A stretch of 64,000 nt of DNA, taken from assembly GCA_965206345.1 (NCBI GenBank), contig OZ242211.1, forward strand, positions 1,791,808 through 1,855,807, written 5' to 3'. The translations under genes and the position numbers were made by a program. This document shows, piece after piece, positions 1 through 64,000 of this stretch; the first letter of the stretch is position 1, and each line of letters begins with the position of its first letter. The DNA is from Arenicellales bacterium. GTDB taxonomy: Bacteria > Pseudomonadota > Gammaproteobacteria > Arenicellales > JAJDZL01. The notes beneath the pieces are model-generated. The model searched no databases. It saw only the letters and a program-made list of their open reading frames with translations, and was not told the origin of the DNA.

Positions 1-218
1 GTGGTCGCTGGGTTGCTGAAAACGCCACGAAACCCGTGGCAGCTTTCATTGCCGGTGCGACAGCCCCGCCCGGAAAAAGAATGGGTCACGCAGGTGCCAT
101 TATTGCGGGTGGCAAAGGGACTGCAGGGGAAAAAATCTCCGTGCTCAGGGAGTGCGGGGTGCACGTCACTGAAAACCCGGCAGGTATCGGAGAGCTCGTC
201 AAAAGCCTGATCAGTTAA
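1..218 (+). CDS. sucD: succinyl-CoA synthetase alpha subunit, C-terminal fragment (5' end outside window)
   Basis: Frame 3 is open from the window edge. The translation ...[39 protein letters not shown]... matches the conserved SucD C-terminus, including the [11 protein letters not shown] loop. Confidence 0.9.
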
Positions 219-261
219 GCTTTAATTGCAGTGCAAGTCCGGCACGTGTGACTGCTGGCGG

Positions 262-1803
262 TTAATGCCAGATATCAGGCATTTCGCCTTTACGTTTTTC
301 CATGAAAGCCTGCAATTCCTCATCGATTGCTGGATCCATTGGGGGCATTTCATATTCCGCTAGCATGCGTTTCCATTTCACATTTGCCCGTTGGGCAATG
401 TCCGTTGAACCTTCTTCCACCCACTGCTCATAGGGCGGGGTTGTGAAGAGCTCAGACTCATAAAACGCATTTTCATAGTGTTCCAGGGTATGAGCGCTGC
501 CAAAAAAGTGACCGCCCGGTCCAACCTCTTCGAACGATTCGGTTGTAAACTGGTCGGGTTCAAGTGAGATGCCTTTCACCATTGTATGGAGCGCTCCCAA
601 GTAGTCTGCATCGATGACAAGTTTTTCGTAACTGACGGTCAGGGCACTCTCCATCCATCCAGCGGCATGCAGCACAAAGTGTGCGCCGCAAAGTATTGCT
701 GCATTGAGTGAATTGACACTTTCGTTAGTTGAGTGAGCATCAACGCAGGGTGAACTGGTAAAACCTCCGCTACAGCGAAGTGGCACACCGAATCGTCTGG
801 CAATCTGACCAACAACATAAGAAGAAGCGACCGATTCTGCCGTGCCAAAGGTTGGCGAACCTGCGCGCAAATTGACGGTTGTAATGAAATTGCCAAAAAC
901 TGCAGGCGAACCGGGACGCACCAGCTGACCGAGCGCTACACCGACCATGACTTCAGCAAGTGACTGAACGGTAGCAGCTGCAATCGTGACAGGTCCGGTG
1001 GCACCACTCAGTACAAATGGAACAACCACGGGGCACTGATTCGCTTCTGCATAAGCCCGCAAGGCGCCAGACATGGCACCATCATAAACCAATGGAGAAT
1101 TCATGTTGATATTGCCGCTGATCACACAGTGGCTGTCGACAAATTCTTCGCCAAACAGAATCCGAGCCATTGCAATGGAATCCAGAGCTCTCTCTCGGGT
1201 GGTAACCGATCCCATGAAGGGCATATCGGAATAACGCATGTGAGAGTAGACCATGTCGAGATGACGTTTGTTGACTGGCAGTTCAACCGGTTCACAAACG
1301 GTTCCGCCGGAGTGATGCAGCCATGGTGACATGTAGGCGAGTTTGACAATATTCTGGAAATCTTCGATCGTACCGTAGCGACGGCCGCGGTCAAGGTCCG
1401 ATACAAATGGAGAGCCATAAGCCGGTACGAAAACGACATGTTTACCACCCAGTCTGGCAGAGCGCTGTGGGTTTCGGCCATGCATTACAAATTCGCTGGG
1501 CACTGTTTTGATCAAGCTGCGTAAATAACCCCGATCAAATCGTACGCGTTCCCCCTTGACATCAGCACCACCCGCCTGTTTCCAAATCTGCAGCGCTTCA
1601 TCATCGCCCCTAAACTCGACTCCAACTTCTTGAAGCAGTTCTTCTGTCTTGTCTTCAATCAGCTCAAGACCTTCCTCACTCATCATATCGTAAGGCGGGA
1701 TTTCTCTTACCAGGCCAGCATTGATGACTGGCGCGCTGGTATGCAGACTTCGCCGCTTGAGTCGCCCGCGGCTAGCTACGGTTGTCTGAGGTGCAGTTGC
1801 CAT
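262..1803 (-). CDS. MttB-superfamily methyltransferase, non-pyrrolysine member (substrate unknown; glycine-betaine/methylamine type)
   Basis: Uninterrupted 513-aa ORF whose length and overall sequence pattern I recognise as MttB family. There is no in-frame TAG. Confidence 0.75.
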   Translation of the reverse strand: MATAPQTTVASRGRLKRRSLHTSAPVINAGLVREIPPYDMMSEEGLELIEDKTEELLQEVGVEFRGDDEALQIWKQAGGADVKGERVRFDRGYLRSLIKTVPSEFVMHGRNPQRSARLGGKHVVFVPAYGSPFVSDLDRGRRYGTIEDFQNIVKLAYMSPWLHHSGGTVCEPVELPVNKRHLDMVYSHMRYSDMPFMGSVTTRERALDSIAMARILFGEEFVDSHCVISGNINMNSPLVYDGAMSGALRAYAEANQCPVVVPFVLSGATGPVTIAAATVQSLAEVMVGVALGQLVRPGSPAVFGNFITTVNLRAGSPTFGTAESVASSYVVGQIARRFGVPLRCSGGFTSSPCVDAHSTNESVNSLNAAILCGAHFVLHAAGWMESALTVSYEKLVIDADYLGALHTMVKGISLEPDQFTTESFEEVGPGGHFFGSAHTLEHYENAFYESELFTTPPYEQWVEEGSTDIAQRANVKWKRMLAEYEMPPMDPAIDEELQAFMEKRKGEMPDIWH

Positions 1804-2061
1804 CTAATGCTCGGAAATTTCTTTACCAAGTTAATCAATCACGCTACGAATTTACTAAAATGATGAAATAGCATTGTGTATTTTAGTGGTTCTACTTCGA
1901 ATATCCGAGAAGAAATCCAATGCTTTGGAAGCAGTAAAGGAATATTATCAATCAAGGGATTGCATACAATATACCACTCTCTGGACTGAGCAGAATCGGT
2001 TAACCTGACAGGGGCTAGCTTAAGGTTAGAGCAGTCGGTCAGGTCAGTAAAAAAGAGCATT

Positions 2062-3768
2062 ATGATCGCTGATTTAAACAACTTAACGACTCGTCGACGC
2101 GGCTATGCGAGACCCACTTTTCTGCCTAAGGGCCGTCAGGTCGACCCGCAACACAAGGTTCAAGTTCAACAGCTGTTGGGAACCGCTGAACTTCGACGGG
2201 ACTTGCTGATCGAATATTTACACCTGATTCAGGACCATTTTGGTTGCCTGCATTCTGATCATTTGGTCGCTCTCGCATCGTTGATGCGCCTTCCGATGGC
2301 AGAAGTCTACGAGACCGCGACTTTCTATGCGCATTTTGACGTCATTACTGAAGCCGACAAACTACCACCACCGATAACTATTCGAGTCTGCGACAGCCTG
2401 ACCTGCGAGATGTTCGGCGCGCAGGAACTGATGGCTCAGTTATCGAAAAAATCGAACTCAGAGGTGCGTGTCGTGCGAGCACCCTGCATGGGGCGGTGCG
2501 ACAAGGCTCCGGTCGCGGAAGTCGGTCACAATCATATTGATCACGCAGACGTCAACGGCATCTGCAGGGCAATTGAATCAAAAGATCTTCATCCCGTCAT
2601 CCCACAATATGAAAGTTTTGAAGATTATCGCGCACAAGGTGGATATCAACTGCTTGAGCAGTGTCACCGCGGAGACAGAAGCGCTGATGAATTGGTGTCC
2701 ATTCTCCAGGATTCTCCGCTTCGAGGTCTAGGTGGCGCAGGGTTTCCGACTGGATTTAAGTGGAAAATCGTACGCGGTTATTCAGGTCCCAGGCTGATGG
2801 CAGTTAATGCGGATGAAGGTGAACCGGGCACATTCAAGGATCGATACTATCTTGAACACGAACCGCACCGTTTTCTGGAAGGAATGGCAATAGCAGCCTG
2901 GGTTGTCGAAGCTGAAACGGTTTACATTTACCTGCGTGATGAGTATCCAGCAGTGCGTGAAATATTGCTCACTGAAATTGAAAATGTGAGGCAAGCGGGA
3001 CTTTTTGGTAATTCCAGAATTGAATTGCGACGTGGGGCCGGCGCCTACATTTGTGGTGAAGAGTCGTCGATGATTGAGTCAATCGAGGGTAAGCGCGGAT
3101 TGCCTCGGCATCGTCCACCTTACGTTGCTGAGTGCGGAATCTTTGGACGACCGACACTGGTGCAGAATGTCGAAACGCTTTACTGGGTACGCGACATAGT
3201 CGAAAGAGGTGTTGACTGGTTTGCAAGTCACGGCCGGAACGGTGGGAAGGGTCTTAGAAGCTACTCTGTTTCTGGACGAGTTGCGAAACCGGGAGTAAAA
3301 CTCGCACCCGCTGGAGTCACGGTACGTGAACTGATTGATGAATTTAGCGGCGGCATGCTGCCTGGACACCAATTCAAAGCCTATTTACCAGGTGGCGCTT
3401 CGGGTGGAATTCTTCCGGCATCGATGGACAATTTACCACTCGATTTTGGCACTCTGGATCAATATGGGTGCTTTGTCGGCTCGCATGCTGTTGTTATCTT
3501 GAGCGATCAGGATAATATGAAGGATGTCGCTCTAAATCTTATGCGGTTTTTTGAAGACGAAAGCTGCGGTCAGTGTACACCATGCCGAGTCGGTACTGAA
3601 AAGGCGGTCAAACTGATGGAACGCGATATTTGGCAGGAGGGTGTTCTGAATGACATCAGCCAGGCGATGACTGATGCCTCGATCTGTGGATTGGGTCAAG
3701 CCGCAGCGAATCCGCTGCTATCGATCATCAAATATTTTGAGGATGATTTGACATGCAAAACGGTGTGA
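2062..3768 (+). CDS. fdsB: NAD-dependent formate dehydrogenase diaphorase subunit, fused NuoE-like (FdsG) + NuoF-like (FdsB)
   Basis: The N-terminal 2Fe-2S module has CDSLTC...CMGRC. The NuoF-like part has GLGGAGFPTG, GEPGTFKDR and ESCGQCTPCR. It overlaps the downstream catalytic subunit by 16 nt. Confidence 0.85.
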   Translation: MIADLNNLTTRRRGYARPTFLPKGRQVDPQHKVQVQQLLGTAELRRDLLIEYLHLIQDHFGCLHSDHLVALASLMRLPMAEVYETATFYAHFDVITEADKLPPPITIRVCDSLTCEMFGAQELMAQLSKKSNSEVRVVRAPCMGRCDKAPVAEVGHNHIDHADVNGICRAIESKDLHPVIPQYESFEDYRAQGGYQLLEQCHRGDRSADELVSILQDSPLRGLGGAGFPTGFKWKIVRGYSGPRLMAVNADEGEPGTFKDRYYLEHEPHRFLEGMAIAAWVVEAETVYIYLRDEYPAVREILLTEIENVRQAGLFGNSRIELRRGAGAYICGEESSMIESIEGKRGLPRHRPPYVAECGIFGRPTLVQNVETLYWVRDIVERGVDWFASHGRNGGKGLRSYSVSGRVAKPGVKLAPAGVTVRELIDEFSGGMLPGHQFKAYLPGGASGGILPASMDNLPLDFGTLDQYGCFVGSHAVVILSDQDNMKDVALNLMRFFEDESCGQCTPCRVGTEKAVKLMERDIWQEGVLNDISQAMTDASICGLGQAAANPLLSIIKYFEDDLTCKTV

Positions 3769-6515
3769 GTATTAGTTTCAAACTTGACGGAGTCGAAGTC
3801 GCGGCATCTGCCGACGAAACCATTTGGCAGGTTGCCAATCGGCATCAGAATCAACTGCCACATCTTTGTTATTCGCCAGAGCCTGGATATCGGGCAGATG
3901 GCAATTGTCGGGCATGCATGGTAGAGATTGAAGGTGAGCGGGTTCTCGCTGCCTCGTGTATTCGTAAACCTACCGAGGGAATGAAGGTCAAAACCAATAG
4001 CCAACGGGCAAAGTTATCCCGCCAATTGGTATTCGAAATGCTGGCCGCTGACCAACCCAACCAGGAAATTGCTCATGACCCTGATTCACGTTTCTGGCAA
4101 TGGACTCGCGAGGTGCAACCTGAGATGGGACGAATGCCGCAACGAAGTTCCCCTTCCCCTGATCGAAGCCATTCAGCAATGGGCGTGTATCTTGACGCGT
4201 GTATTCACTGTAATCTTTGTGTACGAGCCTGTCGAGAAGTCCAGGTCAACGATGTCATTGGCATGGCCTACCGGGGACATCATTCTAAAATTGTGTTTGA
4301 TTTTGATGATCCGATGGGCAACAGTACCTGTGTTGCTTGTGGTGAGTGTGTGCAAGCCTGCCCCACCGGCGCTCTAATTGAGTCAGCAGTGATTGACAGT
4401 GCCGGTGTCAACAGACACATTCCGGTTAACGAAGTCGAAAGTGTCTGTCCCTACTGCGGCGTGGGTTGCCAGATCAAATATCAAATCAATGAAGACAAGA
4501 TTGTTGCGGTGCAGGGTAAAGATGGTCCTGCAAACCATAACCGACTTTGTGTCAAAGGCCGATTCGGGTTCGACTATGTTCGTCATCCACACCGTTTGAC
4601 CAAACCGCTTATTCGGCGAGATGGGGTCAATAAGCATGCGGATGATAGGGTTGATCCTGCCGATCCCTCAAGCCACTTTCGTGAGGCAGAATGGGACGAA
4701 GCGTTGGATTTGGCAGCAGAGGGATTTAGAAAAATTCTAGAAAAATCCGGCTCAAAAGGTCTTGCGGGATTCGGGTCCGCCAAAGGCTCAAATGAGGAAG
4801 CCTATCTTGTTCAAAAGCTCGTCCGAACCGGATTTGGCACCAATAATGTTGATCACTGTACCCGGTTATGTCACGCGTCTTCGGTCGCGGCGCTTCTGGA
4901 AGGTATTGGTTCTGGTGCGGTCACCGCACCATTCACTGCATGTGAGGATTCTGACGTCGTTATCGTCATCGGTGCCAATCCAACCGAAAACCATCCTGTG
5001 GCCGCGACATTCTTCAAACAAGCCAGGAAACGAGGCAGCGAACTAATTGTGATGGACCCGCGCGGGACTGTCTTGTCTCGACATGCCACTCACATGCTGC
5101 AATTCAATCCCGGTACCGATGTTGCACTTCTCAATGCCATGCTCAATGTCATCATTGAAGAGGAACTCTATGACACAGAATATGTTGGCCGATTTACCGA
5201 AGGCTTCGAAAATCTGAAGCAACACATCAAACCATTCACTCCAGAAGAGATGTCCTTGATTTGCGGTATTGATGCTGAAACATTGCGTTCTGTTGCGAGA
5301 AAGTTCGCCAACGCGGAACGTGGCATCATATTTTGGGGAATGGGTATCTCACAGCATACACACGGAACCGACAATGCGCGCTGTCTGATAGCACTGGCAA
5401 CAATTACCGGTCATGTCGGTCGTCCCGGAACAGGTCTTCACCCGTTGCGCGGTCAGAATAACGTGCAGGGTGCTTCTGACGCCGGCCTGATCCCAATGGT
5501 CTATCCGGACTATCAGGCTGTCGATGTGGAAAATATTCGCGCCAAATTTGAAGATGCCTGGGGCACCAGCCTCGACCCGCAAAAGGGGTTAACGGTGGTG
5601 GAAATTATGGATGCGGTTTATGCAGGAGAAATACGCGGCATTTATGTAATGGGCGAAAATCCAGCGATGTCGGATCCTGATGTCCAGCATGCGCGCGAAG
5701 CCTTGGCACGACTCGATCATCTGGTCGTGCAGGATCTTTTTGTAACCGAGACTGCGTTCCATGCTGATGTTGTGTTGCCTGCTTCGGCTTGGCCTGAAAA
5801 AGACGGTACGGTCACCAACACCAATCGTCAGGTTCAAATGGGTCGAAAGGCACTGTCACTTCCTGGGGATGCGAGACAGGACTGGTGGATCATTCAAGAA
5901 ATAGCTCGTCGATTGGGGCTCGATTGGAGTTATTCAGGTCCGGACGAAGTTTATGCGGAGATGGCCGAGCTGATGCCGTCACTTGACAATATCTCCTGGC
6001 AACGGCTGGCAGATGAGAGCTCAGTTACCTATCCCTGTGATGCGTCGGATGTCGCCGGCAACGAAATCGTGTTTGGTGATGGATTTCCGACTGGTACCGG
6101 GCGCGCAAGACTTGTACCAACAACTTATACGCTCCCTGACGAGCAGCCAGATGATCGGTATCCAATGATTTTGACTACTGGCCGACAACTGGAGCATTGG
6201 CATACGGGGTCGATGACCCGTCGTAGTGCAATCCTGGACGAGATCGAACCGGAAGCCGTGGCCAGTCTTTCACCGAGTCAGTTAGAGATGCTTGAAATTC
6301 AGCCGGGTGAGATGATCAGCATTGAGACTCGACGCGGCAAAATTGAAATTATGACTCGAAGTGATAGTGCGGTACCTGAAGGAGTTGTCTTCATCCCGTT
6401 CTGCTATACCGAAGCTGCGGCCAATCTTTTGACCAATCCCGCTTTGGACCCGATCGGTAAGATCCCGGAGTTTAAGTTTTGCGCGGCGCGCGTTGACAAA
6501 TTATCAGTCGTGTAA
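3753..6515 (+). CDS. fdsA: formate dehydrogenase catalytic (molybdopterin) subunit
   Basis: 920 aa. N-terminal Fe-S modules are CRACMVE, CIHCNLCVRAC, CVACGECVQACP and CPYCGVGC. A molybdopterin oxidoreductase body follows, with an active-site Cys (HCTRLCHASSV) rather than Sec. Confidence 0.9.
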   Translation: MQNGVSISFKLDGVEVAASADETIWQVANRHQNQLPHLCYSPEPGYRADGNCRACMVEIEGERVLAASCIRKPTEGMKVKTNSQRAKLSRQLVFEMLAADQPNQEIAHDPDSRFWQWTREVQPEMGRMPQRSSPSPDRSHSAMGVYLDACIHCNLCVRACREVQVNDVIGMAYRGHHSKIVFDFDDPMGNSTCVACGECVQACPTGALIESAVIDSAGVNRHIPVNEVESVCPYCGVGCQIKYQINEDKIVAVQGKDGPANHNRLCVKGRFGFDYVRHPHRLTKPLIRRDGVNKHADDRVDPADPSSHFREAEWDEALDLAAEGFRKILEKSGSKGLAGFGSAKGSNEEAYLVQKLVRTGFGTNNVDHCTRLCHASSVAALLEGIGSGAVTAPFTACEDSDVVIVIGANPTENHPVAATFFKQARKRGSELIVMDPRGTVLSRHATHMLQFNPGTDVALLNAMLNVIIEEELYDTEYVGRFTEGFENLKQHIKPFTPEEMSLICGIDAETLRSVARKFANAERGIIFWGMGISQHTHGTDNARCLIALATITGHVGRPGTGLHPLRGQNNVQGASDAGLIPMVYPDYQAVDVENIRAKFEDAWGTSLDPQKGLTVVEIMDAVYAGEIRGIYVMGENPAMSDPDVQHAREALARLDHLVVQDLFVTETAFHADVVLPASAWPEKDGTVTNTNRQVQMGRKALSLPGDARQDWWIIQEIARRLGLDWSYSGPDEVYAEMAELMPSLDNISWQRLADESSVTYPCDASDVAGNEIVFGDGFPTGTGRARLVPTTYTLPDEQPDDRYPMILTTGRQLEHWHTGSMTRRSAILDEIEPEAVASLSPSQLEMLEIQPGEMISIETRRGKIEIMTRSDSAVPEGVVFIPFCYTEAAANLLTNPALDPIGKIPEFKFCAARVDKLSVV

Positions 6516-6613
6516 GACACCGACTTTTCAGAGCGTCAGTAACTGTCGAGAGGGTAGTATTCGGCTCCGTGTGATCGAGTCACCTGCACACTGTCTGCAA
6601 TATCGGGTCTGAA

Positions 6614-7525
6614 TTACTCGCCCAACTTGTCGCCAGCTTTGATTTTGTATTCCCCAGCGAATTCCTGCGCGGAGACCTTACCCGCATTACCGCGTAAGCG
6701 TTGCACTACAATTTCACCACCTTTGGCAGCGATGTGGATGCCCTGGTCAGTAATGTCTGTCACAGTGCCGGGGGCACTGTTGGACTTGCTGGATTTGTAG
6801 CAGTCGTAGACTCTAACGACGCCACCTCGATAAATCGTCCAGGCACCAGGTTGTGGATTGGTTCCTCGAATCAGGTTGTACACCTGATCTACCGGTTTAT
6901 TCCAATCAATGATCGCATCATTCTTTCCACACCAGCCCTCATAACTGCCAGCGTTTGGATTTTGTGGAATTCTTGGCGCGGTGCCATTTTTCACCATGTC
7001 CAACGCTTCAATCATGGCATCAACGCCAAGCGGAAACAATTTGTTGAAATAAAGGCTTCCTAGGGTGTCGTCAGGTTTGATATTAACCTTCTTTTGCAAC
7101 AGAATTGGTCCTGTGTCCAAGCCATCATCCGGCCAGAATATTGTTAATCCCGATTTTCGCTTACCCTGAATAATCGGCCAGTTAATGGAACTTGGCCCCT
7201 TGTGGTCCGGCAGCAGGGAAGGGTGGTATTGAATCGATCCATACTTTGGAATGTTCAGAACGTAGGATGGAACGATCAGTGTGACGTATGCCATGATGCA
7301 AAGATCGGCATTGTGCGAACTCATCGAATCCGCAGCTTCCTGAGTTTTGTAAGACGCCGGCTGCAGCACAGGTATGCCTACCTGTTCAGCCGCCTGTTTT
7401 AGTGGGTCGGGCCTGCTTCCGCTATCCGGTGCGCAATAGACAGCGACCACATTTTCACCCCGTTCCAACAGACGTTTGAGGACAGCCTCTCCGAACGCCT
7501 GCTGACCGTGAACTATTAATCTCAT
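6614..7525 (-). CDS. stand-alone formyltransferase-fold protein resembling the N-terminal 10-formyl-THF hydrolase domain of 10-formyl-THF dehydrogenase (ALDH1L1)
   Basis: 303 aa. Motifs are SIQYHPSLLPDHKGPSSINWPII, FWPDDGLDTGPILLQ, GTAPRIPQ and YEGW. The YHPSLLP.H.G pattern is the FDH-N type rather than the Fmt type (NVHGSLLP). It is the last gene of the oxc-frc operon, 11 nt after frc. Confidence 0.8.
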   Translation of the reverse strand: MRLIVHGQQAFGEAVLKRLLERGENVVAVYCAPDSGSRPDPLKQAAEQVGIPVLQPASYKTQEAADSMSSHNADLCIMAYVTLIVPSYVLNIPKYGSIQYHPSLLPDHKGPSSINWPIIQGKRKSGLTIFWPDDGLDTGPILLQKKVNIKPDDTLGSLYFNKLFPLGVDAMIEALDMVKNGTAPRIPQNPNAGSYEGWCGKNDAIIDWNKPVDQVYNLIRGTNPQPGAWTIYRGGVVRVYDCYKSSKSNSAPGTVTDITDQGIHIAAKGGEIVVQRLRGNAGKVSAQEFAGEYKIKAGDKLGE

Positions 7526-7536
7526 CTTGAATCTCC

Positions 7537-8778
7537 TTAAACTGCACCCGCCTCTCGGAGCGTTTCAATCTCACTTTCGTTGTAGCCGAGCACATCGGTC
7601 AAAATATCGGTGGTGTGTTCACCAAGCAACGGTGAGCGTTTTACCTCAGTTGGAGAGTTTGATAGCTTGATCGGGTTGCCGACCGTACGGTATTTCCCGC
7701 GTTCTGGGTGATCAACCTCGACTACTGTGCCAGTTTTTATCAGGGCTTCTTCGTTAATCAATTCTTCAATTGACAGTATTGGACCGCAGGGGACATTCAG
7801 CGGGTTAAGAGTTTCCATGACTTCGAATTTGGTTTTTGTTTTGGTCCACTCTTCGATCATCGCAAAACACTGATCCAATTTTGGCAGTCGAACCTGAGGG
7901 GTCGACCATTCAGGATCATCAATCAAATCCTCACGTCCAATGACACGCATCAGGTGAGCCCAGCCTGGAGGTTGAATGATGACGTACACGTAGTCATTCG
8001 GTCCGCCGGGTTTGGTTTTGACTGCCCAGCCGGGTTGTCCGCCGCCCGATGCATTTCCGCTTCTCGGTACGGAACTTCCAAACTCACCATTCGGGTATTG
8101 AGGGTATTCAGTCAACGGTCCGTGCTGCAGGCGCTGCTGATCGCGGAACTTAACGCGGCACAGATTCATCACACCGTCCTGCATGGCGCATTCCACTCGC
8201 TGGCCGAGCCCGGTTGATTGTCGATGCACCAATGCAGCCAGAATACCGATTGCCAGATGAAGTCCGGTACCTGTATCACCGATCTGTGCCCCAGTCACTG
8301 TTGGCGGACCGTCATCAAAACCAGTGGTGCTGGCGGAACCACCTGTGCATTGAGCGACATTTTCGTAAACCTTGCAATCCTGATACGGACCTTTTCCAAA
8401 GCCTTTGACGGACGCGTAAATGATTCCGGGGTTGATTTCATGAATTTTTTCCCAGGGAAACCCCATTCGATCCAAAGCTCCTGGAGCGAAATTTTCTACG
8501 AGTACATCACAACAGCGAAGAAGACGTTCAAAAACTTCTTTGCCCTTTTCGTTTTTGGTGTCAAGAGTAATTGAGCGCTTATTGTGGTTCAGCATCGTAA
8601 AGTAAAGACTGTCGACATCGGGAATGTCTCGCAGTTGACCGCGAGTCGCATCACCGACACCGGCCCGTTCGACTTTAATTACATCTGCTCCAAACCATGC
8701 GAGCAGTTGGGTGCATGTCGGACCCGACTGAACATGTGTCATGTCCAGGATTCGAACGCCATCCAAGGCTTTACTCAT
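7537..8778 (-). CDS. frc: formyl-CoA:oxalate CoA-transferase (family III CoA transferase)
   Basis: 413 aa. It is near-colinear with Oxalobacter Frc as I recall it ([74 protein letters not shown]). Confidence 0.9.
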
Positions 8779-8815
8779 TAAAGTTTCTCCCCAAATTTAA
8801 TTTGAATACAGAAAA

Positions 8816-10549
8816 TTACTTATACATCGTTTGAGCCTTGGTCCCGGGAGCATATTCAGAGGGATCAACCCAGATGTTGATCACAGCAGACAGTCCTGAT
8901 TTGTGGACTTGCTCTCTTGCGCGAAGTAGGGCAGGTTCAATCTGACTGGGATCGTGTACTTCTTCACCATAGCCACCCAGCATTTCGGCAAAACGGGAAA
9001 ATGGTACATCACCCAACAGGTTGCCGACATCTCCGCGTTCGGCCCCGTATTTGGCAATTTGACCATATCTTATCTGGTTCATCGCACTGTTGTTCCCGAT
9101 CACTGCAATATAGGGTGCACCAAATCGATTGGCTGTTTCCATATCGAAAGCCGTCATGCCAAATGAGCCATCTCCGTAATAACAGAGCACTTCTTTGTGC
9201 GGATGGGCAAGTTTGGATGCCATGGAAAAAGATGTTCCGACTCCAAGTGTTCCAAGCGGTCCGGGGTCCATCCAGTGTCCCGGTGTACGCGGCTGCACGG
9301 CTTGAGCGGATATGGTTACGACATCTCCACCATCGCCAATGTAAATTGTGTCTTCAGTGAGGAAATTGTTAATCTCCCAAGCCACCCGATATGGATGAAT
9401 GGGGTTGCGGTCCGACATAAACAGCGGCATGAGTTTTTGTGTGCGCTCATGTTCTTCCGCTCGCAGATTGTTCAGCCAGTTTTTTCGTTCTGTGCTATTG
9501 GCGGCTGTTTTACCTCCTGCTGCTTCGACTACGGCACTAAGGATAGTGCCAGGATTACCAACAAGTCCGAGCGATATGTCGCGATTCTTGCCAACTGTTC
9601 GGTAGTCCATATCAATTTGAACAACAGTTGCCTTGGAACGAAGCCTTCTTCCGTATCCCATACGAAAATCAAATGGCGTTCCCACAATCAGAATCAGATC
9701 TGCATTGTTGAATGCAGATCGTCGTGTTCGATGAAAATGGTTGACATCATTCGGAGGCAGAGTACCGCGCGCGGAGCCGTTAAAGTATGCCGGCAAATTG
9801 AAGGCACGAATGAATTCAATGGCGGCATCGGTTGAACCGGAAGTCCAGACTTGGGTGCCAAACAGGACACAGGGAGTTTTGGCTTTGGTCAGGAGACTGG
9901 CCAACTTGTCAATATCTACCGGATCGCCTAGTGCACCAGTAGAAGCACGGTAAGCGTTTGGACTTGGAATTCGAGCATCTCTCAGATCAATCTCTGCATC
10001 AAGAATGTCGCGGGGTATTTCAAGATACGATGGCCCAGGTGCGCCATTGTGACTTTCCCTGCAAGCCATGGAAACCATGTCTGCTATGCGCTCGGTACTA
10101 CGCACGCCTGCAGAGAATTTAGTGATGGGTGCCATCAAATCAACATGTGGTAGGTCCTGCAAAGATCCCATTTTGTGCTGGCTGAGTGCGCCTTGGCCAC
10201 CAATGTGCAAAACGGGACTTTCAGCTCGAAATGCATTGGCAATGCCAGTGACGGCATTGGTACAGCCAGGACCAGCTGTGGTAACTACACAACCAGTTTG
10301 GAGTGTCTGTCGAGCGTACCCATCTGCAGCATGTGCTGCGACCTGTTCGTGTCGGACATCAATGATGCGTATGCCTTCGTCAATGCAGCCATCGTAGATG
10401 TCAATGATATGTCCGCCACAAAGTGTAAAAATCGTGTCAACACCCTCATTTTTCAGGGCTTTGGCGACCAGATGACCGCCTGTAATTATTTCCGAATCCG
10501 CAACGACTACCGGTTGCTCTAAGGTCTCGTTTGCTACTGCTTGAGCCAT
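8816..10549 (-). CDS. oxc: oxalyl-CoA decarboxylase (ThDP-dependent)
   Basis: The ThDP motif is YYGDGSFGM...GNNSAMN. Length is 577 aa from the ATG at 10549, which follows GGGGGAAG. The ORF-track start at 10615 adds 22 unlikely residues. Confidence 0.9.
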   Translation of the reverse strand: MAQAVANETLEQPVVVADSEIITGGHLVAKALKNEGVDTIFTLCGGHIIDIYDGCIDEGIRIIDVRHEQVAAHAADGYARQTLQTGCVVTTAGPGCTNAVTGIANAFRAESPVLHIGGQGALSQHKMGSLQDLPHVDLMAPITKFSAGVRSTERIADMVSMACRESHNGAPGPSYLEIPRDILDAEIDLRDARIPSPNAYRASTGALGDPVDIDKLASLLTKAKTPCVLFGTQVWTSGSTDAAIEFIRAFNLPAYFNGSARGTLPPNDVNHFHRTRRSAFNNADLILIVGTPFDFRMGYGRRLRSKATVVQIDMDYRTVGKNRDISLGLVGNPGTILSAVVEAAGGKTAANSTERKNWLNNLRAEEHERTQKLMPLFMSDRNPIHPYRVAWEINNFLTEDTIYIGDGGDVVTISAQAVQPRTPGHWMDPGPLGTLGVGTSFSMASKLAHPHKEVLCYYGDGSFGMTAFDMETANRFGAPYIAVIGNNSAMNQIRYGQIAKYGAERGDVGNLLGDVPFSRFAEMLGGYGEEVHDPSQIEPALLRAREQVHKSGLSAVINIWVDPSEYAPGTKAQTMYK

Positions 10550-10650
10550 TATTCTTCCCCCGGATTTTGTGAATATTTTGGCATTTTTCTGAATTGTATA
10601 CAATATACCATACACGTGTTTATCAAGTCAACAGCTTTGGACACACCGTA

Positions 10651-11249
10651 ATGCTGATTGGCCACGCTCACGTTTCCACTGACGATCAAAGTCTGACACT
10701 ACAGCTAGATTCGCTTCGCGACTTCGGATGCGAGAGAATTTTCGAAGAAAAGCTCAGCGATTCAATTCGCCATCCAATTCTTGACAAAGCTCTTGAATTT
10801 GCCAGGGTTGGGATACCTTGGTAATAATATGGCGACTTGACCGACTAAGCCGCTCGTTGCGGGATCTGATTGACACTGTTGCACTGCTTGAATCTCAAGG
10901 AGTCCAACTAATGAGTATTCAGGAATCGATTGATACTACGACAAGTAACGGCAAACCTAATTTTTACCTGTTCGGCGCGCTAGCGGAGTTCGAACGGAAT
11001 TTAATCCGAGAAAAGACCGTGGCCGGACTGCAGGCCGCTCGTGCGCGCCGCCGCCGGTTTGGTCGACAACCCGCATTCGACAAGGTTATGCAGCATCGTG
11101 CTGTTGAACTGTATGAGAAACAGAGCCTCACGGTTCGCGAAATATGCGACTTGATGAATATCAGCAGGCCGACTCTCTACAAATATGTAAGAGCAGAATC
11201 TCAAATGAAAGAGACGCCCGACGATCAAGTGCATATGGCCGTCAGATAA
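10651..11249 (+). pseudogene. serine recombinase (resolvase/invertase family) inactivated by a single -1 frameshift
   Basis: The N-terminus MLIGHAHVSTDDQ (catalytic Ser context) runs to ...ARVG and then hits a stop. The reading continues in the -1 frame as DTLVIIWRLDRLSRS...LFGALAEFERNLIRE...ISRPTLYKYV (HTH). Restoring one G at 10810-10812 (GGG to GGGG) gives ARVGDTLV and a 199-aa protein. Confidence 0.85.
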
Positions 11250-11678
11250 TCCCAAGCTAAGCGTCATGTTTCCAGTGTAACTGACAATGTGCTCCGTGTG
11301 ATACGCAATAACGACAGGTTTGACGAATTCGAAATCAAGTTCCACCGCGTGACACACACGGGGCGAATCGTAAATTTCTGGGCAGGGTGCCAAGCGTTCC
11401 GTGTTGCCTAAAACATGGCTCGATTTGCCGAGTTTCAGAGTTTTAAACAAAGTGGGTGCGTTGATCTCTTCGCAGTAATCCAATACCAAGGTTACGAGAA
11501 TGTGCTGATCTAATAGACTTGCGGAATGGACTGCCCCGGGTTGCTTGTTCTCTGAATAATAACGACGCAAGTTTGGAGGGAGAAGTCCCAGTGACAGGCG
11601 AAAATTCAAAAAACGCATATCTATGTGGAGAAATTTGTCTTGCACTCGCAATTGTTCAGAAATTTCGAGAACAGTCAT
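11001..11678 (-). CDS. hypothetical protein; 3' third runs antisense through the resolvase gene
   Basis: 225-aa ORF with no recognisable motifs. Codons beyond about 143 (coordinates below 11250) are antisense to the resolvase HTH region, so the present C-terminus may be an accident of element insertion. Confidence 0.35.
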   Translation of the reverse strand: MTVLEISEQLRVQDKFLHIDMRFLNFRLSLGLLPPNLRRYYSENKQPGAVHSASLLDQHILVTLVLDYCEEINAPTLFKTLKLGKSSHVLGNTERLAPCPEIYDSPRVCHAVELDFEFVKPVVIAYHTEHIVSYTGNMTLSLGLSDGHMHLIVGRLFHLRFCSYIFVESRPADIHQVAYFANREALFLIQFNSTMLHNLVECGLSTKPAAARTSGLQSGHGLFSD

Positions 11679-11687
11679 GCAGCGAAT

Positions 11688-12263
11688 CTAGTCGTTATTG
11701 TCGGTTACAGTAATTTCATTCCACTGATAGCGCAACTGCTCCTCAGCGCTTAGATTTTCCCACTCCTCCTCGCTGACGCAACCAGGGCTTGGACCTTTGA
11801 AAAACGCGGTGCTGTTGTCACTCTCGTAGACAACCCAAAAATCTGGCTTGTGCTTGTTCCCAAGCGAGTCCCGGCAGAAGGGACGCATGTTCACGGGAGT
11901 GATTCCATCAATCCGTGTCGATTCTCTGATCAGAATTTCTCTGTCAAATAGGACTCTAAACGACTCCCCGTATCGGAGACGATGAGGTAGCAACATCGTT
12001 GAAATGGTATTCTGGCCATACCGCACAGTGGGATGGAATACGATAACAGCGGTTAGGGAATCATCGTCCCCGTTGCTGTTGATTCTGCCTGTTTCGAAGG
12101 CAAACTCGGTGATTACGATGTCCAAATATCCAGAATTGGTCACAGCAATACCATCAAATGATTTTCTGGTGAAGCCATGCAAGTAAATTGGAGGACCGAT
12201 TTTGTGGCTGCACATAGTAATCCGAAATTTGGGCTTGTCTGTGCGTGACCCACGCCTGCGCAC
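11688..12263 (-). CDS. hypothetical protein
   Basis: 191-aa ORF (or 175 aa from an internal ATG). It ends 9 nt before the next minus-strand ORF. No recognisable family. Confidence 0.4.
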   Translation of the reverse strand: MRRRGSRTDKPKFRITMCSHKIGPPIYLHGFTRKSFDGIAVTNSGYLDIVITEFAFETGRINSNGDDDSLTAVIVFHPTVRYGQNTISTMLLPHRLRYGESFRVLFDREILIRESTRIDGITPVNMRPFCRDSLGNKHKPDFWVVYESDNSTAFFKGPSPGCVSEEEWENLSAEEQLRYQWNEITVTDNND

Positions 12264-12375
12264 CTACAGCGATTACGATAGCAATAGTCAGGGCGATGTT
12301 GATCCACTCATTCGAGGTGAGAGCGAAAAATTGCAAAGATTTCCCGTTTGCGATGGCTGTGCGGAATTGCTCCAA
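12154..12375 (-). CDS. small single-pass membrane protein, or the frameshifted N-terminus of the 11688-12263 ORF
   Basis: 73-aa ORF with one hydrophobic helix (INIALTIAIVIAVGAQAW). It overlaps the next ORF by 110 nt in another frame. Confidence 0.25.
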   Translation of the reverse strand: MEQFRTAIANGKSLQFFALTSNEWINIALTIAIVIAVGAQAWVTHRQAQISDYYVQPQNRSSNLLAWLHQKII

Positions 12376-12901
12376 TTACGAAACGCCCCAGAAAATCCAA
12401 CATCGTGATACAACGGCTTGCCTGCAACGTACGCCTGCGAAATGCGATGCACTACTGGGCGCAAGTCGCGGTCCAGCAAGATCAGATTAGCAAGGCAAAA
12501 TATAGCACATTGCTACTCAGGGGCTACTCACACACCCGTGAATCGCTCAGTTTTGGTGATTGACTGCTGAACGTTGTCTGTGCAATATTGAAAAGTCAAT
12601 CTGAATTTAATCCAGAATTCAGATCCTTTCAGGAAGCAGCATGATTCAGCCGACTGTACAAAGTGTTAAATAGACTTTTCAACAAGTCCGTCAATCGGCG
12701 CTTGTTATACCGCTAGTTTTGGACTTGACAAATGGTGGGTAGTCCCCCGGCGTCCTCACTTCAACCGCGACAGCAGAATTGACTCTACTCCATTTCTTTA
12801 TATTTATCCCGTATCATTTGCCTCGGCTGTCTATTGTTATCGGACTCAATGGAACACTACAACAACAATTAAAACTGAACTGGTAGCGCGAAAGCTCGTA
12901 T

Positions 12902-14806
12902 ATGTCCACTCAGGATAGATCTCTAACATTAATCAAATGGATGAAATTGACCGTGGGCCTTTCCTTAACCAGTTTACTATTTGGCTGTGTCTCAGATGAA
13001 TTTGGAAAGCAGCAAGTTCAAATAACTCCTCCCACTCAAGAGCAGTCAGGCGACTTGGATTTTGAAGCCAGCCTGGATGAGATACTAACACAGTTAAGGG
13101 GGGATTTACACCAGAGAGAACACAGTTCCAGGAATCAGATTGCTGAGAACAATGGGTTGAGTAATGGGAAGATTACTGTAGCCCTACCCCATGCGGATGT
13201 GAAATCCAATCAAGATGTGCATGTGCAATACCAGACAACATTTGGAGGGAACCATGGGCATGGTGCCCGCAAGGAGAACTATTCGTATTCAGTTGATTCG
13301 TACCAGTATTCAGAGACTCGGGTCAATTCAGAGATTTATGGTGGGTCTTTGACTTCTGCCGAATTTTCGGAAAAGATTCGGCTTCCCACCTCCTTTGAAG
13401 AATGTGAGAAAACTCCAGAAAACCAAATCCCTAAGCCAGTCATCCATATTCATGACAAATCTGTCTGGACGTTTTCCATACATCATGCTCAATTTGATAG
13501 GCTTGATCGTGATCAGTTGATCCCAGTATTCACAATGAAGCACTCTTCCGGCCGCCCCGTTCGAAGTGTCGTAAAGATGGATTCACGCATTCGGTCGGGA
13601 TCCAATGGTCAAAGTCTTGCGAACCTCAAATTCTCCTGGTATTACGACCCGCCCATTGGTTCCAGGATAAGTAATCAGCTGATTGAGGGGAATCATTTTG
13701 ATATGGTTGTTGATACAGTGGGTGAACATGTTGTGGCCCTTCGCATGGAAGATGAGAGCGGAGCCTGTGCCGTTCGAGCGGTGAAATTTCTCTCTACAGC
13801 CAATGTGCCTTATCAGGTCCCGCGAGTTTCCAGGAAGGCTCTCTATCAAGAAGCAGGGTTTGAATTTGATCTAGAGACTGCTTATCTGGATCAAATTCAG
13901 GGGAGGGCGTCTTGGAAACACTCTCAGGGAGAGGGGGTGACAATTGCTTATCTGGATTCCGGCTTGAACTACAACCACCCCTTGGTGGCTCACAATGCGA
14001 AGGTCAATGAGGGAGAGATTCCTGGCAATGGTTTAGACGACGATCAGAATGGCAGGGTGGATGACTACACCGGCTATGATTTTTTTCACGACGATCCCTA
14101 CCCGTTTGATGACAGCGGTCACGGGAGCCAAGTCACAGGTCTGGGGGTTTCGGCGTTGGGTCTGGCTCAAAATGCGCGGGTGCTTCCGGTGAAGGTTTCA
14201 GGTATGGGTACCCTTTCCATAGAGACTTTGATTTCGGCGATCCATTACGCTGTGGATTCCGGGGCACAAATTATCAATGTATCCCTTGGTTCCAACTCGC
14301 ATCGCTTCGATCACCATCTGCGAGTGGCGGCTGAGAATGTCATTGCGTATGCTAAAGCGCATGGTGTGTTAATCGTGGCGGGGGCAGGAAATGATGGTCG
14401 ACAAAATCCAGATTTCTTTCCAGCGAGTTTCCCATCCGACAATATCATAACCGTGGGAGCTGTCGATGGAAATGGTTTGCCTGCTCCTTACTCAAACTGG
14501 GGCGTTCAAATTGATATTGCGGCTCCAGGGGGAACCGACGCAGATATGATAAGTTCCATCTACATGTATAACCCCAAATCATACTTGTTCTCTAAAGCCA
14601 CAGGAACCTCGCTTGCGACTTCCCTTGTGTCTGGGTTGGCGGCCCAAATACTCAGCATCAATCCTCGACTCTCTCCTGATGAGGTAATTGATATCATCAT
14701 ATCTACAGGAGACGTCTCTCCCGCTCTTCAGGGGAAGGTCAAATCCGCTAGTGTGATCAATGCTCTAAATGCAGTTCTGGCGGCAAAGAAAACATTGACC
14801 CAATGA
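12902..14806 (+). CDS. S8 subtilisin-family serine protease, lipoprotein, with a ~330-aa uncharacterised N-terminal region
   Basis: Lipobox LTSLLFGC. The catalytic triad contexts are AYLDSGLNYNHP (Asp), DDSGHGSQVTG (His) and ATGTSLATSLVSG (Ser). The Asn context is VAGAGNDG. A PKD/Ig-like stretch precedes the protease domain. Confidence 0.85.
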   Translation: MSTQDRSLTLIKWMKLTVGLSLTSLLFGCVSDEFGKQQVQITPPTQEQSGDLDFEASLDEILTQLRGDLHQREHSSRNQIAENNGLSNGKITVALPHADVKSNQDVHVQYQTTFGGNHGHGARKENYSYSVDSYQYSETRVNSEIYGGSLTSAEFSEKIRLPTSFEECEKTPENQIPKPVIHIHDKSVWTFSIHHAQFDRLDRDQLIPVFTMKHSSGRPVRSVVKMDSRIRSGSNGQSLANLKFSWYYDPPIGSRISNQLIEGNHFDMVVDTVGEHVVALRMEDESGACAVRAVKFLSTANVPYQVPRVSRKALYQEAGFEFDLETAYLDQIQGRASWKHSQGEGVTIAYLDSGLNYNHPLVAHNAKVNEGEIPGNGLDDDQNGRVDDYTGYDFFHDDPYPFDDSGHGSQVTGLGVSALGLAQNARVLPVKVSGMGTLSIETLISAIHYAVDSGAQIINVSLGSNSHRFDHHLRVAAENVIAYAKAHGVLIVAGAGNDGRQNPDFFPASFPSDNIITVGAVDGNGLPAPYSNWGVQIDIAAPGGTDADMISSIYMYNPKSYLFSKATGTSLATSLVSGLAAQILSINPRLSPDEVIDIIISTGDVSPALQGKVKSASVINALNAVLAAKKTLTQ

Positions 14807-15032
14807 GAGAACCGGTGAATATATTATGAATTGGCTTGCCGGGGTGCGGTGAATCTATAGACCGAAGTTCTAATTCATTCTTCTCGATTCCAGTGGTTAG
14901 ATATTCTTTTAATTCCAGTGGTACATGAATCAGGAATGATTTGACATTGCAGTTCACCAAATCTAGAGCGCTTTGCATATCATAATCTGGTTGATTTTGT
15001 ACCAAGTCTGACGGGTCGGAAATTTTTTTCAC
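14757..15032 (-). CDS. hypothetical small protein (doubtful)
   Basis: 91-aa ORF that overlaps the S8 protease 3' end by 50 nt. No motifs. Confidence 0.25.
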   Translation of the reverse strand: MKKISDPSDLVQNQPDYDMQSALDLVNCNVKSFLIHVPLELKEYLTTGIEKNELELRSIDSPHPGKPIHNIFTGSLIGSMFSLPPELHLEH

Positions 15033-15074
15033 TCCTGAATATCACCTGTAAACGAACTACAGCGCAACCAGGCT

Positions 15075-15098
15075 GATACAGAATCACCATTCTGTCTC
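15075..15098 (+). repeat. site S1 of the 24-nt near-palindrome family: GATACAGAAT-CACC-ATTCTGTCTC
   Basis: 7-bp perfect stem ACAGAAT/ATTCTGT. It is preceded by GGCTGA and followed by CTCATTT, as at S3. It lies 44 nt from the 3' end of the tRNA-like gene. Confidence 0.7.
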
Positions 15099-15141
15099 AT
15101 TTTCATCCATAAAACCGATGAACCAATTCATGAGGATGGAT

Positions 15142-15218
15142 TGGTGCCGGTGAGAGGACTTGGACCTCCGACCTGTCAATAACGAATCGGCTGCTCTGCC
15201 AGTCTGAGCTACACCGAC
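15142..15218 (-). tRNA. tRNA-Thr(CGU)-like gene with non-canonical features (possible pseudo-tRNA or element-borne tRNA)
   Basis: A hand-folded 77-nt cloverleaf has a 7-bp acceptor stem (one G-U), a GCTC/GAGC D stem, the anticodon loop TTCGTTA, a 5-nt variable loop, a GGAGG/CCTCT T stem and an encoded CCA. Anomalies are a C28-A42 mismatch, T at position 37, and the T loop TCCAAGT (C55 instead of the invariant U55). Confidence 0.55.
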
Positions 15219-15339
15219 TTGGTACAGACGTGAGCAGAGTAGCGCAGTTTAATCAGATTATTTCACATTCCCAAGATCAAAATTTCAATTTACTAAGGCA
15301 AATTCACAGTATCGTAAATACCTATTCTACTTGTAGTTG

Positions 15340-15966
15340 TCATTTAGGCTTGAGAACACCCATGAGCTTCACCCTTTCTGCCTTGGCGAAGTCAGCAGGT
15401 GCGATGAATCCGCTAGGGTCGTGTGGGATGTGAATCCCCAGTTTCCGATAACACTCCCATACATATTCCGAGCAGATGAATTCTCGGTCCGGCTTGAAAA
15501 TATTTGCAAACTTCTTAGTAAAAGGTAGGTAAGATGCTCCGATGCGAGCGGCAATTTTGACGATCTCATCCTTGTCATAGGGGTAGCCGAACAGGTCGAT
15601 GGCGAACTGCCCAAACTCACGTAAATTCTTCTTGTTGGCCAAGATGGAAAAGTCACTGTGACGGGCTATAGCGACCCCACCAGGATATGGATTCCCTTTA
15701 CTGTCATAATCGACGAGGTACTTACGCAAGGGGACGGTGCGTACGCCCAACGGCTCGACGCTTTCCAATACCATCACCCGGTCTATGGCGTCCAACCGCA
15801 TTACAAATCCCACATGGCTCCAGGTGCTCCCAGTCGCCGCCTGAATCATGCGGGAAAATATACCAGATCCGGAACAAAGCAGGAGATCACCGGATTTTAT
15901 TTTGGGCCGGAAATTACTGTATTTGGTTATCGCCCTCGTCGGGAATCTCTTAATTGGAGTTTTCAT
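15340..15966 (-). CDS. YiiX/DUF830-like permuted papain-fold (NlpC/P60-superfamily) protein
   Basis: 208 aa from the ATG at 15966, which follows AGAGGG. The His context STWSHVGFV and the downstream Cys context REFICSEYVWECY appear in the permuted order typical of the YiiX family. The family assignment rests on pattern recognition only. Confidence 0.6.
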   Translation of the reverse strand: MKTPIKRFPTRAITKYSNFRPKIKSGDLLLCSGSGIFSRMIQAATGSTWSHVGFVMRLDAIDRVMVLESVEPLGVRTVPLRKYLVDYDSKGNPYPGGVAIARHSDFSILANKKNLREFGQFAIDLFGYPYDKDEIVKIAARIGASYLPFTKKFANIFKPDREFICSEYVWECYRKLGIHIPHDPSGFIAPADFAKAERVKLMGVLKPK

Positions 15967-16044
15967 TGTTTGCCCTCTCTTTTCAAGTTCAAAATTTCTT
16001 GTAAATTGGCATTTTATTGGTTTCTCGGCAAACCTATCGTTTGT

Positions 16045-16067
16045 GAAACAAATGTCCATACTGTCTC
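16045..16067 (+). repeat. site S2 (degenerate): GAAACA_AAT-GTCC-ATACTGTCTC
   Basis: Same architecture as S1 and S3, with a 1-nt deletion and one substitution. It is followed by CTCATTT and about 165 bp homologous to the S3-to-int interval. Confidence 0.6.
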
Positions 16068-16253
16068 ATTTGATTGCACGCTTGAGTCAATATCCATTGT
16101 CAGTCGGACTGATACAAGTATCTGCAGCGGGCTGATGCAAAACAGTAAATTTATCGTACTGTGTCTACCGAAGGAAACATCACACTGGTCTATCAGCGTG
16201 GCCTGTGGTTACAGGCTGGATCAAAATCAGTTACGAAAACAACTACAGCGCAA
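16068..16253 (+). pseudogene. remnant of a second copy of the small tyrosine recombinase (leader + first ~14 codons only)
   Basis: 16045-16210 aligns by eye at about 70% with 18034-18200. The in-frame translation VSTEGNITLVYQRG compares with VSDDGIISLVDWRG of the intact gene. Homology then stops and the 13-mer AACTACAGCGCAA (16241-16253) follows. Confidence 0.55.
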
Positions 16254-16330
16254 TCGCCTCAAAATCAAGTAAGCTTTTGGAAATGTTGATATACTCATAA
16301 CATGATGATGGCATACATTCATTTGTAGAA

Positions 16331-16753
16331 GTGAGTGAAGCAAAAGAACCTAAAGGCGAACATATAAAAACCCGCAATTGCTCGTGTCGTGATGGTGGAG
16401 GATGGGATAGACTCATCAATCAAGTGACAGATGTTTGGTTTAATGACAATTTCAACGATTGGAAGTCACCTCGTCGGTTTTGCTTTGCTCTTTTGGGCTC
16501 GCTTAGCTTAGCTGTTTTCTTAGTTCCCGCTATAAAGGAAAGAATTGCTGAACAGCTGCCTACATTATTCTCCGACCCGGCACTTGAAACAGTCGAATCA
16601 ACATTCAGCTCTATATTCGTTATAGGATTGTCATTATTCTTTGCCGGAATTGTGAGTTGGCGCAACGAAAAGTCTGGTCCTGTAAGGATGTATCTCGCTG
16701 GGCTTACACTACCAGCTCTCGTATGGTTCATTGTTGAGCGTACCGTTAATTAA
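16331..16753 (+). CDS. hypothetical integral membrane protein (3 predicted helices)
   Basis: 140 aa with a GTG start. Hydrophobic segments are FCFALLGSLSLAVFLVPAI, IFVIGLSLFFAGIVSW and YLAGLTLPALVWFIV. It ends 5 nt before the next ORF. Confidence 0.5.
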   Translation: MSEAKEPKGEHIKTRNCSCRDGGGWDRLINQVTDVWFNDNFNDWKSPRRFCFALLGSLSLAVFLVPAIKERIAEQLPTLFSDPALETVESTFSSIFVIGLSLFFAGIVSWRNEKSGPVRMYLAGLTLPALVWFIVERTVN

Positions 16754-16758
16754 ATGAA

Positions 16759-17499
16759 ATGAAATTTCGAGTTATACCTATAGCGATAGTACTGACGCTT
16801 GTTATCGGCAACGGACACGCACAAGATCAGGACAGCGTATCAGCGGCGACTGTGTTGCATGCAAACCATGCCGAATTAAATTTACTGGATATATTGGCCG
16901 CTGGCCGGGACTTACTGATTAAACCTTCCCGTGTAAGTGATTACTGGCCCGAGTATCGTTACAGCTATAGTGCGGTAGTTGATGCGTTTTCAGGAGATTC
17001 AACGGACGGTGAATCGCTTTGTGACATCGCAAGTAGAGATGCAGATTCCGGTGACTTTAATCTTGGGACAATTGCCGTTTTTTGGGGTGAGCCTAGTGAA
17101 GAAGAGGGGAGTAGAAGCAGAAACGATCAATCTTTAATTGGTTGGCCGATCGTGACTGAAGTTGATCTTGATACTTCGGGGGATATTACTTGGAGTGCAA
17201 ATGACAATAGTTGGAGTCTTGATTTTCGAGAATTCTGTGGGGGAATAGAGGCCATCGAATCCGCAGTAAACAATGGATACAATCTGCCCAATCTGGTGAA
17301 TACGAACGTAGGCGGAGTCAAAGGGATTAATATTGATGCCGCAACCGCAACCCTTGATCACATTTCTGTGTCAATTGGAGAATCTGAAATCAATCGCCAG
17401 AAATTATATTTCGTAACTTCTCAAGCGCTTCCGGATCAAAACCTCGAATTTGAACGCGTGCGAATTCAACCTTTACCACAGAATAGACTAATCAACTAA
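16759..17499 (+). CDS. hypothetical secreted acidic protein
   Basis: 246 aa with the signal peptide MKFRVIPIAIVLTLVIGNGHAQ. No recognisable domain. Confidence 0.55.
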   Translation: MKFRVIPIAIVLTLVIGNGHAQDQDSVSAATVLHANHAELNLLDILAAGRDLLIKPSRVSDYWPEYRYSYSAVVDAFSGDSTDGESLCDIASRDADSGDFNLGTIAVFWGEPSEEEGSRSRNDQSLIGWPIVTEVDLDTSGDITWSANDNSWSLDFREFCGGIEAIESAVNNGYNLPNLVNTNVGGVKGINIDAATATLDHISVSIGESEINRQKLYFVTSQALPDQNLEFERVRIQPLPQNRLIN

Positions 17500-17600
17500 C
17501 GTCACTTCATCCGAGTCCGCAAGACATCTTTGGTTTCGGCGACTTGTTAGTGATTAGATTCTCGCATGTTTCCAGATTGATTTCCAGCGAATCCATGTCT

Positions 17601-17891
17601 TTAAGCAAAGACCTGCGTCAATTTATTGGCAAAATCACGAGTTCTCGGCACCAGTGTGAAATCGAAATCGACCGGCAACTCGTAATTCACATCCCCCAAT
17701 ATGCCTAAGGAAAAACCAAACCGGTATTTCTCAATCACTTTCTCCCCGCCCTGAGCATCGATGGTGTATTGGCGGTGGCAGCCCTAGGCCGCATCCGGAT
17801 CTGAGGCAGTCCTTTCACTGGTGACAGGATCGACTTGGTCTTGGTACCCAGTCGAGTGTGACTCAACGGACTTGCCGTGCAATGTAGTGTG
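17601..17891 (-). pseudogene. gene remnant with an in-frame TAG (unknown family)
   Basis: The minus-strand frame reads ...LHGKSVESHSTGYQDQVDPVTSERTASDPDAA*GCHRQYTIDAQGGEKVIEKYRFGFSLGILGDVNYELPVDFDFTLVPRTRDFANKLTQVFA*. The composition is protein-like, but the frame is interrupted at 17784-17786 and has no start codon. Confidence 0.3.
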
Positions 17892-18033
17892 CTACATATG
17901 GCGTCAAAACCCGTCTGCTGGCCGAAGTCTGGACACCGTTGGGTAAAACGGTCCCGTAGCTAATTGACACTTAACAGCCGGTTGCCGATGGTGACTGGTG
18001 CGAAAGTCCGTTCTGTATGTTGAGAGGGTGGCT

Positions 18034-18057
18034 GAAACAGAATTGTCATTCTGTCTC
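18034..18057 (+). repeat. site S3 (best copy): GAAACAGAAT-TGTC-ATTCTGTCTC
   Basis: 7-bp perfect stem plus 2 outer pairs. It lies about 85 nt upstream of the recombinase start and is preceded by GGCTGA and followed by CTCATTT. Confidence 0.7.
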
Positions 18058-18141
18058 ATTTGGCTGCAGGCCCTACTCAAATTCCTTTGTCGACCGGTCT
18101 GATACAAGTGTTTTCACCATGCTTGTGCGATACAGTACACT

Positions 18142-18741
18142 GTGCGTATTGTGTCTGACGACGGAATCATCTCACTGGTCGATTGGCGTGGCCGCAAGTA
18201 CCTCACTGCGGTCGAGCGGCAGCGTTTTGTGAAGGTGGCACAAACCGATCCAATTCCTGCGGTCCAGACTTTTACGCTGGCTCTAACCTACACCGGTTGC
18301 CGGATATCCGAGGCGCTGGCGGTGCGCCATTGCGACGTTGACCTGGATAACCTGGCAATTCGATTCAAAACGCTAAAACGCCGCCAGGATGTGTGGCGGG
18401 AGGTGGCGGTTCCCCAGGATCTGATTCGAGCCATCGATCTGGTACACTCGGTACGTGCAGCGCAAAGCCGACCGCGAAGAGCGGCCCGAAGACTGTGGAA
18501 ATTCAGTCGGTCAACCGCTTCGAGACACGTCAAGCGTTTAATGGCCTCGGCTGATATCGAGGGGCCTCAGGCGTCGGCTAAAGGATTGCGCCATGGCTTT
18601 GGTGTAGCCGCCATCGAGGCAGGTGTGCCGCTGCCGACCATCGCTGCGGTGCTTGGGCATGCCAATATCGAAACCACTGCAATTTACACCACGGCCATCG
18701 GCATGGAAGCGCGCGAACAGCTGGCCAGGATGTGGCGGTAG
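18142..18741 (+). CDS. compact tyrosine recombinase (catalytic domain only, FimB/FimE size class)
   Basis: 199 aa. Motifs are TGCRISEALAV (Arg I), GLRHGFGVAAI (H-x-x-R) and LGHANIETTAIYT (His + catalytic Tyr). There is no N-terminal arm-binding domain. Two 60-nt spot counts give 53% and 60% GC, against about 40% in the flanking cargo. Confidence 0.85.
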   Translation: MRIVSDDGIISLVDWRGRKYLTAVERQRFVKVAQTDPIPAVQTFTLALTYTGCRISEALAVRHCDVDLDNLAIRFKTLKRRQDVWREVAVPQDLIRAIDLVHSVRAAQSRPRRAARRLWKFSRSTASRHVKRLMASADIEGPQASAKGLRHGFGVAAIEAGVPLPTIAAVLGHANIETTAIYTTAIGMEAREQLARMWR

Positions 18742-18790
18742 TTACAAATCAATAGGTCGAGGTACTTGGAACTTCAAATAGGAAAACTGA

Positions 18791-19303
18791 ATGATGAAAC
18801 ATTTTAGTCGGTTGTTTGGGCGAATTCATAACGAAGAAGACCCATGGAGTTTAATTGCTATCTTCATTGCTTTCATTACGTTTGTCGTTTGCTTGGGTTG
18901 GTATTATTTCAATGTAGAATTGCGAACTTCTGCAGACAGTGACATACTCGGTATCTTAATTGCGGCCAGTATTGTCATAATTTTCTTCGTACTCACCAAA
19001 ATATTAGCAATTACCGTTCACTGGCTAACGGGTCGGAAAAAAGAAAAACCACAAAGGGATATGTTCAAAAGCCTGGGAATTGAAGAAAAGGCTGCTGTGA
19101 AAGAGTTTGTTGATATTGGACGCGAATATATGATTCGGCAAGAAATATCCGATTTGCCTCGAAACTCTGTATCTGGGATGGAATCACTGCTTCAACGAGA
19201 AATAATTCGGCACTCTCCCACAAGTGGTTACAAGAGCGAAGTATTTGTTTTGAATCGTAAACTATACAACTACGCCAGAAAACCTATTTACTTGCAAACA
19301 TAA
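18791..19303 (+). CDS. two-helix membrane protein, possibly superinfection-exclusion SieB-like
   Basis: 170 aa. It has two N-terminal TM helices, a basic stretch GRKKEKPQR, then FKSLGIEEKAAVKEFV...LLQREII. This matches the L-S-x-E-E-K...L...E-F pattern I associate with the SieB family (PF14163). That is a recollection, not a search result. Confidence 0.45.
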   Translation: MMKHFSRLFGRIHNEEDPWSLIAIFIAFITFVVCLGWYYFNVELRTSADSDILGILIAASIVIIFFVLTKILAITVHWLTGRKKEKPQRDMFKSLGIEEKAAVKEFVDIGREYMIRQEISDLPRNSVSGMESLLQREIIRHSPTSGYKSEVFVLNRKLYNYARKPIYLQT

Positions 19304-20001
19304 ATTTCTTCATCGCACCCGGAAAATTTCTCTAACTTTAACTGATTGTCGTTCAACTCAACAACAATTTTGTTACCTTCTTCTTTGAACTTGAGGCATT
19401 TCTGTCGATCCTCGATTTGATCAAGTATACGCAACACGGGATTTCTGCGCGGAAACCCCCAATTGGCTTGATAGACGACTTTGCTCCCAGGTTTGTAAGC
19501 ACGGAAATTCATGACCTTTTTTCTAATATCTTCTGATATTTCAAACTGTATTCCGTCTTCTTTTTGAACTCCGAACTGATCTTCGTAAAAACTAATAATC
19601 GTCCCAATAGTATCGCATGGATCAAGTGTAATACTATCGGCGTATTCTGCCTGTCCACTCGCACCATAGAACGGACGAAAATATAAAACAACTACTAACA
19701 GGATAGCGATACCACCAAAGGCCTTCAAATCTATGCCATATAGAGAGGTTTTTATTTTTATCATGCCGCCCACAACCCAAACGCCTGCCACTGCGATGAG
19801 CAAGCCAAGAAGTGCATCGGCAAGCGTGGCTTTTGCGGTTCCAGGCGGTACTCCTAACACGTAGATAAACAGAGTCAACAGTACTAGAAGCACTGCGCAG
19901 ACAACCAATCCCTGAACTGTGCCCTTTGAAAACCCGCGCTTCTGTGTCACCTGGTTTGAGGCAGCGGTTGTCGGCCGTTTATCCTTTTTTTCATTAGCCA
20001 T
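19288..20001 (-). CDS. hypothetical membrane protein (3 TM helices + ~110-aa soluble C-terminal domain)
   Basis: 237 aa. It starts 10 nt downstream of the preceding minus-strand ORF and converges with 18791-19303, overlapping it by 16 nt. Confidence 0.55.
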   Translation of the reverse strand: MANEKKDKRPTTAASNQVTQKRGFSKGTVQGLVVCAVLLVLLTLFIYVLGVPPGTAKATLADALLGLLIAVAGVWVVGGMIKIKTSLYGIDLKAFGGIAILLVVVLYFRPFYGASGQAEYADSITLDPCDTIGTIISFYEDQFGVQKEDGIQFEISEDIRKKVMNFRAYKPGSKVVYQANWGFPRRNPVLRILDQIEDRQKCLKFKEEGNKIVVELNDNQLKLEKFSGCDEEIYVCK

Positions 20002-20010
20002 GGCGACACC

Positions 20011-20715
20011 CTAATAAAAATTCATTGACCGCAAGCAATCGCTGAAATTGCCAACGTCTGTGGCTATGTAGGTATCAGAGTTTCCATATCCGATACAACC
20101 ACCTCCAAAGAATAATATACCGTTTGAATAGTGAGTGTTATCGACCAGAGTGGATGTGCACATTTTAGTTGCAACTTTGTTTGTAATTACTGCTTCGACA
20201 AGCGAAGAAATAGCCTCAGAATCTGACATGAGAGAAACGCTGCCTTCATCGTCAAACGTCAGTAGCGGGCTAATCAACAACATGACGAGGTCGCTCAATT
20301 CGACCGATTCTTGTCTCCTGCAACGCCACTCCAGATTGATGATATATTGGGCCGATGTGAAACGCTCGGCAAGTTCTCTTGAAATGGGAGAATCAAAGTC
20401 AAAGGGATTAGCATCGTGAGTGAAACTCGCCCAGTAATTTTCGTTGAATATTGGCACTAGCGTACTTTCCAAACGTTCAATTCCAAGCGATAAATTGTTC
20501 CCGAATCGCTGGTGCAACCTGGCAGTAGAGTTTTTGGACTCTATGAGGGTGCAGTGATTATTACTCCATATTTTGCTACAAATGTTTGAGACCTTTGCGC
20601 TCGCATTGCCAATCTCGGGATTGCAATCGCATGTTCCGCCGAATACTATGGCACTTCCTGACAATGCTAACGTTGCGATGGTTAGGATACGGATAAACAT
20701 AATATGACCTTTCAA
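20011..20715 (-). CDS. hypothetical secreted Cys-containing protein
   Basis: 234 aa. The signal peptide is FIRILTIATLALSGSAIVFG, followed by GTCDCNPEIG. No family recognised. Confidence 0.55.
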   Translation of the reverse strand: MKGHIMFIRILTIATLALSGSAIVFGGTCDCNPEIGNASAKVSNICSKIWSNNHCTLIESKNSTARLHQRFGNNLSLGIERLESTLVPIFNENYWASFTHDANPFDFDSPISRELAERFTSAQYIINLEWRCRRQESVELSDLVMLLISPLLTFDDEGSVSLMSDSEAISSLVEAVITNKVATKMCTSTLVDNTHYSNGILFFGGGCIGYGNSDTYIATDVGNFSDCLRSMNFY

Positions 20716-20967
20716 AGGAGTTAACGATGTAAACAGCGATAATAATTCATTTATTCAAGTTTCTCAATTTAGTCGATCTGGCCAAACTCTAATCCAAAAA
20801 ATCTTCACACTACTAATTGCTCCAACAATTAAAACCGCAAATACAGTATGCAATACGTACAACTACCCAGGAAATTAGTTAGAACGTTCAAACGTGCGAC
20901 AACCGCTGAACACACGTGTGGAAACCATCGATTGCTGACAGATCATCCCCATTCTTTCCGTCTAGGT

Positions 20968-20991
20968 GAAACCTAATGGCAATTCTGTTTC
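20968..20991. repeat. site S4: GAAACCTAAT-GGCA-ATTCTGTTTC (reverse complement GAAACAGAAT-TGCC-ATTAGGTTTC)
   Basis: It matches S3 at 18/24 as written and at 20/24 as the reverse complement, where one arm is 10/10 and the spacer 3/4. Orientation is therefore probably inverted but not certain, because the site is nearly palindromic. Confidence 0.5.
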
Positions 20992-21523
20992 AAACTCGGC
21001 GAGTAAATTTCAAGTTACATTCGAGCGGGCGATTGTACAAAATAAACAGCTGCGTTAAATCGTGTGATCTCCGCTCAAAGCACGTGTGGTCGGCCGTTCA
21101 TCGCTGCGCGGCTGCAGGCACAGGAGGCCTACAATGAGCAACCAGAAATGATCCTTACATAGATGACGAAATACTTTAGGGTGAAAGAATTCTGGTCTGG
21201 ATTCAGGGAGATTCAATTTAGCTATACGAACTACAGGATCTACAGGATAAAGGCGATATTGTTATTTACACTTGTTTACAATGGAGTGCAATTGATGGAA
21301 ATTCCAAAAGAGAAATTGCTGATTTGGATGGAGAATGTCTTAGTTTCAAATACTATCGTCGCGTTGTTGGAATCGAAATCAAAGTAGCAAAAATTATTTT
21401 GTTCACCATCGCACTACCCGCACTCAGACGGCAGGAGGCGAACTGAACTGTTTTTTTTGGTGTCTGGGGGAATTAGTAACTATACATCTCAAGCAATATT
21501 AACGTTTCGCATTGAGTAGAAAC

Positions 21524-22468
21524 ATGGCAAATAATACCGTACACGAAATCGTTGTTTATATCCACGGAGTTTCAACGGATGTTAAAGAAAAATCGCACGA
21601 TGAGAACTATTCAAATTTTCACAATGGTGTTCGTAAGTTAATTAAATCGGGCTGGCCTGTCAGATACTGCGGAGTAGAGTGGGGAGCGAATCTGGAATCA
21701 TCACAAACTCCAGAAAATCACCAGTTGTTAACTGTAGCTCAGCGAAATTTGGGCGGACGGGTTATGCCATGTGTGGACGAAGCCAGCGACTTCACCGTTA
21801 ATCCTGCTAGATTAGCCGCAAATGGATTTAGAAAACTGGCGTTTTATGGTTTCGGTGATATGTTCTATTACGTTTCACTTGACGGCAAGCTAGCAGTTCG
21901 CTCTGCTACCGCAAGAACAATAGTTAACTACATTTTTGAAAAGAATATCAATGCCGACGATATGATTTCGCTGACGATCGTAGGTCACTCTGCCGGATCA
22001 GTTATCGCATTTGATTTTCTTTTTTACCTTTTTTCTGAACATAGAGATGCCTGCGACTTTGTCCACAGAGACCAGGATACCAAAGAAGCGCTGAAGAATC
22101 TTGAGCAAAGAACCAAGGACAAAAATTTACGCTTACGAAGATTAATTACTATCGGTTCACCTATTACGTTCGTAGCTTGTAGAAGTAATGCAGTTCTGGA
22201 AATTTTGTCAGGTGGAAATCAGTTGAATCCCATTCATTATGGTCTAAATTCTGAACTCCAAACAGGAAAGCCGTTGGTAGGTCCTCGATGGATCAACATA
22301 TGGGATAAAGATGACCCCATCTCTTGGCCAGTTGAACCCCTGATGGGTAATCCGCATGATAAATTAGTTAAGGATGAGTATTGCGATGTATCGGACAGAG
22401 TTACCAAAGCGCATAATGAATATTGGTATAGTTCCAAGGTACACAAGATAGTTAGATCCTACTGGTAG
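21524..22468 (+). CDS. alpha/beta-hydrolase-fold serine esterase/lipase-like protein (orphan)
   Basis: Motifs are IVVYIHGV (oxyanion region), the nucleophile elbow IVGHSAGS, the acid candidate WDKDDPISW and the His candidate TKAHNEYW. The start is taken at the ATG at 21524; the track uses the TTG at 21512. Confidence 0.7.
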   Translation: MANNTVHEIVVYIHGVSTDVKEKSHDENYSNFHNGVRKLIKSGWPVRYCGVEWGANLESSQTPENHQLLTVAQRNLGGRVMPCVDEASDFTVNPARLAANGFRKLAFYGFGDMFYYVSLDGKLAVRSATARTIVNYIFEKNINADDMISLTIVGHSAGSVIAFDFLFYLFSEHRDACDFVHRDQDTKEALKNLEQRTKDKNLRLRRLITIGSPITFVACRSNAVLEILSGGNQLNPIHYGLNSELQTGKPLVGPRWINIWDKDDPISWPVEPLMGNPHDKLVKDEYCDVSDRVTKAHNEYWYSSKVHKIVRSYW

Positions 22469-22514
22469 TAGGATCTATAGTTGATCGGACAGCATTAGAA
22501 CAGAATTTGCTAGT

Positions 22515-23112
22515 AATATTGTGTTAGCAATCGTCAGTGAGCAAATTGGTTCTTTAGTTTCTTACTCGAAATAAGGAGTGGATGTAACTGCTCTATGAAG
22601 AGAAAAACCATTGCTTAGACTTCTATCTCTGAATTTGTATAGACCTGAGTATTCATTTTCAAGAAAATTGGAGACCTCGCTGACGACACCCTTGTAGATT
22701 GGCGATTTGATCATCTCAGCCGGTCGCATTGAGATTTAATTGTAACTGTCGCAATGCTTGAATCTCAAGGTGTCCAATTAATGAGCCTTCAGAATCGCTT
22801 GATTCGACTACAAGTAATCGCAAACTAAATTTTCACCTGTTCGGAGCGCTGGCGGAGTTTGAACAGAACTTAATCCGCCAAAGGATAGTAGCCAGACTTC
22901 AAGCGGCGAGAGAGAGGATATCGCTTTGACCGTCCACCCGCACTCGACAGATCAATGCAGCGATGTGCGGTTGGACTGTAGAAAAGAAAAATCTAAAGGC
23001 ACGCAAAATCTGTGAGTGAATCAAAATCTGCAAACCAACCCTCTACAAGTATGTCAAAGAGGTGGTTCAAAATAAAGAGAAACTCAAGATGAGTAGATGT
23101 GCAGATAGATAG
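22515..23112 (+). pseudogene. second, heavily decayed serine recombinase gene (same orientation as 10651-11249)
   Basis: Colinear with resolvase 1 across frames: VSEQ..., LYEEK, ADDTLVDWRFDHLSRS, MLESQGVQLMSLQ, HLFGALAEFEQNLIRQ, PTLYKYVKE. Several stops and frameshifts interrupt it. Confidence 0.65.
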
Positions 23113-23343
23113 TCTCAACGCTCATTCAAAGGTAATCGAATCAAGGCAAATTCGACTCGCCGAATTCCAGCTACATTCTTCATACGTAAACCTCGTTAAA
23201 TTGAATCACCGACTAAACCAAACCTGTCTGGCACTATAGTTTGGTATATTGTTTTGATGACTCATTCAATTGTTACTTCAGAATTCACTTGCAATATCAC
23301 GGAATTCTACATGTACTAGGCATGATCGCGAGGCTGGATATAG

Positions 23344-24114
23344 ATGGTTGGACAAGTCGGTCGTACAAAATGGGACGCAGTTTACTTAGTTTTAAGAAAT
23401 CCGCGGCTGTATATTCCAATTTTCATCTTCTTAGGCCTTGTCATTGGTGTGTTTGGTTTTACGCTTCTCAGTGGACTCACGAATTGTTCGGCTATTGATG
23501 GCAGCATATCATGCTCTCGTACCGGTTCGGTTCTCGTTGAGCGAAATCACATTACATTAATTGGGGGTTCGAACAGCAGCTGCAAAGAATTAGTTGCAGT
23601 TCCACCCTTTCTAACGTCTGTAGTACGTTACGGTGGAATAACAGGCGTTGATTTTCAGACTGCATTTGCAGAGATCTTTTCCGCTGCTTTAGGCGATGGT
23701 CGATATCGTTCTGTGCTGATAGACCCTTATCCAAGCGCAGAAAGTCAAAAAGAAAGAGAAAAACTGCTTGCAAATCTTACTGTAGCCGAAGCTATGCGTC
23801 ATTCGAAAGATAAATTAGCAAAATACAGCGATGTAGCAGATCAGAAAAAGGGAGTACTAGTAGGCCACATCTACGCTTTAAGTGATGAGCGCAGAGACAC
23901 TGGAGACCCTGCCACGGTCTTCGCAACATTTCGTATGATGAATTTGGATGGTAGCATAGCTTGGCAAGCTGCGCAGTTGCTTGCTATTGAATCGGTGCCA
24001 CCTATCGTCACAAAAGTTAGAGATATAGGGGGTGTTGGTGGATTTGAAGCTGCCTTCGTTATGGTAAACGATTTGATCCTTAACATCGATTCCGAAATCT
24101 CATGTCGGCAGTAA
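23344..24114 (+). CDS. hypothetical N-terminally anchored membrane/periplasmic protein
   Basis: 256 aa with one TM helix (LYIPIFIFLGLVIGVFGFTLLSG). No family recognised. Confidence 0.5.
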   Translation: MVGQVGRTKWDAVYLVLRNPRLYIPIFIFLGLVIGVFGFTLLSGLTNCSAIDGSISCSRTGSVLVERNHITLIGGSNSSCKELVAVPPFLTSVVRYGGITGVDFQTAFAEIFSAALGDGRYRSVLIDPYPSAESQKEREKLLANLTVAEAMRHSKDKLAKYSDVADQKKGVLVGHIYALSDERRDTGDPATVFATFRMMNLDGSIAWQAAQLLAIESVPPIVTKVRDIGGVGGFEAAFVMVNDLILNIDSEISCRQ

Positions 24115-24312
24115 GTCTGTTGCGTATCAGCTGAAGTGTTGGCGGAGGTAGATTGCTCTCGAAACACTCTTGCAGCGCGAATTCCCGATGTCGTACTGAG
24201 CAATCGTAATAAAGGATTATCTTTTAGTTACGTTTTATCTCGCCACCCACGATCAGAATTTGATAATTGGTGTGGACAAATATTAAAATTTGCAGAACAG
24301 AAAAAATTTAGC

Positions 24313-24357
24313 TTTCTAATCAGCAGATCGGAGGTCCAATCCTCCCGACGCTCCACC
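24313..24357 (+). other. degenerate tRNA 3' fragment (anticodon-loop-like TTTCTAA, Arg-TCT-like)
   Basis: The T arm GGAGG-TCCAAT-CCTCC is followed by CGACGCT-CCA. No 5' half is present. The T loop shares the odd TCC with the tRNA-like gene at 15142-15218. Confidence 0.3.
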
Positions 24358-24376
24358 TATGTCGGTTGGTTGGCCT

Positions 24377-24426
24377 ACTGACTTTTAATCAATTGGTCCG
24401 GGGTTCGAATCCCTGACGGCCCACCA
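24377..24426 (+). other. tRNA-Lys(UUU) 3' fragment (anticodon arm to CCA), likely att-site relic
   Basis: ACTGA-CTTTTAA-TCAAT-TGGTC-CGGGG-TTCGAAT-CCCTG-ACGGCCC-A-CCA closely parallels E. coli tRNA-Lys from position 27 onward. The upstream 26 nt cannot form an acceptor or D arm. Confidence 0.7.
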
Positions 24427-24558
24427 ATCCACCCTCATGGCTGGATTCAGGTTCTACTGATTAGAAATCTGAGTTCTACCTTCTAAACTCCGGCCTCGAA
24501 GACCACGTCAATCGGTATTGAGGGCGTTAGTTTGCCTGGCGGAACAAACAGGGATAGG

Positions 24559-24947
24559 ATGAAAATAACTATTTGCGCTACCAAGGGCGGCGTGAGTAAA
24601 TTATAGCAGGGCGGGATAAACGGGTGCTGCTCATAGATGCTGACCCGCAGCCATCGCTCACGAGTTACTCCAGGCTGGCCGCTGGCGCTCACGACAGTGG
24701 TTTGACAAATCTCCTGGCTGGAGAGTTGTCTCCAGAACCGCGTAGAATCAGCGTCGAGAACTTCCACATCATCGTGTCGGACGTCCCGGGCGGCTCGCTC
24801 TAAGCACGCTTGCTGCACGCTCCGGACGTCAGATTCCGGATGCTAAATCGCCTGCAGTTGATTCAGGGTTACGACATCACAATCATCGATACTCGAGGAT
24901 CTACTGGCACGCTGTTCGAATCCACAGTCCTTGCTACAGACAGCTGA
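24559..24947 (+). pseudogene. ParA/Soj partition ATPase relic of the PAPI-1/pKLC102 ICE type
   Basis: MKITICATKGGVSKL* (Walker A remnant) is followed in other frames by KRVLLIDADPQPSLTSY and LLHAPDVRFRMLNRLQLIQGYDITIIDTRGSTGTLFESTVLATD*. It is broken by stops and deletions. Confidence 0.7.
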
Positions 24948-25026
24948 CTGGCCCGACGCACGTATTCGATCATTTCACCAGGGCATCCAGGCGGTTTTTC
25001 GCTCCGGATTCGACGGATCCTAGGGA

Positions 25027-25383
25027 ATGGAAAACGGTATTCTGGTTTCCAAGGACTTCATGCGCTATGCGCGGAAAAAACCAATGCCGGTCCCGCTAGA
25101 CCACCTCAAAGCCCTTTCGAAAAGCCCAAGACGCATGGATCTTTACATTTGGCTGTTAAACAGGGATTACTGCGTCAGAAAGAACCCGGTCCGCGTTCCC
25201 CTAGTTTCGCTGCACGAGCAGTTCGCACCGGAAATTGATCCCTGCCACCACTGCTGGTTCAAAAGCAAGCTGAAGAGAGACCTAGCGTCAATTCGGGACG
25301 TCTATCAAAGATTCAATATCGAAGTTTCTTCCAGCAACCGGACCGTTTACGCTTCAATTCCTCCTGTAGATCCGCACCGTTAA
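25027..25383 (+). pseudogene. RepA_C-like plasmid replication-initiator fragment (N-terminally truncated)
   Basis: In this 118-aa ORF, SPRRMDLYIWLLNR...VRVPLVSLHEQFAPEI...FKSKLKRDLASIRDVYQRFNIEV...ASIPPV follows the pattern I recall for PF04796 proteins. It is far shorter than full-length RepA. Confidence 0.5.
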
Positions 25384-25452
25384 ATACGGACTGATCAGCA
25401 ACTGGGCAGTCTCCTACGAACCTAGGAGCGCAACAAAGTTTTCTGACTGACA

Positions 25453-26040
25453 CTAATTTGGGCATGATGGTTTGTCACTTCCACAGTTTCCTGGATTGGT
25501 AGCTAGTTCATAACACAAAGCAATTTCCGCTCTTTCCCCCGGTTTCGTGAGGATTCCTACAATCGGCACACCAGATTCATTGGCTTCCAAATAATTCCTT
25601 TCCCTTTCACAAGTATAGCGCAGGCTATTGTTTCGATAGTAAACAACTAGCTCGACATTGCATTTGTTCGTTAGGTTCGGACTGTGAACGGTTGCTTTGT
25701 CTATACCGGGCAAATCTGATAGTTGGGCACCTGTCATTGAATATGTTTGCTCCCAATCCACACTAATGCAATCTGATGGAAGTTTGGACAATTGCGAAGG
25801 TTGGGCTGCCGTACTCTTTCTTAAATTTATAATTTCCGCACGGCAAATATCTGTGCACAAGTTGTTGTAATAAATGTCTTCGCTCTGGCTATTTGCACCT
25901 TCTGCAAAATTATATTTGTCCCAGCAAGATATGGTACACTCTGTGTAAATATCAGATTCCTCTGGGTTGAGCAGGAGTTCCGCGTATGAACTAAAAGGCA
26001 GGTAAGATACGAATAAGGCTAGAATAGTTAATCGTTTCAT
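25453..26040 (-). CDS. hypothetical secreted Cys-rich protein
   Basis: 195 aa with the signal peptide MKRLTILALFVSYLPFSSYA and about 12 Cys in the mature part. No family recognised. Confidence 0.5.
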   Translation of the reverse strand: MKRLTILALFVSYLPFSSYAELLLNPEESDIYTECTISCWDKYNFAEGANSQSEDIYYNNLCTDICRAEIINLRKSTAAQPSQLSKLPSDCISVDWEQTYSMTGAQLSDLPGIDKATVHSPNLTNKCNVELVVYYRNNSLRYTCERERNYLEANESGVPIVGILTKPGERAEIALCYELATNPGNCGSDKPSCPN

Positions 26041-26859
26041 TTGAACTCCTCCGTTTAAGTTAGTCGTATTACGCCGGAGCGTGAATTAAGGAAGTTATGC
26101 AGTACCCTGATTGCTTTGCTTCAATGACACCAACACACCCCGACAACAGTAAATATACTGTCAATGAGCTATCAACCTATTCTGCCGGTTCAGTCTCTGA
26201 CCATACTATGTCTGTGTGCTGTGGATTTTCTTCACAGGGGACTATATTCTCGAACATTCTCTGGTCGTGCTTTGATTTTGTATTCGATAAGTTCAAGTAT
26301 AAATTAGTAATCTGGAACCCTAATCCAATGAAAAGGATACCCCATCGGTAAATATGCGATGATAGTTACCGGAATGGGAATGAACCAAAAAGTGTTAAAA
26401 CTTTTAAACGGAGGTATCCAATTGGAAACAATACCAGAAAATACGATCACTCTACGTGCTGTATGTGGATCGGCACGAAACCTGACTTGTACCCTTTGAA
26501 AATTCACAGTATTTGTCTTTGTTGTGAACAACAGATTCATCGTTTGCTCGTTCTGCCTTGAGTTCAAGTTGCTCCAACCATGAATCATGATCGAAACCTG
26601 GATGAAAGTTTGCAGGCACTGTGTGCCCAAAAGTACCGTATTTGTGACCAATCGCTTCGTAGTTCTTGAAAAAGGCTGTAAACACGTTGCCAATATTTCT
26701 TTATGTTGACCCAAATTCAAATGATTATTCAAGGTGCTCGGTCACGGTTGGAATGTAGTGGAGGGACTGAATTTGTGAGAGGAATGATTGTAGAATGAAA
26801 TGGAACAGATCTTTAGAAGCTGGTGCCAACGCACTCACTTGCGACAATCTGCCTAAATT

Positions 26860-28436
26860 AGTCGGCCCTGAATAAACCAATATTCGCCAGTATATCATTG
26901 TTACCATTGACTATTGTCATCATTTGAACTGTTCTGAAATTGCCGGAAACGATATAATTGCCCATCATTTCCCTGCAATTTCGAGAATAAAAATGAAGCC
27001 TCACTCAGCCCGCAATGAAGACCAGTCCGAGCTGTTCCGAAGCCGACTTGACAGCCAGATCAACATGAACCATGAACTGGTTCGGCTGTCATCCCTGATC
27101 GACTGGAGCGTGTTCGATGACCGGTTCGGCACCCTGTATCACGCCGACAGGGGCAGTCCTGGAAAACCCACCCGTCTGATGGTGGGACTGCTGTATCTGA
27201 AGCACATTCACAGGCTGTCCGATGAGCAGTTGGTTCATGGCTGGCTGGAAAATCCGTACTGGCAGTACTTCTGTGGCGAGAGTCACTTTCAGACCGAGTG
27301 GCCGATTGATCCGAGTTCGCTGACGCGCTATCGCCAGCGCATTGGTGACAGTGGCTGTGAATGGCTGCTGCAGCAGACGATACAGGCGGGAATGAAAAGT
27401 GGTGCGGTTCGAAAGTCGCATCTGAAGCGGGTGACGGTGGACACCACGGTGCAGGAGAAGGCGGTGAGATTTCCGACCGACGGCAGGCTGCTGAACCGGT
27501 CCCGGGAACGTCTGGTGAAGCTGTGTCATCAACACGGTGTGGGGCTGCGTCAGAGTTATGCGCGGGTGGGTCCGCGGTGTCTGATTCGTGCCAGTAACTA
27601 CGCGCATGCGCGCCAGAGCCGGCGGATGCGCCGCCAGATTCGAAAGCTGCACACCTTTCTGGGACGGGTGGTGCGCGACATTGAACGGAAGATCAGTGAT
27701 GACGATCAGCTGCAGCAGATCTTTGCTGATGAGCTGGCGATGGCGAAAAGAGTGCTGGCACAGAAAAAGGACAGTTCCAACAAGCTTTACAGTCTGCATG
27801 CACCGGAGGTGGAGTGCATCAGTAAGGGCAAGGCGCACAAACGCTATGAGTTTGGCGTCAAGGCCAGCATTGCGGTTACAAACCGCAGCAGTTTCGTGGT
27901 CGGTGGTCTGGCCCTGCCGGGCAATCCGTTTGACGGTCATACGCTGAAAACAGCCCTGGATCAGGTTCGCAGGTTAGGTGGACAGCGCATCGAGGAGGTG
28001 TATGTGGACCGCGGTTACCGCGGTCACGATGAAACGGACAGTGCGGTGTACATCTCGGGGCAGAGGCGCGGGGTGACGGATCGAATCAGACGGTGCATGA
28101 AGCGTCGTCAGGCGATCGAGCCGGTCATAGGACATCTGAAGCAGGATGGCTGGCTGGGGCGCAATCACCTGAAGGGCACTGAAGGTGACAGTGTGAATGT
28201 GCTGCTGAGCTGTGCCGGACACAATCTGCGTCTGATCCTGAAGCGATTGAGGGGCCAGTGTGCCCGTATTTTTTGTCGCTCGGTTCATGGCCGGATTATT
28301 CGGCTCAAACGGGTACTGCCGGGTGTGAATTACCGTTTTCTGGCGCTGAGCGCAGCATAAGGGCTTTGCTGCTTGAGAATGCCCGACGCTGATCGCTTCG
28401 AATATCGACTGAAAACCGGATTTTTCAGGGCCGACT
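26860..28436 (+). mobile_element. IS5-family (IS4/IS5 superfamily) insertion sequence, 1577 bp
   Basis: Perfect 13-bp terminal inverted repeats AGTCGGCCCTGAA / TTCAGGGCCGACT. They are flanked by the direct repeat AAATT (26855-26859 and 28437-28441). Spot GC is about 55%, against about 35-40% in the surroundings. Confidence 0.85.
26993..28360 (+). CDS. IS5-family DDE transposase
   Basis: 455 aa from the ATG at 26993. The N-terminal region is ELFRSRLDSQINMNHELVRLSSLIDW...PGKPTRLMVGLLYLKH. The C-terminal part has VDRGYRGH...RQAIEPVIGHLK, which is the Y-2-R-3-E-6-K signature. Confidence 0.85.
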   Translation: MKPHSARNEDQSELFRSRLDSQINMNHELVRLSSLIDWSVFDDRFGTLYHADRGSPGKPTRLMVGLLYLKHIHRLSDEQLVHGWLENPYWQYFCGESHFQTEWPIDPSSLTRYRQRIGDSGCEWLLQQTIQAGMKSGAVRKSHLKRVTVDTTVQEKAVRFPTDGRLLNRSRERLVKLCHQHGVGLRQSYARVGPRCLIRASNYAHARQSRRMRRQIRKLHTFLGRVVRDIERKISDDDQLQQIFADELAMAKRVLAQKKDSSNKLYSLHAPEVECISKGKAHKRYEFGVKASIAVTNRSSFVVGGLALPGNPFDGHTLKTALDQVRRLGGQRIEEVYVDRGYRGHDETDSAVYISGQRRGVTDRIRRCMKRRQAIEPVIGHLKQDGWLGRNHLKGTEGDSVNVLLSCAGHNLRLILKRLRGQCARIFCRSVHGRIIRLKRVLPGVNYRFLALSAA

Positions 28437-28604
28437 AAATTAACTGAGGCCATCAGGGCAGCATCCGTATCACTTCTGAACGCAAAGCACTTGCATCTGA
28501 TGTATCCAATAAATTAAACGTGATTGATTATTTCTCCTGTTTCAAATTCATGACTAACCACAGCAAGCGAAAGGGCTATAGTCGACATGGATTACCAGCC
28601 AACC

Positions 28605-28759
28605 GAAAAGAATCAGATTCACAATTGCCTGCTCACATTGGAGGGCAGGGTGACTGATTTTCAACTGGTAAGATGCTGAGTTCGTTGTCGGAACGGACAG
28701 TCACTTAATGCCGAGGGTTCAGAACATCCCTTGAGCTGTGGCCGAGGCACTGAATTTTC
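28605..28759. ncRNA. candidate structured small RNA, possibly 6S RNA (ssrS); strand unresolved
   Basis: This 155-nt non-coding stretch has ends that pair (GAAAAGAATCAG ... CTGAATTTTC). Internal complementary blocks are TGCC/GGCA, GCTCA/TGAGC, AGGG/CCCT and GTGACTG/CAGTCAC, giving a rod with a central open region. The plus-sense strings CTGATTTTCAAC and GGGTTCA...AGCTGTGGCCGAGGCAC resemble E. coli 6S blocks. The position next to the TIGR02449/ygfB-pepP-ubiH locus is where zapA-ssrS normally lies. Confidence 0.3.
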
Positions 28760-28905
28760 AAAACCAAATTAAGTTGTCATCGAACTCAAAATGACAATTA
28801 ACCGGAATGATTGACTCTACAAGTCAAGTCTAGACCAAGTGGCCTAAAAACTGCGTTTTTGTGAAAAACAAGAACCGGGATTAAAATCCCATTTATCCAA
28901 AACCT

Positions 28906-29121
28906 TTAGTCAATATTGCCGAGCAATTGCAGTCTTTCTATCGCTGCCCGAACCTGTTCACTTGCAACCTCGTTGTTGTTCAGCAACTGCTCGCGTTCCA
29001 CATCTGAGTCAGCTATCCTCTGCTTTAGCTTTGAATTTTCATCTTTTAGTTGTTGACAAAAAGCAATCAGTTCAGAAACCTTCTGCTCTAGAAGTACTAG
29101 ATCTGTAGTCGAATTATCCAT
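28906..29121 (-). CDS. TIGR02449-family coiled-coil protein (ZapB-like, usually precedes zapA-ssrS)
   Basis: 71 aa. LEQKVSELIAFCQQLKDENSKLKQ...AAIERLQ matches the family pattern. It is divergent from ygfB, as in other gammaproteobacteria. Confidence 0.6.
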   Translation of the reverse strand: MDNSTTDLVLLEQKVSELIAFCQQLKDENSKLKQRIADSDVEREQLLNNNEVASEQVRAAIERLQLLGNID

Positions 29122-29272
29122 AGAATTTATTGTTTTATCCCATTGTCATATCAGAATACGCACTACACCTGAATTTGTCAAATCGAATATAAAAAATCGA
29201 GAAGTTGCTAAGAAGAAACGTAACAAAAACTGTATTTGAAAATCGATTGGGTTGGTATGAATTCATAGTTCA

Positions 29273-29725
29273 ATGCTGCTGAAGATTTATCATCAAATGC
29301 CGCCAATCATCGCGGGCATCGCTCTGGCAAAGGCAGTTGCACTTCTCGTTGGAATTATCGTTTTTTTACTGCTCCCATGGTTTGTGCCTGATATTGACCC
29401 GATCGCGCGCTGGGCTCTGCTCTTCTGGTACCCCACGATCGCTGGTGTTGCAGCCGCATCCAATATTGCTGATTTGGTTGATATTAAATTTATGCGGTGG
29501 CAATGGTGGCAACGTTCAGTGCTGATCGGAGCATGGCTGAATTTGATTGTGACACTATTTGCCTCCGACACCATGCAAGACTACTCGATGCTGGTTCAAT
29601 TGAGTTTCGGCGTGCTGAGCTCTCAATTCTGGTTTGTTGGCGATGGTGCAATTGTCGGACTGATTGCAGGTTTCACCTCAACTAGGGTCCAACAGCGCGA
29701 CAAATGGAGTTATTGTCAAATCTAG
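29273..29725 (+). CDS. hypothetical 4-helix membrane protein whose stop codon was displaced by the IS256-family insertion
   Basis: 150-aa ORF. The last 6 codons (WSYCQI*) are encoded by the IS end. Without the IS the frame reads ...QQRDK-TGA. Confidence 0.5.
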   Translation: MLLKIYHQMPPIIAGIALAKAVALLVGIIVFLLLPWFVPDIDPIARWALLFWYPTIAGVAAASNIADLVDIKFMRWQWWQRSVLIGAWLNLIVTLFASDTMQDYSMLVQLSFGVLSSQFWFVGDGAIVGLIAGFTSTRVQQRDKWSYCQI

Positions 29726-31104
29726 TGCGTGACGGGGGTCAAAAAAAGAGCGGCGTATCTGGTTAAATGTAAGTTGAACAAATTTACAAACCAACCAGAG
29801 AGGTACGCCACTAATGGATAAGGATAACGTAATTTCATTTCAGACGCACGATTATTTTGAAGATCCGCTGACCGAAGCGATACGGGACGGGGCGAGGAAG
29901 CTGCTGGCCTGTGGATTGGAGGCTGAGGTGAGTGAGTTTCTGCGGCGCTATGAAGATCAGCGCGGCGAGAACGGGCTGCGGGCGGTGGTTCGCTCTGGTT
30001 ACCAGCCCGAGCGACAGATTCAGACCGGGGTTGGACCGGTGACGGTGAAGGTTCCGAAGGTTCGCTCGAACACTGCGGAGCCGGTGTCGTTTCGTTCCAG
30101 TCTGATTCCGCCGTATGTGCGAAAGAGCCGGTCGGTGGAAGCTTTTGTGCCGTGGCTGTACCTGAAGGGTGTCAGCAGCGGCGAGATGGCTGAGGCGATG
30201 AAAGTGCTGCTGGGTGCACCGGCTGAGGGTTTTTCGGCCTCCACCGTCACTCGGCTGACGCACGAGTGGCAGGCACAGATGCGGGAGTGGAAGCGGCGCG
30301 ACCTGAGTCAGGAACGGTTTGCATACATCTGGGCCGATGGGATTTACTGCGGATTGCGGGCTGAGGATGTGAAGCTTTGCGTGCTGGTGGTGATCGGGGT
30401 CAACGAACACGGGGAGAAGAAGTTTCTGGCGATTGAAGACGGGCAGCGGGAGTCGACCGAGAGTTGGCGCGAGGTGTTTCGGGATCTGAAACGGCGCGGC
30501 TTTGAGTCGCCCAGACTTGCAGTAGGCGATGGTGCACTGGGATTTTGGGGTGCACTCGATGAGCTGTATCCGGATACTGTGCATCAGCGCTGCTGGGTGC
30601 ACAAGATGTCGAACATCCTGAATCGGCTGCCCAAATCGGTGCAGATGCGCGCCAAGCCGGCGCTGCAGGAAATCTGGATGGCCGAAACCCGGGCGGATGC
30701 CAATCAGGCGTTTGATCGATTTATCGACACTTACCAGGATCGATATCCGCAGGCGGCAGACAATCTGCTCAGGGATCGAGAGGAGCTGATGGCGTTTTAT
30801 GATTTTCCGGCCAGACACTGGCAGAGCATTCGCACCACCAATCCGATTGAGTCGACCTTTGCCACGATCCGGCATCGGACCCGGCGCTCCAAGGGGTGTC
30901 TGAATCGAAACGGCATGCTGTGCATGATGTTCAAGCTGGCTCGGTGTGCGGAAACACGATGGCGCCGATTGCGCGGATTCAGGCAATTGGGACAGGTGAT
31001 TGAAGGGGTAAAATTCAAAGACGGAATCGAGGTAAACCAGTTATGTGACCAGGTCGCCGCTTGATGGCCACAAAACCGTCACGCACTAGATTTACCAATA
31101 ACTC
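29707..31104 (+). mobile_element. IS256-family insertion sequence, 1398 bp
   Basis: The terminal inverted repeats are GAGTTATTGtcAAATCTAGTGCGTGACGG on the left and the reverse complement GAGTTATTGgtAAATCTAGTGCGTGACGG on the right. A 9-bp direct target duplication CGACAAATG lies at 29698-29706 and 31105-31113. The element is high-GC relative to the host. Confidence 0.9.
29814..31064 (+). CDS. IS256-family (Mutator-type) transposase
   Basis: 416 aa. The sequence LEAEVSEFL...RSGYQPERQIQTGVGPVTVKVPKVR...YIWADGIY...QRCWVHKMSNILNRLPK...FPARHWQSIRTTNPIES is typical of the family. Confidence 0.9.
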   Translation: MDKDNVISFQTHDYFEDPLTEAIRDGARKLLACGLEAEVSEFLRRYEDQRGENGLRAVVRSGYQPERQIQTGVGPVTVKVPKVRSNTAEPVSFRSSLIPPYVRKSRSVEAFVPWLYLKGVSSGEMAEAMKVLLGAPAEGFSASTVTRLTHEWQAQMREWKRRDLSQERFAYIWADGIYCGLRAEDVKLCVLVVIGVNEHGEKKFLAIEDGQRESTESWREVFRDLKRRGFESPRLAVGDGALGFWGALDELYPDTVHQRCWVHKMSNILNRLPKSVQMRAKPALQEIWMAETRADANQAFDRFIDTYQDRYPQAADNLLRDREELMAFYDFPARHWQSIRTTNPIESTFATIRHRTRRSKGCLNRNGMLCMMFKLARCAETRWRRLRGFRQLGQVIEGVKFKDGIEVNQLCDQVAA

Positions 31105-31348
31105 CGACAAATGAAGTCGCAGTTGAATCACATGTTCAATAACTGGCATTCAAGACAGTCTGTGGTCAATAGTCGATTCATGAATGAACGGAAATTGACT
31201 TCGAATCCAGATGTTGCAACTTGTCAACGACAATAAAATGTGTATTGAATGATTTCTGAACAACTGAACAATTGAATGAATGTGAAACAGTTGCTCCGCT
31301 CAATTCTGCTCACTGTACTAGTTGTATGCACAAATTTCAGGAAACCTC

Positions 31349-31891
31349 ATGAATCTGGGTTATATCGAAGTCGAACAAACGCTCAAACTCTATGAGTCTG
31401 ATGTTGATCCTGCCTATTTTCACGGTGTACTGTCGGGGCTGATTTGTGCCGGAGTTGAGGAGGACGAAATTGATGACTGGCTGCCGACACTTTTTTCCGA
31501 CCGATTTATGGCACAGTCTGACTACGAACGATTTGCAGAGGATGTTCTGATGGCGTTTCAGAGCTTGAAGGCGGAACTGGATCAGGATGGATTCGGATTC
31601 GAAATTCTGCTGCCAGATGACGAAAACTCACTCGATTACAGGGTCGGGAAGATGGGGTCGTGGTGTCGTGGCTACTTGGTGGCGTTTATCGATTATGCCG
31701 AAACTGCTATTGAAAACCTGCCGGATGATTGTGCAGAATTTATCGATGATGTTGAACAAATTGTTGACATAGAAATTGACGATGATGAGCCGGACGAAAT
31801 TCTGGACGAATCATTTGTAATGCTCGAAGAGCACCTCAGAGTCGGGGTTCAACTGGTCTACGAATATCTGAATCCCTTGCAGCATGACTGA
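31349..31891 (+). CDS. ygfB: UPF0149 family protein YgfB
   Basis: FHGVLSGLICAG, DGFGFEILLPDD and an acidic C-terminal half parallel E. coli YgfB. The ATG at 31349 follows AGGAAA. The gene is syntenic with pepP-ubiH. Confidence 0.75.
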   Translation: MNLGYIEVEQTLKLYESDVDPAYFHGVLSGLICAGVEEDEIDDWLPTLFSDRFMAQSDYERFAEDVLMAFQSLKAELDQDGFGFEILLPDDENSLDYRVGKMGSWCRGYLVAFIDYAETAIENLPDDCAEFIDDVEQIVDIEIDDDEPDEILDESFVMLEEHLRVGVQLVYEYLNPLQHD

Positions 31892-31918
31892 CAGCTCAGA
31901 CCACTGGACATTGCAACC

Positions 31919-33205
31919 ATGACTGCCAATCGACGTGCACAAGTACTTGCGAGCCTTGGAGATGGAATTGGAATTATTCCAACCGCTCCACAGCAGCGCC
32001 GTAATTCCGACGTTTTGTACCCTTTTCGACCTGACAGCGATTTTTATTATTTGACGCACTTTCCGGAACCAGAGGCTGTTGCTGTACTAGCTCCGGGCAG
32101 CAAATTTGGTGATTACATTCTTTTTTGCCGCGAACGCGACCCTAAAATGGAAATATGGGATGGTCATCGCGCAGGTGTTGAAGGGGCTGTAGAACACTAC
32201 AAAGCCGACTGTGCCTATGCGATTTCCAAATTGGACGAGTTCCTGCCACAATTGATGGAAGAACGCGAACGGATCTATTACCCGGTAGGTCGCTATGCTG
32301 AATATGATGAAATGGTTGTCAAATGGCTGAATGTAGCCCGTCGACGAGGTCGTGCCGGCATTCGATCGCCAGGTGAAATTGTCGATATCGGTCAGATTCT
32401 TCATGAAATGCGGCTCATCAAGCAACCCGAGGAAATCGAGATCATAAAACAAGCAGCAGAAATCTCTGCCAGTGCGCACCAACAGGCGATGCTGACAAGT
32501 AAACCAGGAATGACAGAGTATCAGGTGCAGGCTGAGATTGAGCACTGCTTCAAGCAGCACGGTTGCGAACCAGCTTATCCGAGCATTGTTGCCTCAGGAG
32601 AAAACGCCTGCGTTTTGCACTACATTGAAAACTCAGACGAGTTAGTGGATGGCGATTTACTACTGATCGACGCCGGTGCTGAACTCGATTGTTACGCCAG
32701 TGATATTACTCGCACCTTTCCAATCAATGGCCAGTTCAGTGGCCCTCAACGGGCGGTTTATGAAGTGGTCCTAGAAGCTCAAAAACGCGCTATTGAAGCA
32801 GCAAGACCCGGCAATCGGTACAGCGATGTCAATAACGCTGCTACCGAAGTGCTCGTTGAAGGGTTAATTTCGCTCGGAATTCTCAAAGAATCAAAATATG
32901 AAGCGCTTGAGAAAAAAACTTACCAAACCTACTATATGCACAAAATTGGACACTGGATCGGTCTCGATGTACACGATGTGGGAGCTTATCGCGATGATGT
33001 CGGGTGGCGCAAGCTTGAGCCCAAAATGTACATGACTATTGAACCGGGGCTGTACCTGTCGCCTTCTGAAATACTCGATTCGAAGTGGCACGGAATTGGC
33101 ATTCGAATTGAGGACGATGTTTTGATCACCGAAACTGGGCCCTTAATCTTAACATCTAATGTGCCTAAAGAGATCAGCGAGATCGAGAAGCTGATGTCGG
33201 ACTAG
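31919..33205 (+). CDS. pepP: Xaa-Pro aminopeptidase
   Basis: 428 aa. Motifs are YPFRPDSDFYYLT, LIDAGAELDCYASDITRTFP, HKIGHWIGLDVHD and GIRIEDD (M24B metal ligands). Confidence 0.9.
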   Translation: MTANRRAQVLASLGDGIGIIPTAPQQRRNSDVLYPFRPDSDFYYLTHFPEPEAVAVLAPGSKFGDYILFCRERDPKMEIWDGHRAGVEGAVEHYKADCAYAISKLDEFLPQLMEERERIYYPVGRYAEYDEMVVKWLNVARRRGRAGIRSPGEIVDIGQILHEMRLIKQPEEIEIIKQAAEISASAHQQAMLTSKPGMTEYQVQAEIEHCFKQHGCEPAYPSIVASGENACVLHYIENSDELVDGDLLLIDAGAELDCYASDITRTFPINGQFSGPQRAVYEVVLEAQKRAIEAARPGNRYSDVNNAATEVLVEGLISLGILKESKYEALEKKTYQTYYMHKIGHWIGLDVHDVGAYRDDVGWRKLEPKMYMTIEPGLYLSPSEILDSKWHGIGIRIEDDVLITETGPLILTSNVPKEISEIEKLMSD

Positions 33206-33214
33206 CTGGCAAAG

Positions 33215-34489
33215 GTGACTGAACCACCGATTTTGATGAAAACCGACAAGTACGACCTGATTATCAGTGGTGGCGGTATGGTCGGAGCAAGTCTTGCCTG
33301 CATGCTGGTAGGGTATGGATTTAGGGTTGCGCTGGTTGAGGCTGCGGTGTACTCCAGCACCAATCAGCCTAGTTTTGATAATCGAGCACTGGCACTCACC
33401 TACAGTTCTGGTGTTATCTTTCAAAACCTCAATGTCTGGCAAGGGTTGAACACCAACGAAGCAACGGCGATTCGACAGATTGAGGTTAGCGATGCAGCGG
33501 CCGGTGGCTATGTCCGGCTTGCAGCTAAGGACGTTGGGCAAGAGGCACTGGGCTGGAATGTGGAAGCGCGTGCAATTGGCGCTCAATTGCTTCGGGTACT
33601 TGAATCAAACGAATGCGTCTCGATTTTGAGTCCGATGATTCTTAGGCAGGTCGAGATCAATGACGCGTGTGTATCAGCGATAGCAGACGATTCGGAGGAG
33701 GGAAACGGTCACCCGCTTTCTGCCAAATTGCTGATCATTGCTGACGGTTCAAATTCAGCACTTCGGGAACAGCTAAAGTTTATACCGCGTAGCATTCCAT
33801 ATCGGCAGCGTGCACTGGTTTGCCGGGTCGAGACCGATCGGAAGAACCGAGGCTGTGCCTATGAGCATTTCACCCGATCGGGTCCGCTGGCACTACTTCC
33901 TTTTTGTGAGAATGGTTATTCTGTTGTCTGGACCCAGGAACCCGAAGATCTGAAAGAAGTACTGAAGTTGTCCAGAAGCGAATTTCTAGTCAAACTACAG
34001 AGTGTGTTCGGCCCTCGTGCAGGACAATTCAAACAGCTTATCGGAGAGCGTAAGGTGTACCCTCTGACACTCAGCTATCTGAAGAATTTCGCCAAACCGC
34101 GTGTTGCAGTTGTTGGCAATGCTTCGCATACAGTTCATCCAGTGGCGGGACAGGGATTTAACTTGGGTTTGCGAGATGTCGCGGCACTGGCGCAAGTACT
34201 CAGAGACTCCCACAATCGAGGTTGGGATATAGGAAATATTGAGGTGTTGTCAAAATTCGAACGCTGGCGAAGTCAGGAAGGTGAATATGTCACTTGGTTT
34301 ACCGACGGATTGATTCAGGTTTTTGCCAATGAGATTCCAGTACTGACGCCTGCACGAAATTTCGGTCTGGATTTGCTTCAATTGTTACCACCAGTGAAGC
34401 GATGGCTACTGGAGCGCACTATGGGTATGCATGGTAGACAGCCAGATCTTGCAACGAACGAAAGAAAAGACAGCGGCAGATTTCGATGA
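33215..34489 (+). CDS. ubiH: 2-octaprenyl-6-methoxyphenol hydroxylase (FAD monooxygenase)
   Basis: FAD fingerprint DLIISGGGMVGASLA, then GNASHTVHPVAGQGFNLGLRD. It occupies the position after pepP. Confidence 0.8.
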   Translation: MTEPPILMKTDKYDLIISGGGMVGASLACMLVGYGFRVALVEAAVYSSTNQPSFDNRALALTYSSGVIFQNLNVWQGLNTNEATAIRQIEVSDAAAGGYVRLAAKDVGQEALGWNVEARAIGAQLLRVLESNECVSILSPMILRQVEINDACVSAIADDSEEGNGHPLSAKLLIIADGSNSALREQLKFIPRSIPYRQRALVCRVETDRKNRGCAYEHFTRSGPLALLPFCENGYSVVWTQEPEDLKEVLKLSRSEFLVKLQSVFGPRAGQFKQLIGERKVYPLTLSYLKNFAKPRVAVVGNASHTVHPVAGQGFNLGLRDVAALAQVLRDSHNRGWDIGNIEVLSKFERWRSQEGEYVTWFTDGLIQVFANEIPVLTPARNFGLDLLQLLPPVKRWLLERTMGMHGRQPDLATNERKDSGRFR

Positions 34490-35697
34490 CTCGATTCGAT
34501 TTTGACATCATCGTCGTTGGTGCTGGATCCGTTGGTTTGGCATTCGCCGCTGCTGTGCGTGAATCCGGCTATCGGATTCTGATACTCGATTCAGGCGATT
34601 CACCACGTTTTGACAACTCCTCTTACGATCTCAGAGTAAACACGCTGAATCTGGCGTCGGAAACATTTTTAAATGGCGTTGGTGCTTGGTCCGGGATGCA
34701 GAAGAAAAGGGTCAGTTCTTTTGACCGAATCAAGGTTTGGGATTCGGCGGGCGGGCGGATTCAGTTTCAGGCTGATGAAATTAATGAACAGCATCTGGGG
34801 CATGTGGTGGAAGCAGGTGTGGTGACGACATCGCTGGTTGATGTAATTGAGGAGTATGCCAATATCGAATTGAGGTTTGATGTTCAGCTTCAATCCGTGA
34901 CTCAGGGTGAAGACAGGGTTGAAGTGGTTCTCGCGAACGATGAACGAATCAGTAGTCTGCTTGTGGTTGGAGCCGATGGTGGCAATTCGACCGTTCGCGA
35001 ATCATTTGGCTTTAACGTGTCCATATCGAGCTATAACCAAAGAGCTTTGGTTGCACAAGTGGAAGCCTCTGAACCCACAAGGCAAACAGCATTTCAGGTA
35101 TTTCTACCAACTGGACCTTTGGCATTTTTGCCGCTCGCTGATGGCAGTTATTCCATCGTATGGAGTGCAGAAACAGCTTTTGCCGCTCAGCTGATGCAAT
35201 TAACCGAAACAGGATTTGAGCAGCAGCTGTCGGTCGCTGCCGACTATGAGTTGGGTGATTTGCGTCTTATGAGCCAGCTTGTCTCATTTCAATTGAGAAA
35301 GCTTGAAGCAGACAATTATTTTTACGGCCGAGCCGTTCTAGCCGGCGATGCGGCACACATCATTCACCCCCTTGCCGGGATGGGCGTCAATCTTGGCCTG
35401 ATGGATGCCGCTGTGCTCAGTGAAGTTCTGCTTGAAGGTGAGTCAGAATCCAAGCGAGATCCGTTTCAGGTTTCAAGACTGAGACAATATCAGCGCTGGC
35501 GGAAGTCTTCAAATGTTCCGACGGCATTGATCATGGACGGATTTGACTGGGGGTTTCGACACCCTTCAAATCTGATTCAGACAGTTCTGGGAGCAGGATT
35601 AACGTTAACGAACCGAATGGATTTTCCCAAGCAGGAAATCATCCGATTTGCATGTGGATTGAAAGGAGACCTGCCTTCTATCGCCAGACGCGTTTAA
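34486..35697 (+). CDS. ubiI: UbiH-paralogous FAD monooxygenase (2-octaprenylphenol hydroxylase type)
   Basis: DIIVVGAGSVGLAFA, then GDAAHIIHPLAGMGVNLGLMD. It has an ATGA overlap with ubiH. Confidence 0.75.
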   Translation: MTRFDFDIIVVGAGSVGLAFAAAVRESGYRILILDSGDSPRFDNSSYDLRVNTLNLASETFLNGVGAWSGMQKKRVSSFDRIKVWDSAGGRIQFQADEINEQHLGHVVEAGVVTTSLVDVIEEYANIELRFDVQLQSVTQGEDRVEVVLANDERISSLLVVGADGGNSTVRESFGFNVSISSYNQRALVAQVEASEPTRQTAFQVFLPTGPLAFLPLADGSYSIVWSAETAFAAQLMQLTETGFEQQLSVAADYELGDLRLMSQLVSFQLRKLEADNYFYGRAVLAGDAAHIIHPLAGMGVNLGLMDAAVLSEVLLEGESESKRDPFQVSRLRQYQRWRKSSNVPTALIMDGFDWGFRHPSNLIQTVLGAGLTLTNRMDFPKQEIIRFACGLKGDLPSIARRV

Positions 35698-35723
35698 CTT
35701 TAATCACACAAGCGTTGGTTGGC

Positions 35724-36251
35724 TCAAAATTCATCTTCGCGAAAAGTCACCAGGCTATGAAGTGGAATCGGTGAAATGCGATCTCGACCACCCAAGTCCG
35801 TCAGTTCAACGACTACCGCACAAGCGACGACACTGCCACCGAGTTCATTAATCAACTTAACAGTCGCCATAGCCGTACCGCCAGTGGCGATCAGATCGTC
35901 AATGATCGCTACACGGGATCCGGCTTCAAACGAATCGACATGAATTTCGAGGCGATTGGCTGCGTACTCCAATTCGTAGTCTGAACTGATGGTTTCTCCA
36001 GGTAGTTTGCCTTCTTTTCGTACCAGAAACAGGGGCAGATGAAGTTGGTATGCAAGTGCTGATGCGAAAAGAAACCCGCGTGCATCGACTGCAATCAGAC
36101 CGTCCAGTTCAGTGTTGTGAAACTTCTGATACAGAAGATCCACGCTATAGCGAAATGCTTCCGGGTAGCATAACAGTGAGGTAATGTCCCGAAAGCGTAT
36201 CCCGGGTTTTGGATAGTCAACGATTGTCCTGATGCTGGATTTCAGATCCAT
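35724..36251 (-). CDS. apt: adenine phosphoribosyltransferase
   Basis: 175 aa. Motifs are DYPKPGIRFRDIT and the PRPP motif VAIIDDLIATGGTA. Confidence 0.9.
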   Translation of the reverse strand: MDLKSSIRTIVDYPKPGIRFRDITSLLCYPEAFRYSVDLLYQKFHNTELDGLIAVDARGFLFASALAYQLHLPLFLVRKEGKLPGETISSDYELEYAANRLEIHVDSFEAGSRVAIIDDLIATGGTAMATVKLINELGGSVVACAVVVELTDLGGRDRISPIPLHSLVTFREDEF

Positions 36252-36347
36252 ACCCGACCTCTAGACGCATCTTCATGTGTGCCGCAACGCGATTGATCAA
36301 AAAACTCTCGTGCCAGCATTACTGGCACTTCAGACACAAATGAATGC

Positions 36348-37697
36348 TTACCCTACGCCCAACACATCAATCGTAGCGGCGCGCAAAATCGCAGTCAATC
36401 GATCGATTTCGGAATTTTCAATCACAATCGGCGGGGCCAGGCAGTAGACATCGCCACGCACTCGACTGAACAGACCGCGTTCAATTGCCGCATTCAAAAT
36501 CTTGTCTCCGATTTTGTCAGCTGGATCAAAGGGTTCTTTGGTTGCCTTGTTTTTGACATATTCAACTCCACATAGCAGTCCTAAGCCACGGATGTTACCG
36601 ACATGGGGGTGGTCACCGATAGCGCTAACTAGATTATCCTGCAGTCGTTGCCCCTTCTGCGCTGCCTGTTCAGGAAAATCTTCGCTTTCGATCAAGTCGA
36701 TCATCGCACAAGCGATTGCACTGCCGATTGGATGGGCACTGTATGTATATGCGTGCATGAAAGGCTCCGTACTGGCATCCATCGTACTCGCAATTTCGTC
36801 GCTGACACCAATGCCTCCGAATGGAAAATAACCTGATGTAACCGCTTTAGCGAATTGAATGATGTCGGGCTGCACGCCCCAATGTTCCAGTGCGAACATT
36901 TTCCCGGTTCTGCCAAATCCGGTAATCACCTCATCGGCAACCAGCAAGACTTCGTACTGATCACAAATTTCACGAATTCTGGGAAAATAGTCATCCTGTG
37001 GTGGAATCACTCCTCCGGAACCTTGTACGGGTTCCGCAATGAACATAGCGACAGTTTCCGGTCCTTCTTCAAGAATTCGTTTCTCAAGTTCATTCGCTGC
37101 TGCTATACCTTGGGATACGTTTGGGTCGCTTGACTCGTATCGATAGGGATAGGGAGAAGGAATATGAGAGAACCCTGGAATGCGCGGCTCGAACATCGGC
37201 CAATACACTGGCATGCCAGTAGCGCACATCGCAGCGAATGTGACTCCGTGATATCCGAGCATTCGAGAGATCACCTTCGATTTTTCGGACTTGCCTTTCA
37301 GTTTCCAATAATATCTGGACATCTTAATGGCTGAGTCAGTTGCTTCACCGCCACCAGAGGTCAAATAGAAGCGGTTGATTTGCGGGTAGCAGATGCGCGC
37401 AAGTTTGGCCACAAGCTCAATCGCCTTGTCGTTTGAACTTCCGACGTAGCCGGACGCGTAAGGCAGCTTGGCGTACTGCGCTGCTGCTGCATCAATTAGC
37501 GATTGAGCACTATGCCCGGCAGTGTTATTCCACAGTCCGGCCAGACCGTCAATATACTCCTTGCCATTTGTGTCAACTAGTGTAGAGCCATAGCCTTCGG
37601 CCCAAATGCGAGCGTTATCATGTCCTCCCCGCACGTGCAAGGGATGGATCAAGTGATTCTGATCAATTGCCAACATTTCAGCGCTGCTTGTGTTCAT
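36348..37697 (-). CDS. class-III (omega) aminotransferase, PLP-dependent
   Basis: 449 aa. Motifs are LVADEVITGFGRTG and FAKAVTSGYFPFGG (PLP Lys context). Confidence 0.85.
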   Translation of the reverse strand: MNTSSAEMLAIDQNHLIHPLHVRGGHDNARIWAEGYGSTLVDTNGKEYIDGLAGLWNNTAGHSAQSLIDAAAAQYAKLPYASGYVGSSNDKAIELVAKLARICYPQINRFYLTSGGGEATDSAIKMSRYYWKLKGKSEKSKVISRMLGYHGVTFAAMCATGMPVYWPMFEPRIPGFSHIPSPYPYRYESSDPNVSQGIAAANELEKRILEEGPETVAMFIAEPVQGSGGVIPPQDDYFPRIREICDQYEVLLVADEVITGFGRTGKMFALEHWGVQPDIIQFAKAVTSGYFPFGGIGVSDEIASTMDASTEPFMHAYTYSAHPIGSAIACAMIDLIESEDFPEQAAQKGQRLQDNLVSAIGDHPHVGNIRGLGLLCGVEYVKNKATKEPFDPADKIGDKILNAAIERGLFSRVRGDVYCLAPPIVIENSEIDRLTAILRAATIDVLGVG

Positions 37698-37798
37698 CTC
37701 AGTTTATCTCTCGTTTAGATATCAGTCCGCCCAAAGCACCACAAAATAGCAGTGCTTTTTGGACGATGCAAATTTATTGGTTCGTTAAAATTTGTGAT

Positions 37799-38524
37799 TT
37801 ATTCCGATATTTCGATTGAAGCGATTGGGCCACTCCAGCCGTGAATTTCCGGGTCTAACGCAGATCCGACTTCTCCCGAAATTCCGGGATGTCGATCCAC
37901 CGCACCTTCGGCCTTAACACCGGAGATCCCATTTGCGTTCTTATCGGCCTTGCCGCCCGGGTCCGCAGGAATGCCAGGCGTATTCGGTGCACCGCCACCG
38001 GTAATCTGCTCATCATTCGCTTCGGTGCCTGCGTCTAATGCATACAGAAATTGGGAACCAGGGTGCAAGTTCGCATTATCAAGAGCAATGAAACCGTCGT
38101 TGGTCGGCAAAATCATTGTTATCAGTGAAATTCGGGTGTTGTCTTTGGACAGTGTAAACGTGGTCATTTCGCCTGGACCAAGCAGATCACCTGCTGGATT
38201 TTCAACCACCTCGGCACCAGTGTCTTCAAATTGAGTTGCGAGGGCTTCAATATTCCCGCCTTCTGCAACCGCCTGCAATTCTTCAGATGCAGCCTTTCCA
38301 AATGCAAACATTCTTGTTTGCTGATCGCTGTGTCCAGCCACGAGAATCGGAGTCAGATAAGCACCTGAGGTCAGGTTGGTGACTGTAATCGTGTATTGTT
38401 CGGAATCTTTGTCCCAAAACTTCAATTTTGCTACAGAACTCTTCACAGAGGACATGCTAAAGTCCGCACATCCTGCGAGTGAAACACTGAGCAGGAACGT
38501 CAATAGAACTGAAATTTTTTTCAT
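37799..38524 (-). CDS. spondin_N-like domain lipoprotein
   Basis: 241 aa from the ATG at 38524. The lipobox is LSVSLAGC. YTITVTNLTSG...LTPILVAGH...AVAEGG...ILPTNDGFIAL follows the bacterial spondin-domain pattern as I recall it. Confidence 0.6.
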   Translation of the reverse strand: MKKISVLLTFLLSVSLAGCADFSMSSVKSSVAKLKFWDKDSEQYTITVTNLTSGAYLTPILVAGHSDQQTRMFAFGKAASEELQAVAEGGNIEALATQFEDTGAEVVENPAGDLLGPGEMTTFTLSKDNTRISLITMILPTNDGFIALDNANLHPGSQFLYALDAGTEANDEQITGGGAPNTPGIPADPGGKADKNANGISGVKAEGAVDRHPGISGEVGSALDPEIHGWSGPIASIEISE

Positions 38525-38876
38525 ACAAGGCTCCTGAAATTGGAAATAACTGAATTTAGGCACAACGACGGATAGAAAACTAATGAGAGTAAAAGCACCA
38601 TAAATTATTCGCTGTGCAATTGGATAAATATAACATGGCGGGGTGTGATTCATCACCAAATTATGCATAAAAGGTGTGTGCACTGCTCTGGAACTAAATC
38701 TGTCGAACTCAGGTTGCTAATTTAGTAGTCGAGGCAGGCGAAATGACAGGAATTTGTTGAGAGTACAAGAAAATTAAAACTTGATGTTATATGATTGAAC
38801 GAGATGCTAATTGGCGAGTGCATACGCTTGCGAATAAAGTGGTTTGAATTGCCAAAACTAAATTACGGAGAGTAAG

Positions 38877-40262
38877 ATGAAAAAACTGATTGTATTTTTT
38901 CTAACATTGAGTATGCCGTTTCTGTTCAGTCTGCCAGTTCAGGCAGATGAAACGTGCATGTCTCCCTATATTGCAAAAATAACCGGCCAGGAAGACTATG
39001 TGTATGTCTGGACCTTAGGTGTGGAAGGTGTAGGCGATGAACAGGACAAGCTGGTTACCATAGGAGCCAATCCAAATGCCGACAATTACGGGAGAATTGT
39101 TCACGTACTTTCCGTTGGTGGCCGAAACGAAGCCCATCACTCAGGTTTAAGTGATGACCGAAGATATCTTTGGGCTGGTGGACTAGACACCAACAAAATC
39201 TTTATTTTCGATATTCATACGGATCCAGCAGCGCCGAGCATCTCGAAGGTAATCACCGATTTTGCCGATGTGACGGGAGGATTGGTTGGACCTCATACGT
39301 TTTATGCCTTGCCTGGTCGCATGATGGTGACCGCGTTATCGAACAATGTCGATAATGGCGGACGTACCGGTATGGCTGAATATAACAACGAGGGCGAATT
39401 TATTGCTACGCACTGGATCCCCACAGATGAAGACCTGCGAGGTGCTACGAAATCCGGCCAGTTTGCTGACGGATATGGCTACGATGTACGAGTCAAGGCT
39501 GATCTGAACATCATGCTGACGTCATCATTTACCGGATGGTCCAACTACATGATGGATTTTGGTGCGATGCTGAAGTCTCCCGAGGCTATGCAGCGCTTCG
39601 GCAACACCATGGTTGTTTGGGATATGCATGCCCGCAAACCATTGAAAGTTCTGGATGTACCGGGTGTCCCGCTAGAGATACGCTGCGCCTGGGATCCAGA
39701 GAACAAGTACTGCTTTACCAGCACTGCGCTGACTTCCCAAATATGGCTGATCTATGAAGACGATTCAGGGGAATGGCAGGCCAAGGCTGTTGCCGATATC
39801 GGTAATCCAGCTGAAGTTCCGCTGCCAGTTGATATTTCAATCACTGCAGATGATAAAGGTCTGTGGGTCGATACCTTCCTGGAAGGCAAGGCGCGGTATT
39901 TTGATATTTCGGACCCGCATGCACCTAAGCAGGTGTACGAGGAAGTAATCGGCAGTCAGATCAATATGGTGTCTCAAAGCTGGGATGGAAAGCGCGTTTA
40001 CTTTTCAAGTTCACTGCTAGGAAACTGGGACAAGACCGGCGATGCTGATGAGCAGTATGTCAAACTTTATCACTGGGATGGCGAAAAACTCGAACACCAG
40101 TGGTCCATTGATTTTTATGAGAACGGCCTTGGTCGCGCGCATCAGATGCGTTTTGGATCTTATGCCATGTATGGACTGCTCAATCCATACATCGACAGCG
40201 TACAGACAGCCAGGACTCAGCCAAGCGAAGAGAATCCAGCCAGGATTCAATCTGACAGTTGA
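38877..40262 (+). CDS. mtoX: selenium-binding-protein (SBP56) family protein, methanethiol oxidase-like, secreted
   Basis: 461 aa with a signal peptide. It shows full-length SBP56-type sequence (GRNEAHHSG, GPHTFYALPG, GYGYDV, WDMHARK, RAHQMRF). An RBS GGAGAG precedes the start. Confidence 0.85.
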   Translation: MKKLIVFFLTLSMPFLFSLPVQADETCMSPYIAKITGQEDYVYVWTLGVEGVGDEQDKLVTIGANPNADNYGRIVHVLSVGGRNEAHHSGLSDDRRYLWAGGLDTNKIFIFDIHTDPAAPSISKVITDFADVTGGLVGPHTFYALPGRMMVTALSNNVDNGGRTGMAEYNNEGEFIATHWIPTDEDLRGATKSGQFADGYGYDVRVKADLNIMLTSSFTGWSNYMMDFGAMLKSPEAMQRFGNTMVVWDMHARKPLKVLDVPGVPLEIRCAWDPENKYCFTSTALTSQIWLIYEDDSGEWQAKAVADIGNPAEVPLPVDISITADDKGLWVDTFLEGKARYFDISDPHAPKQVYEEVIGSQINMVSQSWDGKRVYFSSSLLGNWDKTGDADEQYVKLYHWDGEKLEHQWSIDFYENGLGRAHQMRFGSYAMYGLLNPYIDSVQTARTQPSEENPARIQSDS

Positions 40263-40341
40263 AGCCTATCGACTGAAGATCCAGTTCAGATCATTTTGAT
40301 CTAAAGTGCTTGCGATAAGCTCAGCGCATCACTTGGCAAGG

Positions 40342-41025
40342 ATGATGATCACCTTGAATGCGGTGATCATCTGTTTTTGTCTGTCTGAAACGGTGCATGC
40401 TTCAACTTCGACTCCTCCTAGAGCGCCGGGTTGGGGTGAGTTAGCTTATGAACCGCCGGCACCAGGAACTTATGAGTTACCGGTGATAAAACTTGCAACG
40501 GATGGAGAGGTCTTGACCAGCGATAGCTCTCCATCCAATCTATTTGATCTGATGTCGGGAAAAATTGTTTTTTTGAGTTTTATTTTTACTCGGTGTACTG
40601 ATGAAAATGGTTGTCCTCTTGCGAATGCTGTTCTCTACAAGGTGCAGGCCCGTCTGAACCAGAACCCTGACTTGGCGAACAGGGTTTCTCTGCTTACCGT
40701 GTCATTTGACCCGGAATATGACACACCCGAAGTACTTTCGGCGATGAAAAACTTTTACGGTGAGGGATCGGCGAGTTGGCAGTTTCTGACAACCCGTAAC
40801 ACAGATGCATTGCAGCCAATCTTAAGTGGTTACGGGCAATACCCGGTGCGAGTTGATCACCATCAGGCACACAACGAGGGAGTTGTCGAATACATTCATC
40901 TGCTTCGTGTCTATCTCATCGACCTTCAAAAGCAGATCCGTAATATTTACAGCGTTTCTTTTCTGCATCCTGACATTCTGATGAACGATCTGGAGACGCT
41001 GCTGATGGAGTCGCTCACCAACTAG
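40342..41025 (+). CDS. SCO1/SenC-family copper chaperone/thiol-disulfide protein
   Basis: Signal peptide MMITLNAVIICFCLSETVHA. A thioredoxin-like region follows, with FIFTRCTDENGCP and VSFDPEYDTPEVL. Confidence 0.65.
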   Translation: MMITLNAVIICFCLSETVHASTSTPPRAPGWGELAYEPPAPGTYELPVIKLATDGEVLTSDSSPSNLFDLMSGKIVFLSFIFTRCTDENGCPLANAVLYKVQARLNQNPDLANRVSLLTVSFDPEYDTPEVLSAMKNFYGEGSASWQFLTTRNTDALQPILSGYGQYPVRVDHHQAHNEGVVEYIHLLRVYLIDLQKQIRNIYSVSFLHPDILMNDLETLLMESLTN

Positions 41026-41034
41026 TAAGTGCCA

Positions 41035-42399
41035 ATGTGGCGCAAGACACAAGTCTTTGGTATTGCAGCATTCGTCTGGCTGATCGTACTTTTTATCGGC
41101 TTGGACGTAACCGCACAGACCAGTGGTACTCTGGATTCGGGTGAGCAGTTTGATGTTAGCCAGGCCTTTGGACCGGGTGATGTCAAAGAGGGGTATGAGA
41201 GTGCTGACTATGAGACTCAGTCTCGTAGCCTACTCACTCGTCGAGGCATCAAGCAAGATCTCATTCAAATTGTTGAAAATCCTCCGCTTGGGCTACCACC
41301 CGTAGCATTTCCAGCTGACAATCCCATCACTCGCGCCAAGATTGATTTGGGGCGTTTGCTGTTTTTTGATCGCAGGCTGTCTATCAACAACACCGTATCT
41401 TGTGCGAACTGTCACATTCCAGAGCAAGGATTCACAAATAACGAAATCAGTACAGCCGTTGGCGTTGAAGGCAGACTCGTAATTAGGAACGCACCGACAC
41501 TCTATAACGTTGCCTATCTGCAGCACATTTTCCTGGATGGGCGCGAAATCAGTCTTGAAAATCAGGTTTGGCAACCAATTACCGCACGCAATGAAATGGC
41601 TGCACCTTCGATTGGTTATGTTATCAACAAAATCAAGCGGATAAGTGACTATGACGGGCTATTTGAAGCAGCATTTGAAGGTCGTTCCGCGGATATCGCG
41701 ACGGTCGGATATGCGCTTGCCAGTTACCAACGCACCTTACTATCCGCAGATTCACCCTTTGACCGGTGGTTTTTTGGCGGGAATGAGGATGCAGTTAACG
41801 AGTCTGTAAAACGGGGATTCGCAGTATTTGCGGGTAAGGGGCAATGTTCGGTCTGTCACCAGATCGGTGAAGATCATGCATTATTCATTGATCATCAATT
41901 TCACAACACTGGCCTCGGTTACGCAGTATCTACTGGTAAAACACCAGCTCAAATAAAGAAAAAGACCCGTGTTCAACTGGCGCCAGGTGTGTTTGTTGAC
42001 ATGTCGAACGAGACAATTCAGTCGGTATCAAGGGTTGAAAGTTTCAATGATCTCGGACTGTATCGAGTCACTGAAAATCCGGCGGATCGCTGGAAGTTTC
42101 GTACCCAGACTCTGCGCAACGTCGCACTCACCGCACCGTATATGCATAACGGTCAATTCGCAACACTGAGAGAAGTGATTGACTTTTATGATCAAGGCGG
42201 AATTCCGAATGAATTGCTGTCTCCATTTATCCGCCCACTCGGTTTGACCGAATCTGAAAAGATAGATCTTGAAGCTTTTCTGGAATCGCTGACCGGTCAA
42301 AATGTCCCACAGATCGTCGCTGACGCATTTGCTGCGCAAATTGGAGAATTAAGTAAAGATGATCCAAATTGGGCACACCAAAACACCTTGGGATTTTGA
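41035..42399 (+). CDS. di-haem cytochrome c peroxidase / MauG family protein
   Basis: Two haem-binding motifs, CANCH and CSVCH. Other matches are RNAPTLYN, FFDGR-type FLDGRE and APYMHNGQFATL. Confidence 0.85.
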   Translation: MWRKTQVFGIAAFVWLIVLFIGLDVTAQTSGTLDSGEQFDVSQAFGPGDVKEGYESADYETQSRSLLTRRGIKQDLIQIVENPPLGLPPVAFPADNPITRAKIDLGRLLFFDRRLSINNTVSCANCHIPEQGFTNNEISTAVGVEGRLVIRNAPTLYNVAYLQHIFLDGREISLENQVWQPITARNEMAAPSIGYVINKIKRISDYDGLFEAAFEGRSADIATVGYALASYQRTLLSADSPFDRWFFGGNEDAVNESVKRGFAVFAGKGQCSVCHQIGEDHALFIDHQFHNTGLGYAVSTGKTPAQIKKKTRVQLAPGVFVDMSNETIQSVSRVESFNDLGLYRVTENPADRWKFRTQTLRNVALTAPYMHNGQFATLREVIDFYDQGGIPNELLSPFIRPLGLTESEKIDLEAFLESLTGQNVPQIVADAFAAQIGELSKDDPNWAHQNTLGF

Positions 42400-42592
42400 C
42401 GGATGATTTATGTAGAAATTAAATCTAAAAGGTGCTAATATTAGCACTAACATGACAGAACTGAGTGCGCAAACACGTATTGCATTCTCTGGGTGACTAA
42501 TCTTGAGAATTTAGAGTTGATGCAATGCGTTTTTTATGTGCCTCTCTCCAATCCCGCTTCAATCATCCAAAACTTTTTCTGGACTCAAACTT

Positions 42593-42799
42593 ATGCATGA
42601 GAATCATACTGAGGAACTTCAATCAAGAATAGAAAAACTAAAAACAGAACATCGAGATCTTGATGACGTATTAAAACGTCTGGCTGTAGATCCCAGTTCG
42701 GACGAGTTGCAAATTCGTCGCCTGAAAAAACGCAAACTACAGCTTAAAGATTCCATAGTAATGCTGGAAAGCCAGGCATTGCCTGATTTATCAGCCTGA
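42593..42799 (+). CDS. DUF465 (YdcH-like) small protein
   Basis: 68 aa from the ATG at 42593. It contains the coiled-coil IEKLKTEHRDLDDVL...LQIRRLKKRKLQLKD. Confidence 0.6.
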   Translation: MHENHTEELQSRIEKLKTEHRDLDDVLKRLAVDPSSDELQIRRLKKRKLQLKDSIVMLESQALPDLSA

Positions 42800-42821
42800 G
42801 GCTGTACCCCGAAAATTGACC

Positions 42822-42848
42822 GGATTGCCCACTAGGAGGCAATCCTTT
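42822..42848. terminator. bidirectional stem-loop terminator between convergent DUF465 gene and ahcY
   Basis: GGATTGCC-cactagga-GGCAATCC forms an 8-bp stem. It is followed by TTT on the plus strand and by a ...AATTTTC run on the minus strand. Confidence 0.5.
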
Positions 42849-42850
42849 GA

Positions 42851-44161
42851 TCAGTACCTGTAGTAGTCCGGTTTGTATGGACCTTCTACCGGCACACCTA
42901 TGTATTTTGCCTGCTCTTCTGTCAGCCTGGTCAGTTTGGCACCAACTTTGTCCAGATGCAGTTGTGCAACTTCTTCGTCCAGGAATTTTGGTAGAACGTA
43001 AACATTGGTTTCGTACTTGTCCGCGTTTTTCCATAACTCGATCTGTGCCAGTACCTGGTTAGTAAACGAATTCGACATCACGAAACTTGGATGCCCGGTT
43101 GCACATCCCAGATTGACAAGCCGTCCTTCAGCAAGCAGAATTAACCGCTTTCCATTCGGGAAAATGATGTGATCGACTTGTGGTTTGATATTTTCCCATT
43201 CCAATTTTCTCAACGATTCCACATCAATTTCACCGTCAAAGTGACCGATATTGCAGACGATGGCCTGATCTTTCATGGCCTTCATGTGGTCCATTGTGAT
43301 GACATGCCAGTTTCCAGTAGCAGTGACAAAAATGTCTGCGATCGGTGCGGCTTCTTCCATCGTTACGACACGATAGCCCTCCATTGATGCCTGGAGTGCG
43401 CAGATCGGGTCGATTTCGGTAATCAGTACGTTGGCACCTTGGCCTCGCAGGGACTGAGCACACCCTTTACCAACATCGCCGTAACCACAAACCACCGCAA
43501 CCTTGCCGGCAATCATGACATCGGTTGCGCGCTTGATACCATCCAAGAGTGACTCCCGACATCCGTAGAGGTTGTCAAATTTACTCTTGGTGACCGAATC
43601 ATTGACGTTAAATGCGGGGCAGAGCAATGAGCCTTGTGCCATCATTTCGTACAGACGATGAACTCCAGTTGTTGTTTCTTCCGTTAGTCCGCGGACGTCA
43701 TTCATGAGCTCTGGATATTTTTCATGCAAAATCAGAGTCAGGTCGCCGCCGTCATCAAGCAGCATGTTTGGCCGCCAGTTGTCCGGGCCGAAAATCGTCT
43801 GATCTATGCACCACCAGTATTCTTCTTCCGTTTCGCCTTTCCAGGCGAATACTGGCGTTCCCGTCGCAGCGATGGCCGCTGCTGCGTGATCCTGAGTGGA
43901 AAATATGTTGCAAGATGACCACCTAACTTCGGCTCCAAGTTCCTGAAGAGTTTCAATGAGTACTGCAGTCTGAATAGTCATGTGCAGACAGCCGGCGATT
44001 CGAGCGCCTGTAAGCGGTTTTTCATTTGCGTATTTGCTTCGCAGTGCCATAAGGCCTGGCATTTCAGTTTCAGCGATCGCAATCTCCTTGCGTCCCCAAC
44101 TGGCTAATTCAAAGTCGGCGACCTTATAGTCCTGAGTTACAGATTTCAATGCTGTTGGCAT
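42851..44161 (-). CDS. ahcY: adenosylhomocysteinase
   Basis: 436 aa. Motifs include [28 protein letters not shown] and IGHFDGEID. Confidence 0.95.
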
Positions 44162-44206
44162 CGTTTCTTTCCTTTTGATTTACCTTTCAATTTGTAGTCG
44201 TTTACC

Positions 44207-45406
44207 TTAACTGGCAGCTTGCAACAGTTCATCCACCTTGTTTGTATGCTCCCATGTGAATTCTTCTTCCGTTCGTCCAAAGTGCCCATAAACAGCCGTC
44301 TGCTGGTATATTGGTCGCAGAAGATCAAGCTGATTGATGATGCTCTTTGGCTGTAAGTCGAAGACCTCATCAACGATCTGAGCGAGTCGGTTATCGTCCA
44401 GCCCTGACCTGGCTGTGCCAAAACTGTTGACCATCATTGATACTGGCTTTGCTACCCCAATCGCATAAGCGATTTGAATCTCACAACGTTCAACCAACCC
44501 GGCTTCTACCAAATTCTTGGCCACATGCCGCGCAGCATATGCGGCTGAACGATCGACCTTTGATGGATCTTTTCCTGAAAAAGCGCCACCGCCATGTCGA
44601 GCCATCCCACCGTAGGTGTCGACAATTATTTTTCGCCCGGTTAATCCACAGTCAGCTTTGGGACCGCCTTCAATGAACTTGCCTGTCGGATTAATCAGGA
44701 TGCTTTCGCTTGATGAGGGCATCCAGTCGTCTGGCACTATGGGTCGAATAATCTGTTCGACCACACCTTCACGAATAGTGTCGCGATCAACTGAATCGCT
44801 ATGCTGAGTTGAGAGAACAATTTTGTCTACTGAAACGGCTTTACCGTTTTCATAGATGACACTGACCTGTGCCTTTGCATCGGGACCTAGCCAGTCGAGC
44901 GCACCGCTTTTTCGAACCTGCGACTGCTGCTGAACTAAACGATGTGATAATGTGATTGGCAGTGGCATGAGCACGTCGGTTTCGTCACACGCATAACCGA
45001 ACATTAGCCCTTGGTCACCGGCGCCCTGTTCCTTGTCTTCGCCTTCACCTTCGTTAACCCCTTGTGCGATGTCAGGTGACTGTTCGTTTAAAAGGTTGGT
45101 GATGTTTACGGTTTTCCAGTCAAAGCCCAAGGCATCACTATCATACCCAATATCCCTGATGGTATCCCTTACGATCTGCTCATAGTTAATGTTGTTGGCC
45201 TGGCTTCCGATCTCGCCAGCGAGAATTACGTGGTGAACTGGAGTGTTGCCACTGGAGGTTGATTTGACCAGAGTTTCACATCCGGCGCGGCTGTCGCGGT
45301 CCTCAGAAATCAATGCATCCAGGATGGCATCAGAAATTTGATCACACATCTTGTCAGGATGCCCCTCTGACACAGATTCCGAAGTAAAGATGTAACGGTC
45401 GGGCAT
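44207..45406 (-). CDS. metK: S-adenosylmethionine synthetase
   Basis: 399 aa. Motifs include [32 protein letters not shown] and [16 protein letters not shown]. Confidence 0.95.
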
Positions 45407-45632
45407 TGAACCTAATCCTGCAGAAGTGCTGGTGATGAATGGGGTGAGTGAAATCTTGCGTTATTTTACCAGTTTGTTCGACTTCTGTGATTCAATGGAT
45501 CGTTGATCTTGATTACCTGTTCTGCAGAGGGACTGGCTATGTGTTCGGGCTGGTTCAGACAGTTCAGTGCGAGTTGAACTACTTTGAAATCCAAAATGCA
45601 GCCAAATATGAATCGATGATGAATTTTTCCGG

Positions 45633-46616
45633 TTACTGCATCATTTGCAGAAGAAATTCGGCAGTCGCTGTTGCATCATTGGCGATGGCACCGTGAATCG
45701 GCAACTGGCCATCTGTAGTCTGAGCAGTTTGATCAGCACCATGCTGAATGAGCAGTTTCGCCACTTCCAGTGAATCATGCCAGGCAGCCAAATGTAGCGG
45801 GGTGATGCCGTTCACCCCTTTGGTGTTTACATTTGCTCCACCTTCGATCAGTTCTGATGCGACATCGAAGGTGTTGCCCATCGCAGCCCAATGCAGAGGC
45901 GTTGCATCGAAATTTGCAAGTGCATCAACATCAGCGCCACTGTCTATCAGCAGTCTCGTCAAATAGATCGCATTTTTTGACACCGTCCAATGCAATGGAG
46001 TCGCACCATCCTTTTCTTTCGCGTTGATGTCAGCATCGCTGTGAATTAGTACGAGCATGACTTCTACAGAACCGGCAAAGACTGCGAGATGGAGTGGGGT
46101 AACTCCGGAGACTGTTTTGGCATTCGTGTCAGCATTCAAACGAACAAACTCTTGCGCAGCGGACATTGAGTTGCCCCAGGCTGCCCAGTGAAGTGGTGTG
46201 TATCCTAGACTTGCATATGTCGCTTCATCATCTACCAGCGGGGTCTGCCATTGATTTCGCGCTTTTTGGATTCCTTTTGTGACTTCATCACTGAATCGAA
46301 CTTCATCAGATTTGGTTCGGATGTCAATCGGGAGTCCCAGAGTCGCAAGCTGCCGAATGAGTTGAGGCAGATTCAGGGAAGCTGCCCAGTGCATATCAGT
46401 CCAACCGTTTTCATCGGCGAATTCAGCTATAGGACAGCGGTCCACAAAATTTACAAACGTTTCAATTTCCTCAAGAGGCAGACCCTCTGCTTCAACCGAA
46501 TTTACACAAAGTGCCGCGTTATTCTGGGAATCAGCATGGATGAAAGGTGAGATCAGCAGCGTAAGCACGATCAACCCCTGTTTCAGTTCCTGCAATGGAA
46601 TTCTTTTCAACTTCAT
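45633..46616 (-). CDS. secreted ankyrin-repeat protein
   Basis: The signal peptide starts at MKLKRIPLQELKQGLIVLTLLISPFIHA (ATG at 46616). There are at least 6 repeats of the TPLHWAA/TPLHLAA type. Confidence 0.8.
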   Translation of the reverse strand: MKLKRIPLQELKQGLIVLTLLISPFIHADSQNNAALCVNSVEAEGLPLEEIETFVNFVDRCPIAEFADENGWTDMHWAASLNLPQLIRQLATLGLPIDIRTKSDEVRFSDEVTKGIQKARNQWQTPLVDDEATYASLGYTPLHWAAWGNSMSAAQEFVRLNADTNAKTVSGVTPLHLAVFAGSVEVMLVLIHSDADINAKEKDGATPLHWTVSKNAIYLTRLLIDSGADVDALANFDATPLHWAAMGNTFDVASELIEGGANVNTKGVNGITPLHLAAWHDSLEVAKLLIQHGADQTAQTTDGQLPIHGAIANDATATAEFLLQMMQ

Positions 46617-46680
46617 ATTGAACAATGATGAGTTGTGGCACCTACTTGATAAAATTTCACACCTTGCAAAAAGTGCAGGA

Positions 46681-48075
46681 TTACAGTTCTTTGCTCTTCC
46701 GAGCGATTGTGTTCCTACCCCAGCCCAGAATTTCAGCAGCTTTCTGTTTGGAGCCGTCGGTATATTCCAGCACCGTTCGCAGCATCGCTCGCTCAACAAA
46801 CTCCCTGAGTTCTCCTTCCCTAATTTCAGAGGAGTGATTCAACACCTGTTTGATTGCACCTTGCAGCACTGTCTCGGCATTGAGTGGAGTCTCGTCGACA
46901 GGCTCAAAGCGGCCAAATATCTGAGGTAAATCATTCAGTAGCACAGTTTGCGCTGGAACCATCGCGGTGACTGATCGACAAAAATTCTCAATTTCCCGAA
47001 CGTTACCTGGCCAACCATAACTTTCAAGGTAATGCGTTACATCGTCAGACAGAATTTTTTGTTTGGTGTTCAATTGCGCAGCGGATAGCTTCAGGAAGTG
47101 CGCCAGCAATTCAGGAATGTCCTCGCGTCGCGAACGAATTGGTGTGAGAGCAATTCGCACAACATTCAGACGGTGATACAAGTCCGTTCGAAATCTGTTC
47201 TGCTTGACTAGCGCTTCCAAGTCCTGATTGGTTGCAGCGATTATTCGAACGTCAACCGTTACCTCAGCTGTACCACCCACCCGATAAAACTTGTTCTCAG
47301 ACATGACTCTGAGCAGGCGACTTTGCAATTCATGCGGCATGTCACCAATTTCATCCAGAAACAGCGTGCCTCGGTTTGCTTGTTCAAAGCGACCGGCACG
47401 TCGTTGATTAGCTCCGGTAAATGCTCCTTTTTCATGTCCGAAGAGTTCAGATTCCAACAAATCAGCCGGAATGGCCGCAGCGTTAATTGCGATAAATACC
47501 TGATCACGCCGAATGCTGTTTTCGTACAAAGCCCGTGCAACCAGTTCCTTGCCGGTTCCAGATTCGCCAGTAATCAACACATTGAGATCAGAGCTTGACA
47601 ATCGACCAATCGCTCGGAATAAATCCTGCATGGCGGTTGATTTGCCGATCATCTGAGTCGCTTGAGGATTATTGGATTGTATGGTTGGGGAAATGCTGTT
47701 TGACTCCGTCAGTACCCGCTGAACCAGAGAAACGGCTTCATCAATGTCGAAGGGCTTTGCTAGATACTCCCTGGCTCCTCGCTGAAATGAATTCACAGTT
47801 GTGTCTAGATCGGAGTAGGCGGTCATAACAACCACCGGCAAATCGGGTCTAACTTTGTGAACTGATTCCAGAAGATCAAGTCCACTACTGCCTGCCATAC
47901 GAATGTCCGTAACAATTGCCGTCGGTTGCTCGCGACTAAACATCTCAAGTGCATCGTCAGCATCACTGAACTGTCGAATATTGAGCCCAGCCTGTTTAAG
48001 CGCCTGTGCGAGTACCCACCGTATTGACTCATCGTCGTCTACAATCCAAATGCTTGCTTGATTTGCCTGTGCCAT
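46681..48075 (-). CDS. glnG: nitrogen regulation response regulator NtrC (sigma54 activator)
   Basis: Receiver domain (IWIVDDDESIRW), AAA+ domain (GESGTGKE, GAFTGA) and a C-terminal HTH. The start is taken at the ATG at 48075. Confidence 0.9.
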   Translation of the reverse strand: MAQANQASIWIVDDDESIRWVLAQALKQAGLNIRQFSDADDALEMFSREQPTAIVTDIRMAGSSGLDLLESVHKVRPDLPVVVMTAYSDLDTTVNSFQRGAREYLAKPFDIDEAVSLVQRVLTESNSISPTIQSNNPQATQMIGKSTAMQDLFRAIGRLSSSDLNVLITGESGTGKELVARALYENSIRRDQVFIAINAAAIPADLLESELFGHEKGAFTGANQRRAGRFEQANRGTLFLDEIGDMPHELQSRLLRVMSENKFYRVGGTAEVTVDVRIIAATNQDLEALVKQNRFRTDLYHRLNVVRIALTPIRSRREDIPELLAHFLKLSAAQLNTKQKILSDDVTHYLESYGWPGNVREIENFCRSVTAMVPAQTVLLNDLPQIFGRFEPVDETPLNAETVLQGAIKQVLNHSSEIREGELREFVERAMLRTVLEYTDGSKQKAAEILGWGRNTIARKSKEL

Positions 48076-48091
48076 GGTTTGTTCTATCGTT

Positions 48092-49204
48092 TTATGAGTT
48101 GCATCTGTTTGAGCCAGCAAACTTAAGGAGAGTAGTAAACACGGTTCGACCGGGTCGGCTCTCGCAACTGACTTTACCTCCATGGCGAGCGATGATGTGG
48201 TGAACGATTGATAGCCCAAGCCCTTCCCCTCTAGGATTACCGGAAATCATCGGGTAAAAAACCTGATCGATGAGATCGTAAGGGATGCCGCAGCCGTTGT
48301 CTTCAACCTCAATTCTAGCAACACTCATATGTCGCTCTTTTCCCAGCGTTACCTGTCGCTCAACACGCGATCGCAACTTGATACAGCCCGAGTTTCCACA
48401 TGCTTCAACAGCATTAAGCATCATGTTCATAAATGCCTGAATGAGTTGTTCACGGTCTCCAATCACCAGTGGCAGGCTGGGATCGTAATCCTGATCTATT
48501 CTAATACTACCCGAAACTTCAACCAGAGTCAGGTGGCGTACATGTTCTAGAACTTCGTGAATGTTAATGTTCTCGAACTGCATGGATGTGTGCGTGTGAG
48601 ACATGCTGTCGACCAGTCCACACAACCGATCCGTTTCTCGAACAATGATGTCTGTGTACACTTTAAGATTGGGCAGATCTCCAAGTTCGCGTTCAAGCAG
48701 TTGTGCTGCTCCTCGTAATCCACCCAGTGGGTTTTTGATTTCGTGGCCAATCGCACGAATGACAGCAATGTTTGCATGCTGTCCAATCTCCATGGAGTCT
48801 TCTTCAGTTTGATGTACAGCCCGGTTAATTTCGTTAATTTCCAGAATCAAGTTACCCAAGCCTTCGGTTTTAATCGGGCTAATAATGCAGTCTACCAATT
48901 TGGCCTGGTGACTCGATGACAACATTTCGGTACGACGAAGTGTAGTCGCTTGTGAGGTTGCAAGGCATCTTCTAATAATCGTTTCAATGCTCTCATGATT
49001 AAGAAAGTTAAGGACATTTTCTCCTTTTGCCTGCGATTCACTGAATTCAAACAGAGATTGCGCAGCAGGGTTGGTGTACTGGATAAACAGGTCTGAGCTG
49101 CAGCAAATGATCGCGGTATTCAGTTCCTGAAGCAGGTGCGAAATTCCCTCCGGCTCATCACCGCAGAAAGGACTATTTGAATCAATGGAAATCTCTGCCG
49201 CCAC
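48092..49204 (-). CDS. glnL: nitrogen regulation sensor histidine kinase NtrB
   Basis: PAS-like N-terminus, H box HEIKNPLGG, and N/G boxes (NAVEA, DNGCGIP, GEGLGLS). GTG start. Confidence 0.85.
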   Translation of the reverse strand: MAAEISIDSNSPFCGDEPEGISHLLQELNTAIICCSSDLFIQYTNPAAQSLFEFSESQAKGENVLNFLNHESIETIIRRCLATSQATTLRRTEMLSSSHQAKLVDCIISPIKTEGLGNLILEINEINRAVHQTEEDSMEIGQHANIAVIRAIGHEIKNPLGGLRGAAQLLERELGDLPNLKVYTDIIVRETDRLCGLVDSMSHTHTSMQFENINIHEVLEHVRHLTLVEVSGSIRIDQDYDPSLPLVIGDREQLIQAFMNMMLNAVEACGNSGCIKLRSRVERQVTLGKERHMSVARIEVEDNGCGIPYDLIDQVFYPMISGNPRGEGLGLSIVHHIIARHGGKVSCESRPGRTVFTTLLKFAGSNRCNS

Positions 49205-49384
49205 TAGTGGGCATGTGGGCTAAAAAGATAAACGAACTTCCTGGGACTCTCGTATCATCGAGAGCTTGGTAAACTTGACGGCCAAATCGGACCGCCAAGT
49301 TGTCCAGTAGTTTGCAGCCAGTCAGCGACTGGTGTGATGCCGATTTCGTTTACCGATAATCGGCGACCCACCCGATTCGGACTG

Positions 49385-50833
49385 TTATCTGCTGTAGTAC
49401 ATCTCAAATTCAAGAGGATGTGTAACAAGCCGGATAGCCTTGACATCTTCATTCAAGAGTTCAATATAGGCATCAATGGCAGTATCAGTGAATACGCCGC
49501 CTTCCTTCAGAAAGTCACGGTCATTGTCCAGTGCAATGAGCGCCTGATTCAAGGATGGCGCGACGTGAGGAATTTCCCGTTCCTCGGCAGCGGTCAATTC
49601 ATAGAGGTCTCTTTCCGCAGGTATGCCGGGATCAATCTGATTCTTTATTCCGTCAAGCCCCGCCATCAGCATGGCTGCGAATGCGAGGTACGGGTTCGCC
49701 GTTGGGTCCGGGAAACGGACTTCCACTCGCCTGGCAGCATCCGAAGTGAACGGAATTCGGCAGGATGCTGATCGGTTGTATGCGGAGTACTGCAAAAGAA
49801 CGGGTGCTTCATAGCCCGGCACCAGCCGTTTATAGCTGTTGGTTGTCGGATTGGTGAACGCATTGAGCGCCTTGGCGTGCTTGAAGATTCCGCCAATGTA
49901 CCACAAGGCTTCCTGGCTGAGCCCGCAGTACTGATCGCCTGCAAACATTGACTTTCCGTCCTTGACTAGCGACTGATGGACATGCATGCCCGAACCGTTA
50001 TCGCCGACCAGTGGTTTCGGCATAAACGTAGCCGTGTATCCATGTGCATTTGCGACGTTTTTCACGCAATACTTGTAGATCTGCGTTCGGTCGGCCATTT
50101 TCACTAGTGTGTTGTACCGAATGCCAATCTCAGCCTGACCGGCTGTTCCGACCTCGTGGTGATGTTTTTCAACATCGGCACCCATATCAAGCATTGCCTG
50201 ACACATGGCAGAACGGATATCGGTAAATGAGTCAGTTGGTGGAACGGGGAAATACCCGCCCTTGACTCGTGGCCGGTGTCCCAGATTCGGCCCTGCATCA
50301 TAATCCTGGTTGCTGTTCCATGCACCTTCATAGGAGTTGATTTCATAGAAGCAGCTTTCCATGTGGGTACTCCATCGAACTCCGTCGAAGATGAAAAATT
50401 CAGGCTCAGGTCCGAAATAAGCAGTGTCAGCGATGCCGGATGTGGCAAGATAATCCTCTGCTTTCTGGCCAATGCTCCTCGGGTCCTTTTCGTACCACTC
50501 GTCTTTGCCTGGGTTATAAATACTGCAGCGGATAACCACCGTCGTTTCCTGCAAGAAAGGGTCAATGACACTGGCAGTGGGGTCCAAGATCATACACATA
50601 TCCGATTCGTTAATCGGCTGCCATCCCTGAATGGACGAACCATCAAACATGACCGGTTCGTCGAACATATTTTCTGAAAAGTTAGAAATCGGCCAACTGA
50701 GTTGCTGCACCGTCCCTAAAGTATCTGTAAAGCGAAAGCTGACCCATTTTGCATCGCTGTCCTTAATCAGCTGCATTGTCTCCTCAATAGCTTTTGGATT
50801 GCGATTTGCGCGAATTGCTTTTTCCACTGACAT
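49385..50833 (-). CDS. glnA: glutamine synthetase type I
   Basis: It shows full-length GSI similarity ([40 protein letters not shown]). The ATG at 50833 follows GGAGGA. Confidence 0.95.
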
Positions 50834-50878
50834 TAGATATTCCTCCAAGAATATTAAAATGAACTACATCCTGTTTAC

Positions 50879-50894
50879 AGCAATTATCATGCCA
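50879..50894 (-). promoter_or_regulatory. sigma54 (-24/-12) promoter of glnA
   Basis: The minus strand reads TGGCAT-gataa-TTGCT, about 45 nt upstream of the glnA ATG. This matches TGGCAC-N5-TTGCW. Confidence 0.7.
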
Positions 50895-50933
50895 GCGTTA
50901 AGGGAGAAATGCTGGGAAATTGCCTAGCAAAAC

Positions 50934-50980
50934 GCGCAATTATAGTGCGCATTGATTGTTGCATGCACCTAGATGGTGCG
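50934..50980 (-). promoter_or_regulatory. NtrC-binding palindromes and embedded sigma70 -10 box upstream of glnA
   Basis: 50964-50980 reads TGCACC-tagat-GGTGCG, 11/12 to the NtrC consensus TGCACC-N5-GGTGCA. 50934-50950 reads GCGCA-N7-TGCGC and encloses TATAAT on the minus strand, which is glnAp1-like. Confidence 0.55.
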
Positions 50981-51044
50981 TGATGTAGTTAATTGGTTGA
51001 AAGCGGTCTTAACCCAACGTATGGTTAGCGCTGGATACTTTGAA

Positions 51045-51281
51045 TTAGGAATCGCAAATTTGCAGTCGAACTATAGTCTCATCGCCTACGTTCTTGGCTG
51101 AGATCAGTTTGTGACCGTGCACACGACACCAGGCAGGAATGTCCACTAGTGCACCTGGGTCAGTACACAACACCTCCAGAATTTGACCATTTTCCAATTC
51201 GCTGACGGTCTGCTGAGTACGAATAACAGGCATCGGGCAAATCAGATTCCTGGCATCCAGAGTCTGGTCTATACGTACCAT
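51045..51281 (-). CDS. TusA/SirA-family sulfur carrier protein
   Basis: 78 aa with the CPMP motif (DARNLICPMPV). Confidence 0.8.
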   Translation of the reverse strand: MVRIDQTLDARNLICPMPVIRTQQTVSELENGQILEVLCTDPGALVDIPAWCRVHGHKLISAKNVGDETIVRLQICDS

Positions 51282-52312
51282 TGCTGTTGTACTTCAACGG
51301 GTTGCATGGGTGCGACAGACAGCATGCGCTGTTGACCATTTCTGTCGGTAAACTGAACATCAACTCTCTCAGCGCTTCGCGAACTTCCATATCGCGCGAC
51401 AAGACGCGCTGCCAGTTCAACATCGCAATCCTGAATCGGGCCATCAATTAAACTCAATGGCCCAGAGTGGCTGGTGATTGTCAGGTGAGCAAATTTTGAT
51501 CGATATCCGCGCAGGTATTGAGTTTCACCGGCATCACGTGCAATAATCAATTTCCAATCGGTACCTGGACGCATGTGTCGGCCCACTTTGAGCAGCATGA
51601 TGTCGTCGAATTCGTAGTCTTTGTTTTCTCGATGGTTCCAGAAATCCTGCAGTTTTCTGGAATACGATTCATCGGTCAGGAAACAGCAGCCGCCGGCGGG
51701 TTGTGCATAATCTTTAATACCAAACTTTTCCGCCAGCGCCATCTGGACGTGACGTCCCCGACCTGAGATGCTGTATAGTTTTTCCCGGTCTACCCAACCG
51801 GCTCTTTCTGGCAGCGTTGCGGGGAGCAATTTGGCGCTCAGGGGTCGAAGTAGACGGTCGAATGCACCAGATTCTCTAGCGACCACAGGAAATGTGCTGC
51901 GCCTTTGTGATTTTGGTCGCTGGCCAAGCACCTCACCTGTGATGATGAAATCAAATCCATTTTGCTCCATCCATTCTCTAGCCTTACCGACCATAAATCC
52001 CTTGCAGTCTAAGCAGGGATTCAGATGCGCGCCATATCCGTGCTTCGGATTGAGAACAATTTCCTTATATGGCTCAATTGCTTCGATGATATGCAGTTTG
52101 ATTCCAATCTGTTCGGCGGACCATAGTGCATTGTTTCGTTTTTGTCGATTTTTGTCTCGATTACGTATGGCATGAGTATGACCTTCCACACAAAATCCGG
52201 TGAAAATATTCAACCCTTCAACATGAACTCCTTGTTCTAGCATGAGACGGGCAGCCAGCATGGAGTCAAGGCCGCCTGAAATCAGCGCGATTGCTTTTTG
52301 TTTTGCTGCCAT
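51269..52312 (-). CDS. PP-loop ATP pyrophosphatase family protein (predicted thiolation enzyme, ThiI/MnmA-like)
   Basis: 347 aa. It has the PP-loop ALISGGLDS and the Cys motifs NPCLDCK and GGCCFL. The stop overlaps the TusA-like start by 13 nt. Confidence 0.7.
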   Translation of the reverse strand: MAAKQKAIALISGGLDSMLAARLMLEQGVHVEGLNIFTGFCVEGHTHAIRNRDKNRQKRNNALWSAEQIGIKLHIIEAIEPYKEIVLNPKHGYGAHLNPCLDCKGFMVGKAREWMEQNGFDFIITGEVLGQRPKSQRRSTFPVVARESGAFDRLLRPLSAKLLPATLPERAGWVDREKLYSISGRGRHVQMALAEKFGIKDYAQPAGGCCFLTDESYSRKLQDFWNHRENKDYEFDDIMLLKVGRHMRPGTDWKLIIARDAGETQYLRGYRSKFAHLTITSHSGPLSLIDGPIQDCDVELAARLVARYGSSRSAERVDVQFTDRNGQQRMLSVAPMQPVEVQQQWYV

Positions 52313-52846
52313 TTGTCCCTAATTGAAGTCAGTAAAGTACGCAGAAATGATATTGCTAAGCGCAATCAATTCTGAAAAGATTTTTTGGAGACCCATGGAT
52401 AAGAGACTCAATGCCTCTTTCTCAGGTTGCATTTGCGTGCCTTAATTGTCGGTAAAAACAATCCTTGAGTATTTCGAAGACTTTTGCATTTCTCTCACTT
52501 TGAGCGGTAATTCCATCTTAGAATTTAACTGCTTCGACTTCAATACCGCTTCACAGCAATTGATCCTGAACTGCACCGAATTGCTGTAGATTTTCCGCGT
52601 GTGGGGAAGATGAATACGCCCAAACCTTTCGAGTCTTCCAGACTTTGATTTGACTGATCCATGCAGTTCTGATCTTAGCAGCATCGCCACTTTTTCAGAC
52701 AAAGACCAGGCAAGTCGAGTCAGGTATAATTTTCATTGTCGATAAACACAATCACATTGTTTCGCACCCTCGATTGGACTATTTAGGCAGTTCGACAAAT
52801 TTCTGCTAGTATGTCTTTCTGTTGCTTCTACACGCGTAAGTAACCT

Positions 52847-55800
52847 TTGAATTTCCAGCAAATCATTTCCGCTCTCAATCACTACTGGGGAGAGCAGGGT
52901 TGCGTTATTTTGCAACCCTATGACATGGAAGTTGGTGCCGGCACATTTCATCCGGCAACATTTCTCGGTGCGGTTGGTCCGGAACCCACCCGTTCAGCCT
53001 ACGTTCAACCATCAAGACGACCAACTGATGGCCGCTATGGTGACAATCCCAATAGGCTGCAGCACTACTTCCAATACCAGGTTGTATTAAAACCCTCTCC
53101 GACTGATTTTCAAGATCTTTATCTGGAGTCGCTCAAATCACTCGGGATCGATCCATTGCTAGACGACATTCGGTTTGTTGAGGATGACTGGGAGTCTCCA
53201 ACACTGGGAGCATGGGGTCTGGGTTGGGAGGTCTGGCTTAATGGCATGGAAATTACCCAGGTCACGTACTTTCAACAGGTCGGCGGGCTGGAATGCCGAC
53301 CGGTGACGGGAGAAATTACCTATGGACTTGAACGGATTGCCATGTATGTTCAAGGCGTCGACAGCATTTTTGACCTTGTTTGGAACGATGATGTCAGTTA
53401 TGGCGACCTCTACCATCAAAATGAATTCGAGCAGTCCAAATACAATTTTGAGACAGCCGATACGCAAACCCTGTTCCGTCAGTTCAATGCTGCGGAAGCG
53501 GCTTGTAAATCACTGACTGAAATTGATTTGCCGCTGCCTGCCTATGAACAAGTGCTGAAAGCGTCTCATCTGTTCAACTTGTTAGATTCAAGACGAACGA
53601 TTGGGGTAACTGAACGAGCTGTTTATATCGGTCGGGTGCGCGCCCTCGCCCGTGGTGTTGCACATTGCTATTACAAGAGCCGCGAGTCAAAGAACTTTCC
53701 GCGGCTTCGAGATCCTGCAGCTAAGCTATCTGGAGAATCAAATCCTGATTCTATATTGCCTGCCAATGATTCAAAGCTGGCATCAATGCCCCTATTGTTT
53801 GAATTGGGTACTGAAGAACTTCCACCTCAAGCAGTCGCCAAACTTGGTCAAGCACTTGAAAGTGAACTCAAGCGAGAACTTGTACAAGCCGGATTAATTG
53901 ATTCAGTCGATGCATCATCAAAGTGGTATGCGACACCCCGTCGAATTGCAGTCATCATTGAAAAAGTACTGACTCGCAGTCAGGATATAGAGAAAATCAA
54001 GCGGGGCCCATCTCTAGAGCGGGCATTCGAGCAGGATGGCTCCCCTTCGAAGGCAGCGCATGGGTTCGCAAAAGGATGTGGCGTTACTGTTAAGGATCTT
54101 GATACACTGGAAAATGAGTCAGGCAGGTTTTTGGCCTATCGGTTTAAGGAATACGGCAAATTGGCCCGGGAAATGATTCCCAGGTGTGCAGAGTCTGCTC
54201 TGTCTCGAATGCCAATTCCAAAGCGTATGCGTTGGGGAAATTTCAGTCACGAATTTGTTCGTCCTATCCACTGGGTGGTAATAATGCACGGCGATCATGT
54301 CATTCCATGTCAACTCCTGACCATTGAATCGGGTTCGTTGACATTCGGACATCGATTTCACGCTACCGACCCCATTCAGCTTAAAGAAGCAGGAAGTTAC
54401 GCAACCGTGCTTTTGGAACAAGGGCATGTGATGGCAAATCGCGCTGAACGCAAGCAGGCAATTCAGAGTCAGCTGCGAGATCTGGAAATTCGTTTCCAGG
54501 GAACTGCTATGAAGGACGATGATTTACTGGATGAAGTGACAGACTTGGTGGAGTGGCCGTATGCGTTTTGCGGTACTATCAGCACCGAATTTCTGAAATT
54601 GCCGCCTGAGGTTCTGATCTCCTCGATGCGAAAACACCAAAAGTACTTCCCTGTATTTGATGCAAACGGAATCTTACAGCCAAAATTCTTCGCGGTTGCA
54701 AATATTACACCCACGAATGAAGAGCGGGCGAACAGAATTGTTGTTGGCAATGAACGGGTCCTTCGGGCGCGGCTTTCAGATGCCAAATTCTTTTATGAAC
54801 AGGATTGCAAGACGCCGCTGCAGGACATGCTGCCTGCCTTGCAGCATCTGGTATTTCACCGCAAGCTTGGCTCCTATTCCCAAAAGTCTGAGCGCATCCA
54901 AATGTTGGCAGTTCGAATTGCCGATCAGGTTTTTACCGCAAGTGACGACTTTCGAGACGCATCACGACTTGCAAAAGCCGACTTGGTTAGTGAAATGGTT
55001 GGGGAATTTCCAGAACTCCAAGGCATTATGGGACGGTATTACGCAGAGCTCGATGGTTATCCAGAAAGCGTCAGCCGTGCAATACAGGAACACTACATGC
55101 CAGTATCGGCTGCAGGCGAGTTGCCTGAATCGGATGTCGGGATAGTTGTTGCAATTGCCGACCGGATTGACTCACTTGTAGGACTCACGAGTGCGGGCGA
55201 AGTCGCTAAAGGAGACCGTGATCCGTTTTCATTGCGGCGCATGGCACTGGCGGTTCTTTGCATCATCATTGAGCGCAAACTGAATCTGGACCTTCGGAAT
55301 GTGTTGCAAATCTCAGCAAATATCTATCAGGAACAGGTGGAAGAATCCAAAAGTGCCGGTGCACAGATTTCGACGAAAGATGACTTGACGCGTCTTTTTG
55401 AATTCATGCTCGAACGATTAAGGCACTACTATCTGGAGCAGGGTTATGCTACGGATGAATTCAATGCGGTCATTGAACTCAAACCCGGTAGTCCTTTGGA
55501 ATTTGACAAAAGAATGAAGGCTGTGAGAAGCTTTCGGGAAATGCAAGAATATTCCGACTTAATAGCCGCGAACAAGCGGATTCGCAACATATTGAATCAC
55601 GCTGACACCTTGAACGCTCGAGAAGTTAATTCCGACCGGCTGCTGGAACCGGCTGAAGTAGCACTGTATAAAAAAGCGAAGCACCTTGCTATTGAGGTGA
55701 AGTCGTTAAGAGCATCATTCAGTTTTGATGCGATTCTTCGCATGCTTGCTCAGCTCAGAGATCCAATCGATGATCTTTTCGATACTGTAATGGTGATGGA

Positions 55801-55912
55801 TGAGAATCTTGAACTCAGAGCAAACCGTATCGCGTTGGTCCGCTACGTCTACAACTTATTCTGCGAAGTGGCAGATCTGTCAAAACTTCAATCATCAAAG
55901 GACAAGGCATGA
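52847..55912 (+). CDS. glyQS: glycyl-tRNA synthetase, alpha and beta subunits fused in one polypeptide
   Basis: 1021 aa. Residues 1 to about 285 are colinear with E. coli GlyQ ([24 protein letters not shown]...[12 protein letters not shown]...[14 protein letters not shown]). A linker of about 40 aa follows, then [11 protein letters not shown]...[10 protein letters not shown]..., colinear with GlyS. TTG start. Confidence 0.9.
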
Positions 55913-56250
55913 ACCACGATTCATATGAAGAAATGCTGTCTGCTGTGCAGGACTTTCACAAAAAACACGATATGAAAAATACCGGTGGGCATGATCTTAG
56001 GTTTCGCATCGCGCTGATGTGCGAAGAGTTGGGTGAAGTGTCAGCTGCAGTTACAAAAGGACAGGGATCCGAAAAAATCGCTGAAGAGTGCGCAGATCTC
56101 TTGATTTTGCTGCTTGGAACATCAATCGCTGCAAAATTTGATCTGAATCAGGCATTTTGGCGGAAAATGGAAAAAATTCTGCAAAGAAAGGGCAGGATGA
56201 TTGACGGCACGTTACGAATATCTAATTTTGACCTCAAGTCGAGCAGTTAA
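55909..56250 (+). CDS. MazG-like nucleotide pyrophosphohydrolase (small, single domain)
   Basis: 113 aa with EELGEVSAA...[12 protein letters not shown]. It has an ATGA overlap with glyQS. Confidence 0.7.
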
Positions 56251-56298
56251 TCGGATGAAAGATACGGAATATTGCCAGTTAAGGCTCCGCGTATCGCG

Positions 56299-57021
56299 AT
56301 GAGCACGCTTCGATCATTCCTGTTTATGACCCTTCTGATTTTGCTGACGCTGGTCTATTGGCCAGTGGCCGTCGCAGTTTATTTCTGTGAGCCACATTTT
56401 CGTTCGCGCATCATTGGTGGCTGGGCACACGCCATCATCTGGTTGTTGAAGGTGATATGTGGATTGCGTCACGAAGTTGAGGGACTTGAAACCCTTCCGG
56501 CTCAGCCGGCAGTCATCTTTTCCAAACATCAATCCGCTTGGGAAACGATTGCCTATCAGACGATTTTCCCAGCACAAGCCTGGGTGTTAAAGCGATCTTT
56601 ACTCTATATCCCATTCTTCGGCTGGGGGCTGGCCGCAACACATCCGATCAAAATAGACAGGACTACAGTTCGAAAGGCGCTCGAACAGGTGGTTAAGCAA
56701 GGAACGGAGGTCTTGAAGGAAGGTCGCTGGGTTGTTGTGTTTCCAGAAGGTACACGAATTCCACCAGGTGAGCACGGTACCTATCACGCCAGTGCTTCGT
56801 TGCTCGCAATTCGTGCAAATGTACCGCTGGTACCGGTGGCACACAATGCAGGTGATTTTTGGCAGCGTCGGGCACTTACCAAACGTCCCGGCGTCATTCG
56901 CGTCAGAATCGGTGAGCCCATTTACCCTGAACGAATGAAACCCAGGGAAATGAACCAGCAGGCTGAAGAATGGATTCGAAAGACGATGCCGGAAATCAGC
57001 GACGCTTACTCTTCAGATTGA
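56299..57021 (+). CDS. plsC: 1-acyl-sn-glycerol-3-phosphate acyltransferase
   Basis: N-terminal TM helix. The acyltransferase motifs are KHQSAWET and VFPEGTR. Confidence 0.8.
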   Translation: MSTLRSFLFMTLLILLTLVYWPVAVAVYFCEPHFRSRIIGGWAHAIIWLLKVICGLRHEVEGLETLPAQPAVIFSKHQSAWETIAYQTIFPAQAWVLKRSLLYIPFFGWGLAATHPIKIDRTTVRKALEQVVKQGTEVLKEGRWVVVFPEGTRIPPGEHGTYHASASLLAIRANVPLVPVAHNAGDFWQRRALTKRPGVIRVRIGEPIYPERMKPREMNQQAEEWIRKTMPEISDAYSSD

Positions 57022-57064
57022 GTTCGAATTTGAAAGATTGAATGCTGCGATCAGAAGCTTGCCG

Positions 57065-57634
57065 CTATTCGGTAATTTGATGACACATTGATTCAATCGG
57101 AAAGAACAGTTCTGCAGGCGGAATTGCACGAATGATGTATTCTTCGTTTTCGTACTCATAGATCAAATCGGCTGATTTTTCTTCAGTTTCAACGACCTGA
57201 GCAGAATCGAGGTCAACTGCGAAACCAGGTGTAAGGTAAATCGAAGTTGCTCGAACCGGTGCGTAGCCGTCCCTTACCCGACCAAAGCTGATTGATTCGG
57301 TTATTTCAAGTGGAATGAGGCGTTCTCGAACGCTTGGAGCCCAAGCGTACAGAAATTTCCCTGTAGTATTCTGATTGGTCTTGAACACTGCAATCCCGGA
57401 ATTTCTTCGTTCAGACCGAAGCCGGAAATTGTTCTGCTGGTGCTCAAGGTATTGCTGTCTTGAGATTGTATTGCTGATGCTGGTGACGTATCGTTCAGGA
57501 TCGATCAGAAAATTTGCCAGCATCAGTTGATCAAATTCATCGTAGACAACACTGCAGTCAAAGTAGTTTGCTTTGACTGGTAAAAATGCCAGCGACGCAA
57601 CAAAAGCCAGAGCAATGAGGGTACGACTAATCAT
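57065..57634 (-). CDS. hypothetical secreted protein
   Basis: 189 aa with the signal peptide MISRTLIALAFVASLAFLPVKA. The start overlaps the rsmA stop by 8 nt. Confidence 0.5.
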   Translation of the reverse strand: MISRTLIALAFVASLAFLPVKANYFDCSVVYDEFDQLMLANFLIDPERYVTSISNTISRQQYLEHQQNNFRLRSERRNSGIAVFKTNQNTTGKFLYAWAPSVRERLIPLEITESISFGRVRDGYAPVRATSIYLTPGFAVDLDSAQVVETEEKSADLIYEYENEEYIIRAIPPAELFFPIESMCHQITE

Positions 57635-58448
57635 GATGAATCAGTACTTTCGTTTCATTCTTTGAATCTCTTGCAACAGCACATTTCGTCAGTTCCATAT
57701 AGTTTTCGACGCTCAAATTCTCAGCACGTAAACCAGCATCAATCTTTGTTTCCTTAAACATGGCAACATCAATGACACCATTCAAAGAGTTTCTCAGCGT
57801 TTTGCGACGCTTTCCAAACGCTAGCCGTACAAGTTCGGAAAAGAGGCGTTCACTGTCTGAATCTAATGCTAATACGGGCTTTGGTCGCATCACTATAACG
57901 GACGAAAGCACTTCTGGCGGTGGTGAAAATGCGTCCGGTTCAACATGAAAAACAGTTTCAACTTCGAAAGCACGGGTGACACAGACCGTGAGTCTACCAT
58001 AGCTGCTTGTTCCACACTTAGCGGTAAGCCGTTCAGCAACCTCGTACTGCACCATGAAGCACATATCTTCAATAATATCAGTATATTTGACAAGGTGAAG
58101 CATCAATGGTGTAGATATTGAATAGGGCAGATTTCCCACAATTCGCAGTCCCTGATCCTCGCGTTTGACAGAAGAGTAATCAAATTTGAGTGCGTCAGCG
58201 TGATGAATTGTCAGAGCATCGGGGCTGAATAGTTTTTGCAGTTTCTGCGCCAGACCCGGGTCAATTTCAATGGCATGCAATTCAGCTGGAGATCTGACGA
58301 GATGACTTGTGAGTGCTCCGTGCCCCGGGCCGATTTCAACAAGTGTTTGATTGATCTGCGGGCTGATCAGCATGAGGATTTCGTCGATCACTTGCGTATC
58401 AACCAGAAAATGTTGACCCAAGCGTTTTCTTTTGCGGCTTGCGCTCAA
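57627..58448 (-). CDS. rsmA: 16S rRNA (adenine1518/1519-N6)-dimethyltransferase
   Basis: Motifs are KRLGQHFL, VEIGPGHGALT and VGNLPYSISTP. Confidence 0.9.
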   Translation of the reverse strand: MSASRKRKRLGQHFLVDTQVIDEILMLISPQINQTLVEIGPGHGALTSHLVRSPAELHAIEIDPGLAQKLQKLFSPDALTIHHADALKFDYSSVKREDQGLRIVGNLPYSISTPLMLHLVKYTDIIEDMCFMVQYEVAERLTAKCGTSSYGRLTVCVTRAFEVETVFHVEPDAFSPPPEVLSSVIVMRPKPVLALDSDSERLFSELVRLAFGKRRKTLRNSLNGVIDVAMFKETKIDAGLRAENLSVENYMELTKCAVARDSKNETKVLIHHD

Positions 58449-58450
58449 AT

Positions 58451-59422
58451 CTAATTTCTGGCTGATAGCTGACTAGCGAGTTCTAAGGCTGCTCGAAGAC
58501 TGCCTACGTCGGCAACACCACGGCCCGCAATGTCATAAGCGGTACCGTGGTCAACCGATGTACGAATGATCGGTAGTCCCAAAGTTACATTGACAATCTC
58601 ACCAAAAGCACTGTGTTTAATGACCGGTAGTCCCTGGTCGTGATACATTGCAAGAACAACATCAAATTTCGAAAGCTGGTGCGAGGTGAAAATGGTGTCA
58701 GCAGGGTATGGGCCCGAAGCGTTGATTCCCTCTTCGCGCAGGGAGTCTATCGCCGGGATGATATCGGTAATCTCTTCTTTACCAAGTTCTCCGCCTTCTC
58801 CTGCATGCGGGTTGAGACCACAAATTCCGATACGCGGTGAATCAAGTCCAAAGCGTTCCGCAAGGTCTTTGTGTAAAACTTGAACAATGGCAACAATTCT
58901 CTCACAACTGATGTATCTCGGAACCTCACTGAGCGGAACATGAGTGGTGACCAGGGCAACTTTGAGCGACTCATTCATCAGCAGCATGACCGGAAGCTTT
59001 GCACCTGATAATTTTGCAAGATACTCGGTGTGTCCCAAGAAGTCGAAGCCACCTTGCATCATCTTTTGTTTGTTGACGGGTCCAGTGACCAGCGCATCAA
59101 ATTCTCCCGAAAGACAGCCTTCAACCGCTCGATTGAGAGTGTTTATGAGATAGTCGGAATGGCGATGATCTCCTTCGCCAGGTGTCACCGGAAATTGGCA
59201 GTCAACATGAATGATCTCAACCCCTGGTATACACTCTTCAGGCAGATAATTGCTGAAACTGGCATCTCTACCCAACAGTTTCGCGCGTTCGGCTAGTACA
59301 CTGTGGTCAGCGATGACAACAATCCGATCGGCTGTAGGTGAATTGGCCAACATCACAACAAGGTCAGGCCCAATACCAGCCGGGTCTCCGGGGGTCAGTG
59401 CCAGTGTGCGGGTTATAGTCAT
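58451..59422 (-). CDS. pdxA: 4-hydroxythreonine-4-phosphate dehydrogenase
   Basis: 323 aa. Motifs are GDPAGIGPD, GHTEYL, NPHAGEGG and TSVDHGTA. Confidence 0.9.
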   Translation of the reverse strand: MTITRTLALTPGDPAGIGPDLVVMLANSPTADRIVVIADHSVLAERAKLLGRDASFSNYLPEECIPGVEIIHVDCQFPVTPGEGDHRHSDYLINTLNRAVEGCLSGEFDALVTGPVNKQKMMQGGFDFLGHTEYLAKLSGAKLPVMLLMNESLKVALVTTHVPLSEVPRYISCERIVAIVQVLHKDLAERFGLDSPRIGICGLNPHAGEGGELGKEEITDIIPAIDSLREEGINASGPYPADTIFTSHQLSKFDVVLAMYHDQGLPVIKHSAFGEIVNVTLGLPIIRTSVDHGTAYDIAGRGVADVGSLRAALELASQLSARN

Positions 59423-59476
59423 CCAACTCTGCAGGGCTGGGTAGAGTTGATTGAAGTAACCAACTTTTGTACTTTG

Positions 59477-59716
59477 CTACGATAAGGAATTGTGGGTGCC
59501 ATCGCAAAACGGCTGTTTGTTAGTATGTTTGCAGCCACAGAACCAGTACTTACCTGCTTTGCCAATTTCCACTTTGACTGGCTCGAATTCCGTTCCCGCA
59601 TGAGACCCATCACAAAATGGCTGTTTGCTCGACCGGCCGCATCGGCACCACCAAACTGTTCCAGGATTCAGTTGCTTCTCAAACGGCGCTTTTTGCGCCA
59701 CGACTGGTTCTGACAT
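59477..59716 (-). CDS. CDGSH-type iron-sulfur domain protein (two motifs)
   Basis: 79 aa from the ATG at 59716. It has CRCGRSSKQPFCDGSH and CGCKHTNKQPFCDGTH. The longer track ORF adds an unlikely 59-aa leader. Confidence 0.75.
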   Translation of the reverse strand: MSEPVVAQKAPFEKQLNPGTVWWCRCGRSSKQPFCDGSHAGTEFEPVKVEIGKAGKYWFCGCKHTNKQPFCDGTHNSLS

Positions 59717-59913
59717 TGTTGACTCCTCAATAGAAATATTTACAAAATTGTTTCGCACTATCAAGCGATCAGTGAAGATCAATGTGCATTGAGCTAAATT
59801 GTATCGGTTTAGGATGGTGTTAATAACGCACAGAATCAGTCCGCAGGCGATGCACGCTGATGATCTAAAATTGACAAAGTGATCCGATTCCACTTAATTC
59901 GACAATTTTAGCG

Positions 59914-60456
59914 ATGACAAAAATAGATACTTCTCGAGATTTCATTCCAGTTTCTATTGCGGTGTTGACCATCTCTGATTCTAGGACTGAGGATAATGAC
60001 AAATCAGGTGGGCTGCTTGTTGGTAGAGTGGAAAAATCGGGTCATCGCATCGCTGACAAAAAGATCGTGCCCGATGACATTCACCAGGTGCGTGCTCAGG
60101 TCTGTCAATGGATTGTTGATTCAGAAATTCAAGTGATTTTAACGACAGGGGGTACCGGAGTGACTGGCAGAGATGGAACACCGGAGGCCATTCGACCGCT
60201 ACTGGATAAGGAAATTTCCGGGTTTGGTGAAATGTTCCGAGTTTTGTCTTACGAAAAAATTGGAACCTCAACACTGCAGTCGAGAGCATTTGCTGGAGTT
60301 GCCAACGCGACCTATATTTTTTGTCTGCCTGGGTCCGCCAGTGCTTGTGCAGATGCCTGGGATATGTTGATCGAATTCCAGCTCGACTACCGAAGCCGCC
60401 CATGCAATCTAGTTGAATTGATGCCGCGACTATTAGAGCATCTGGTCAAGAAATAA
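59914..60456 (+). CDS. moaB: molybdenum cofactor biosynthesis protein B (MoaB/MogA family)
   Basis: 180 aa with ILTTGGTGVTGRD and a FCLPGS-type C-terminal region. Confidence 0.85.
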   Translation: MTKIDTSRDFIPVSIAVLTISDSRTEDNDKSGGLLVGRVEKSGHRIADKKIVPDDIHQVRAQVCQWIVDSEIQVILTTGGTGVTGRDGTPEAIRPLLDKEISGFGEMFRVLSYEKIGTSTLQSRAFAGVANATYIFCLPGSASACADAWDMLIEFQLDYRSRPCNLVELMPRLLEHLVKK

Positions 60457-60504
60457 CTGAAAATCTTCGCTTTCGGGGTATCGATATCCGTCGACAGTGT
60501 TGAA

Positions 60505-61533
60505 TTAGCCGCCGACGTAGGACATTTCCACCTTGGGCAGACTGACGGTAGCATTCGAACGTAGTTCCGAGTATCGATCAGATCGTACCGACCAAAGATT
60601 TCGAACTAACTCGGTGAGTTGATCAACGTCAGCCCCTTCCCTGATGTGTTTTCTGAGATCAAATCCGCTGGTTGCAAAAAGGCAGGTGTATACCTTACCT
60701 TCAGCTGTGAGTCTGGCACGGTTGCAGGTGCCGCAAAATGGCTCAGTTACAGACGATATAACGCCTATTTCACCGCCACCATCTTCATATTTCCAGCGTT
60801 TAGCGACTTCGCCACGATAGGTTGGCGAGGCTGCCTTGAGAGGATACTCGCGATGAATGGTGTCTAGAATTTCTCTGGCTGAAATAACTTTATCCATTTG
60901 CCAGTCATTGGTGTTTCCAACATCCATGAACTCGATGAATCGCAAGATGACATCGGTGTTTCGAAACTGTCGGACCATTGGTAGAATTTCGTTCTCATTC
61001 ATGCCCCGTGCAACAACCATGTTGACCTTGATGGGAGACATTCCTGCCGCTTGAGCGTTTTCAATTCCGCTTAATACGCGCGCTACTGGGAACTTAACAT
61101 CGTTGATTGCACTGAACACTTCGTTATCGATGGCATCCAGACTGATCGTTATTCTGCGAAGCCCAGCCTCATACAGTTTTTCGGCAGCACTCTGTGTAAG
61201 CAGCGATGCGTTGGTTGTCATGCTCAAGTCTTCAACACCTGGAATCATCGCAAGCCTAGCAATCAAGTCAGTGAGGTCACGACGCACCATCGGTTCACCG
61301 CCTGTAATTCGGACTTTTTTGACACCATTCGCAACAAATGCGCACACTGAGCGCTCAATTTCTTCGAAGCTTAGAAGCTCTTTACGGTGCAAAAAAGCGT
61401 GATTTGAGCCGAAAAACTCCTTCGGCATGCAGTAGACACAGCGGAAATTGCAGCGGTCTGTAATTGACACACGCAAATCCCGAATTGGTCGATTAAACCG
61501 GTCGGTAACAGGAGTGGAGAGGGAAGAACTCAC
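60505..61533 (-). CDS. moaA: GTP 3',8-cyclase (radical SAM)
   Basis: It has the CNFRCVYC cluster motif, a C-terminal CGTCNRARLTAEG and a terminal GG. Confidence 0.9.
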   Translation of the reverse strand: MSSSLSTPVTDRFNRPIRDLRVSITDRCNFRCVYCMPKEFFGSNHAFLHRKELLSFEEIERSVCAFVANGVKKVRITGGEPMVRRDLTDLIARLAMIPGVEDLSMTTNASLLTQSAAEKLYEAGLRRITISLDAIDNEVFSAINDVKFPVARVLSGIENAQAAGMSPIKVNMVVARGMNENEILPMVRQFRNTDVILRFIEFMDVGNTNDWQMDKVISAREILDTIHREYPLKAASPTYRGEVAKRWKYEDGGGEIGVISSVTEPFCGTCNRARLTAEGKVYTCLFATSGFDLRKHIREGADVDQLTELVRNLWSVRSDRYSELRSNATVSLPKVEMSYVGG

Positions 61534-61649
61534 AGGTGTAGTGCAAATTTGTTCAAACGGTTAATGCATATTTTAATGGAATAGACATACATACCAATAG
61601 GCGGGTGAATTAAATATCACCAATTGTTAATTCACTCGTGCAATGCGTT

Positions 61650-62261
61650 CTAATAATCAGCCAAGTTTAGAGTACGAAAGAAACTGCAAATTATCCGATA
61701 AGTCAGTCCCCAGATGATGCGGTTATCCTTATCGCCGATTCGAAACCCCGAAAACACCCCATCATAATCTGGAGGTCGATACTCGCTGGTATGGCTGTCG
61801 GGACGTAGCAGATAAGCCATTGGTATCCAGACCAAGTCGTGGACTTCTTCATTGGGGTCGAAATGTATTGGTCTTCGTGCTTCGAATACGTGGCAGGAAA
61901 TGATCAATCCGTGCGCGTGGCTTAGTCTAGGCGCAACCAGATCATCTATTCGGCTGATTCGATTTTTAACCTCCAGATGAACGCCAATTTCCTCGGCAGT
62001 TTCCCGAATTGCGGTATCTAAAATCGTTTCATCTTGAAATTCACGTCGTCCTCCTGGAAACGCCATCTGTCCAGACCAGGGATCACTGTCTCGGTGCGCG
62101 CGTTCAATCAGTAGCAACTCTGTTCCCTGAAAATCCTCACTGAGCAGCAGCGAGACCGCCGCTTCCCTACGGTTGGTAGTTTCGACTAATAAAGGTTTAC
62201 TTTCACGAAGAAGTTTCCTGATATCAGCGAGATGAATTGATTGGTTTAGCGGATTGATCAT
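61650..62261 (-). CDS. NUDIX hydrolase, CoA pyrophosphatase type
   Basis: It has the Nudix box GGRREFQDETILDTAIRETAEEIG and the upstream motif LLLIERAHRDSDPWSGQMAFPGG, typical of NudL-like enzymes. Confidence 0.75.
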   Translation of the reverse strand: MINPLNQSIHLADIRKLLRESKPLLVETTNRREAAVSLLLSEDFQGTELLLIERAHRDSDPWSGQMAFPGGRREFQDETILDTAIRETAEEIGVHLEVKNRISRIDDLVAPRLSHAHGLIISCHVFEARRPIHFDPNEEVHDLVWIPMAYLLRPDSHTSEYRPPDYDGVFSGFRIGDKDNRIIWGLTYRIICSFFRTLNLADY

Positions 62262-62491
62262 CAATGTAAATTCAGTACCACTCTAAATTTAAATTTCAAA
62301 CTGAAAAGTTTAATGTACTGATCAAAATTTGACATTAGATGTCAATTTATCGTGAAAACAATTCAGTTTCCCTATAATCCGAGTTTCATTGGAAGTTATC
62401 AATAGTAAATGTATTTTTTTATTGACTATTTATATGACCTGAATTGCAATTCTGCAGAAAGGGTCAATTTATCTATGGAGGTATATAAATT

Positions 62492-63538
62492 ATGCTATCC
62501 CGAAAAGTAATGGCAGTCATTGTAGCTGCCTGTTTTGCCTTTGCCGGACTCGCTTCAACACCAGTTTCGGCGGACAAAGTTCGCTGGAAGATGGCGAGTT
62601 GGTTTCCACAGAATCTCACACAGTTGGGAACGCTTGGTCATCACGTAACTGGAACGTTAGATCGAGTATCCGGTGGTGAATTCGAAATGAAATATTTCGA
62701 CCCTGGTGCACTTGTACCGCCAGCCGAATGTTTTGATTCGGTTGCTTCTGGTGCAGTTGATGCCTGCTGGTCGACTCCTGGTTACTGGTATGGAAAAAAT
62801 TCCGCTTTAGCTATGTTCGCAGCTGTTCCATTTGGTCCTCAAGCAGGCGAATATGGTGCCTGGATCTATTTTGGTGGCGGACAGGAAATGATGAATGAGA
62901 TTTATGCCGAACATGGACTCTATTCACTCATTTGTGGTGTTATCGCACCCGAAGCGTCTGGATGGTTTCGAAATGAAATCACATCTATTGATGACCTTAA
63001 GGGACTCAAGATGCGATTCTTCGGCCTTGGCGCAAAAGTCATGGAAAAAGTGGGAGTTTCAACCCAGTTGATTCCTGGTGGAGACATCTTTCCAGCACTT
63101 GAGCGCGGTTCGATTGATGCAACAGAGTATTCGATGCCAGCTATCGATTTGAATCTCGGCTTCTACCAGGTTGCAAATCATTACTATTTCCCTGGTTGGC
63201 ACCAGCAATCCACGTTGTTTGAAATTTTGATGAACAAGGAAAAGTGGGATGCTCTGTCTGACCAGCAGCAGTCTTGGCTTGAATTGTCCTGCGGCGATAA
63301 CTTTCGTTATGGCCTCCTTGAAGGTGAAGCCATTCAGGCCCCGGCACTGGCCGAGCTACAGGAAAAGGGTGTGAACATTCATCGCTGGCCACAAGAAATT
63401 CTGGATCAACTTGAAGCTGCGTGGCTCGAAGTGGTCGCAGAGGAAAGTGCAGCCAATCCTGACTTCAAGAGAGTTTGGGATAATCTGCAGGCATTTAGAC
63501 AGCAGTACTCCATCTGGGCTGAACTCGGTTACCTGTAA
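62492..63538 (+). CDS. dctP: TRAP transporter substrate-binding protein (DctP family)
   Basis: 348 aa with a signal peptide, an RBS GGAGG, and DctP-type sequence (KMRFFGLGAKV, GSIDATEYSMP). Confidence 0.85.
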   Translation: MLSRKVMAVIVAACFAFAGLASTPVSADKVRWKMASWFPQNLTQLGTLGHHVTGTLDRVSGGEFEMKYFDPGALVPPAECFDSVASGAVDACWSTPGYWYGKNSALAMFAAVPFGPQAGEYGAWIYFGGGQEMMNEIYAEHGLYSLICGVIAPEASGWFRNEITSIDDLKGLKMRFFGLGAKVMEKVGVSTQLIPGGDIFPALERGSIDATEYSMPAIDLNLGFYQVANHYYFPGWHQQSTLFEILMNKEKWDALSDQQQSWLELSCGDNFRYGLLEGEAIQAPALAELQEKGVNIHRWPQEILDQLEAAWLEVVAEESAANPDFKRVWDNLQAFRQQYSIWAELGYL

Positions 63539-63577
63539 AACCAGGATTCTCACCTGATTGGTGATTTTTTCTAAAAA

Positions 63578-63612
63578 CCAGGGATGCCTGAGTGCATCCC
63601 TGGTTTGAATTT
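63578..63612 (+). terminator. intercistronic stem-loop (attenuating terminator) between dctP and dctQ
   Basis: CCAGGGATGC-ctgagt-GCATCCCTGG forms a 10-bp perfect stem, followed by TTTGAATTTT. Confidence 0.5.
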
Positions 63613-63639
63613 TATCCGCTGGCCAAAACCTGAATCGGC

Positions 63640-64000
63640 ATGAAGATCTTACTGCGACTTGATGAGATTACCGAATCTTGGATTGTTTGGATCGGTCGAG
63701 TGACCGCATGGGTCGCGATCGCGCTTATGATTGTGATCGTTTTTGATGTCATTACGCGTCGCTTTCTAGTGCTGGGTTCAACCAAACTCCAGGAACTTGA
63801 GTGGCACATTCATGCAGTCCTATTTCTGTTTTGTCTGGGGTATGCCTATCTTAAAGATGCTCATGTAAGAATTGATTTGGTTCGGGAACGACTCAGCAGA
63901 AGAACGCAACTTTGGATTGAACTGATCGGTTGTCTGTTTTTTCTCATTCCCTATTGCATCATCGTGATCTACTACGGAGTAGATTGGTGGCATCGTTCAT
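63640..64000 (+). CDS. dctQ: TRAP transporter small permease (DctQ family), 3' end outside window
   Basis: My own translation from the ATG at 63640 is MKILLRLDEITESWIVWIGRVTAWVAIALMIVIVFDVITRRF...ELEWHIHAVLFLFCLGYAYLKDAHVRIDLV... It is open to the window edge and is not listed in the ORF track. Confidence 0.75.
   Translation, partial: MKILLRLDEITESWIVWIGRVTAWVAIALMIVIVFDVITRRFLVLGSTKLQELEWHIHAVLFLFCLGYAYLKDAHVRIDLVRERLSRRTQLWIELIGCLFFLIPYCIIVIYYGVDWWHRS

Follow-up and report, generated by a model that had tools for sequence, protein, structure and literature searches.

Transfer of the formyl group of 10-formyl-tetrahydrofolate (10-formyl-THF) to a thiol has been described in several systems. 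In full-length FDH (ALDH1L1), the formyl acceptor is the thiol of 4'-phosphopantetheine (PMC4388273, section 4.2; PMC8748788; PMC6802093, discussion); in its N-terminal domain, His106, Ser108 and Asp142 have been assigned catalytic roles and Tyr200 a role in product release, and the activity for which the isolated domain is called a hydrolase depends on an added thiol (PMC4388273). LctF formylates CoA from 10-formyl-THF, as shown in vitro (PMC11730586), and HypX, through its N-terminal domain, has been proposed to move the formyl group from 10-formyl-THF to CoA (PMC6802093). As for oxalate degradation, formyl-CoA decays with a half-life of 1.9 h, and for priming E. coli requires an additional enzyme, YfdE (PMC3720670). 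The active site of canonical oxalyl-CoA decarboxylase (OXC) features a Tyr-Glu pair (Y134/E135 in MeOXC) and a C-terminal lid, S568 with Tyr497 (PMC8411744). In the literature searched, we found no link of frc or oxc to a formyltransferase. An earlier note on the DNA considered here was aware of no characterized step of this kind; the chemistry of formyl transfer from formyl-THF to CoA is in fact known from LctF and proposed for HypX, and only its employment in the metabolism of oxalate seems not to have been described before.

The window, i.e., the whole stretch of 64,000 nucleotides from an Arenicellales bacterium, contains three minus-strand open reading frames (ORFs) encoding a ThDP enzyme, Frc and a formyltransferase (FT). 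Their coordinates bear out the arrangement that the earlier note had reported: the genes run in one direction and are separated by 37 and 11 nt. The features of the locus are as follows.

10602 to 10631, minus strand: promoter-like site lying upstream of the operon, with TTGACT and TG-TATATT separated by an 18-nt spacer
8816 to 10549, minus strand: ThDP enzyme assigned to a non-canonical clade of the HACL/OXC family (Pfam TPP_enzyme_N/M/C)
7537 to 8778, minus strand: Frc, formyl-CoA:oxalate CoA-transferase (TIGR03253, PRK05398)
6614 to 7525, minus strand: FT, stand-alone FDH-N-like formyltransferase of 303 aa (Pfam Formyl_trans_N and Formyl_trans_C)
3753 to 6515, plus strand: FdsA, formate dehydrogenase alpha subunit (TIGR01591, 749 bits, cut-off 666), a neighbour
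2062 to 3768, plus strand: fused gamma-beta subunit (NuoE-like and NuoF-like) of an NAD-linked formate dehydrogenase, 568 aa, a neighbour convergent with FT
262 to 1803, minus strand: non-Pyl MttB-family methyltransferase of 513 aa (PF06253, 691 bits), a neighbour only

The ThDP enzyme gene starts with the ATG at 10549, which is preceded by the ribosome-binding site GGGGGAAG; a GTG further upstream, at 10615, is an unlikely start. The promoter-like sequence lies 53 nt 5' of the ATG. Five such sites occur in the region versus 4.4 expected by shuffling, which is not above expectation, so that the site is compatible with the start of an operon but no more than that. Among the neighbours, the fused gamma-beta subunit contains the Pfam domains 2Fe-2S_thioredx, Complex1_51K and NADH_4Fe-4S, and together with FdsA it matches the earlier reading of these genes as fdsBA with a fused subunit. 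The non-Pyl MttB homologue is likewise present, as an uninterrupted ORF; it stands beside the cluster in no locus other than the window and a 93%-identical relative (L001), so that this part of the neighbourhood is lineage specific and its linkage is not conserved.

The label frc could be confirmed. The protein scores 669 bits with TIGR03253 (cut-off 504) and 702 bits with PRK05398 (cut-off 442), and it contains the IGDTGTG motif and the glycine-rich SGGGQ loop, the latter being a criterion for Frc (PMC3720670); its sequence thus identifies it as a true formyl-CoA transferase. Different from this, the label oxc given to the ThDP enzyme could not be confirmed: the protein scores 218.9 bits with the OXC model (PRK09259/TIGR03254), below the cut-off of 557, and shares 24 to 25% identity with E. 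coli OXC. Its top NCBIfam model is PRK05858 (448 bits, cut-off 587), and its top match in the PDB is the actinobacterial 2-hydroxyacyl-CoA lyase 7pt3 (258 bits), with Oxalobacter formigenes OXC at 128 bits. Furthermore, the hallmarks of OXC were not found in this protein: GSLQD occurs instead of GDYEE, and the C terminus is APGTKAQTMYK, without the GTESG(R/H) lid, so that both the active-site Tyr-Glu pair and the lid Ser are missing. A canonical OXC is therefore rejected, and sequence comparison places the enzyme in a separate, non-canonical clade of the HACL/OXC ThDP family. In about 24 loci from genomes and 27 from metagenomes, Frc has an enzyme of the same kind upstream of it; a canonical OXC precedes Frc in 30 metagenome loci. 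By comparison, the decarboxylase of locus L019 reaches 1021 bits on the OXC model. In the metagenome loci, the Frc proteins behind either decarboxylase type are 70 to 81% identical to that of the window. The window-type enzyme thus takes the place of canonical OXC upstream of an orthologous Frc, and it is probably an oxalyl-CoA decarboxylase analogue that forms formyl-CoA.

The third protein had been described as a 303-aa formyltransferase with the motifs YHPSLLP-H-G, DTG, GTAPR.PQ, YEGW and PGAW, closer to the N-terminal domain of FDH than to methionyl-tRNA formyltransferase (Fmt). All the motifs are present (YHPSLLPDHKG, LDTG, GTAPRIPQ, YEGW and PGAW), and the comparisons agree with this placement. 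In particular, a phmmer search of the PDB gave 212 to 213 bits for FDH N-domains (4qpd, 1s3i, 7rlu) versus 156 for the best Fmt, with ArnA (92 bits) and HypX (50 bits) among the lower matches; BLASTP identity was 41.6% over 245 aa with zebrafish FDH-Nt and 34.9% with E. coli Fmt; and FDH N-domains occupied ranks 1 to 5 in Foldseek, headed by 4qpd (E 3.5e-33, TM 0.89). FT scores 158.7 bits with the fmt model TIGR00460, under its cut-off of 201.5, and 22.1 bits with the PurU model TIGR00655 (cut-off 285.95), and a Pfam search found no ACT domain in it. In the phylogeny that the earlier note had proposed, a neighbour-joining tree of 98 sequences, FT and the FDH N-domains fell, along with further stand-alone proteins some 305 aa long, into one clade (bootstrap 82 to 87%), with the Fmt-like proteins outside. 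This FDH-like clade is internally unresolved: the FT clade has a bootstrap of 22%, and FT does not appear as the specific sister of the FDH N-domains. Two long relatives (P0185 and P0203) carry PP-binding and Aldedh domains, both of which FT lacks.

At the residue level, a loop of the N-terminal domain is about 15 residues long in FT and FDH and 21 in 31 of 31 Fmt-like representatives. The position of the catalytic Asn of Fmt, which is Asn in 30 of the 31 Fmt-like sequences, is occupied by Gln in all 34 sequences of the FT clade (Gln99 in FT). In the alignment, His101, Ser103, Asp137 and Tyr195 of FT correspond to His106, Ser108, Asp142 and Tyr200 of FDH. Sequence data thus indicate that FT is closer to the N-domain of FDH/ALDH1L1 than to Fmt and is neither an ordinary Fmt nor an ordinary PurU. 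It is annotated in the source as a Met-tRNA formyltransferase and shares with Fmt a two-domain fold (TM-scores of 0.86 to 0.92 to Fmt structures), as would be the case for a divergent or second enzyme of this type; we consider such a role highly improbable, given the sub-threshold TIGR00460 score, the missing six-residue loop insertion, the invariant Gln in place of the catalytic Asn and the fact that def does not adjoin FT, while the designation fmt_2 in Roseobacter strain La 6 itself denotes a second copy.

Relatives of FT occur in at least 595 species genomes. Surveying the linkage to frc, as had been proposed, we found it conserved over several phyla: Frc adjoins FT in 30 of 74 informative genome loci (the loci counted are phylogenetically related, because of which Fisher p-values overstate their independence), and the ThDP enzyme is adjacent or one gene off. 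The Frc-linked loci belong to Gammaproteobacteria, Alphaproteobacteria and Gemmatimonadota (Longimicrobiales), their FT members are dispersed over the FT tree, and even divergent members (48 to 52% identity), such as those of the La 6 plasmid and of L171, retain the linkage. Since the arrangement of ThDP enzyme or OXC, Frc and FT recurs across phyla, it is far from chance. In the Frc-centred metagenome loci, FT is found in 17 of 71, with either decarboxylase type; because most of them (54) do without it, FT is an accessory of Frc loci. Moreover, in 13 of the 30 Frc-linked loci versus none of the 44 unlinked ones, the gene right behind FT encodes formate-THF ligase (Fhs), and among the Frc-centred metagenome loci Fhs occurs in 5 of the 17 with FT versus 0 of the 54 without. 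The link between oxalate breakdown and the THF C1 pool that the earlier note had suggested is reinforced by this position of Fhs. The cultured strain La 6 presents the order oxc-frc-fmt_2-fhs_2 on a plasmid, among the serine-cycle and folate genes glyA2, hprA_2, folD_2, ppc and one annotated 'soluble hydrogenase 42 kDa subunit', taken to be a serine-glyoxylate aminotransferase. In SUP05/TMED61 loci, the ThDP enzyme directly adjoins FT, with no Frc in between.

One of the two functions that the earlier note had offered for FT was the hydrolysis of 10-formyl-THF, by analogy to PurU, which would deliver formate to the neighbouring NAD-linked formate dehydrogenase and regenerate THF. PDB entries call the isolated N-domain of FDH a hydrolase, fdsBA adjoins FT in the window and follows it co-directionally in another locus (L002), MttB adjoins the cluster in the window, and the many solitary FT genes without frc nearby would fit folate housekeeping. 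However, in many loci frc has Fds genes close by, and equally so where FT is missing, so that the formate released by Frc explains the adjacency of formate dehydrogenase; a hydrolase directly before Fhs, as in the 13 loci above, would create an ATP-wasting futile cycle; and hydrolysis gives no reason for the repeated linkage to Frc and to two types of formyl-CoA-forming decarboxylase. Considering also the thiol requirement of FDH-Nt, the PurU score of only 22 bits and the lack of an ACT domain, we regard this function as rather unlikely, and it is the weaker of the two offered.

In about 55 to 60% of the FT loci, neither Frc nor a decarboxylase lies within 10 kb of FT and the neighbours are unrelated, because of which a more general folate role is possible. 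The acceptor might also be different, i.e., a thiol other than that of CoA, whether on a holo-carrier protein or on a low-molecular-weight compound, or else an amine, considering that the acceptors of relatives with the same fold include the thiols of carrier proteins (FDH), the amines of sugars (ArnA, WbkC) and methionine bound to tRNA, that further stand-alone FDH-like proteins occur in unrelated catabolic clusters (L166) and that Frc-unlinked FT genes often stand beside genes for alpha/beta-hydrolases or pterin-4a-carbinolamine dehydratase. Even so, the neighbour clusters that recur in the FT-centred genome loci include no carrier-protein, sugar-nucleotide or NRPS/PKS genes, and the recurrent partners of FT all use formyl-CoA or formyl-THF, which makes such an acceptor improbable.

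The fold and catalytic residues of FT cannot tell acceptors apart. Since the FDH N-domain delivers the formyl group to a phosphopantetheine thiol, and LctF, and by proposal HypX, to CoA, we infer that CoA is the acceptor of FT as well; in a mechanistic parallel, CoA and the carrier of FDH have the pantetheine arm in common. By this analogy, and with a probability that we put at roughly 0.5, FT would be a reversible 10-formyl-THF:CoA formyltransferase (10-formyl-THF + CoA <-> formyl-CoA + THF) that, in the operon, would connect folate C1 units with the formyl-CoA and oxalyl-CoA on which Frc and the decarboxylase turn over. Its likeliest role would be priming and replenishment of this cycle. By itself the cycle creates no thioester and does no more than recycle it; formyl-CoA is labile, and each reduction of oxalyl-CoA to glyoxylate costs a further thioester. 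FT would then make fresh formyl-CoA from 10-formyl-THF, Frc would hand the CoA to oxalate, and irreversible decarboxylation would drive the sequence forward. In operons that have Fhs behind FT, the sum of Fhs, FT and Frc would be oxalate + CoA + ATP -> oxalyl-CoA + ADP + Pi, in which formate and THF serve as carriers. If true, FT supplies or salvages an unstable compound, formyl-CoA, that is the starter molecule of oxalate breakdown, and a gene usually mislabelled as a translation-initiation formyltransferase would do so in the oxalate operons of many marine and soil bacteria.

As the reaction should be near equilibrium, FT could equally shift formyl groups from formyl-CoA into the folate pool. 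It is thus possible to hypothesize that FT mainly drains formyl-CoA (formyl-CoA + THF -> 10-formyl-THF + CoA), furnishing the serine cycle or purine synthesis with activated C1 units at no ATP cost, or allowing ATP recovery by reverse Fhs. A thioester is expected to be somewhat richer in energy than the N10-formyl bond, and this general thermodynamic expectation favours movement of the formyl group to folate. The surroundings of the La 6 operon agree with this direction, as do the SUP05/TMED61 loci, where some consumer of formyl-CoA is required and where priming makes little sense because there is no adjacent Frc. Nevertheless, FT would then draw on the same formyl-CoA as the Frc of its own operon and deplete a cycle for which no further source of thioester is evident, and, should oxalate have to be re-activated, no more ATP would be gained than with Frc plus Fhs. 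The occurrence of Fhs only where FT is present fits both directions equally. Draining as the main function of FT seems to us unlikely, though deserving of consideration.

Comparison with the known systems sets the proposed CoA formyltransferase in context. PurU shares the formyltransferase core and the 10-formyl-THF substrate with FT, but has an ACT domain and no Formyl_trans_C. Fmt shares Formyl_trans_N and Formyl_trans_C, the 10-formyl-THF site and about 35% identity; of its catalytic set (Asn108, His110 and Asp146 in E. coli), FT keeps His and Asp, with Asn replaced, and the genomic context differs. FT is also without the six extra residues of the Fmt loop insertion (E. coli residues about 34 to 49, RPAGRGKKLMPSP), a loop that, according to the 1998 work of Schmitt et al., reportedly touches the acceptor stem of initiator tRNA in the Fmt-tRNA complex. 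The nearest to FT by sequence and structure is the FDH N-domain (4qpd, 1s3i, 2bw0, 7rlu), which has in common with it the short loop, the catalytic His, Ser and Asp, Tyr200 and the patterns IxYHPSLLPxH[KR]GxSxINW, FWxDxGLDTGPxLLQ, GxAPR and PGAW. Different from FT, which consists of Formyl_trans_N and Formyl_trans_C only, the whole FDH enzyme carries fused phosphopantetheine carrier and aldehyde dehydrogenase domains; it features a five-residue insertion, LKGKA, that FT lacks, and has Ile, Cys, Ser or Val at the position of the invariant Gln. Moreover, unlike FDH-N, FT comes from bacteria and forms part of oxalate operons. The N-domain of HypX/HoxX (6j0p and related entries) is a distant relative (49.6 bits, TM 0.69, 18 to 20% identity) and, unlike FT, is joined in one protein to an enoyl-CoA-hydratase-like decarbonylase domain, where the CoA is held, has a modified catalytic triad and serves CO ligand synthesis for [NiFe]-hydrogenase. 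YfdE, the acetyl-CoA:oxalate CoA-transferase of E. coli, offers a purely functional analogy as an accessory of the frc-oxc operon and proposed thioester primer (PMC3720670); it is a class III CoA-transferase unrelated to the FT family that draws on acetyl-CoA instead of 10-formyl-THF, and a search of the FT loci yielded no gene resembling that of YfdE. Finally, LctF, likened to FT here by its described activity and not by sequence, is a stand-alone Fmt-like protein whose reaction equals the one proposed for FT, but it acts in the lactacystin PKS/NRPS cluster of Streptomyces, where it feeds an acyltransferase domain, whereas FT belongs to an oxalate operon.

The 303-aa stand-alone formyltransferase (FT) is the last member of a ThDP enzyme-Frc-FT gene series (Frc, formyl-CoA:oxalate CoA-transferase), in which the intergenic gaps are 37 and 11 nt. 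The features of the operon and its surroundings are:

262-1803, uninterrupted MttB gene (PF06253, 691 bits)
2062-6515, convergent on the FT gene, fdsB/fdsA for NAD-linked formate dehydrogenase (FdsA TIGR01591, 749 bits; cut-off, 666)
6614-7525, minus strand, FT gene (303 aa; Formyl_trans_N and Formyl_trans_C)
7537-8778, minus strand, Frc gene (TIGR03253, 669 bits; cut-off, 504)
8816-10549, minus strand, ThDP enzyme gene, its ATG start preceded by a GGGGGAAG ribosome-binding site
12902-14806, S8 peptidase
18142-18741, truncated phage-type integrase
26924-28360, DUF772/DDE transposase
29814-31064, Mutator-family transposase

Most of the gene labels of the earlier note were confirmed by Pfam and NCBIfam, the exception being "oxc," and all the FT motifs it quoted are present in the 303-aa protein. 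The partner subunit of FdsA is, by Pfam/NCBIfam, a NuoE-like and NuoF-like fusion. GTG 10615, the start of a longer ORF for the ThDP gene, would overlap the only good promoter-like site (10631-10602); the promoter scan returned this one good site upstream of the operon, yet site counts were not above chance. No stable structure (z = 0.16) was detected when an intrinsic terminator was sought between FT and fdsA. Among the FT-centred genome loci and the Frc-centred metagenome loci, linkage of MttB to the cluster is not kept beyond L001, an Arenicellales MAG locus syntenic with the window (93-98% amino-acid identity). Directly upstream of the operon promoter, the region from about 11000 to 31100 has a lower GC content (42-47%) and many ORFs without a Pfam match, and is probably mobile or variable. 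Elsewhere in the window, an SBP56-family (methanethiol-oxidase-like) protein is followed by SCO1/SenC and a MauG-like di-haem cytochrome c peroxidase (38877-42399), the gene order described for mtoX clusters; 45633-46799 encodes an ankyrin-repeat protein, of a eukaryote-like kind frequent among symbionts, and 52847-55912 a 1021-aa glycyl-tRNA synthetase in which alpha and beta are fused.

By sequence, the nearest solved proteins to FT are the N-terminal domains of 10-formyl-THF dehydrogenase (FDH, ALDH1L1), at 212-213 bits, compared to at most 156 for Met-tRNA formyltransferase (Fmt), at most 92 for ArnA, about 50 for HypX, and about 47 for PurN. BLASTP gave 41.6% identity to zebrafish FDH-Nt over 245 aa versus 34.9% to E. 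coli Fmt, and FT falls under both the fmt equivalog cut-off (159 versus 201.5) and the PurU cut-off (22 versus 286). Furthermore, we compared 98 sequences in a neighbor-joining tree, namely rat and zebrafish FDH-Nt, ArnA and Fmt from E. coli, the analysed loci, and representatives of 50%-identity clusters from a full HMMER scan. FT groups there with FDH-N and with further stand-alone proteins about 305 aa long, in a clade with 82-87% bootstrap that is internally unresolved and leaves the Fmt-like group outside. Two discrete characters split the groups cleanly. In particular, a loop that reportedly contacts the initiator tRNA in the Fmt-tRNA complex has 21 residues in 31/31 Fmt-like representatives (RPAGRGKKLMPSP in E. 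coli) and about 15 in FT and FDH, and the position of the Fmt catalytic Asn is Gln in 34/34 FT-clade sequences. Residues His106, Ser108, Asp142, and Tyr200 of FDH correspond to His101, Ser103, Asp137, and Tyr195 of FT, and long relatives are built like FDH, PP-binding and Aldedh domains included. The earlier note's view that FT is nearer to FDH-N than to Fmt is borne out by the scores, the clade, the loop, and the Asn position.

The AlphaFold model of FT (pLDDT 89) has FDH-Nt 4qpd as its top Foldseek match (E 3.5e-33, TM 0.89), closely followed by Fmt (E 1e-30 versus 1e-33), so that the fold alone is not decisive, and net charge of the C domain, taken as a proxy for tRNA binding, showed no clear difference (+1.5 versus +2.6). 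That FT is itself an Fmt is nevertheless highly improbable, and we rejected an Fmt paralogue on the TIGR00460 cut-off, the short loop, and the replaced Asn. A different catabolic cluster (L166, 6001-10842) encodes P0139 (41% identity), a more remote FDH-N-like protein that also stands alone, together with a TRAP transporter, a LUD-domain protein, an aminotransferase, an SDR, a 2-hydroxyacid dehydrogenase, and a separate aldehyde dehydrogenase, which points to several functions within the wider FDH-N-like clade. In the Entotheonella DD2 MAG (L068, 10001-10912), an in-frame stop codon interrupts the FT gene, which marks either a pseudogene or an error of assembly.

The ThDP enzyme, called oxc in the earlier note, is not a canonical oxalyl-CoA decarboxylase (OXC): on the OXC equivalog model it reached 219 bits, against a cut-off of 557, and its top NCBIfam match was PRK05858 (448 bits; cut-off, 587). 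Among solved structures it is nearest to the 2-hydroxyacyl-CoA lyase of an actinobacterium (258 bits) and to prokaryotic HACL/HACS enzymes, with O. formigenes OXC at 128 bits. It shares 24-25% identity with E. coli OXC and with the canonical enzyme of locus L019, which exceeds the OXC cut-offs. In particular, the enzyme lacks the OXC Tyr-Glu pair (GSLQD in place of GDYEE) and the C-terminal GTESG(R/H) lid, residues whose roles have been described (PMC8411744). Upstream of Frc, a window-type ThDP enzyme occurs in 27 and canonical OXC in 30 of the 71 Frc-centred metagenome loci, whose Frc is 70-81% identical to that of the window. Despite the missing hallmark residues, the ThDP enzyme takes the place of canonical OXC in the operon, and we read it as a probable non-canonical oxalyl-CoA decarboxylase. 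Enzymes of the window type form a well-conserved separate HACL/OXC clade, with 67-94% identity across phyla (window; L002-L026; L084-L152), probably either a second, so far unrecognised kind of oxalyl-CoA decarboxylase or enzymes with another 2-oxo- or 2-hydroxyacyl-CoA as the substrate. Whichever member of the HACL/OXC family is considered, formyl-CoA is made or used.

A scan of one genome per species recovered relatives of FT in at least 595 species genomes, the best 80 of which share 53-93% identity with FT and belong to Arenicellales, SUP05/Thioglobus, Rhodospirillales, Kiloniellaceae, Entotheonella, Dehalococcoidia, Methylomirabilota, Rokubacteria, and Longimicrobiales. Of the 74 FT loci having enough upstream DNA, 30 contain Frc, mostly directly upstream of FT and co-directional with it, and the gene ahead of Frc encodes a window-type ThDP enzyme (about 24 loci) or canonical OXC (5 loci). 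Reciprocally, FT was found in 17 of the 71 Frc-centred metagenome loci. The linkage seen in the window recurs in other genomes. The Frc-linked FTs are scattered over the FT tree, which indicates one orthologous family with the operon linkage kept in many lineages. For over half of the FT genes, no frc lies within 10 kb, and the neighbours of these genes are unrelated, save for a recurrent pterin-4a-carbinolamine dehydratase gene. The latter adjoins FT in L020, L034, L041, and L042 (directly upstream), L168 (172-453), and L169 (6204-6482), and an alpha/beta-hydrolase gene is also often near such unlinked FTs.

Divergent members retain the association. P0127 (52% identity) has a ThDP enzyme, a class III CoA-transferase, and TctCBA as neighbours, and in La 6, a cultured Roseobacter strain, plasmid pLA6_002 carries GntR-oxc-frc_5-fmt_2-fhs_2-Usp-TctCBA, where fmt_2, protein QEW23307.1, is the FT. 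The plasmid island (L164/L165; CP031587.1, Paracoccaceae strain La 6, record 53-90 kb) surrounds this operon with fds, ppc, two sucCD-like pairs, a ketopantoate-reductase-like (PanE-like) gene, glyA2, hprA_2, and folD_2, and also holds a metF-like gene, folA, and a gene annotated "soluble hydrogenase 42 kDa subunit," taken to be a serine-glyoxylate aminotransferase. The genome paper of the strain does not mention oxalate (PMC5934484). As a cultured, conjugable marine methylotroph, La 6 is an experimental system at hand.

In 15 of the 80 FT-centred loci (best 80 of at least 595), the gene immediately downstream of FT encodes formate-THF ligase (Fhs; 925 bits, cut-off 652). Among loci having upstream DNA, Fhs directly follows FT in 13/30 Frc-linked versus 0/44 unlinked cases, and in the Frc-centred loci it occurs in 5/17 FT-positive versus 0/54 FT-negative ones; the Fisher p values (1e-6, FT-centred; 5e-4, Frc-centred) are no more than indicative, because the loci are phylogenetically non-independent. 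In the Frc-centred metagenome loci, fds genes accompany frc both with and without FT, so the adjacency of formate dehydrogenase is explained by the formate released by Frc and not by FT. We found no association of FT with the PanE-like putative oxalyl-CoA reductase, and loci in which a PanE-like gene comes after Frc occur without FT. In L098, L101, L110, and L142, where decarboxylase and FT are both absent from the locus, a ketopantoate-reductase-like gene 52-57% identical to that of La 6 directly follows Frc, and the two may act as a pair in assimilation, Frc together with an oxalyl-CoA reductase. A pair of genes for an ADP-forming, SucCD-like CoA ligase, above the succinate-CoA ligase beta cut-off and just under the malate-CoA ligase cut-off, recurs in oxalate loci with or without FT (L001, 17306-19352; L009, L010, L014, L019, L025, L028, L035; directly after frc in L102 and L112; L123, L139, L158, and others) and could be a second route of thioester supply.

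A stand-alone FDH-N-type enzyme encoded between Frc and Fhs is best explained by the reaction 10-formyl-THF + CoA <-> formyl-CoA + THF, and we give a probability of about one half to FT having, as its sequence and context suggest, CoA-formyltransferase chemistry coupled to the Frc cycle. CoA bears the same pantetheine arm as the FDH carrier. In intact FDH, the formyl acceptor is the 4'-phosphopantetheine thiol, and the isolated N domain carries out 10-formyl-THF "hydrolysis" only with added thiol (PMC4388273; PMC8748788; PMC6802093). This thiol dependence and the gene context both disfavour a PurU-like 10-formyl-THF hydrolase, which we regard as an unlikely function of FT. The Foldseek comparison does not tell acceptors apart; a formyl acceptor other than CoA seems quite improbable.

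With CoA as the acceptor, priming would be the more likely role of FT. Fhs would form 10-formyl-THF from formate, ATP, and THF; FT would pass the formyl group to CoA, yielding formyl-CoA and THF; and Frc would convert formyl-CoA and oxalate to oxalyl-CoA and formate, with the net reaction oxalate + CoA + ATP -> oxalyl-CoA + ADP + Pi. Frc and the decarboxylase merely interconvert formyl-CoA and oxalyl-CoA, the thioester being conserved and none created. Reduction of oxalyl-CoA to glyoxylate would take the thioester out of the cycle, and FT, plus Fhs where present, would restore it. Formyl-CoA has a half-life of 1.9 h, and E. coli has a dedicated primer, YfdE (PMC3720670). A YfdE-like second CoA-transferase, as an alternative primer, was found in neither FT-positive nor FT-negative loci.

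In the opposite direction, FT would drain formyl groups from formyl-CoA to the folate pool, or allow ATP to be gained via Fhs. This is chemically as possible as priming, and it fits better the arrangement in SUP05/Thioglobus and TMED61 MAGs (L007, 8224-10906; L008, 2908-5611), where FT directly follows the ThDP enzyme with a gap of about 85 nt, TctCBA lies upstream of the pair, and no Frc is present within the locus; overall, we consider the drain rather unlikely. Returning to priming, we tentatively propose the joint hypothesis that Fhs, FT, and Frc constitute an ATP-driven oxalate-activating cycle, in which formate and THF are catalytic carriers only, and that the FT family is the free-living bacterial counterpart of the animal ALDH1L1 N domain.

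To our knowledge, start-up of the cycle, or its upkeep during oxalyl-CoA assimilation, is largely unaddressed in bacteria beyond E. coli. If our proposal is true, a folate-to-CoA formyl shuttle answers how the Frc-OXC cycle starts and keeps running, and Fhs-FT-Frc would be an unrecognised route to a CoA thioester via a folate-bound formyl group, the missing thioester source for bacterial oxalotrophy, especially of the assimilatory kind. It would also give a function to a widespread marine and soil bacterial family, present in at least 595 species genomes, whose members are systematically labelled Met-tRNA formyltransferase. In symbionts and in marine Gamma- and Alphaproteobacteria it would tie oxalate turnover to folate C1 metabolism, and to synthetic formyl-CoA elongation pathways based on HACL/OXC carboligases it would offer a natural enzyme that generates formyl-CoA. 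Moreover, it would point to a bacterial relative of the ALDH1L1 N domain already using a pantetheine thiol.

Our full-text literature search found no paper joining frc or oxc to a formyltransferase, and nothing relevant on the characterisation of Rv0118c or on bacterial ALDH1L1-N homologues. A dedicated role of FT in oxalate metabolism and the size of the mis-annotated family appear to be undescribed; the formyl-to-CoA chemistry (LctF, HypX) and the fold (FDH) are already known. The HypX N-terminal domain has been proposed to formylate CoA with 10-formyl-THF (PMC6802093). FT is a stand-alone protein like LctF, for which formation of formyl-CoA from 10-formyl-THF and CoA has been shown in vitro (PMC11730586), whereas the activity of FT is predicted from its sequence and context.

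Follow-up and report, generated by a model that had tools for sequence, protein, structure and literature searches.

A putative mosaic of gene modules joined at a 26-bp palindrome beside a catalytic-domain-only tyrosine recombinase in Arenicellales

Comparison with described site-specific systems

The dif modules are plasmid-borne units with 28-bp sites (11-6-11) that depend on the host XerC/XerD pair. In the pdif/dif modules of Acinetobacter, accessory genes are bounded by short sites with near-palindromic arms and a short spacer (PMC6449649; PMC13141974). Together with integron cassettes they appear to be the closest analogies of the array described here, which occupies a 6-kb block of Arenicellales DNA and was analysed within a stretch of 64 kb (the window, to which all coordinates refer; related loci are designated L001, L002, etc.). 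As with dif modules, the sites (here S1–S4) are often inverted and one module can be met in several contexts, the breaks falling at the sites; this was found for the module of the recombinase gene (int), for the S4-type head and for the S1-type head. Unlike dif modules, the array is chromosomal, has near-identical arms in an 11-4-11 geometry and encodes in cis a dedicated recombinase consisting of a catalytic domain only. By description, the site differs from XerC/XerD sites in both sequence and geometry. The likeness to integrons lies in a primary site directly upstream of the recombinase gene and in adjoining cargo units that bear a site but no int; in L005 and L115 the layout is S4-type head, cargo, S3, int. 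On the other hand int lacks the IntI-specific insertion, and the cargo, unlike integron cassettes, either shares the orientation of int or converges on it, may comprise several genes and may have its own promoter. The hairpins predicted for the sites are weak, and the sites are therefore taken as double-stranded palindromes and not as folded attC. An identity as integron integrase was rejected, as the scores for TIGR02249 (57.2 bits, cut-off 265) and PRK15417 (41.5 bits, cut-off 435) are below threshold and cover only the C-terminal ~80 residues.

The FimB/FimE size class originally predicted for the recombinase holds for size, i.e., ~200 aa without a core-binding domain and an alignment that spans the whole profile, but not for family: PRK09870 gave 34.2 bits (cut-off 221) and PRK09871 34.6 bits (cut-off 222), and identity as a FimB/FimE invertase was rejected. 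A short invertible promoter element bounded by 9-bp inverted repeats is also absent; the site is instead a self-palindrome of 26 bp, S3 and S4 enclose 2.96 kb of genes, and plasmids carry members of the family as well. Single-recombinase resolution modules (XerS/difSL, XerH/difH, Cre/loxP, ResD/rfsF and Tn4430 TnpI/IRS) resemble the system in having the site just upstream of the gene and a second binding element, here predicted, before the start codon, as well as in the single site per plasmid beside par/rep genes and in XerA, XerH and XerD being the closest folds. Their enzymes all have an N-terminal core-binding domain, which int lacks, and such modules are not known to form chromosomal arrays of several sites with int-less heads. 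Membership of the Xer family was rejected (XerA best at 68.5 bits against 220, XerD 57 against 330). The system shares with the R64 shufflon (Rci/sfx) and with Hin/hix a recombinase gene that has several short sites of either orientation nearby, and L105 further resembles Hin/hix in that inverted 26-bp sites enclose its recombinase gene. However, the R64 shufflon swaps the 3' ends of one gene, Rci has 384 aa and Hin is a serine recombinase. A shufflon was rejected, as the segments hold complete genes that are unrelated, and each related locus assembled from several samples or metagenomes shows a single arrangement with no structural heterogeneity. No description of the recombinase-site pair was found in the literature and libraries searched.

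Sites and modules of the 6-kb block

The block sits within a decayed island of mobile DNA of ~21 kb that also contains two serine-recombinase pseudogenes, two IS transposases and tRNA fragments. S1, S3 and S4 fit one palindrome of 26 bp and geometry 11-4-11, TGAAACAGAAT-N4-ATTCTGTNTCA, and have 1, 0 and 3 mismatches, respectively, to GAAACAGAAT-N4-ATTCTGTCTC (at 15075, 18034 and 20968). They are the only matches in the 64-kb window, where 0.02 are expected by chance, and the sites are confined to the island. S1 (15074–15099, plus strand) reads TGATACAGAAT-CACC-ATTCTGTCTCA, the core site S3 (18033–18058, plus strand) reads TGAAACAGAAT-TGTC-ATTCTGTCTCA, and S4 (20967–20992) reads TGAAACAGAAT-TGCC-ATTAGGTTTCA on the minus strand. 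S2 (16044–16068, plus strand), TGAAACA_AAT-GTCC-ATACTGTCTCA, is a decayed copy that differs from the L116 site TGAAACAGAAT-GACC-ATTCTGTGTCA by a 1-nt deletion and substitutions, one of them within an arm. DNA hairpin prediction gives weak structures (-3.8 to -5.6 kcal/mol) without a T-run, and no hairpin for S2. The four related sites of the original prediction, with S4 probably inverted and with differing central nucleotides, are thus borne out: spacer polarity makes S4 inverted and all four central tetranucleotides are distinct (CACC, GTCC, TGTC and, on the minus strand, TGCC), S3 and S4 differing at one of the four bases. The GGCTGA and CTCATTT said to be shared by the sites largely belong to the palindrome arms, as their outermost bases; a 13-mer repeat reported there is present, but its surrounding alignment is no better than shuffled controls, and a half-site proposed at about 22496–22510 is at chance level.

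Three types of head start at the sites, i.e., the int leader (S2, S3), the S4-type head and a tRNA-Thr trailer (S1). The body of the S1-type module (15100–15218, minus strand) consists of a 43-nt trailer and a gene at 15142–15218, first taken as tRNA-like, which ARAGORN and Rfam identify as a genuine tRNA-Thr(CGU). Similarity to L001 starts at the site (15078–15175 against L001 7056–7150, 82.7%), and L001 has the same site, trailer and a tRNA-Thr 3' fragment in an unrelated left context. The S4-type head (20925–20992, minus strand) comprises the site and the conserved flank CCTAGACGGAAAGAA... and is assigned to a separate, recurrent site class. Heads of this type are ~70–85 nt long and occur in seven loci, with unrelated cargo in L002, L003, L005, L006, and L115 (window 20952–20994 against L115 6178–6220, 95% identity); L116 also bears an S4-type site. 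S4 and S1 head module types that lack int and recur in other genomes, and not all modules are int-bearing.

The stretch from 15228 to 16203 (plus strand), which holds a YiiX-like gene, S2, the leader and the first ~14 recombinase codons, was inherited as one unit, being 89.6% identical over 977 nt to L116 9067–10043, where the recombinase is intact. The YiiX label is supported (15340–15969, minus strand; Pfam Peptidase_C92, 38 bits, above threshold), and the protein is 91% identical to its L116 counterpart. The site-bounded modules first drawn hold only in part: module A is composite, as this unit is separate from the S1/tRNA unit, and the left end of the module B cargo is a join at 16203 where there is no site. 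The remnant at 16069–16203 (plus strand) contains the leader, a second palindrome at 16139–16165 that matches site II of int (see below) and ~14 codons, with 73% identity to 18059–18193. As 16044–16203 aligns with 18033–18193 at 73% over 161 nt, the decapitated second recombinase copy that had been proposed is real. With 89.6% identity to L116 yet only 73% to S3, the S2 module is, by sequence divergence, of a different lineage from the S3 module, which gives at least two int modules in tandem and fits the earlier reading of tandem accretion and decay. Past the truncation point, ORFs at 16331–17499 (plus strand) encode a 140-aa membrane protein and a 246-aa secreted protein, neither with a Pfam, NCBIfam, or PADLOC match. 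Beyond int lies a gene for a 170-aa membrane protein (18791–19303, plus strand) whose SieB label did not hold, the Pfam match of 22 bits being under the 26-bit cut-off. The convergent sec234 operon (19288–20767, minus strand) has ORFs for a 237-aa membrane protein and a 234-aa secreted protein without family match in Pfam, NCBIfam, or PADLOC, and the promoter scan found a promoter-like site (TTGAGA-17-TATTAT, 10/12) at 20767–20739.

The recombinase and its homologues

The open reading frame at 18142–18741 does encode a tyrosine recombinase that is a catalytic domain alone, as predicted, but alignment with homologues points to the GTG at 18151 as the likely start of int (18151–18741, plus strand), so that the protein has 196 aa and not 199. 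PF00589 is its sole Pfam match (residues 20–184, 73.4 bits against a 27.1-bit cut-off). By visual inspection of an alignment of 30 homologues, the catalytic R51, K76, R147, H170, and Y179 are invariant or nearly so, while the first His of the RKHRH pentad is replaced by K144 in int and by Lys or Arg among the homologues. In the AlphaFold2 model (mean pLDDT 78) there is the catalytic fold alone; the nearest folds are the catalytic domains of XerA, XerH, and XerD, and solved Xer structures are matched solely in their C-terminal domain. The gene is intact and under purifying selection (dN/dS 0.15–0.21 against the intact L001 and L002 copies), and its GC content of 59% exceeds the 42–46% of the flanks, as noted before. 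The leader at 18059–18155 (plus strand), 71–84% identical between loci, contains a second palindrome, GATACAGTAC-N7-GTATTGTGTC (site II, 18129–18155), which overlaps the GTG start. The promoter scan gave no promoter-like site upstream of int.

The family comprises at least 410 clusters at 50% identity and is found on plasmids and chromosomes in Alpha- and Gammaproteobacteria and other phyla; several chromosomal copies carry frameshifts. In many genomes and on a plasmid, int homologues are preceded by the same palindrome at a distance of ~100–160 nt, as had been anticipated, and in Rhizobiales homologues it abuts the ATG. A loose palindrome scan around homologues found 72 sites against 4 in shuffled sequence, and a strict scan 49 against none, 22 of the 49 within the 1.7% of the sequence that is just upstream of int. 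This co-occurrence supports the palindrome as the probable cognate site of this recombinase and not a REP-like repeat. Plasmid homologues (40–50% identity) adjoin parA/copG/repA or toxin-antitoxin genes, and the only site of a 33-kb plasmid is found ~95 nt ahead of the int gene. The predicted layout, i.e., one site, a recombinase and maintenance genes, is that of a multimer-resolution cassette. As the plasmid homologues adjoin par/rep genes, in one case with a single site, multimer resolution is probably the ancestral role, the module type being derived from plasmid resolution cassettes.

Junctions at the site and the history of the array

Pairwise comparison of 8 close loci gives an identity of 26–29% for the left flanks, 70% for the left arm, only 36% for the spacer, and then 91% for the right arm and 71–84% for the leader. 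Similarity is thus at random level on the left side of the site centre and 71–91% on its right, a sharp homology break, and S3 is the left limit of the conserved int module in all 8. In a close relative, L112 and L113/L114 carry one module that is 97% identical from the spacer rightwards, with left arms (TGAGACACTAT vs TGCTACAGAAT) and left contexts that are unrelated, and hybrid sites with a degenerate left arm are present in L003 and L006. Judged from these alignments, unrelated gene modules do join at this site. With somewhat better than even confidence, the block can be viewed as a mosaic of modules joined at the 26-bp palindrome by site-by-site recombination, now largely fossil. By the mechanism of tyrosine recombinases, a dimer of the self-encoded int would occupy both palindrome arms, two such sites would be brought together, and strands would be exchanged within or beside the central four bases. 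Each module would retain the right half-site and its own head, with whatever recombined as its left neighbour; the S3 module would have stayed intact and the S2 module would have lost int past codon ~14. In no locus do two direct sites share a spacer, and the two inverted pairs in L001 and L105 have exactly reverse-complementary spacers; this is the expected trace of an active enzyme, which would delete direct pairs that are compatible. Several points count against the mosaic. No circular form or alternative junction turned up for the window itself, whose proteins are missing from the contig collection. First among the findings, the int module ends in a sharp break 3–4 nt past the stop codon where there is no site, and cargo turnover beside int is therefore not explained by the site; the join at 16203 likewise falls away from any site. 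Second, copies are 12–15% diverged with star-like relationships, so the events may be old. Third, partner sites have different spacers, an unusual situation for canonical tyrosine recombination. Fourth, an unbiased metagenome scan for the exact palindrome returned 13 stretches with a relative of int in only one. It is tempting to speculate, although quite tentatively, that recombinase and palindrome form a widespread undescribed exchange system in which int-less cargo with S4-type heads is captured, inverted and exchanged in trans. If so, dif modules and integron cassettes would have in it a counterpart that encodes its own recombinase and builds accessory-gene arrays in marine Arenicellales.

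It is rather improbable that the block is instead a plain relic, in which backbones of plasmids or islands with a resolution cassette were integrated by other routes (e.g., tRNA-targeting integrases, IS elements, or serine recombinases) and the extra sites are leftovers of duplicated cassettes, without any module exchange by this enzyme. The other mobile debris of the island would fit such a history, as would the resemblance of the plasmid homologues to resolution modules, the frameshifted chromosomal copies, the 48-bp tRNA-Thr direct repeat that flanks the int island of L005 and the stable synteny of int in L019/L027/L028 and, separately, in L024/L031/L032. It leaves unexplained that in 8 loci the similarity ends precisely at the centre of the site, that L112 and L113 have alternative left junctions and that int-less S4- and S1-type heads recur with different cargo and left contexts.

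An active invertible switch, in which the 2.96-kb S3–S4 segment flips and gives phase-variable expression as in Hin/hix or a shufflon, is unlikely. Within this segment int and the SieB-like gene are on one strand and the two genes for envelope proteins on the opposite strand. By spacer polarity S3 and S4 are in inverted orientation, with a difference at only one of four central bases, and an inverted partner lies downstream of int in 5–6 of 10 close loci: at 1.7–4.6 kb in the window, L116, L001, L004, and L003 (in L003 after an int fragment) and at 9.8 kb in L006. In the distant relative L105 the int ORF is exactly bracketed by two perfect inverted sites, and the spacers of the inverted pairs in L001 and L105 are exactly reverse-complementary. 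Yet the S3 and S4 spacers are not identical, three L105-type contigs all have one orientation, and inverted pairs would simply survive when compatible direct pairs get deleted. Since the sec234 operon has its own promoter-like site inside the segment, inversion would be without obvious regulatory consequence. With S2 degraded and no two sites alike in their central tetranucleotide, the array looks mostly frozen, and the shufflon or phase-variation switch first suggested for the locus, whose cargo is whole genes, is not upheld. In the favoured mosaic the sole plausible remaining reaction would be a possible inversion between S3 and S4.

Very improbably, the palindromes serve as regulatory operators, or represent a REP-like or terminator repeat, and are not recombination sites. 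Most exact metagenome matches are without int nearby, which would suit a repeat, but the site is not spread across the 64-kb window, its hairpins are weak (about -5 kcal/mol) with no T-run, and the homology breaks and hybrid sites fall at the palindrome centre. The overlap of site II with the start of int and the Rhizobiales site that abuts the ATG would suit an operator, and they make autoregulation by binding likely as an extra role of the recombinase.

A minimal recombinase and its palindromic site

The tyrosine recombinase gene of the array (int, 18151-18741, plus strand) codes for little more than a catalytic domain, as originally predicted for ORF 18142-18741: Pfam PF00589, spanning residues 20-184 of the product, is its sole match. 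The ORF exists as described, but the predicted length of 199 aa has to be reduced to 196 aa, as homologues begin at the equivalent of GTG 18151, the likely start. In alignments read by eye, homologues keep the catalytic Arg, Lys, Arg, His, and Tyr; at the position of the pentad's first His the int product has Lys. The folds nearest to an AlphaFold2 model (pLDDT 78) are the catalytic domains of XerA, XerH, and XerD. The GC content of int is above that of its surroundings, as first noted (59% vs. 42–46% in the flanks). The int copy behind site S3 (18033-18058) is intact, and its dN/dS of 0.15–0.21 against L001 and L002, two of the loci fetched from other genomes or contigs for comparison, points to purifying selection on the S3 module.

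The closest relatives of int are found in Arenicellales metagenome-assembled genomes, which makes this order the probable origin of the window. A protein search returned more than 1700 relatives, mostly of 190–200 aa, and an exhaustive profile search at least 410 family clusters at 50% identity (E ≤ 1e-30); no specific NCBIfam model matches this family of ~195-aa recombinases, which is large and apparently uncurated. Some members in a representative search are 280–416 aa long, with the recombinase domain N-terminal and a C-terminal extension.

The sites S1 (15074-15099), S3, and S4 (20967-20992, minus strand) are related palindromes, as had been proposed: they differ from the consensus GAAACAGAAT-N4-ATTCTGTCTC by one, zero, and three mismatches, respectively, where 0.02 matches are expected by chance, and no further consensus copies occur within the 64 kb. 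Additional half-sites, among them the one first suggested near 22496 (two mismatches), do not rise above chance level. It had also been proposed to look for such palindromes near homologues elsewhere, and in 81 fetched loci the palindrome, or a co-varying form keeping the outer TGAAACA, lies ~100–160 nt upstream of the recombinase gene in Arenicellales, Alphaproteobacteria, and one Armatimonadales genome; in Rhizobiales it directly adjoins the ATG. Under a strict definition there are 49 sites in 1.24 Mb vs. none in shuffled sequence, and 22 of the 49 fall within the 1.7% of sequence immediately upstream of int. The site is more tightly conserved than the recombinase protein, and a second, related palindrome (GATACAGTAC-N7-GTAYTGTGTC) overlaps the int start codon. 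The original observation is confirmed, and the pairing of site and recombinase is genuine and general.

Two other readings of the site were rejected. The palindromes form weak stems and have no T-run, which speaks against hairpins or terminators. Against a tRNA-targeting integrase, a tRNA is found close to int in only a few of 46 loci, approximately the chance expectation. A 48-bp tRNA-Thr direct repeat is present in locus L005 and is not general among loci; there, copies of the tRNA-Thr 3' end (6135-6182 and 11056-11103) flank a 4.9-kb island that harbors, besides two sites, genes for the small recombinase and for a pair of AAA_15/AAA_21 ATPases.

Tyrosine recombinases without a core-binding domain are familiar chiefly from the FimB/FimE fimbrial switches. 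The window recombinase scores far below the cut-offs for that family (34 bits vs. 221–222), for integron integrases (57 bits vs. 265), and for Xer proteins (at best 57–69 bits vs. 220–330), and unlike folded sites of the attC type the window sites form only weak hairpins. The closest behavior is that of Acinetobacter dif modules (PMC6449649, PMC13141974) and integron cassettes, from which the present system differs in having a dedicated minimal recombinase. No description of this recombinase-site pair was found in the curated libraries and papers searched, and literature searches on the site sequence, on small or catalytic-domain-only recombinases, and on plasmid pSXM33 returned nothing relevant.

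The site as a junction between modules

Eight close loci with int modules 81–88% identical were compared across the site. Pairwise identity is 26–29% in the 120 nt to the left, 70% in the left arm, 36% in the four central bases (the spacer), 91% in the right arm, and 71–84% in the leader that follows, and in L003 and L006 the sites are hybrid, with a degenerate left arm. The most direct evidence that the site is a recombination junction comes from three contigs of three samples that encode the same recombinase protein: rightwards from the spacer TGCC, L112 is 97% identical to L113 and L114 over 1.9 kb, whereas to the left of it the arms differ (TGAGACACTAT vs. TGCTACAGAAT) and the DNA is unrelated. 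These comparisons show that unrelated gene modules are joined at the site. The stretches concerned in the 97% identical module are L112 1380-1460 and L113 346-426, which come from different samples and have nothing in common to the left of the site; one of the two left arms has the CTAT form that another subfamily uses. No site was found at the int 3' end.

The sequence to the right of a site, or head, is the int leader at S3 and S2 (18059-18155 in the case of S3), and two further types occur at sites without int. On the minus strand S4 reads TGAAACAGAAT-TGCC-ATTAGGTTTCA followed by CCTAGACGGAAAGAA. Its head of ~70–85 nt recurs in L002, L003, L005, L006, and L115, with cargo and left flanks that are unrelated from locus to locus, and L116 has an S4-type site. 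In L005 and L115 the S4-type head is followed by cargo in the same orientation, encoding either an AAA_15/AAA_21 ATPase or a methyltransferase-HNH protein, and immediately downstream by an S3-type site and int. The S1-type head (S1, a 43-nt trailer, and tRNA-Thr) recurs in L001, there with a tRNA fragment only and in another left context. Three site copies with ~70 nt of non-int flank are seen in L004 (139-215, 9774-10166, and 14120-14494), two of them forming an inverted repeat of 395 nt, part of which is the 5' remnant of an int gene. If the enzyme acts in trans on heads without int, cassette-like exchange of gene modules would have a third route, in addition to integrons and Xer/dif modules. 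At 196 aa and with a site of 26 bp, the enzyme would also be attractive as a minimal tool for recombination.

Orientation, activity, and history of the array

Most spacers fit T[GA]CC and therefore give each site a polarity. By this measure S1, S2, and S3 are direct, and S4 has the inverted orientation relative to S3 that was suspected at the outset. Direct sites within one locus never have a spacer in common; exactly reverse-complementary spacers occur in two inverted pairs, CTGC/GCAG in L001 and AGCC/GGCT in L105, a 34%-identical relative in which two perfect sites exactly bracket the recombinase ORF. The L105 unit (3526-4216), a minimal one of 691 bp with two perfect 26-bp inverted sites, is located upstream of a sigma operon of the ECF type; its ORF starts 3 nt past one site and has its stop codon within the other. 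Among 10 close loci surveyed, an inverted partner follows int at a distance of 1.7–4.6 kb in the window, L116, L001, L004, and L003 (in L003 behind an int fragment); in L006 the distance is 9.8 kb. These partners could represent a native invertible architecture. Alternatively, they could be survivors only, because an active enzyme would delete compatible direct pairs.

The original suggestion of a shufflon is not supported, as the arrangement is constant where several samples of related loci were compared: all six contigs shown of the L005 type share one arrangement, all three of the L105 type have one orientation, and L112 vs. L113/L114 is the only alternative junction in the population comparisons. 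The window's own proteins were not found in the contig collection, and constancy is judged from related loci. Toggling by an external promoter was rejected, as the convergent cargo operon between int and S4 (19288-20767, minus strand; a 237-aa membrane and a 234-aa secreted protein) has its own promoter-like site; none was found upstream of int. At most, this array may still be capable of S3/S4 inversion.

As a whole, the array is best explained by accretion and partial decay of modules, one of the two readings put forward originally. S2 (16044-16068) has a 1-nt deletion, and the following 160 nt are 73% identical to the S3-to-int interval. Positions 15228-16203, comprising a YiiX-like gene, S2, the leader, and the first ~14 int codons, are 89.6% identical to L116, whose recombinase is intact. 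This identifies S2 as a second int module from another lineage than S3, in agreement with its first description as a decapitated recombinase copy. It lost its gene through a deletion ending at 16203, which is not at a site. For the cargo beyond, a 140-aa membrane and a 246-aa secreted protein, the only relative among the fetched loci is a weak match in L003, and of all window cargo proteins only YiiX (in L116) and two weak matches were recovered there. Copies of int from one genome resemble each other no more than they resemble those of other genomes and must therefore be separate acquisitions or old lineages. The 13-mer AACTACAGCGCAA proposed as a repeat is present, but local alignments of the S1 left flank with the S2 remnant or with int do not rise above shuffled controls (score 31 vs. 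a 95th percentile of 30), and it is treated as unproven.

Homologues at 40–50% identity are located on small plasmids, beside parA-copG-repA (Acetobacteraceae) or toxin-antitoxin and partition genes. A 33-kb Sedimenticola plasmid carries exactly one site, TGAAACACTAT-N5-ATAGTGTTTCA, ~95 nt upstream of the recombinase gene. A single site upstream of the gene on a plasmid is the layout of a multimer-resolution cassette, and we infer that function here. A phage origin was rejected, viral contigs being without relatives. Should the array be no more than a fossil of plasmid resolution cassettes, it would still be a useful marker when annotating these genomes for plasmid or island DNA that has become integrated.

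Setting of the island

The array lies in an island of low, uneven GC content (~10.7 to 31.9 kb), bordered on the left by an oxalyl-CoA-decarboxylase-type gene (TPP enzyme, 8816-10615) and on the right by an aminopeptidase P gene (from 31919). The island also contains two IS transposases, two serine-recombinase pseudogenes, tRNA fragments, and a tRNA that was first described as tRNA-like and is a real tRNA-Thr(CGU) (15142-15218). The transposases, one of DUF772/DDE_Tnp_1 type (26924-28360; ~80% identical to copies in L004 and L006) and one of Mutator/IS256 type (29814-31064), explain the high-GC spikes at 27–28 and 30–31 kb. The pseudogenes (10600-11300 and 22600-23200) are of resolvase/invertase type with frameshifts and stops, form direct repeats of 72% identity on either side of the S1–S4 region, and both resemble L003 12187-12668. 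Within 24215-24461 a sub-threshold tRNA (24364-24423, similar to a tRNA-Lys 3' half) adjoins a ~76-nt element present in several copies in L001 and L003; the two look like traces of other tRNA-targeting elements. A 634-aa subtilase (12902-14806) adjoins S1 and matches the PADLOC "subtilase" defense-candidate model (82 bits), the only PADLOC match. A non-coding-looking stretch of 401 nt (12348-12748) is 90% identical to segments of L003 and L004, i.e., in another genome, and may be a small mobile repeat.

Follow-up and report, generated by a model that had tools for sequence, protein, structure and literature searches.

Experiments have established SieB as an abortive exclusion protein, with macromolecular synthesis stopping midway through the phage cycle, and the P22 SieA protein is an exclusion protein acting at the level of the envelope on the incoming phage (PMC10883804). 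At the level of gene arrangement, the RADS study has indicated that small recombinases mark adjacent anti-phage systems, and defence enrichment was also found near some tyrosine recombinases (PLoS Biol 2026, PMC13552941). The locus described here lies in a 64,000-nt stretch of DNA that was analysed as a whole and is referred to as the window. It is a single 2.96-kb element composed of a left end site (S3), a 199-aa Xer-like tyrosine recombinase, three genes designated P1, P2 and P3 that make up the entire cargo, and an inverted right end (S4). The best explanation of this arrangement is that the element carries two independent cargo units, a SieB-lineage protein (P1) and an envelope operon (P3-P2), both of them anti-phage; we regard this reading as evenly poised between right and wrong. 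The coordinates of all features are given in Table 1.

Table 1. Features of the element and its surroundings, in window coordinates.
Feature	Position	Strand	Remarks
S1, further site copy	15074..15099	+	43 nt from 3' end of tRNA-Thr(cgt)
tRNA-Thr(cgt)	15142-15218	-	
S2 with 147-nt recombinase 5' remnant	16044..16203	+	Decayed tandem sister element
S3, left end	18033..18058	+	26-nt dyad-symmetric recombinase site, TGAAACAGAATTGTCATTCTGTCTCA
Xer-like tyrosine recombinase, 199 aa	18142..18741	+	Catalytic domain only; Pfam Phage_integrase, 2.5e-20
P1, 170 aa, remote homologue of the SieB family	18791..19303	+	N-terminal motif, 2 TM, basic linker, winged helix
P2, 237 aa, 3-TM inner-membrane protein	19288..20001	-	Second gene of P3-P2 operon
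P3, 229 aa, secreted Cys-rich protein	20011..20700	-	First gene of operon
Sigma-70-like promoter candidate, TTGAGA-17-TATTAT	20739..20767	-	Upstream of P3; 10/12 match, a consensus match only, such sites in the region equalling shuffle expectation
S4, right end	20952..20992	-	Inverted site and conserved inner flank (ATTAGGTTTCA-CCTAG-n4-AAAGAA)

The recombinase element and its sister copies

The S3 site consists of 11-nt arms (TGAAACAGAAT and ATTCTGTCTCA) around a 4-nt centre, and an inverted copy of its 26 nt is located at 20967-20992, within S4. A pattern search for the site returned five strand matches at three loci, against 0.00 expected from shuffled sequence. The preliminary description of this DNA had placed the three ORFs correctly, downstream of the recombinase and within an S3-S4 interval; that interval is real, and all three ORFs are real genes and not chance reading frames. 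Homology shared with the loci L002 and L004 begins precisely at 18033, the first base of S3, and in four Arenicellales loci it spans exactly the region from S3 to the recombinase stop codon. Recombinase and end sequences are common to these sister elements in Arenicellales genomes, the recombinase being 75-92% identical to copies in Arenicellales MAGs, and S4-type ends recur behind unrelated cargo in L001 and L004. The T runs that follow S1 and S3 led us to consider the sites as plain terminators, but this was rejected because it leaves unexplained both how exactly they coincide with homology breakpoints and the conserved inverted S4 ends.

The recombinase possesses the catalytic residues of the tyrosine recombinases (R...H-x-x-R...H/W...Y). 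Its nearest solved structure is the XerA catalytic domain (5hxy, 2e-11), with which the R, LRH, H and Y positions align; R (YTGCRISE), LRH, LGH and IYT are conserved, and Lys replaces the first His of HxxR. The N-terminal SAM-like core-binding domain is missing from the 199-aa protein, upstream extension of the ORF is impossible, and the relatives are likewise 196-199 aa in length. The source genome also holds a second recombinase.

Inverted Xer-type sites enclosing varying cargo, as in dif-like modules, were found in the window, L001 and L004, and this identical end architecture around different cargo in three genomes argues for the S3/S4 units being cassettes or mobile units. The S3-S4 segment could instead be an invertible phase-variation switch that alters the reading of the cargo from outside promoters, which would agree with the inverted orientation of S3 and S4, as read from their asymmetric centres (TTGTCA vs TTGCCA) and flanks, and with the size of the recombinase, FimB and FimE being classical invertases among tyrosine recombinases of ~200 aa that lack the N-terminal domain. 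Inversion would, however, have no obvious regulatory consequence, because the segment contains the candidate P3 promoter and the order of recombinase and P1 suggests internal expression; no locus in the opposite orientation was seen, and taken together with the shared end architecture this makes a switch distinctly unlikely.

The element lies near tRNA-Thr, within a mosaic island of an Arenicellales-type chromosome, and the island contents include IS elements as well as RepA and resolvase fragments. The GC content of the cargo genes is 0.39-0.44, vs 0.59 for the recombinase. The preliminary description had appealed to a classical position next to an integrase, which does not fit: a prophage was rejected since phage genes are absent from the island, and a classical integrase island was rejected since the locus is a 3-kb inverted-end element inside a mosaic island.

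The suggestion of recombinase-linked defence cargo, in contrast, was strengthened by the sister copies. L002 carries Shedu SduA (1.3e-141) and Mrr_cat, L003 carries the KAP NTPase PDC-S20 (1.9e-120), and L004 carries a restriction-modification system made up of a XamI REase (5e-111), MTase_II (2.7e-130) and mREase_II. Two further sets of cargo are not recognisably defensive, namely, in L001, a small membrane protein and a secreted protein encoded after the recombinase and, in the window, the 140-aa and 246-aa genes (16331-17499) of the decayed S2 element. Since sister copies carry known anti-phage systems, the cargo genes of the window element are reasonable predicted defence candidates.

P1 and the SieB lineage

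Hydropathy and AF2 models agree with the preliminary description in giving P1 two transmembrane segments and P2 three. P1 has an N-in, C-in membrane hairpin that tethers a cytoplasmic winged-helix domain and is preceded by a short conserved N-terminal motif. The AF2 model has a pLDDT of 82 overall and of 93-96 in the winged-helix domain, and its structural neighbours in the PDB are CodY-C, MarR and SarA. An exhaustive phmmer search detected 13 relatives of P1, where a word-indexed homologue search returned only P1 itself; the N-terminal motif is conserved across the 14 distant family members, and so is the winged helix. A pattern scan of IMG/VR yielded zero P1-family relatives, and the only metagenome match for the family proved false, lying within a 322-aa gene that is unrelated. 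A P1 paralogue is present in the same genome, outside the window.

The resemblance to SieB that was first noted in the C-terminal half of P1 holds as remote homology. Against the Pfam SieB family (PF14163), P1 gives an E-value of 1.3e-4 with a score of 22.0 bits, which falls below the gathering cut-off of 26 bits; nine of the 14 family members independently match the same model at E<=0.01 (best E=4e-6). When the P1-family HMM was run on individual SieB proteins, it matched those of P22 (P=1e-6), lambda (P=7e-6) and EcoS-673R7 (P=7e-7), and none of 300 local shuffles per SieB target reached these scores. An hhalign comparison of the P1 family with a three-sequence SieB alignment (P22, lambda, EcoS-673R7) gave a probability of 92.4% (P=5.2e-7), with the match covering TM2, the linker and the winged helix, and at a relaxed threshold P1 and P22 SieB align collinearly over their full length; against lambda SieB alone the hhalign match was weak (15% probability). 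By sequence comparison, P1 is a genuine but remote SieB homologue and a divergent member of the SieB lineage.

Other searches added little. PHROG yielded zero matches for P1, and sequence searches of the PDB with the family profiles of P1, P2 and P3 were likewise empty. PADLOC gave zero matches for P1 at E<=1, a result that is uninformative because PADLOC has no SieB model and lambda SieB itself scores no match; a PADLOC scan of the whole family gave nothing consistent. When the P1 model was compared with BFVD by Foldseek, the matches were all generic small winged-helix proteins and none was a named SieB, so that fold search could not probe SieB membership.

One P1 relative, P0012, has PDC-S20 (1.4e-96) on one side and a fused PARIS AriAB (1e-58) on the other. 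By analogy to the SieB proteins of P22 and lambda, P1 would cause abortive infection by itself: the winged-helix domain may sense a phage product, upon which the membrane and N-terminal part would shut the cell down midway through infection. The function of P1 is read from its homology and from genomic association, its assignment to defence being a matter of association, and we consider P1 a plausible and reasonably probable defence gene.

A contrary reading holds that none of the cargo is anti-phage, P1 being a membrane-tethered winged-helix regulator or some other membrane protein, related to SieB by no more than ancestry, among neutral passengers of a decaying element. Many recombinase copies are indeed degenerate (a frameshift in L004, a deletion in L003, a truncation in L001 and the S2 remnant), the island holds the IS, RepA and resolvase debris described above, the similarity of P1 to SieB is remote, and winged helices are mostly DNA-binding regulators. 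Against this, neither the window recombinase nor any of the three cargo ORFs is disrupted, the P1 family has retained its two hallmark regions over large distances, and the defence context is consistent both in the sister elements and around the relatives, so that the passenger account of the entire cargo appears improbable. If it and nothing else were to hold, the locus would amount to passenger genes in a decaying island. If P1 is protective, the SieB lineage, known from enterobacterial prophages, would also include defence cassettes on the chromosomes of uncultured marine bacteria. The P1 model, with its membrane hairpin and winged helix, offers a confident structural template for working on a SieB mechanism that has been unsolved since the 1990s.

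The P3-P2 operon

P3 and P2 are encoded on the strand opposite to P1, with P3 as the upstream gene. The maximal P3 ORF extends over 20011-20715(-) and encodes 234 aa, as originally described, but the likely start is the ATG at 20700, which is preceded by AAAGG and gives the 229-aa form that is an entry in the protein collection. The protein was correctly described as secreted and Cys-containing, with one N-terminal signal-like segment and 8 Cys, and its conserved motif is GTCxCxPEIxNASAKVTxSCSKIWSNNHCTLKE. In P2, the N-terminus is basic and cytoplasmic, and the C-terminal part is a periplasmic alpha/beta domain with two invariant Cys that is conserved to the same degree as the TM helices. The gap between the two genes is 9 nt and not 10 nt as first reported.

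Eleven relatives of P2 were detected, along with one of P3 by protein search and seven more by tblastn beside P2 homologues. P3 and P2 are adjacent in all eight other loci, the junction being equally short in seven loci and the genes overlapping by 1 nt in L010, and nucleotide homology between most pairs of loci is limited to the two genes. The two genes thus make up a compact operon that moves horizontally, and both products face the periplasm, P3 as a disulfide-rich periplasmic protein and P2 by its conserved C-terminal domain. As the preliminary description stated, neither protein belongs to a recognised family: searches against defence and other families found zero matches, PADLOC found none at E<=1, PHROG gave nothing, and the P2 model had no Foldseek match in the PDB (best E=0.67). 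By tblastn, neither P2 nor P3 matched plasmid sequences, and P2 matched no phage sequence.

The initial view of the locus as a functional trio did not survive these comparisons. A single three-component exclusion system would agree with the presence of P1, P2 and P3 on one 2.96-kb element, where P1 and P2 converge and share 16 nt at their 3' ends. On the other hand, P3/P2 recurs in eight of eight loci with zero P1-family members within 8 kb, P3/P2 is missing from the neighbourhood of the P1 relatives covered here (L016-L019), the genome's second P1 paralogue lies outside the window, and P1 is transcribed from the strand opposite to the operon. Because P1 and P3/P2 do not co-occur, a three-component system is largely refuted, and we consider it highly improbable.

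As a unit of its own, the operon is found in surroundings that point to defence in part. P3/P2 pairs elsewhere adjoin Dsr1 (E=0) and PDC-S32 (5.6e-20) and occur among IS elements, recombinases and HicAB; four of the six longer contexts are rich in defence or mobile-element genes, and two are housekeeping (L008, with cobalamin genes, and L010, from Primorskyibacter), an association drawn from a handful of loci without a matched background. It is somewhat unlikely that only P1 has an anti-phage role and that P3-P2 is a passenger envelope module unrelated to phage. The two housekeeping contexts and the want of any defence-family match are on the side of a passenger, and the CxC and multi-Cys motifs of P3, the order of a secreted and then a small polytopic membrane protein and the 9-nt gap would fit toxin-immunity or metal-binding pairs. 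As a passenger, the module might serve thiol, metal or stress functions in the periplasm, or might pair a secreted toxin with its membrane immunity protein. The defence- or MGE-rich character of four of six contexts speaks against a passenger, as does the position of the window operon on an element whose sisters hold defence systems, and the conservation of the P2 periplasmic domain, equal to that of its TM helices, suggests partner binding rather than a simple immunity protein.

With two independent anti-phage units as the preferred reading, P3 and P2 would be partners in an envelope complex that may interfere with the phage during entry or at the envelope, or may trigger membrane failure. 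Its assignment to defence comes from genomic association, and the operon is plausible but tentative as defence cargo. If defensive, it would be a rare conserved two-gene system facing the periplasm. It is rather unlikely, on present evidence, that P3-P2 is an undescribed two-gene periplasm/inner-membrane anti-phage system and that, jointly, the S3/S4 units are a new defence-shuffling family of Xer-like 'mini-recombinase' cassettes in marine Gammaproteobacteria; in such a joint reading, P3 would be a secreted disulfide-rich sensor or blocker and P2 its 3-TM partner. The small Xer-like recombinase with its S3/S4 ends could serve as bait for more defence cargo in Arenicellales and related metagenomes.

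Comparison with known systems

P1 and the SieB proteins of P22 and lambda are single-gene units of ~170-190 aa, and P1 exhibits the SieB architecture of a short N-terminal segment, two TM segments, a basic linker and a soluble, helix-rich C-terminal domain starting L-x-x-L-x-x-E-E. Identity over the aligned core is ~20-25%, in keeping with a score under the Pfam gathering threshold. SieB belongs to the prophage immunity region and is expressed from the lysogen, whereas P1 is carried on the chromosome of a marine gammaproteobacterium as cargo of a small recombinase element. In P22, an in-frame internal start at codon 25 yields the Esc antagonist; P1 has no ATG near this position that could give an Esc-like product, its next Met being M91. 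The likeness is drawn from sequence and model.

Located in the inner membrane and periplasm, T4 Imm and Sp act on the incoming phage at the level of the envelope. The comparison of P3-P2 with these proteins and with SieA is a functional analogy by location, sequence and fold similarity being absent, and P3-P2 differs in being a conserved two-gene operon.

Integron cassettes share with the element one conserved recombinase and interchangeable short, often defensive cargo. The window recombinase is without the IntI-specific extra domain, IntI4 matching only the C-terminal catalytic part; the element sites are 26-nt dyads and not attC-like hairpins; and the cargo follows the recombinase gene up to an inverted end, every unit having a recombinase copy of its own. 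An integron was rejected on these grounds.

In the dif modules of Acinetobacter, inverted pdif XerC/XerD sites stand on either side of the cargo. The likeness lies in short cargo between inverted dif-like dyad sites for Xer-type tyrosine recombinases and in the build-up of modules next to one another, and it is one of architecture. The Acinetobacter dif sites have an 11-6-11 layout, whereas those of the element have 11-nt arms and a 4-nt non-symmetric centre; the element is chromosomal, belongs to a different bacterial order and encodes its own single recombinase, without the N-terminal domain.

RADS involve a small serine recombinase, where a 199-aa Xer-like tyrosine enzyme is found here, and the present element has a defined site and end sequences that bound a unit of 3-4.5 kb. 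What the two arrangements have in common is a small site-specific recombinase directly beside variable defence cargo, which in the sister loci includes Shedu, restriction-modification and KAP NTPase genes.

The S3-S4 element and its sister loci

The three ORFs of the preliminary description, P1, P2 and P3, are present as it had them (see table), and they are genes and not chance ORFs because each has homologues elsewhere. P1 and P2 are convergent and overlap by 16 nt, and P3 and P2 are separated by 9 nt. The most likely start of P3 is the ATG at 20700, giving a protein of 229 aa, and this form is an entry in a public protein collection. By hydropathy and AlphaFold models, P1 has two TM helices and P2 three; in P3 there are 8 Cys and a single signal-like segment at the N terminus. 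The GC content of the three genes is 0.39-0.44, versus 0.59 in the adjoining recombinase. The nearest solved structure to this recombinase is the XerA catalytic domain, with the catalytic Arg, His and Tyr aligned, and the copy in the window is intact.

Coordinates of features in the window and at related loci
Feature	Position	Strand	Description
93-nt repeat	10830-10922; 22700-22792		77% identity
S1	15074		direct copy of 26-nt site; 43 nt from tRNA-Thr 3' end
S1-S2 interval	15074-16069		
tRNA-Thr(cgt)	15142-15218	-	
S2	about 16044		direct copy; followed by 147-nt remnant of recombinase 5' region
Second envelope pair	16044-17499; L001 10717-12182		
S3-S4 unit	18033-20992		
S3	18033		26-nt dyad-symmetric site TGAAACAGAATTGTCATTCTGTCTCA; ~80 nt upstream of recombinase start
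Tyrosine recombinase	18142-18741		199 aa, catalytic domain only (Pfam 2.5e-20); upstream of P1
P1	18791-19303	+	170 aa
P2	19288-20001	-	237 aa
P3	20011-20715	-	234 aa as maximal ORF
S4	20967		inverted copy of S3 site
318-aa protein	21512-22468		
256-aa protein	23344-24114		
Non-coding repeat	24215-24391; L001 7953-8031, 12747-12878, 14442-14518		~80-130 nt, 81-92% identity
RepA_C fragment	25027-25383		remnant of plasmid replication protein
IS5/DUF772-type transposase	26854-28442		32-nt inverted repeats
IS256/Mutator-type transposase	29706-31105		30-nt inverted repeats
L001 unit	about 4490-6910		
L002 unit	9842-14426		
L004 unit	7139 to about 11665		

The 26-nt site had zero matches in shuffled sequence, used as a control for the pattern search. 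A genome scan with the recombinase identified four loci, L001-L004 (75-92% protein identity), which lie in Arenicellales and related Gammaproteobacteria MAGs. Nucleotide homology to the window has the first base of S3 as its exact start in L002 and L004, and in all four loci it stops at the recombinase stop codon (18735-18753). The inner flank of S4 is conserved (ATTnGGTTTCA-CCTAG-n4-AAAGAA), and an S4-type end in the same inverted orientation is found downstream of unrelated cargo in L001 and L004. Given the homology breakpoints at S3 and the recurring S4-type ends, S3-S4 is therefore a bounded 2.96-kb unit; its entire cargo is P1, P2 and P3.

The main alternative for the sites, that S3 and S4 serve inversion and not mobility, draws on their inverted arrangement, and is to be weighed against the different cargo found behind the recombinase. 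The genes for P1, P2 and P3 are all absent from L001-L004. The recombinase is followed in L002 by a Mrr_cat nuclease and Shedu SduA (PADLOC 1.3e-141), in L003 by the KAP NTPase PDC-S20 (1.9e-120), and in L004 by a XamI REase (5e-111), its methylase (2.7e-130) and a methyl-directed REase (5.5e-42). In L001 the following genes encode a small membrane protein, 36% identical to a 140-aa protein of the window, and a secreted protein.

Units of this family measure 3-4.5 kb. They open with a dyad site and the gene for a 199-aa Xer-like recombinase and close, after cargo that varies, with an inverted S4-type end that has ~45 nt of conserved inner flank. Several copies occur per genome, many of them degenerate; the recombinase is frameshifted in L004, carries a deletion in L003 and is truncated in L001. 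A second recombinase at least 90% identical to that of the window (P0006) is encoded outside the window on the same 3.19-Mb contig. In the window, the genes for the 140-aa membrane protein and, 5 nt away, for a secreted protein of 246 aa come after S2 and the recombinase remnant; with the membrane and secreted protein genes of L001 they represent a second envelope pair that recurs in this element family.

Housekeeping genes fill both ends of the window, to about 10.6 kb on the left and beyond about 31.3 kb on the right. The island between them, with an S8 protease, resolvase remnants, a RepA_C fragment and two IS elements, is a mosaic of mobile-element debris. Both copies of the 93-nt repeat, which encodes a serine-recombinase motif (WRLDRLSRSLRDLIDTV...), are remnants of resolvase or invertase genes at two island sites. 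The S1-S2 interval holds a C92 (YaeF/YiiX-type) amidase gene and the tRNA-Thr, an odd position for an integration-target tRNA. Just beyond S4, the same low-GC stretch encodes a 318-aa protein with weak lipase/DDHD-like matches and a 256-aa membrane-anchored protein, neither of which matched a defence family. A non-coding sequence shared with L001, an Arenicellales MAG with three copies, may be a small repeat element.

Relationship of P1 to SieB

A word-indexed search returned no relatives of P1 besides P1 itself; exhaustive phmmer against 1.8 billion representatives identified 13 (E 2e-30 to 3e-4). Their alignment conserves a pre-TM motif (RIYxExD), the two TM helices, a basic linker and a C-terminal domain (LFxxLGxEExAVVxxFVxxGG...ESLxxRxL). 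P1 matches Pfam SieB (PF14163) at E=1.3e-4 and 22 bits, under the 26-bit cut-off, and 9 of the 14 family members match it independently (best 4e-6). Against authentic SieB proteins, the P1-family HMM aligned in a constant register with P=7e-6 (lambda), 1e-6 (P22) and 7e-7 (EcoS-673R7), and in 300 local shuffles of each protein that kept its composition the real score was never reached. Comparison of the two alignments by hhalign gave 92.4% probability (P=5.2e-7) over P1 residues 63-148, and was collinear end to end under a relaxed setting. These comparisons bear out the resemblance to superinfection exclusion B noted in the preliminary description, and they place P1 in the SieB lineage as a new and divergent member that lies outside a prophage.

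In the AF2 model of P1 (pLDDT 82 overall, rising to 93-96 for the C-terminal domain), the protein comprises a membrane hairpin, a winged-helix domain and a long helix next to the membrane. Its PDB neighbours are CodY-C, MarR/OhrR and SarA (probability 0.9-1.0, E ~1e-2), and a BFVD fold search returned generic small winged-helix proteins only. P1 had no PADLOC match, but neither did lambda SieB. The nearest relative, P0011 (49% identity), lies elsewhere on the same 3.19-Mb contig; P0012 is flanked by PDC-S20 (1.4e-96) and fused PARIS AriAB (1e-58) and has IS elements and a resolvase in its vicinity, and P0016 is a lone gene adjoining IS elements.

The P3-P2 gene pair

P3-P2 is a conserved, uncharacterised gene pair. 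Homologues of P2 number 11 (42-55% identity; a Deltaproteobacteria MAG and Primorskyibacter among them) and the protein search for P3 gave one. A P3 homologue lies directly upstream of the P2 homologue in all eight recovered loci. The junction has the same short form in seven of these, with a 1-nt gene overlap in L010. Nucleotide homology is limited to the two genes in most locus pairs, the exception being L011-L012, where it runs ~50 nt upstream and ~360 nt downstream. At these other loci the pair has no S-type sites beside it, and no P1 relative was found within 8 kb of it in the eight loci.

Seven Cys are invariant in P3, and the motif GTCxCxPEIxNASAKVTxSCSKIWSNNHCTLKE directly follows the signal sequence. 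The N terminus (20630-20700) has a possible atypical lipobox, A-G-[T/S]-C-[D/S/N]-C, in which an invariant Cys comes after the hydrophobic core of the signal; P3 would then be a lipoprotein and not a soluble periplasmic protein. Conserved in P2 are the Gly-rich TM helices and a C-terminal domain whose two Cys are invariant; this domain should be periplasmic, like P3, because the N terminus is strongly basic and three TM segments follow. The P2 model is confident in the C-terminal domain only (block-mean pLDDT mostly 85-92) and found no matching fold in the PDB (best E=0.67). Neither family had a consistent Pfam, PHROG, PADLOC or PDB-sequence match; the plasmid collection held no P2 or P3 relatives and the phage collection no P2 relatives.

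Cargo function and known systems

The three genes had been described as a trio of candidate recombinase-linked phage-exclusion cargo. As a unit the trio did not hold up: it separates into a single SieB-like gene and a two-gene envelope module independent of it, both carried by one small recombinase element. One system of three genes is all but excluded, because relatives of P1 and of P3-P2 are not found together at the other loci. Their functions we infer: an anti-phage role is somewhat favoured for P1, from its sequence relationships, and is a rather doubtful possibility for P3-P2. Such a role is plausible because sister elements carry Shedu, restriction-modification and PDC-S20 and because relatives of both units lie in defence islands, which is also what weighs against the main alternative that the cargo is neutral. 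The main alternative for P3-P2 is that the pair forms an envelope or toxin-immunity module with no relation to phage. The neighbours of the pair are Dsr1 (E=0) and an integrase in L006; PDC-S32 (AbiJ-type N-terminal domain), HNH and recombinases in L011; HicAB, a resolvase and an integrase in L012; IS21 and IS66 in L009; and housekeeping genes in L008 and L010. The most far-reaching of the surviving readings, itself rather unlikely, is that P3-P2 would be a new periplasm-facing defence system and the S3/S4 elements a new cassette family.

SieB halts macromolecular synthesis midway in the infection cycle, and is antagonized by Esc, an in-frame product from codon 25 (PMC10883804, PMC10002423); unlike the SieB gene, P1 has no ATG near the Esc start position. 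The S3-S4 locus is a member of an already known kind, the recombinase-flagged defence locus, in which small recombinases, mainly serine and partly Bacteroides tyrosine recombinases, flag adjacent defence systems (PMC13552941). With the Acinetobacter dif modules it shares inverted Xer-type sites bracketing cargo.
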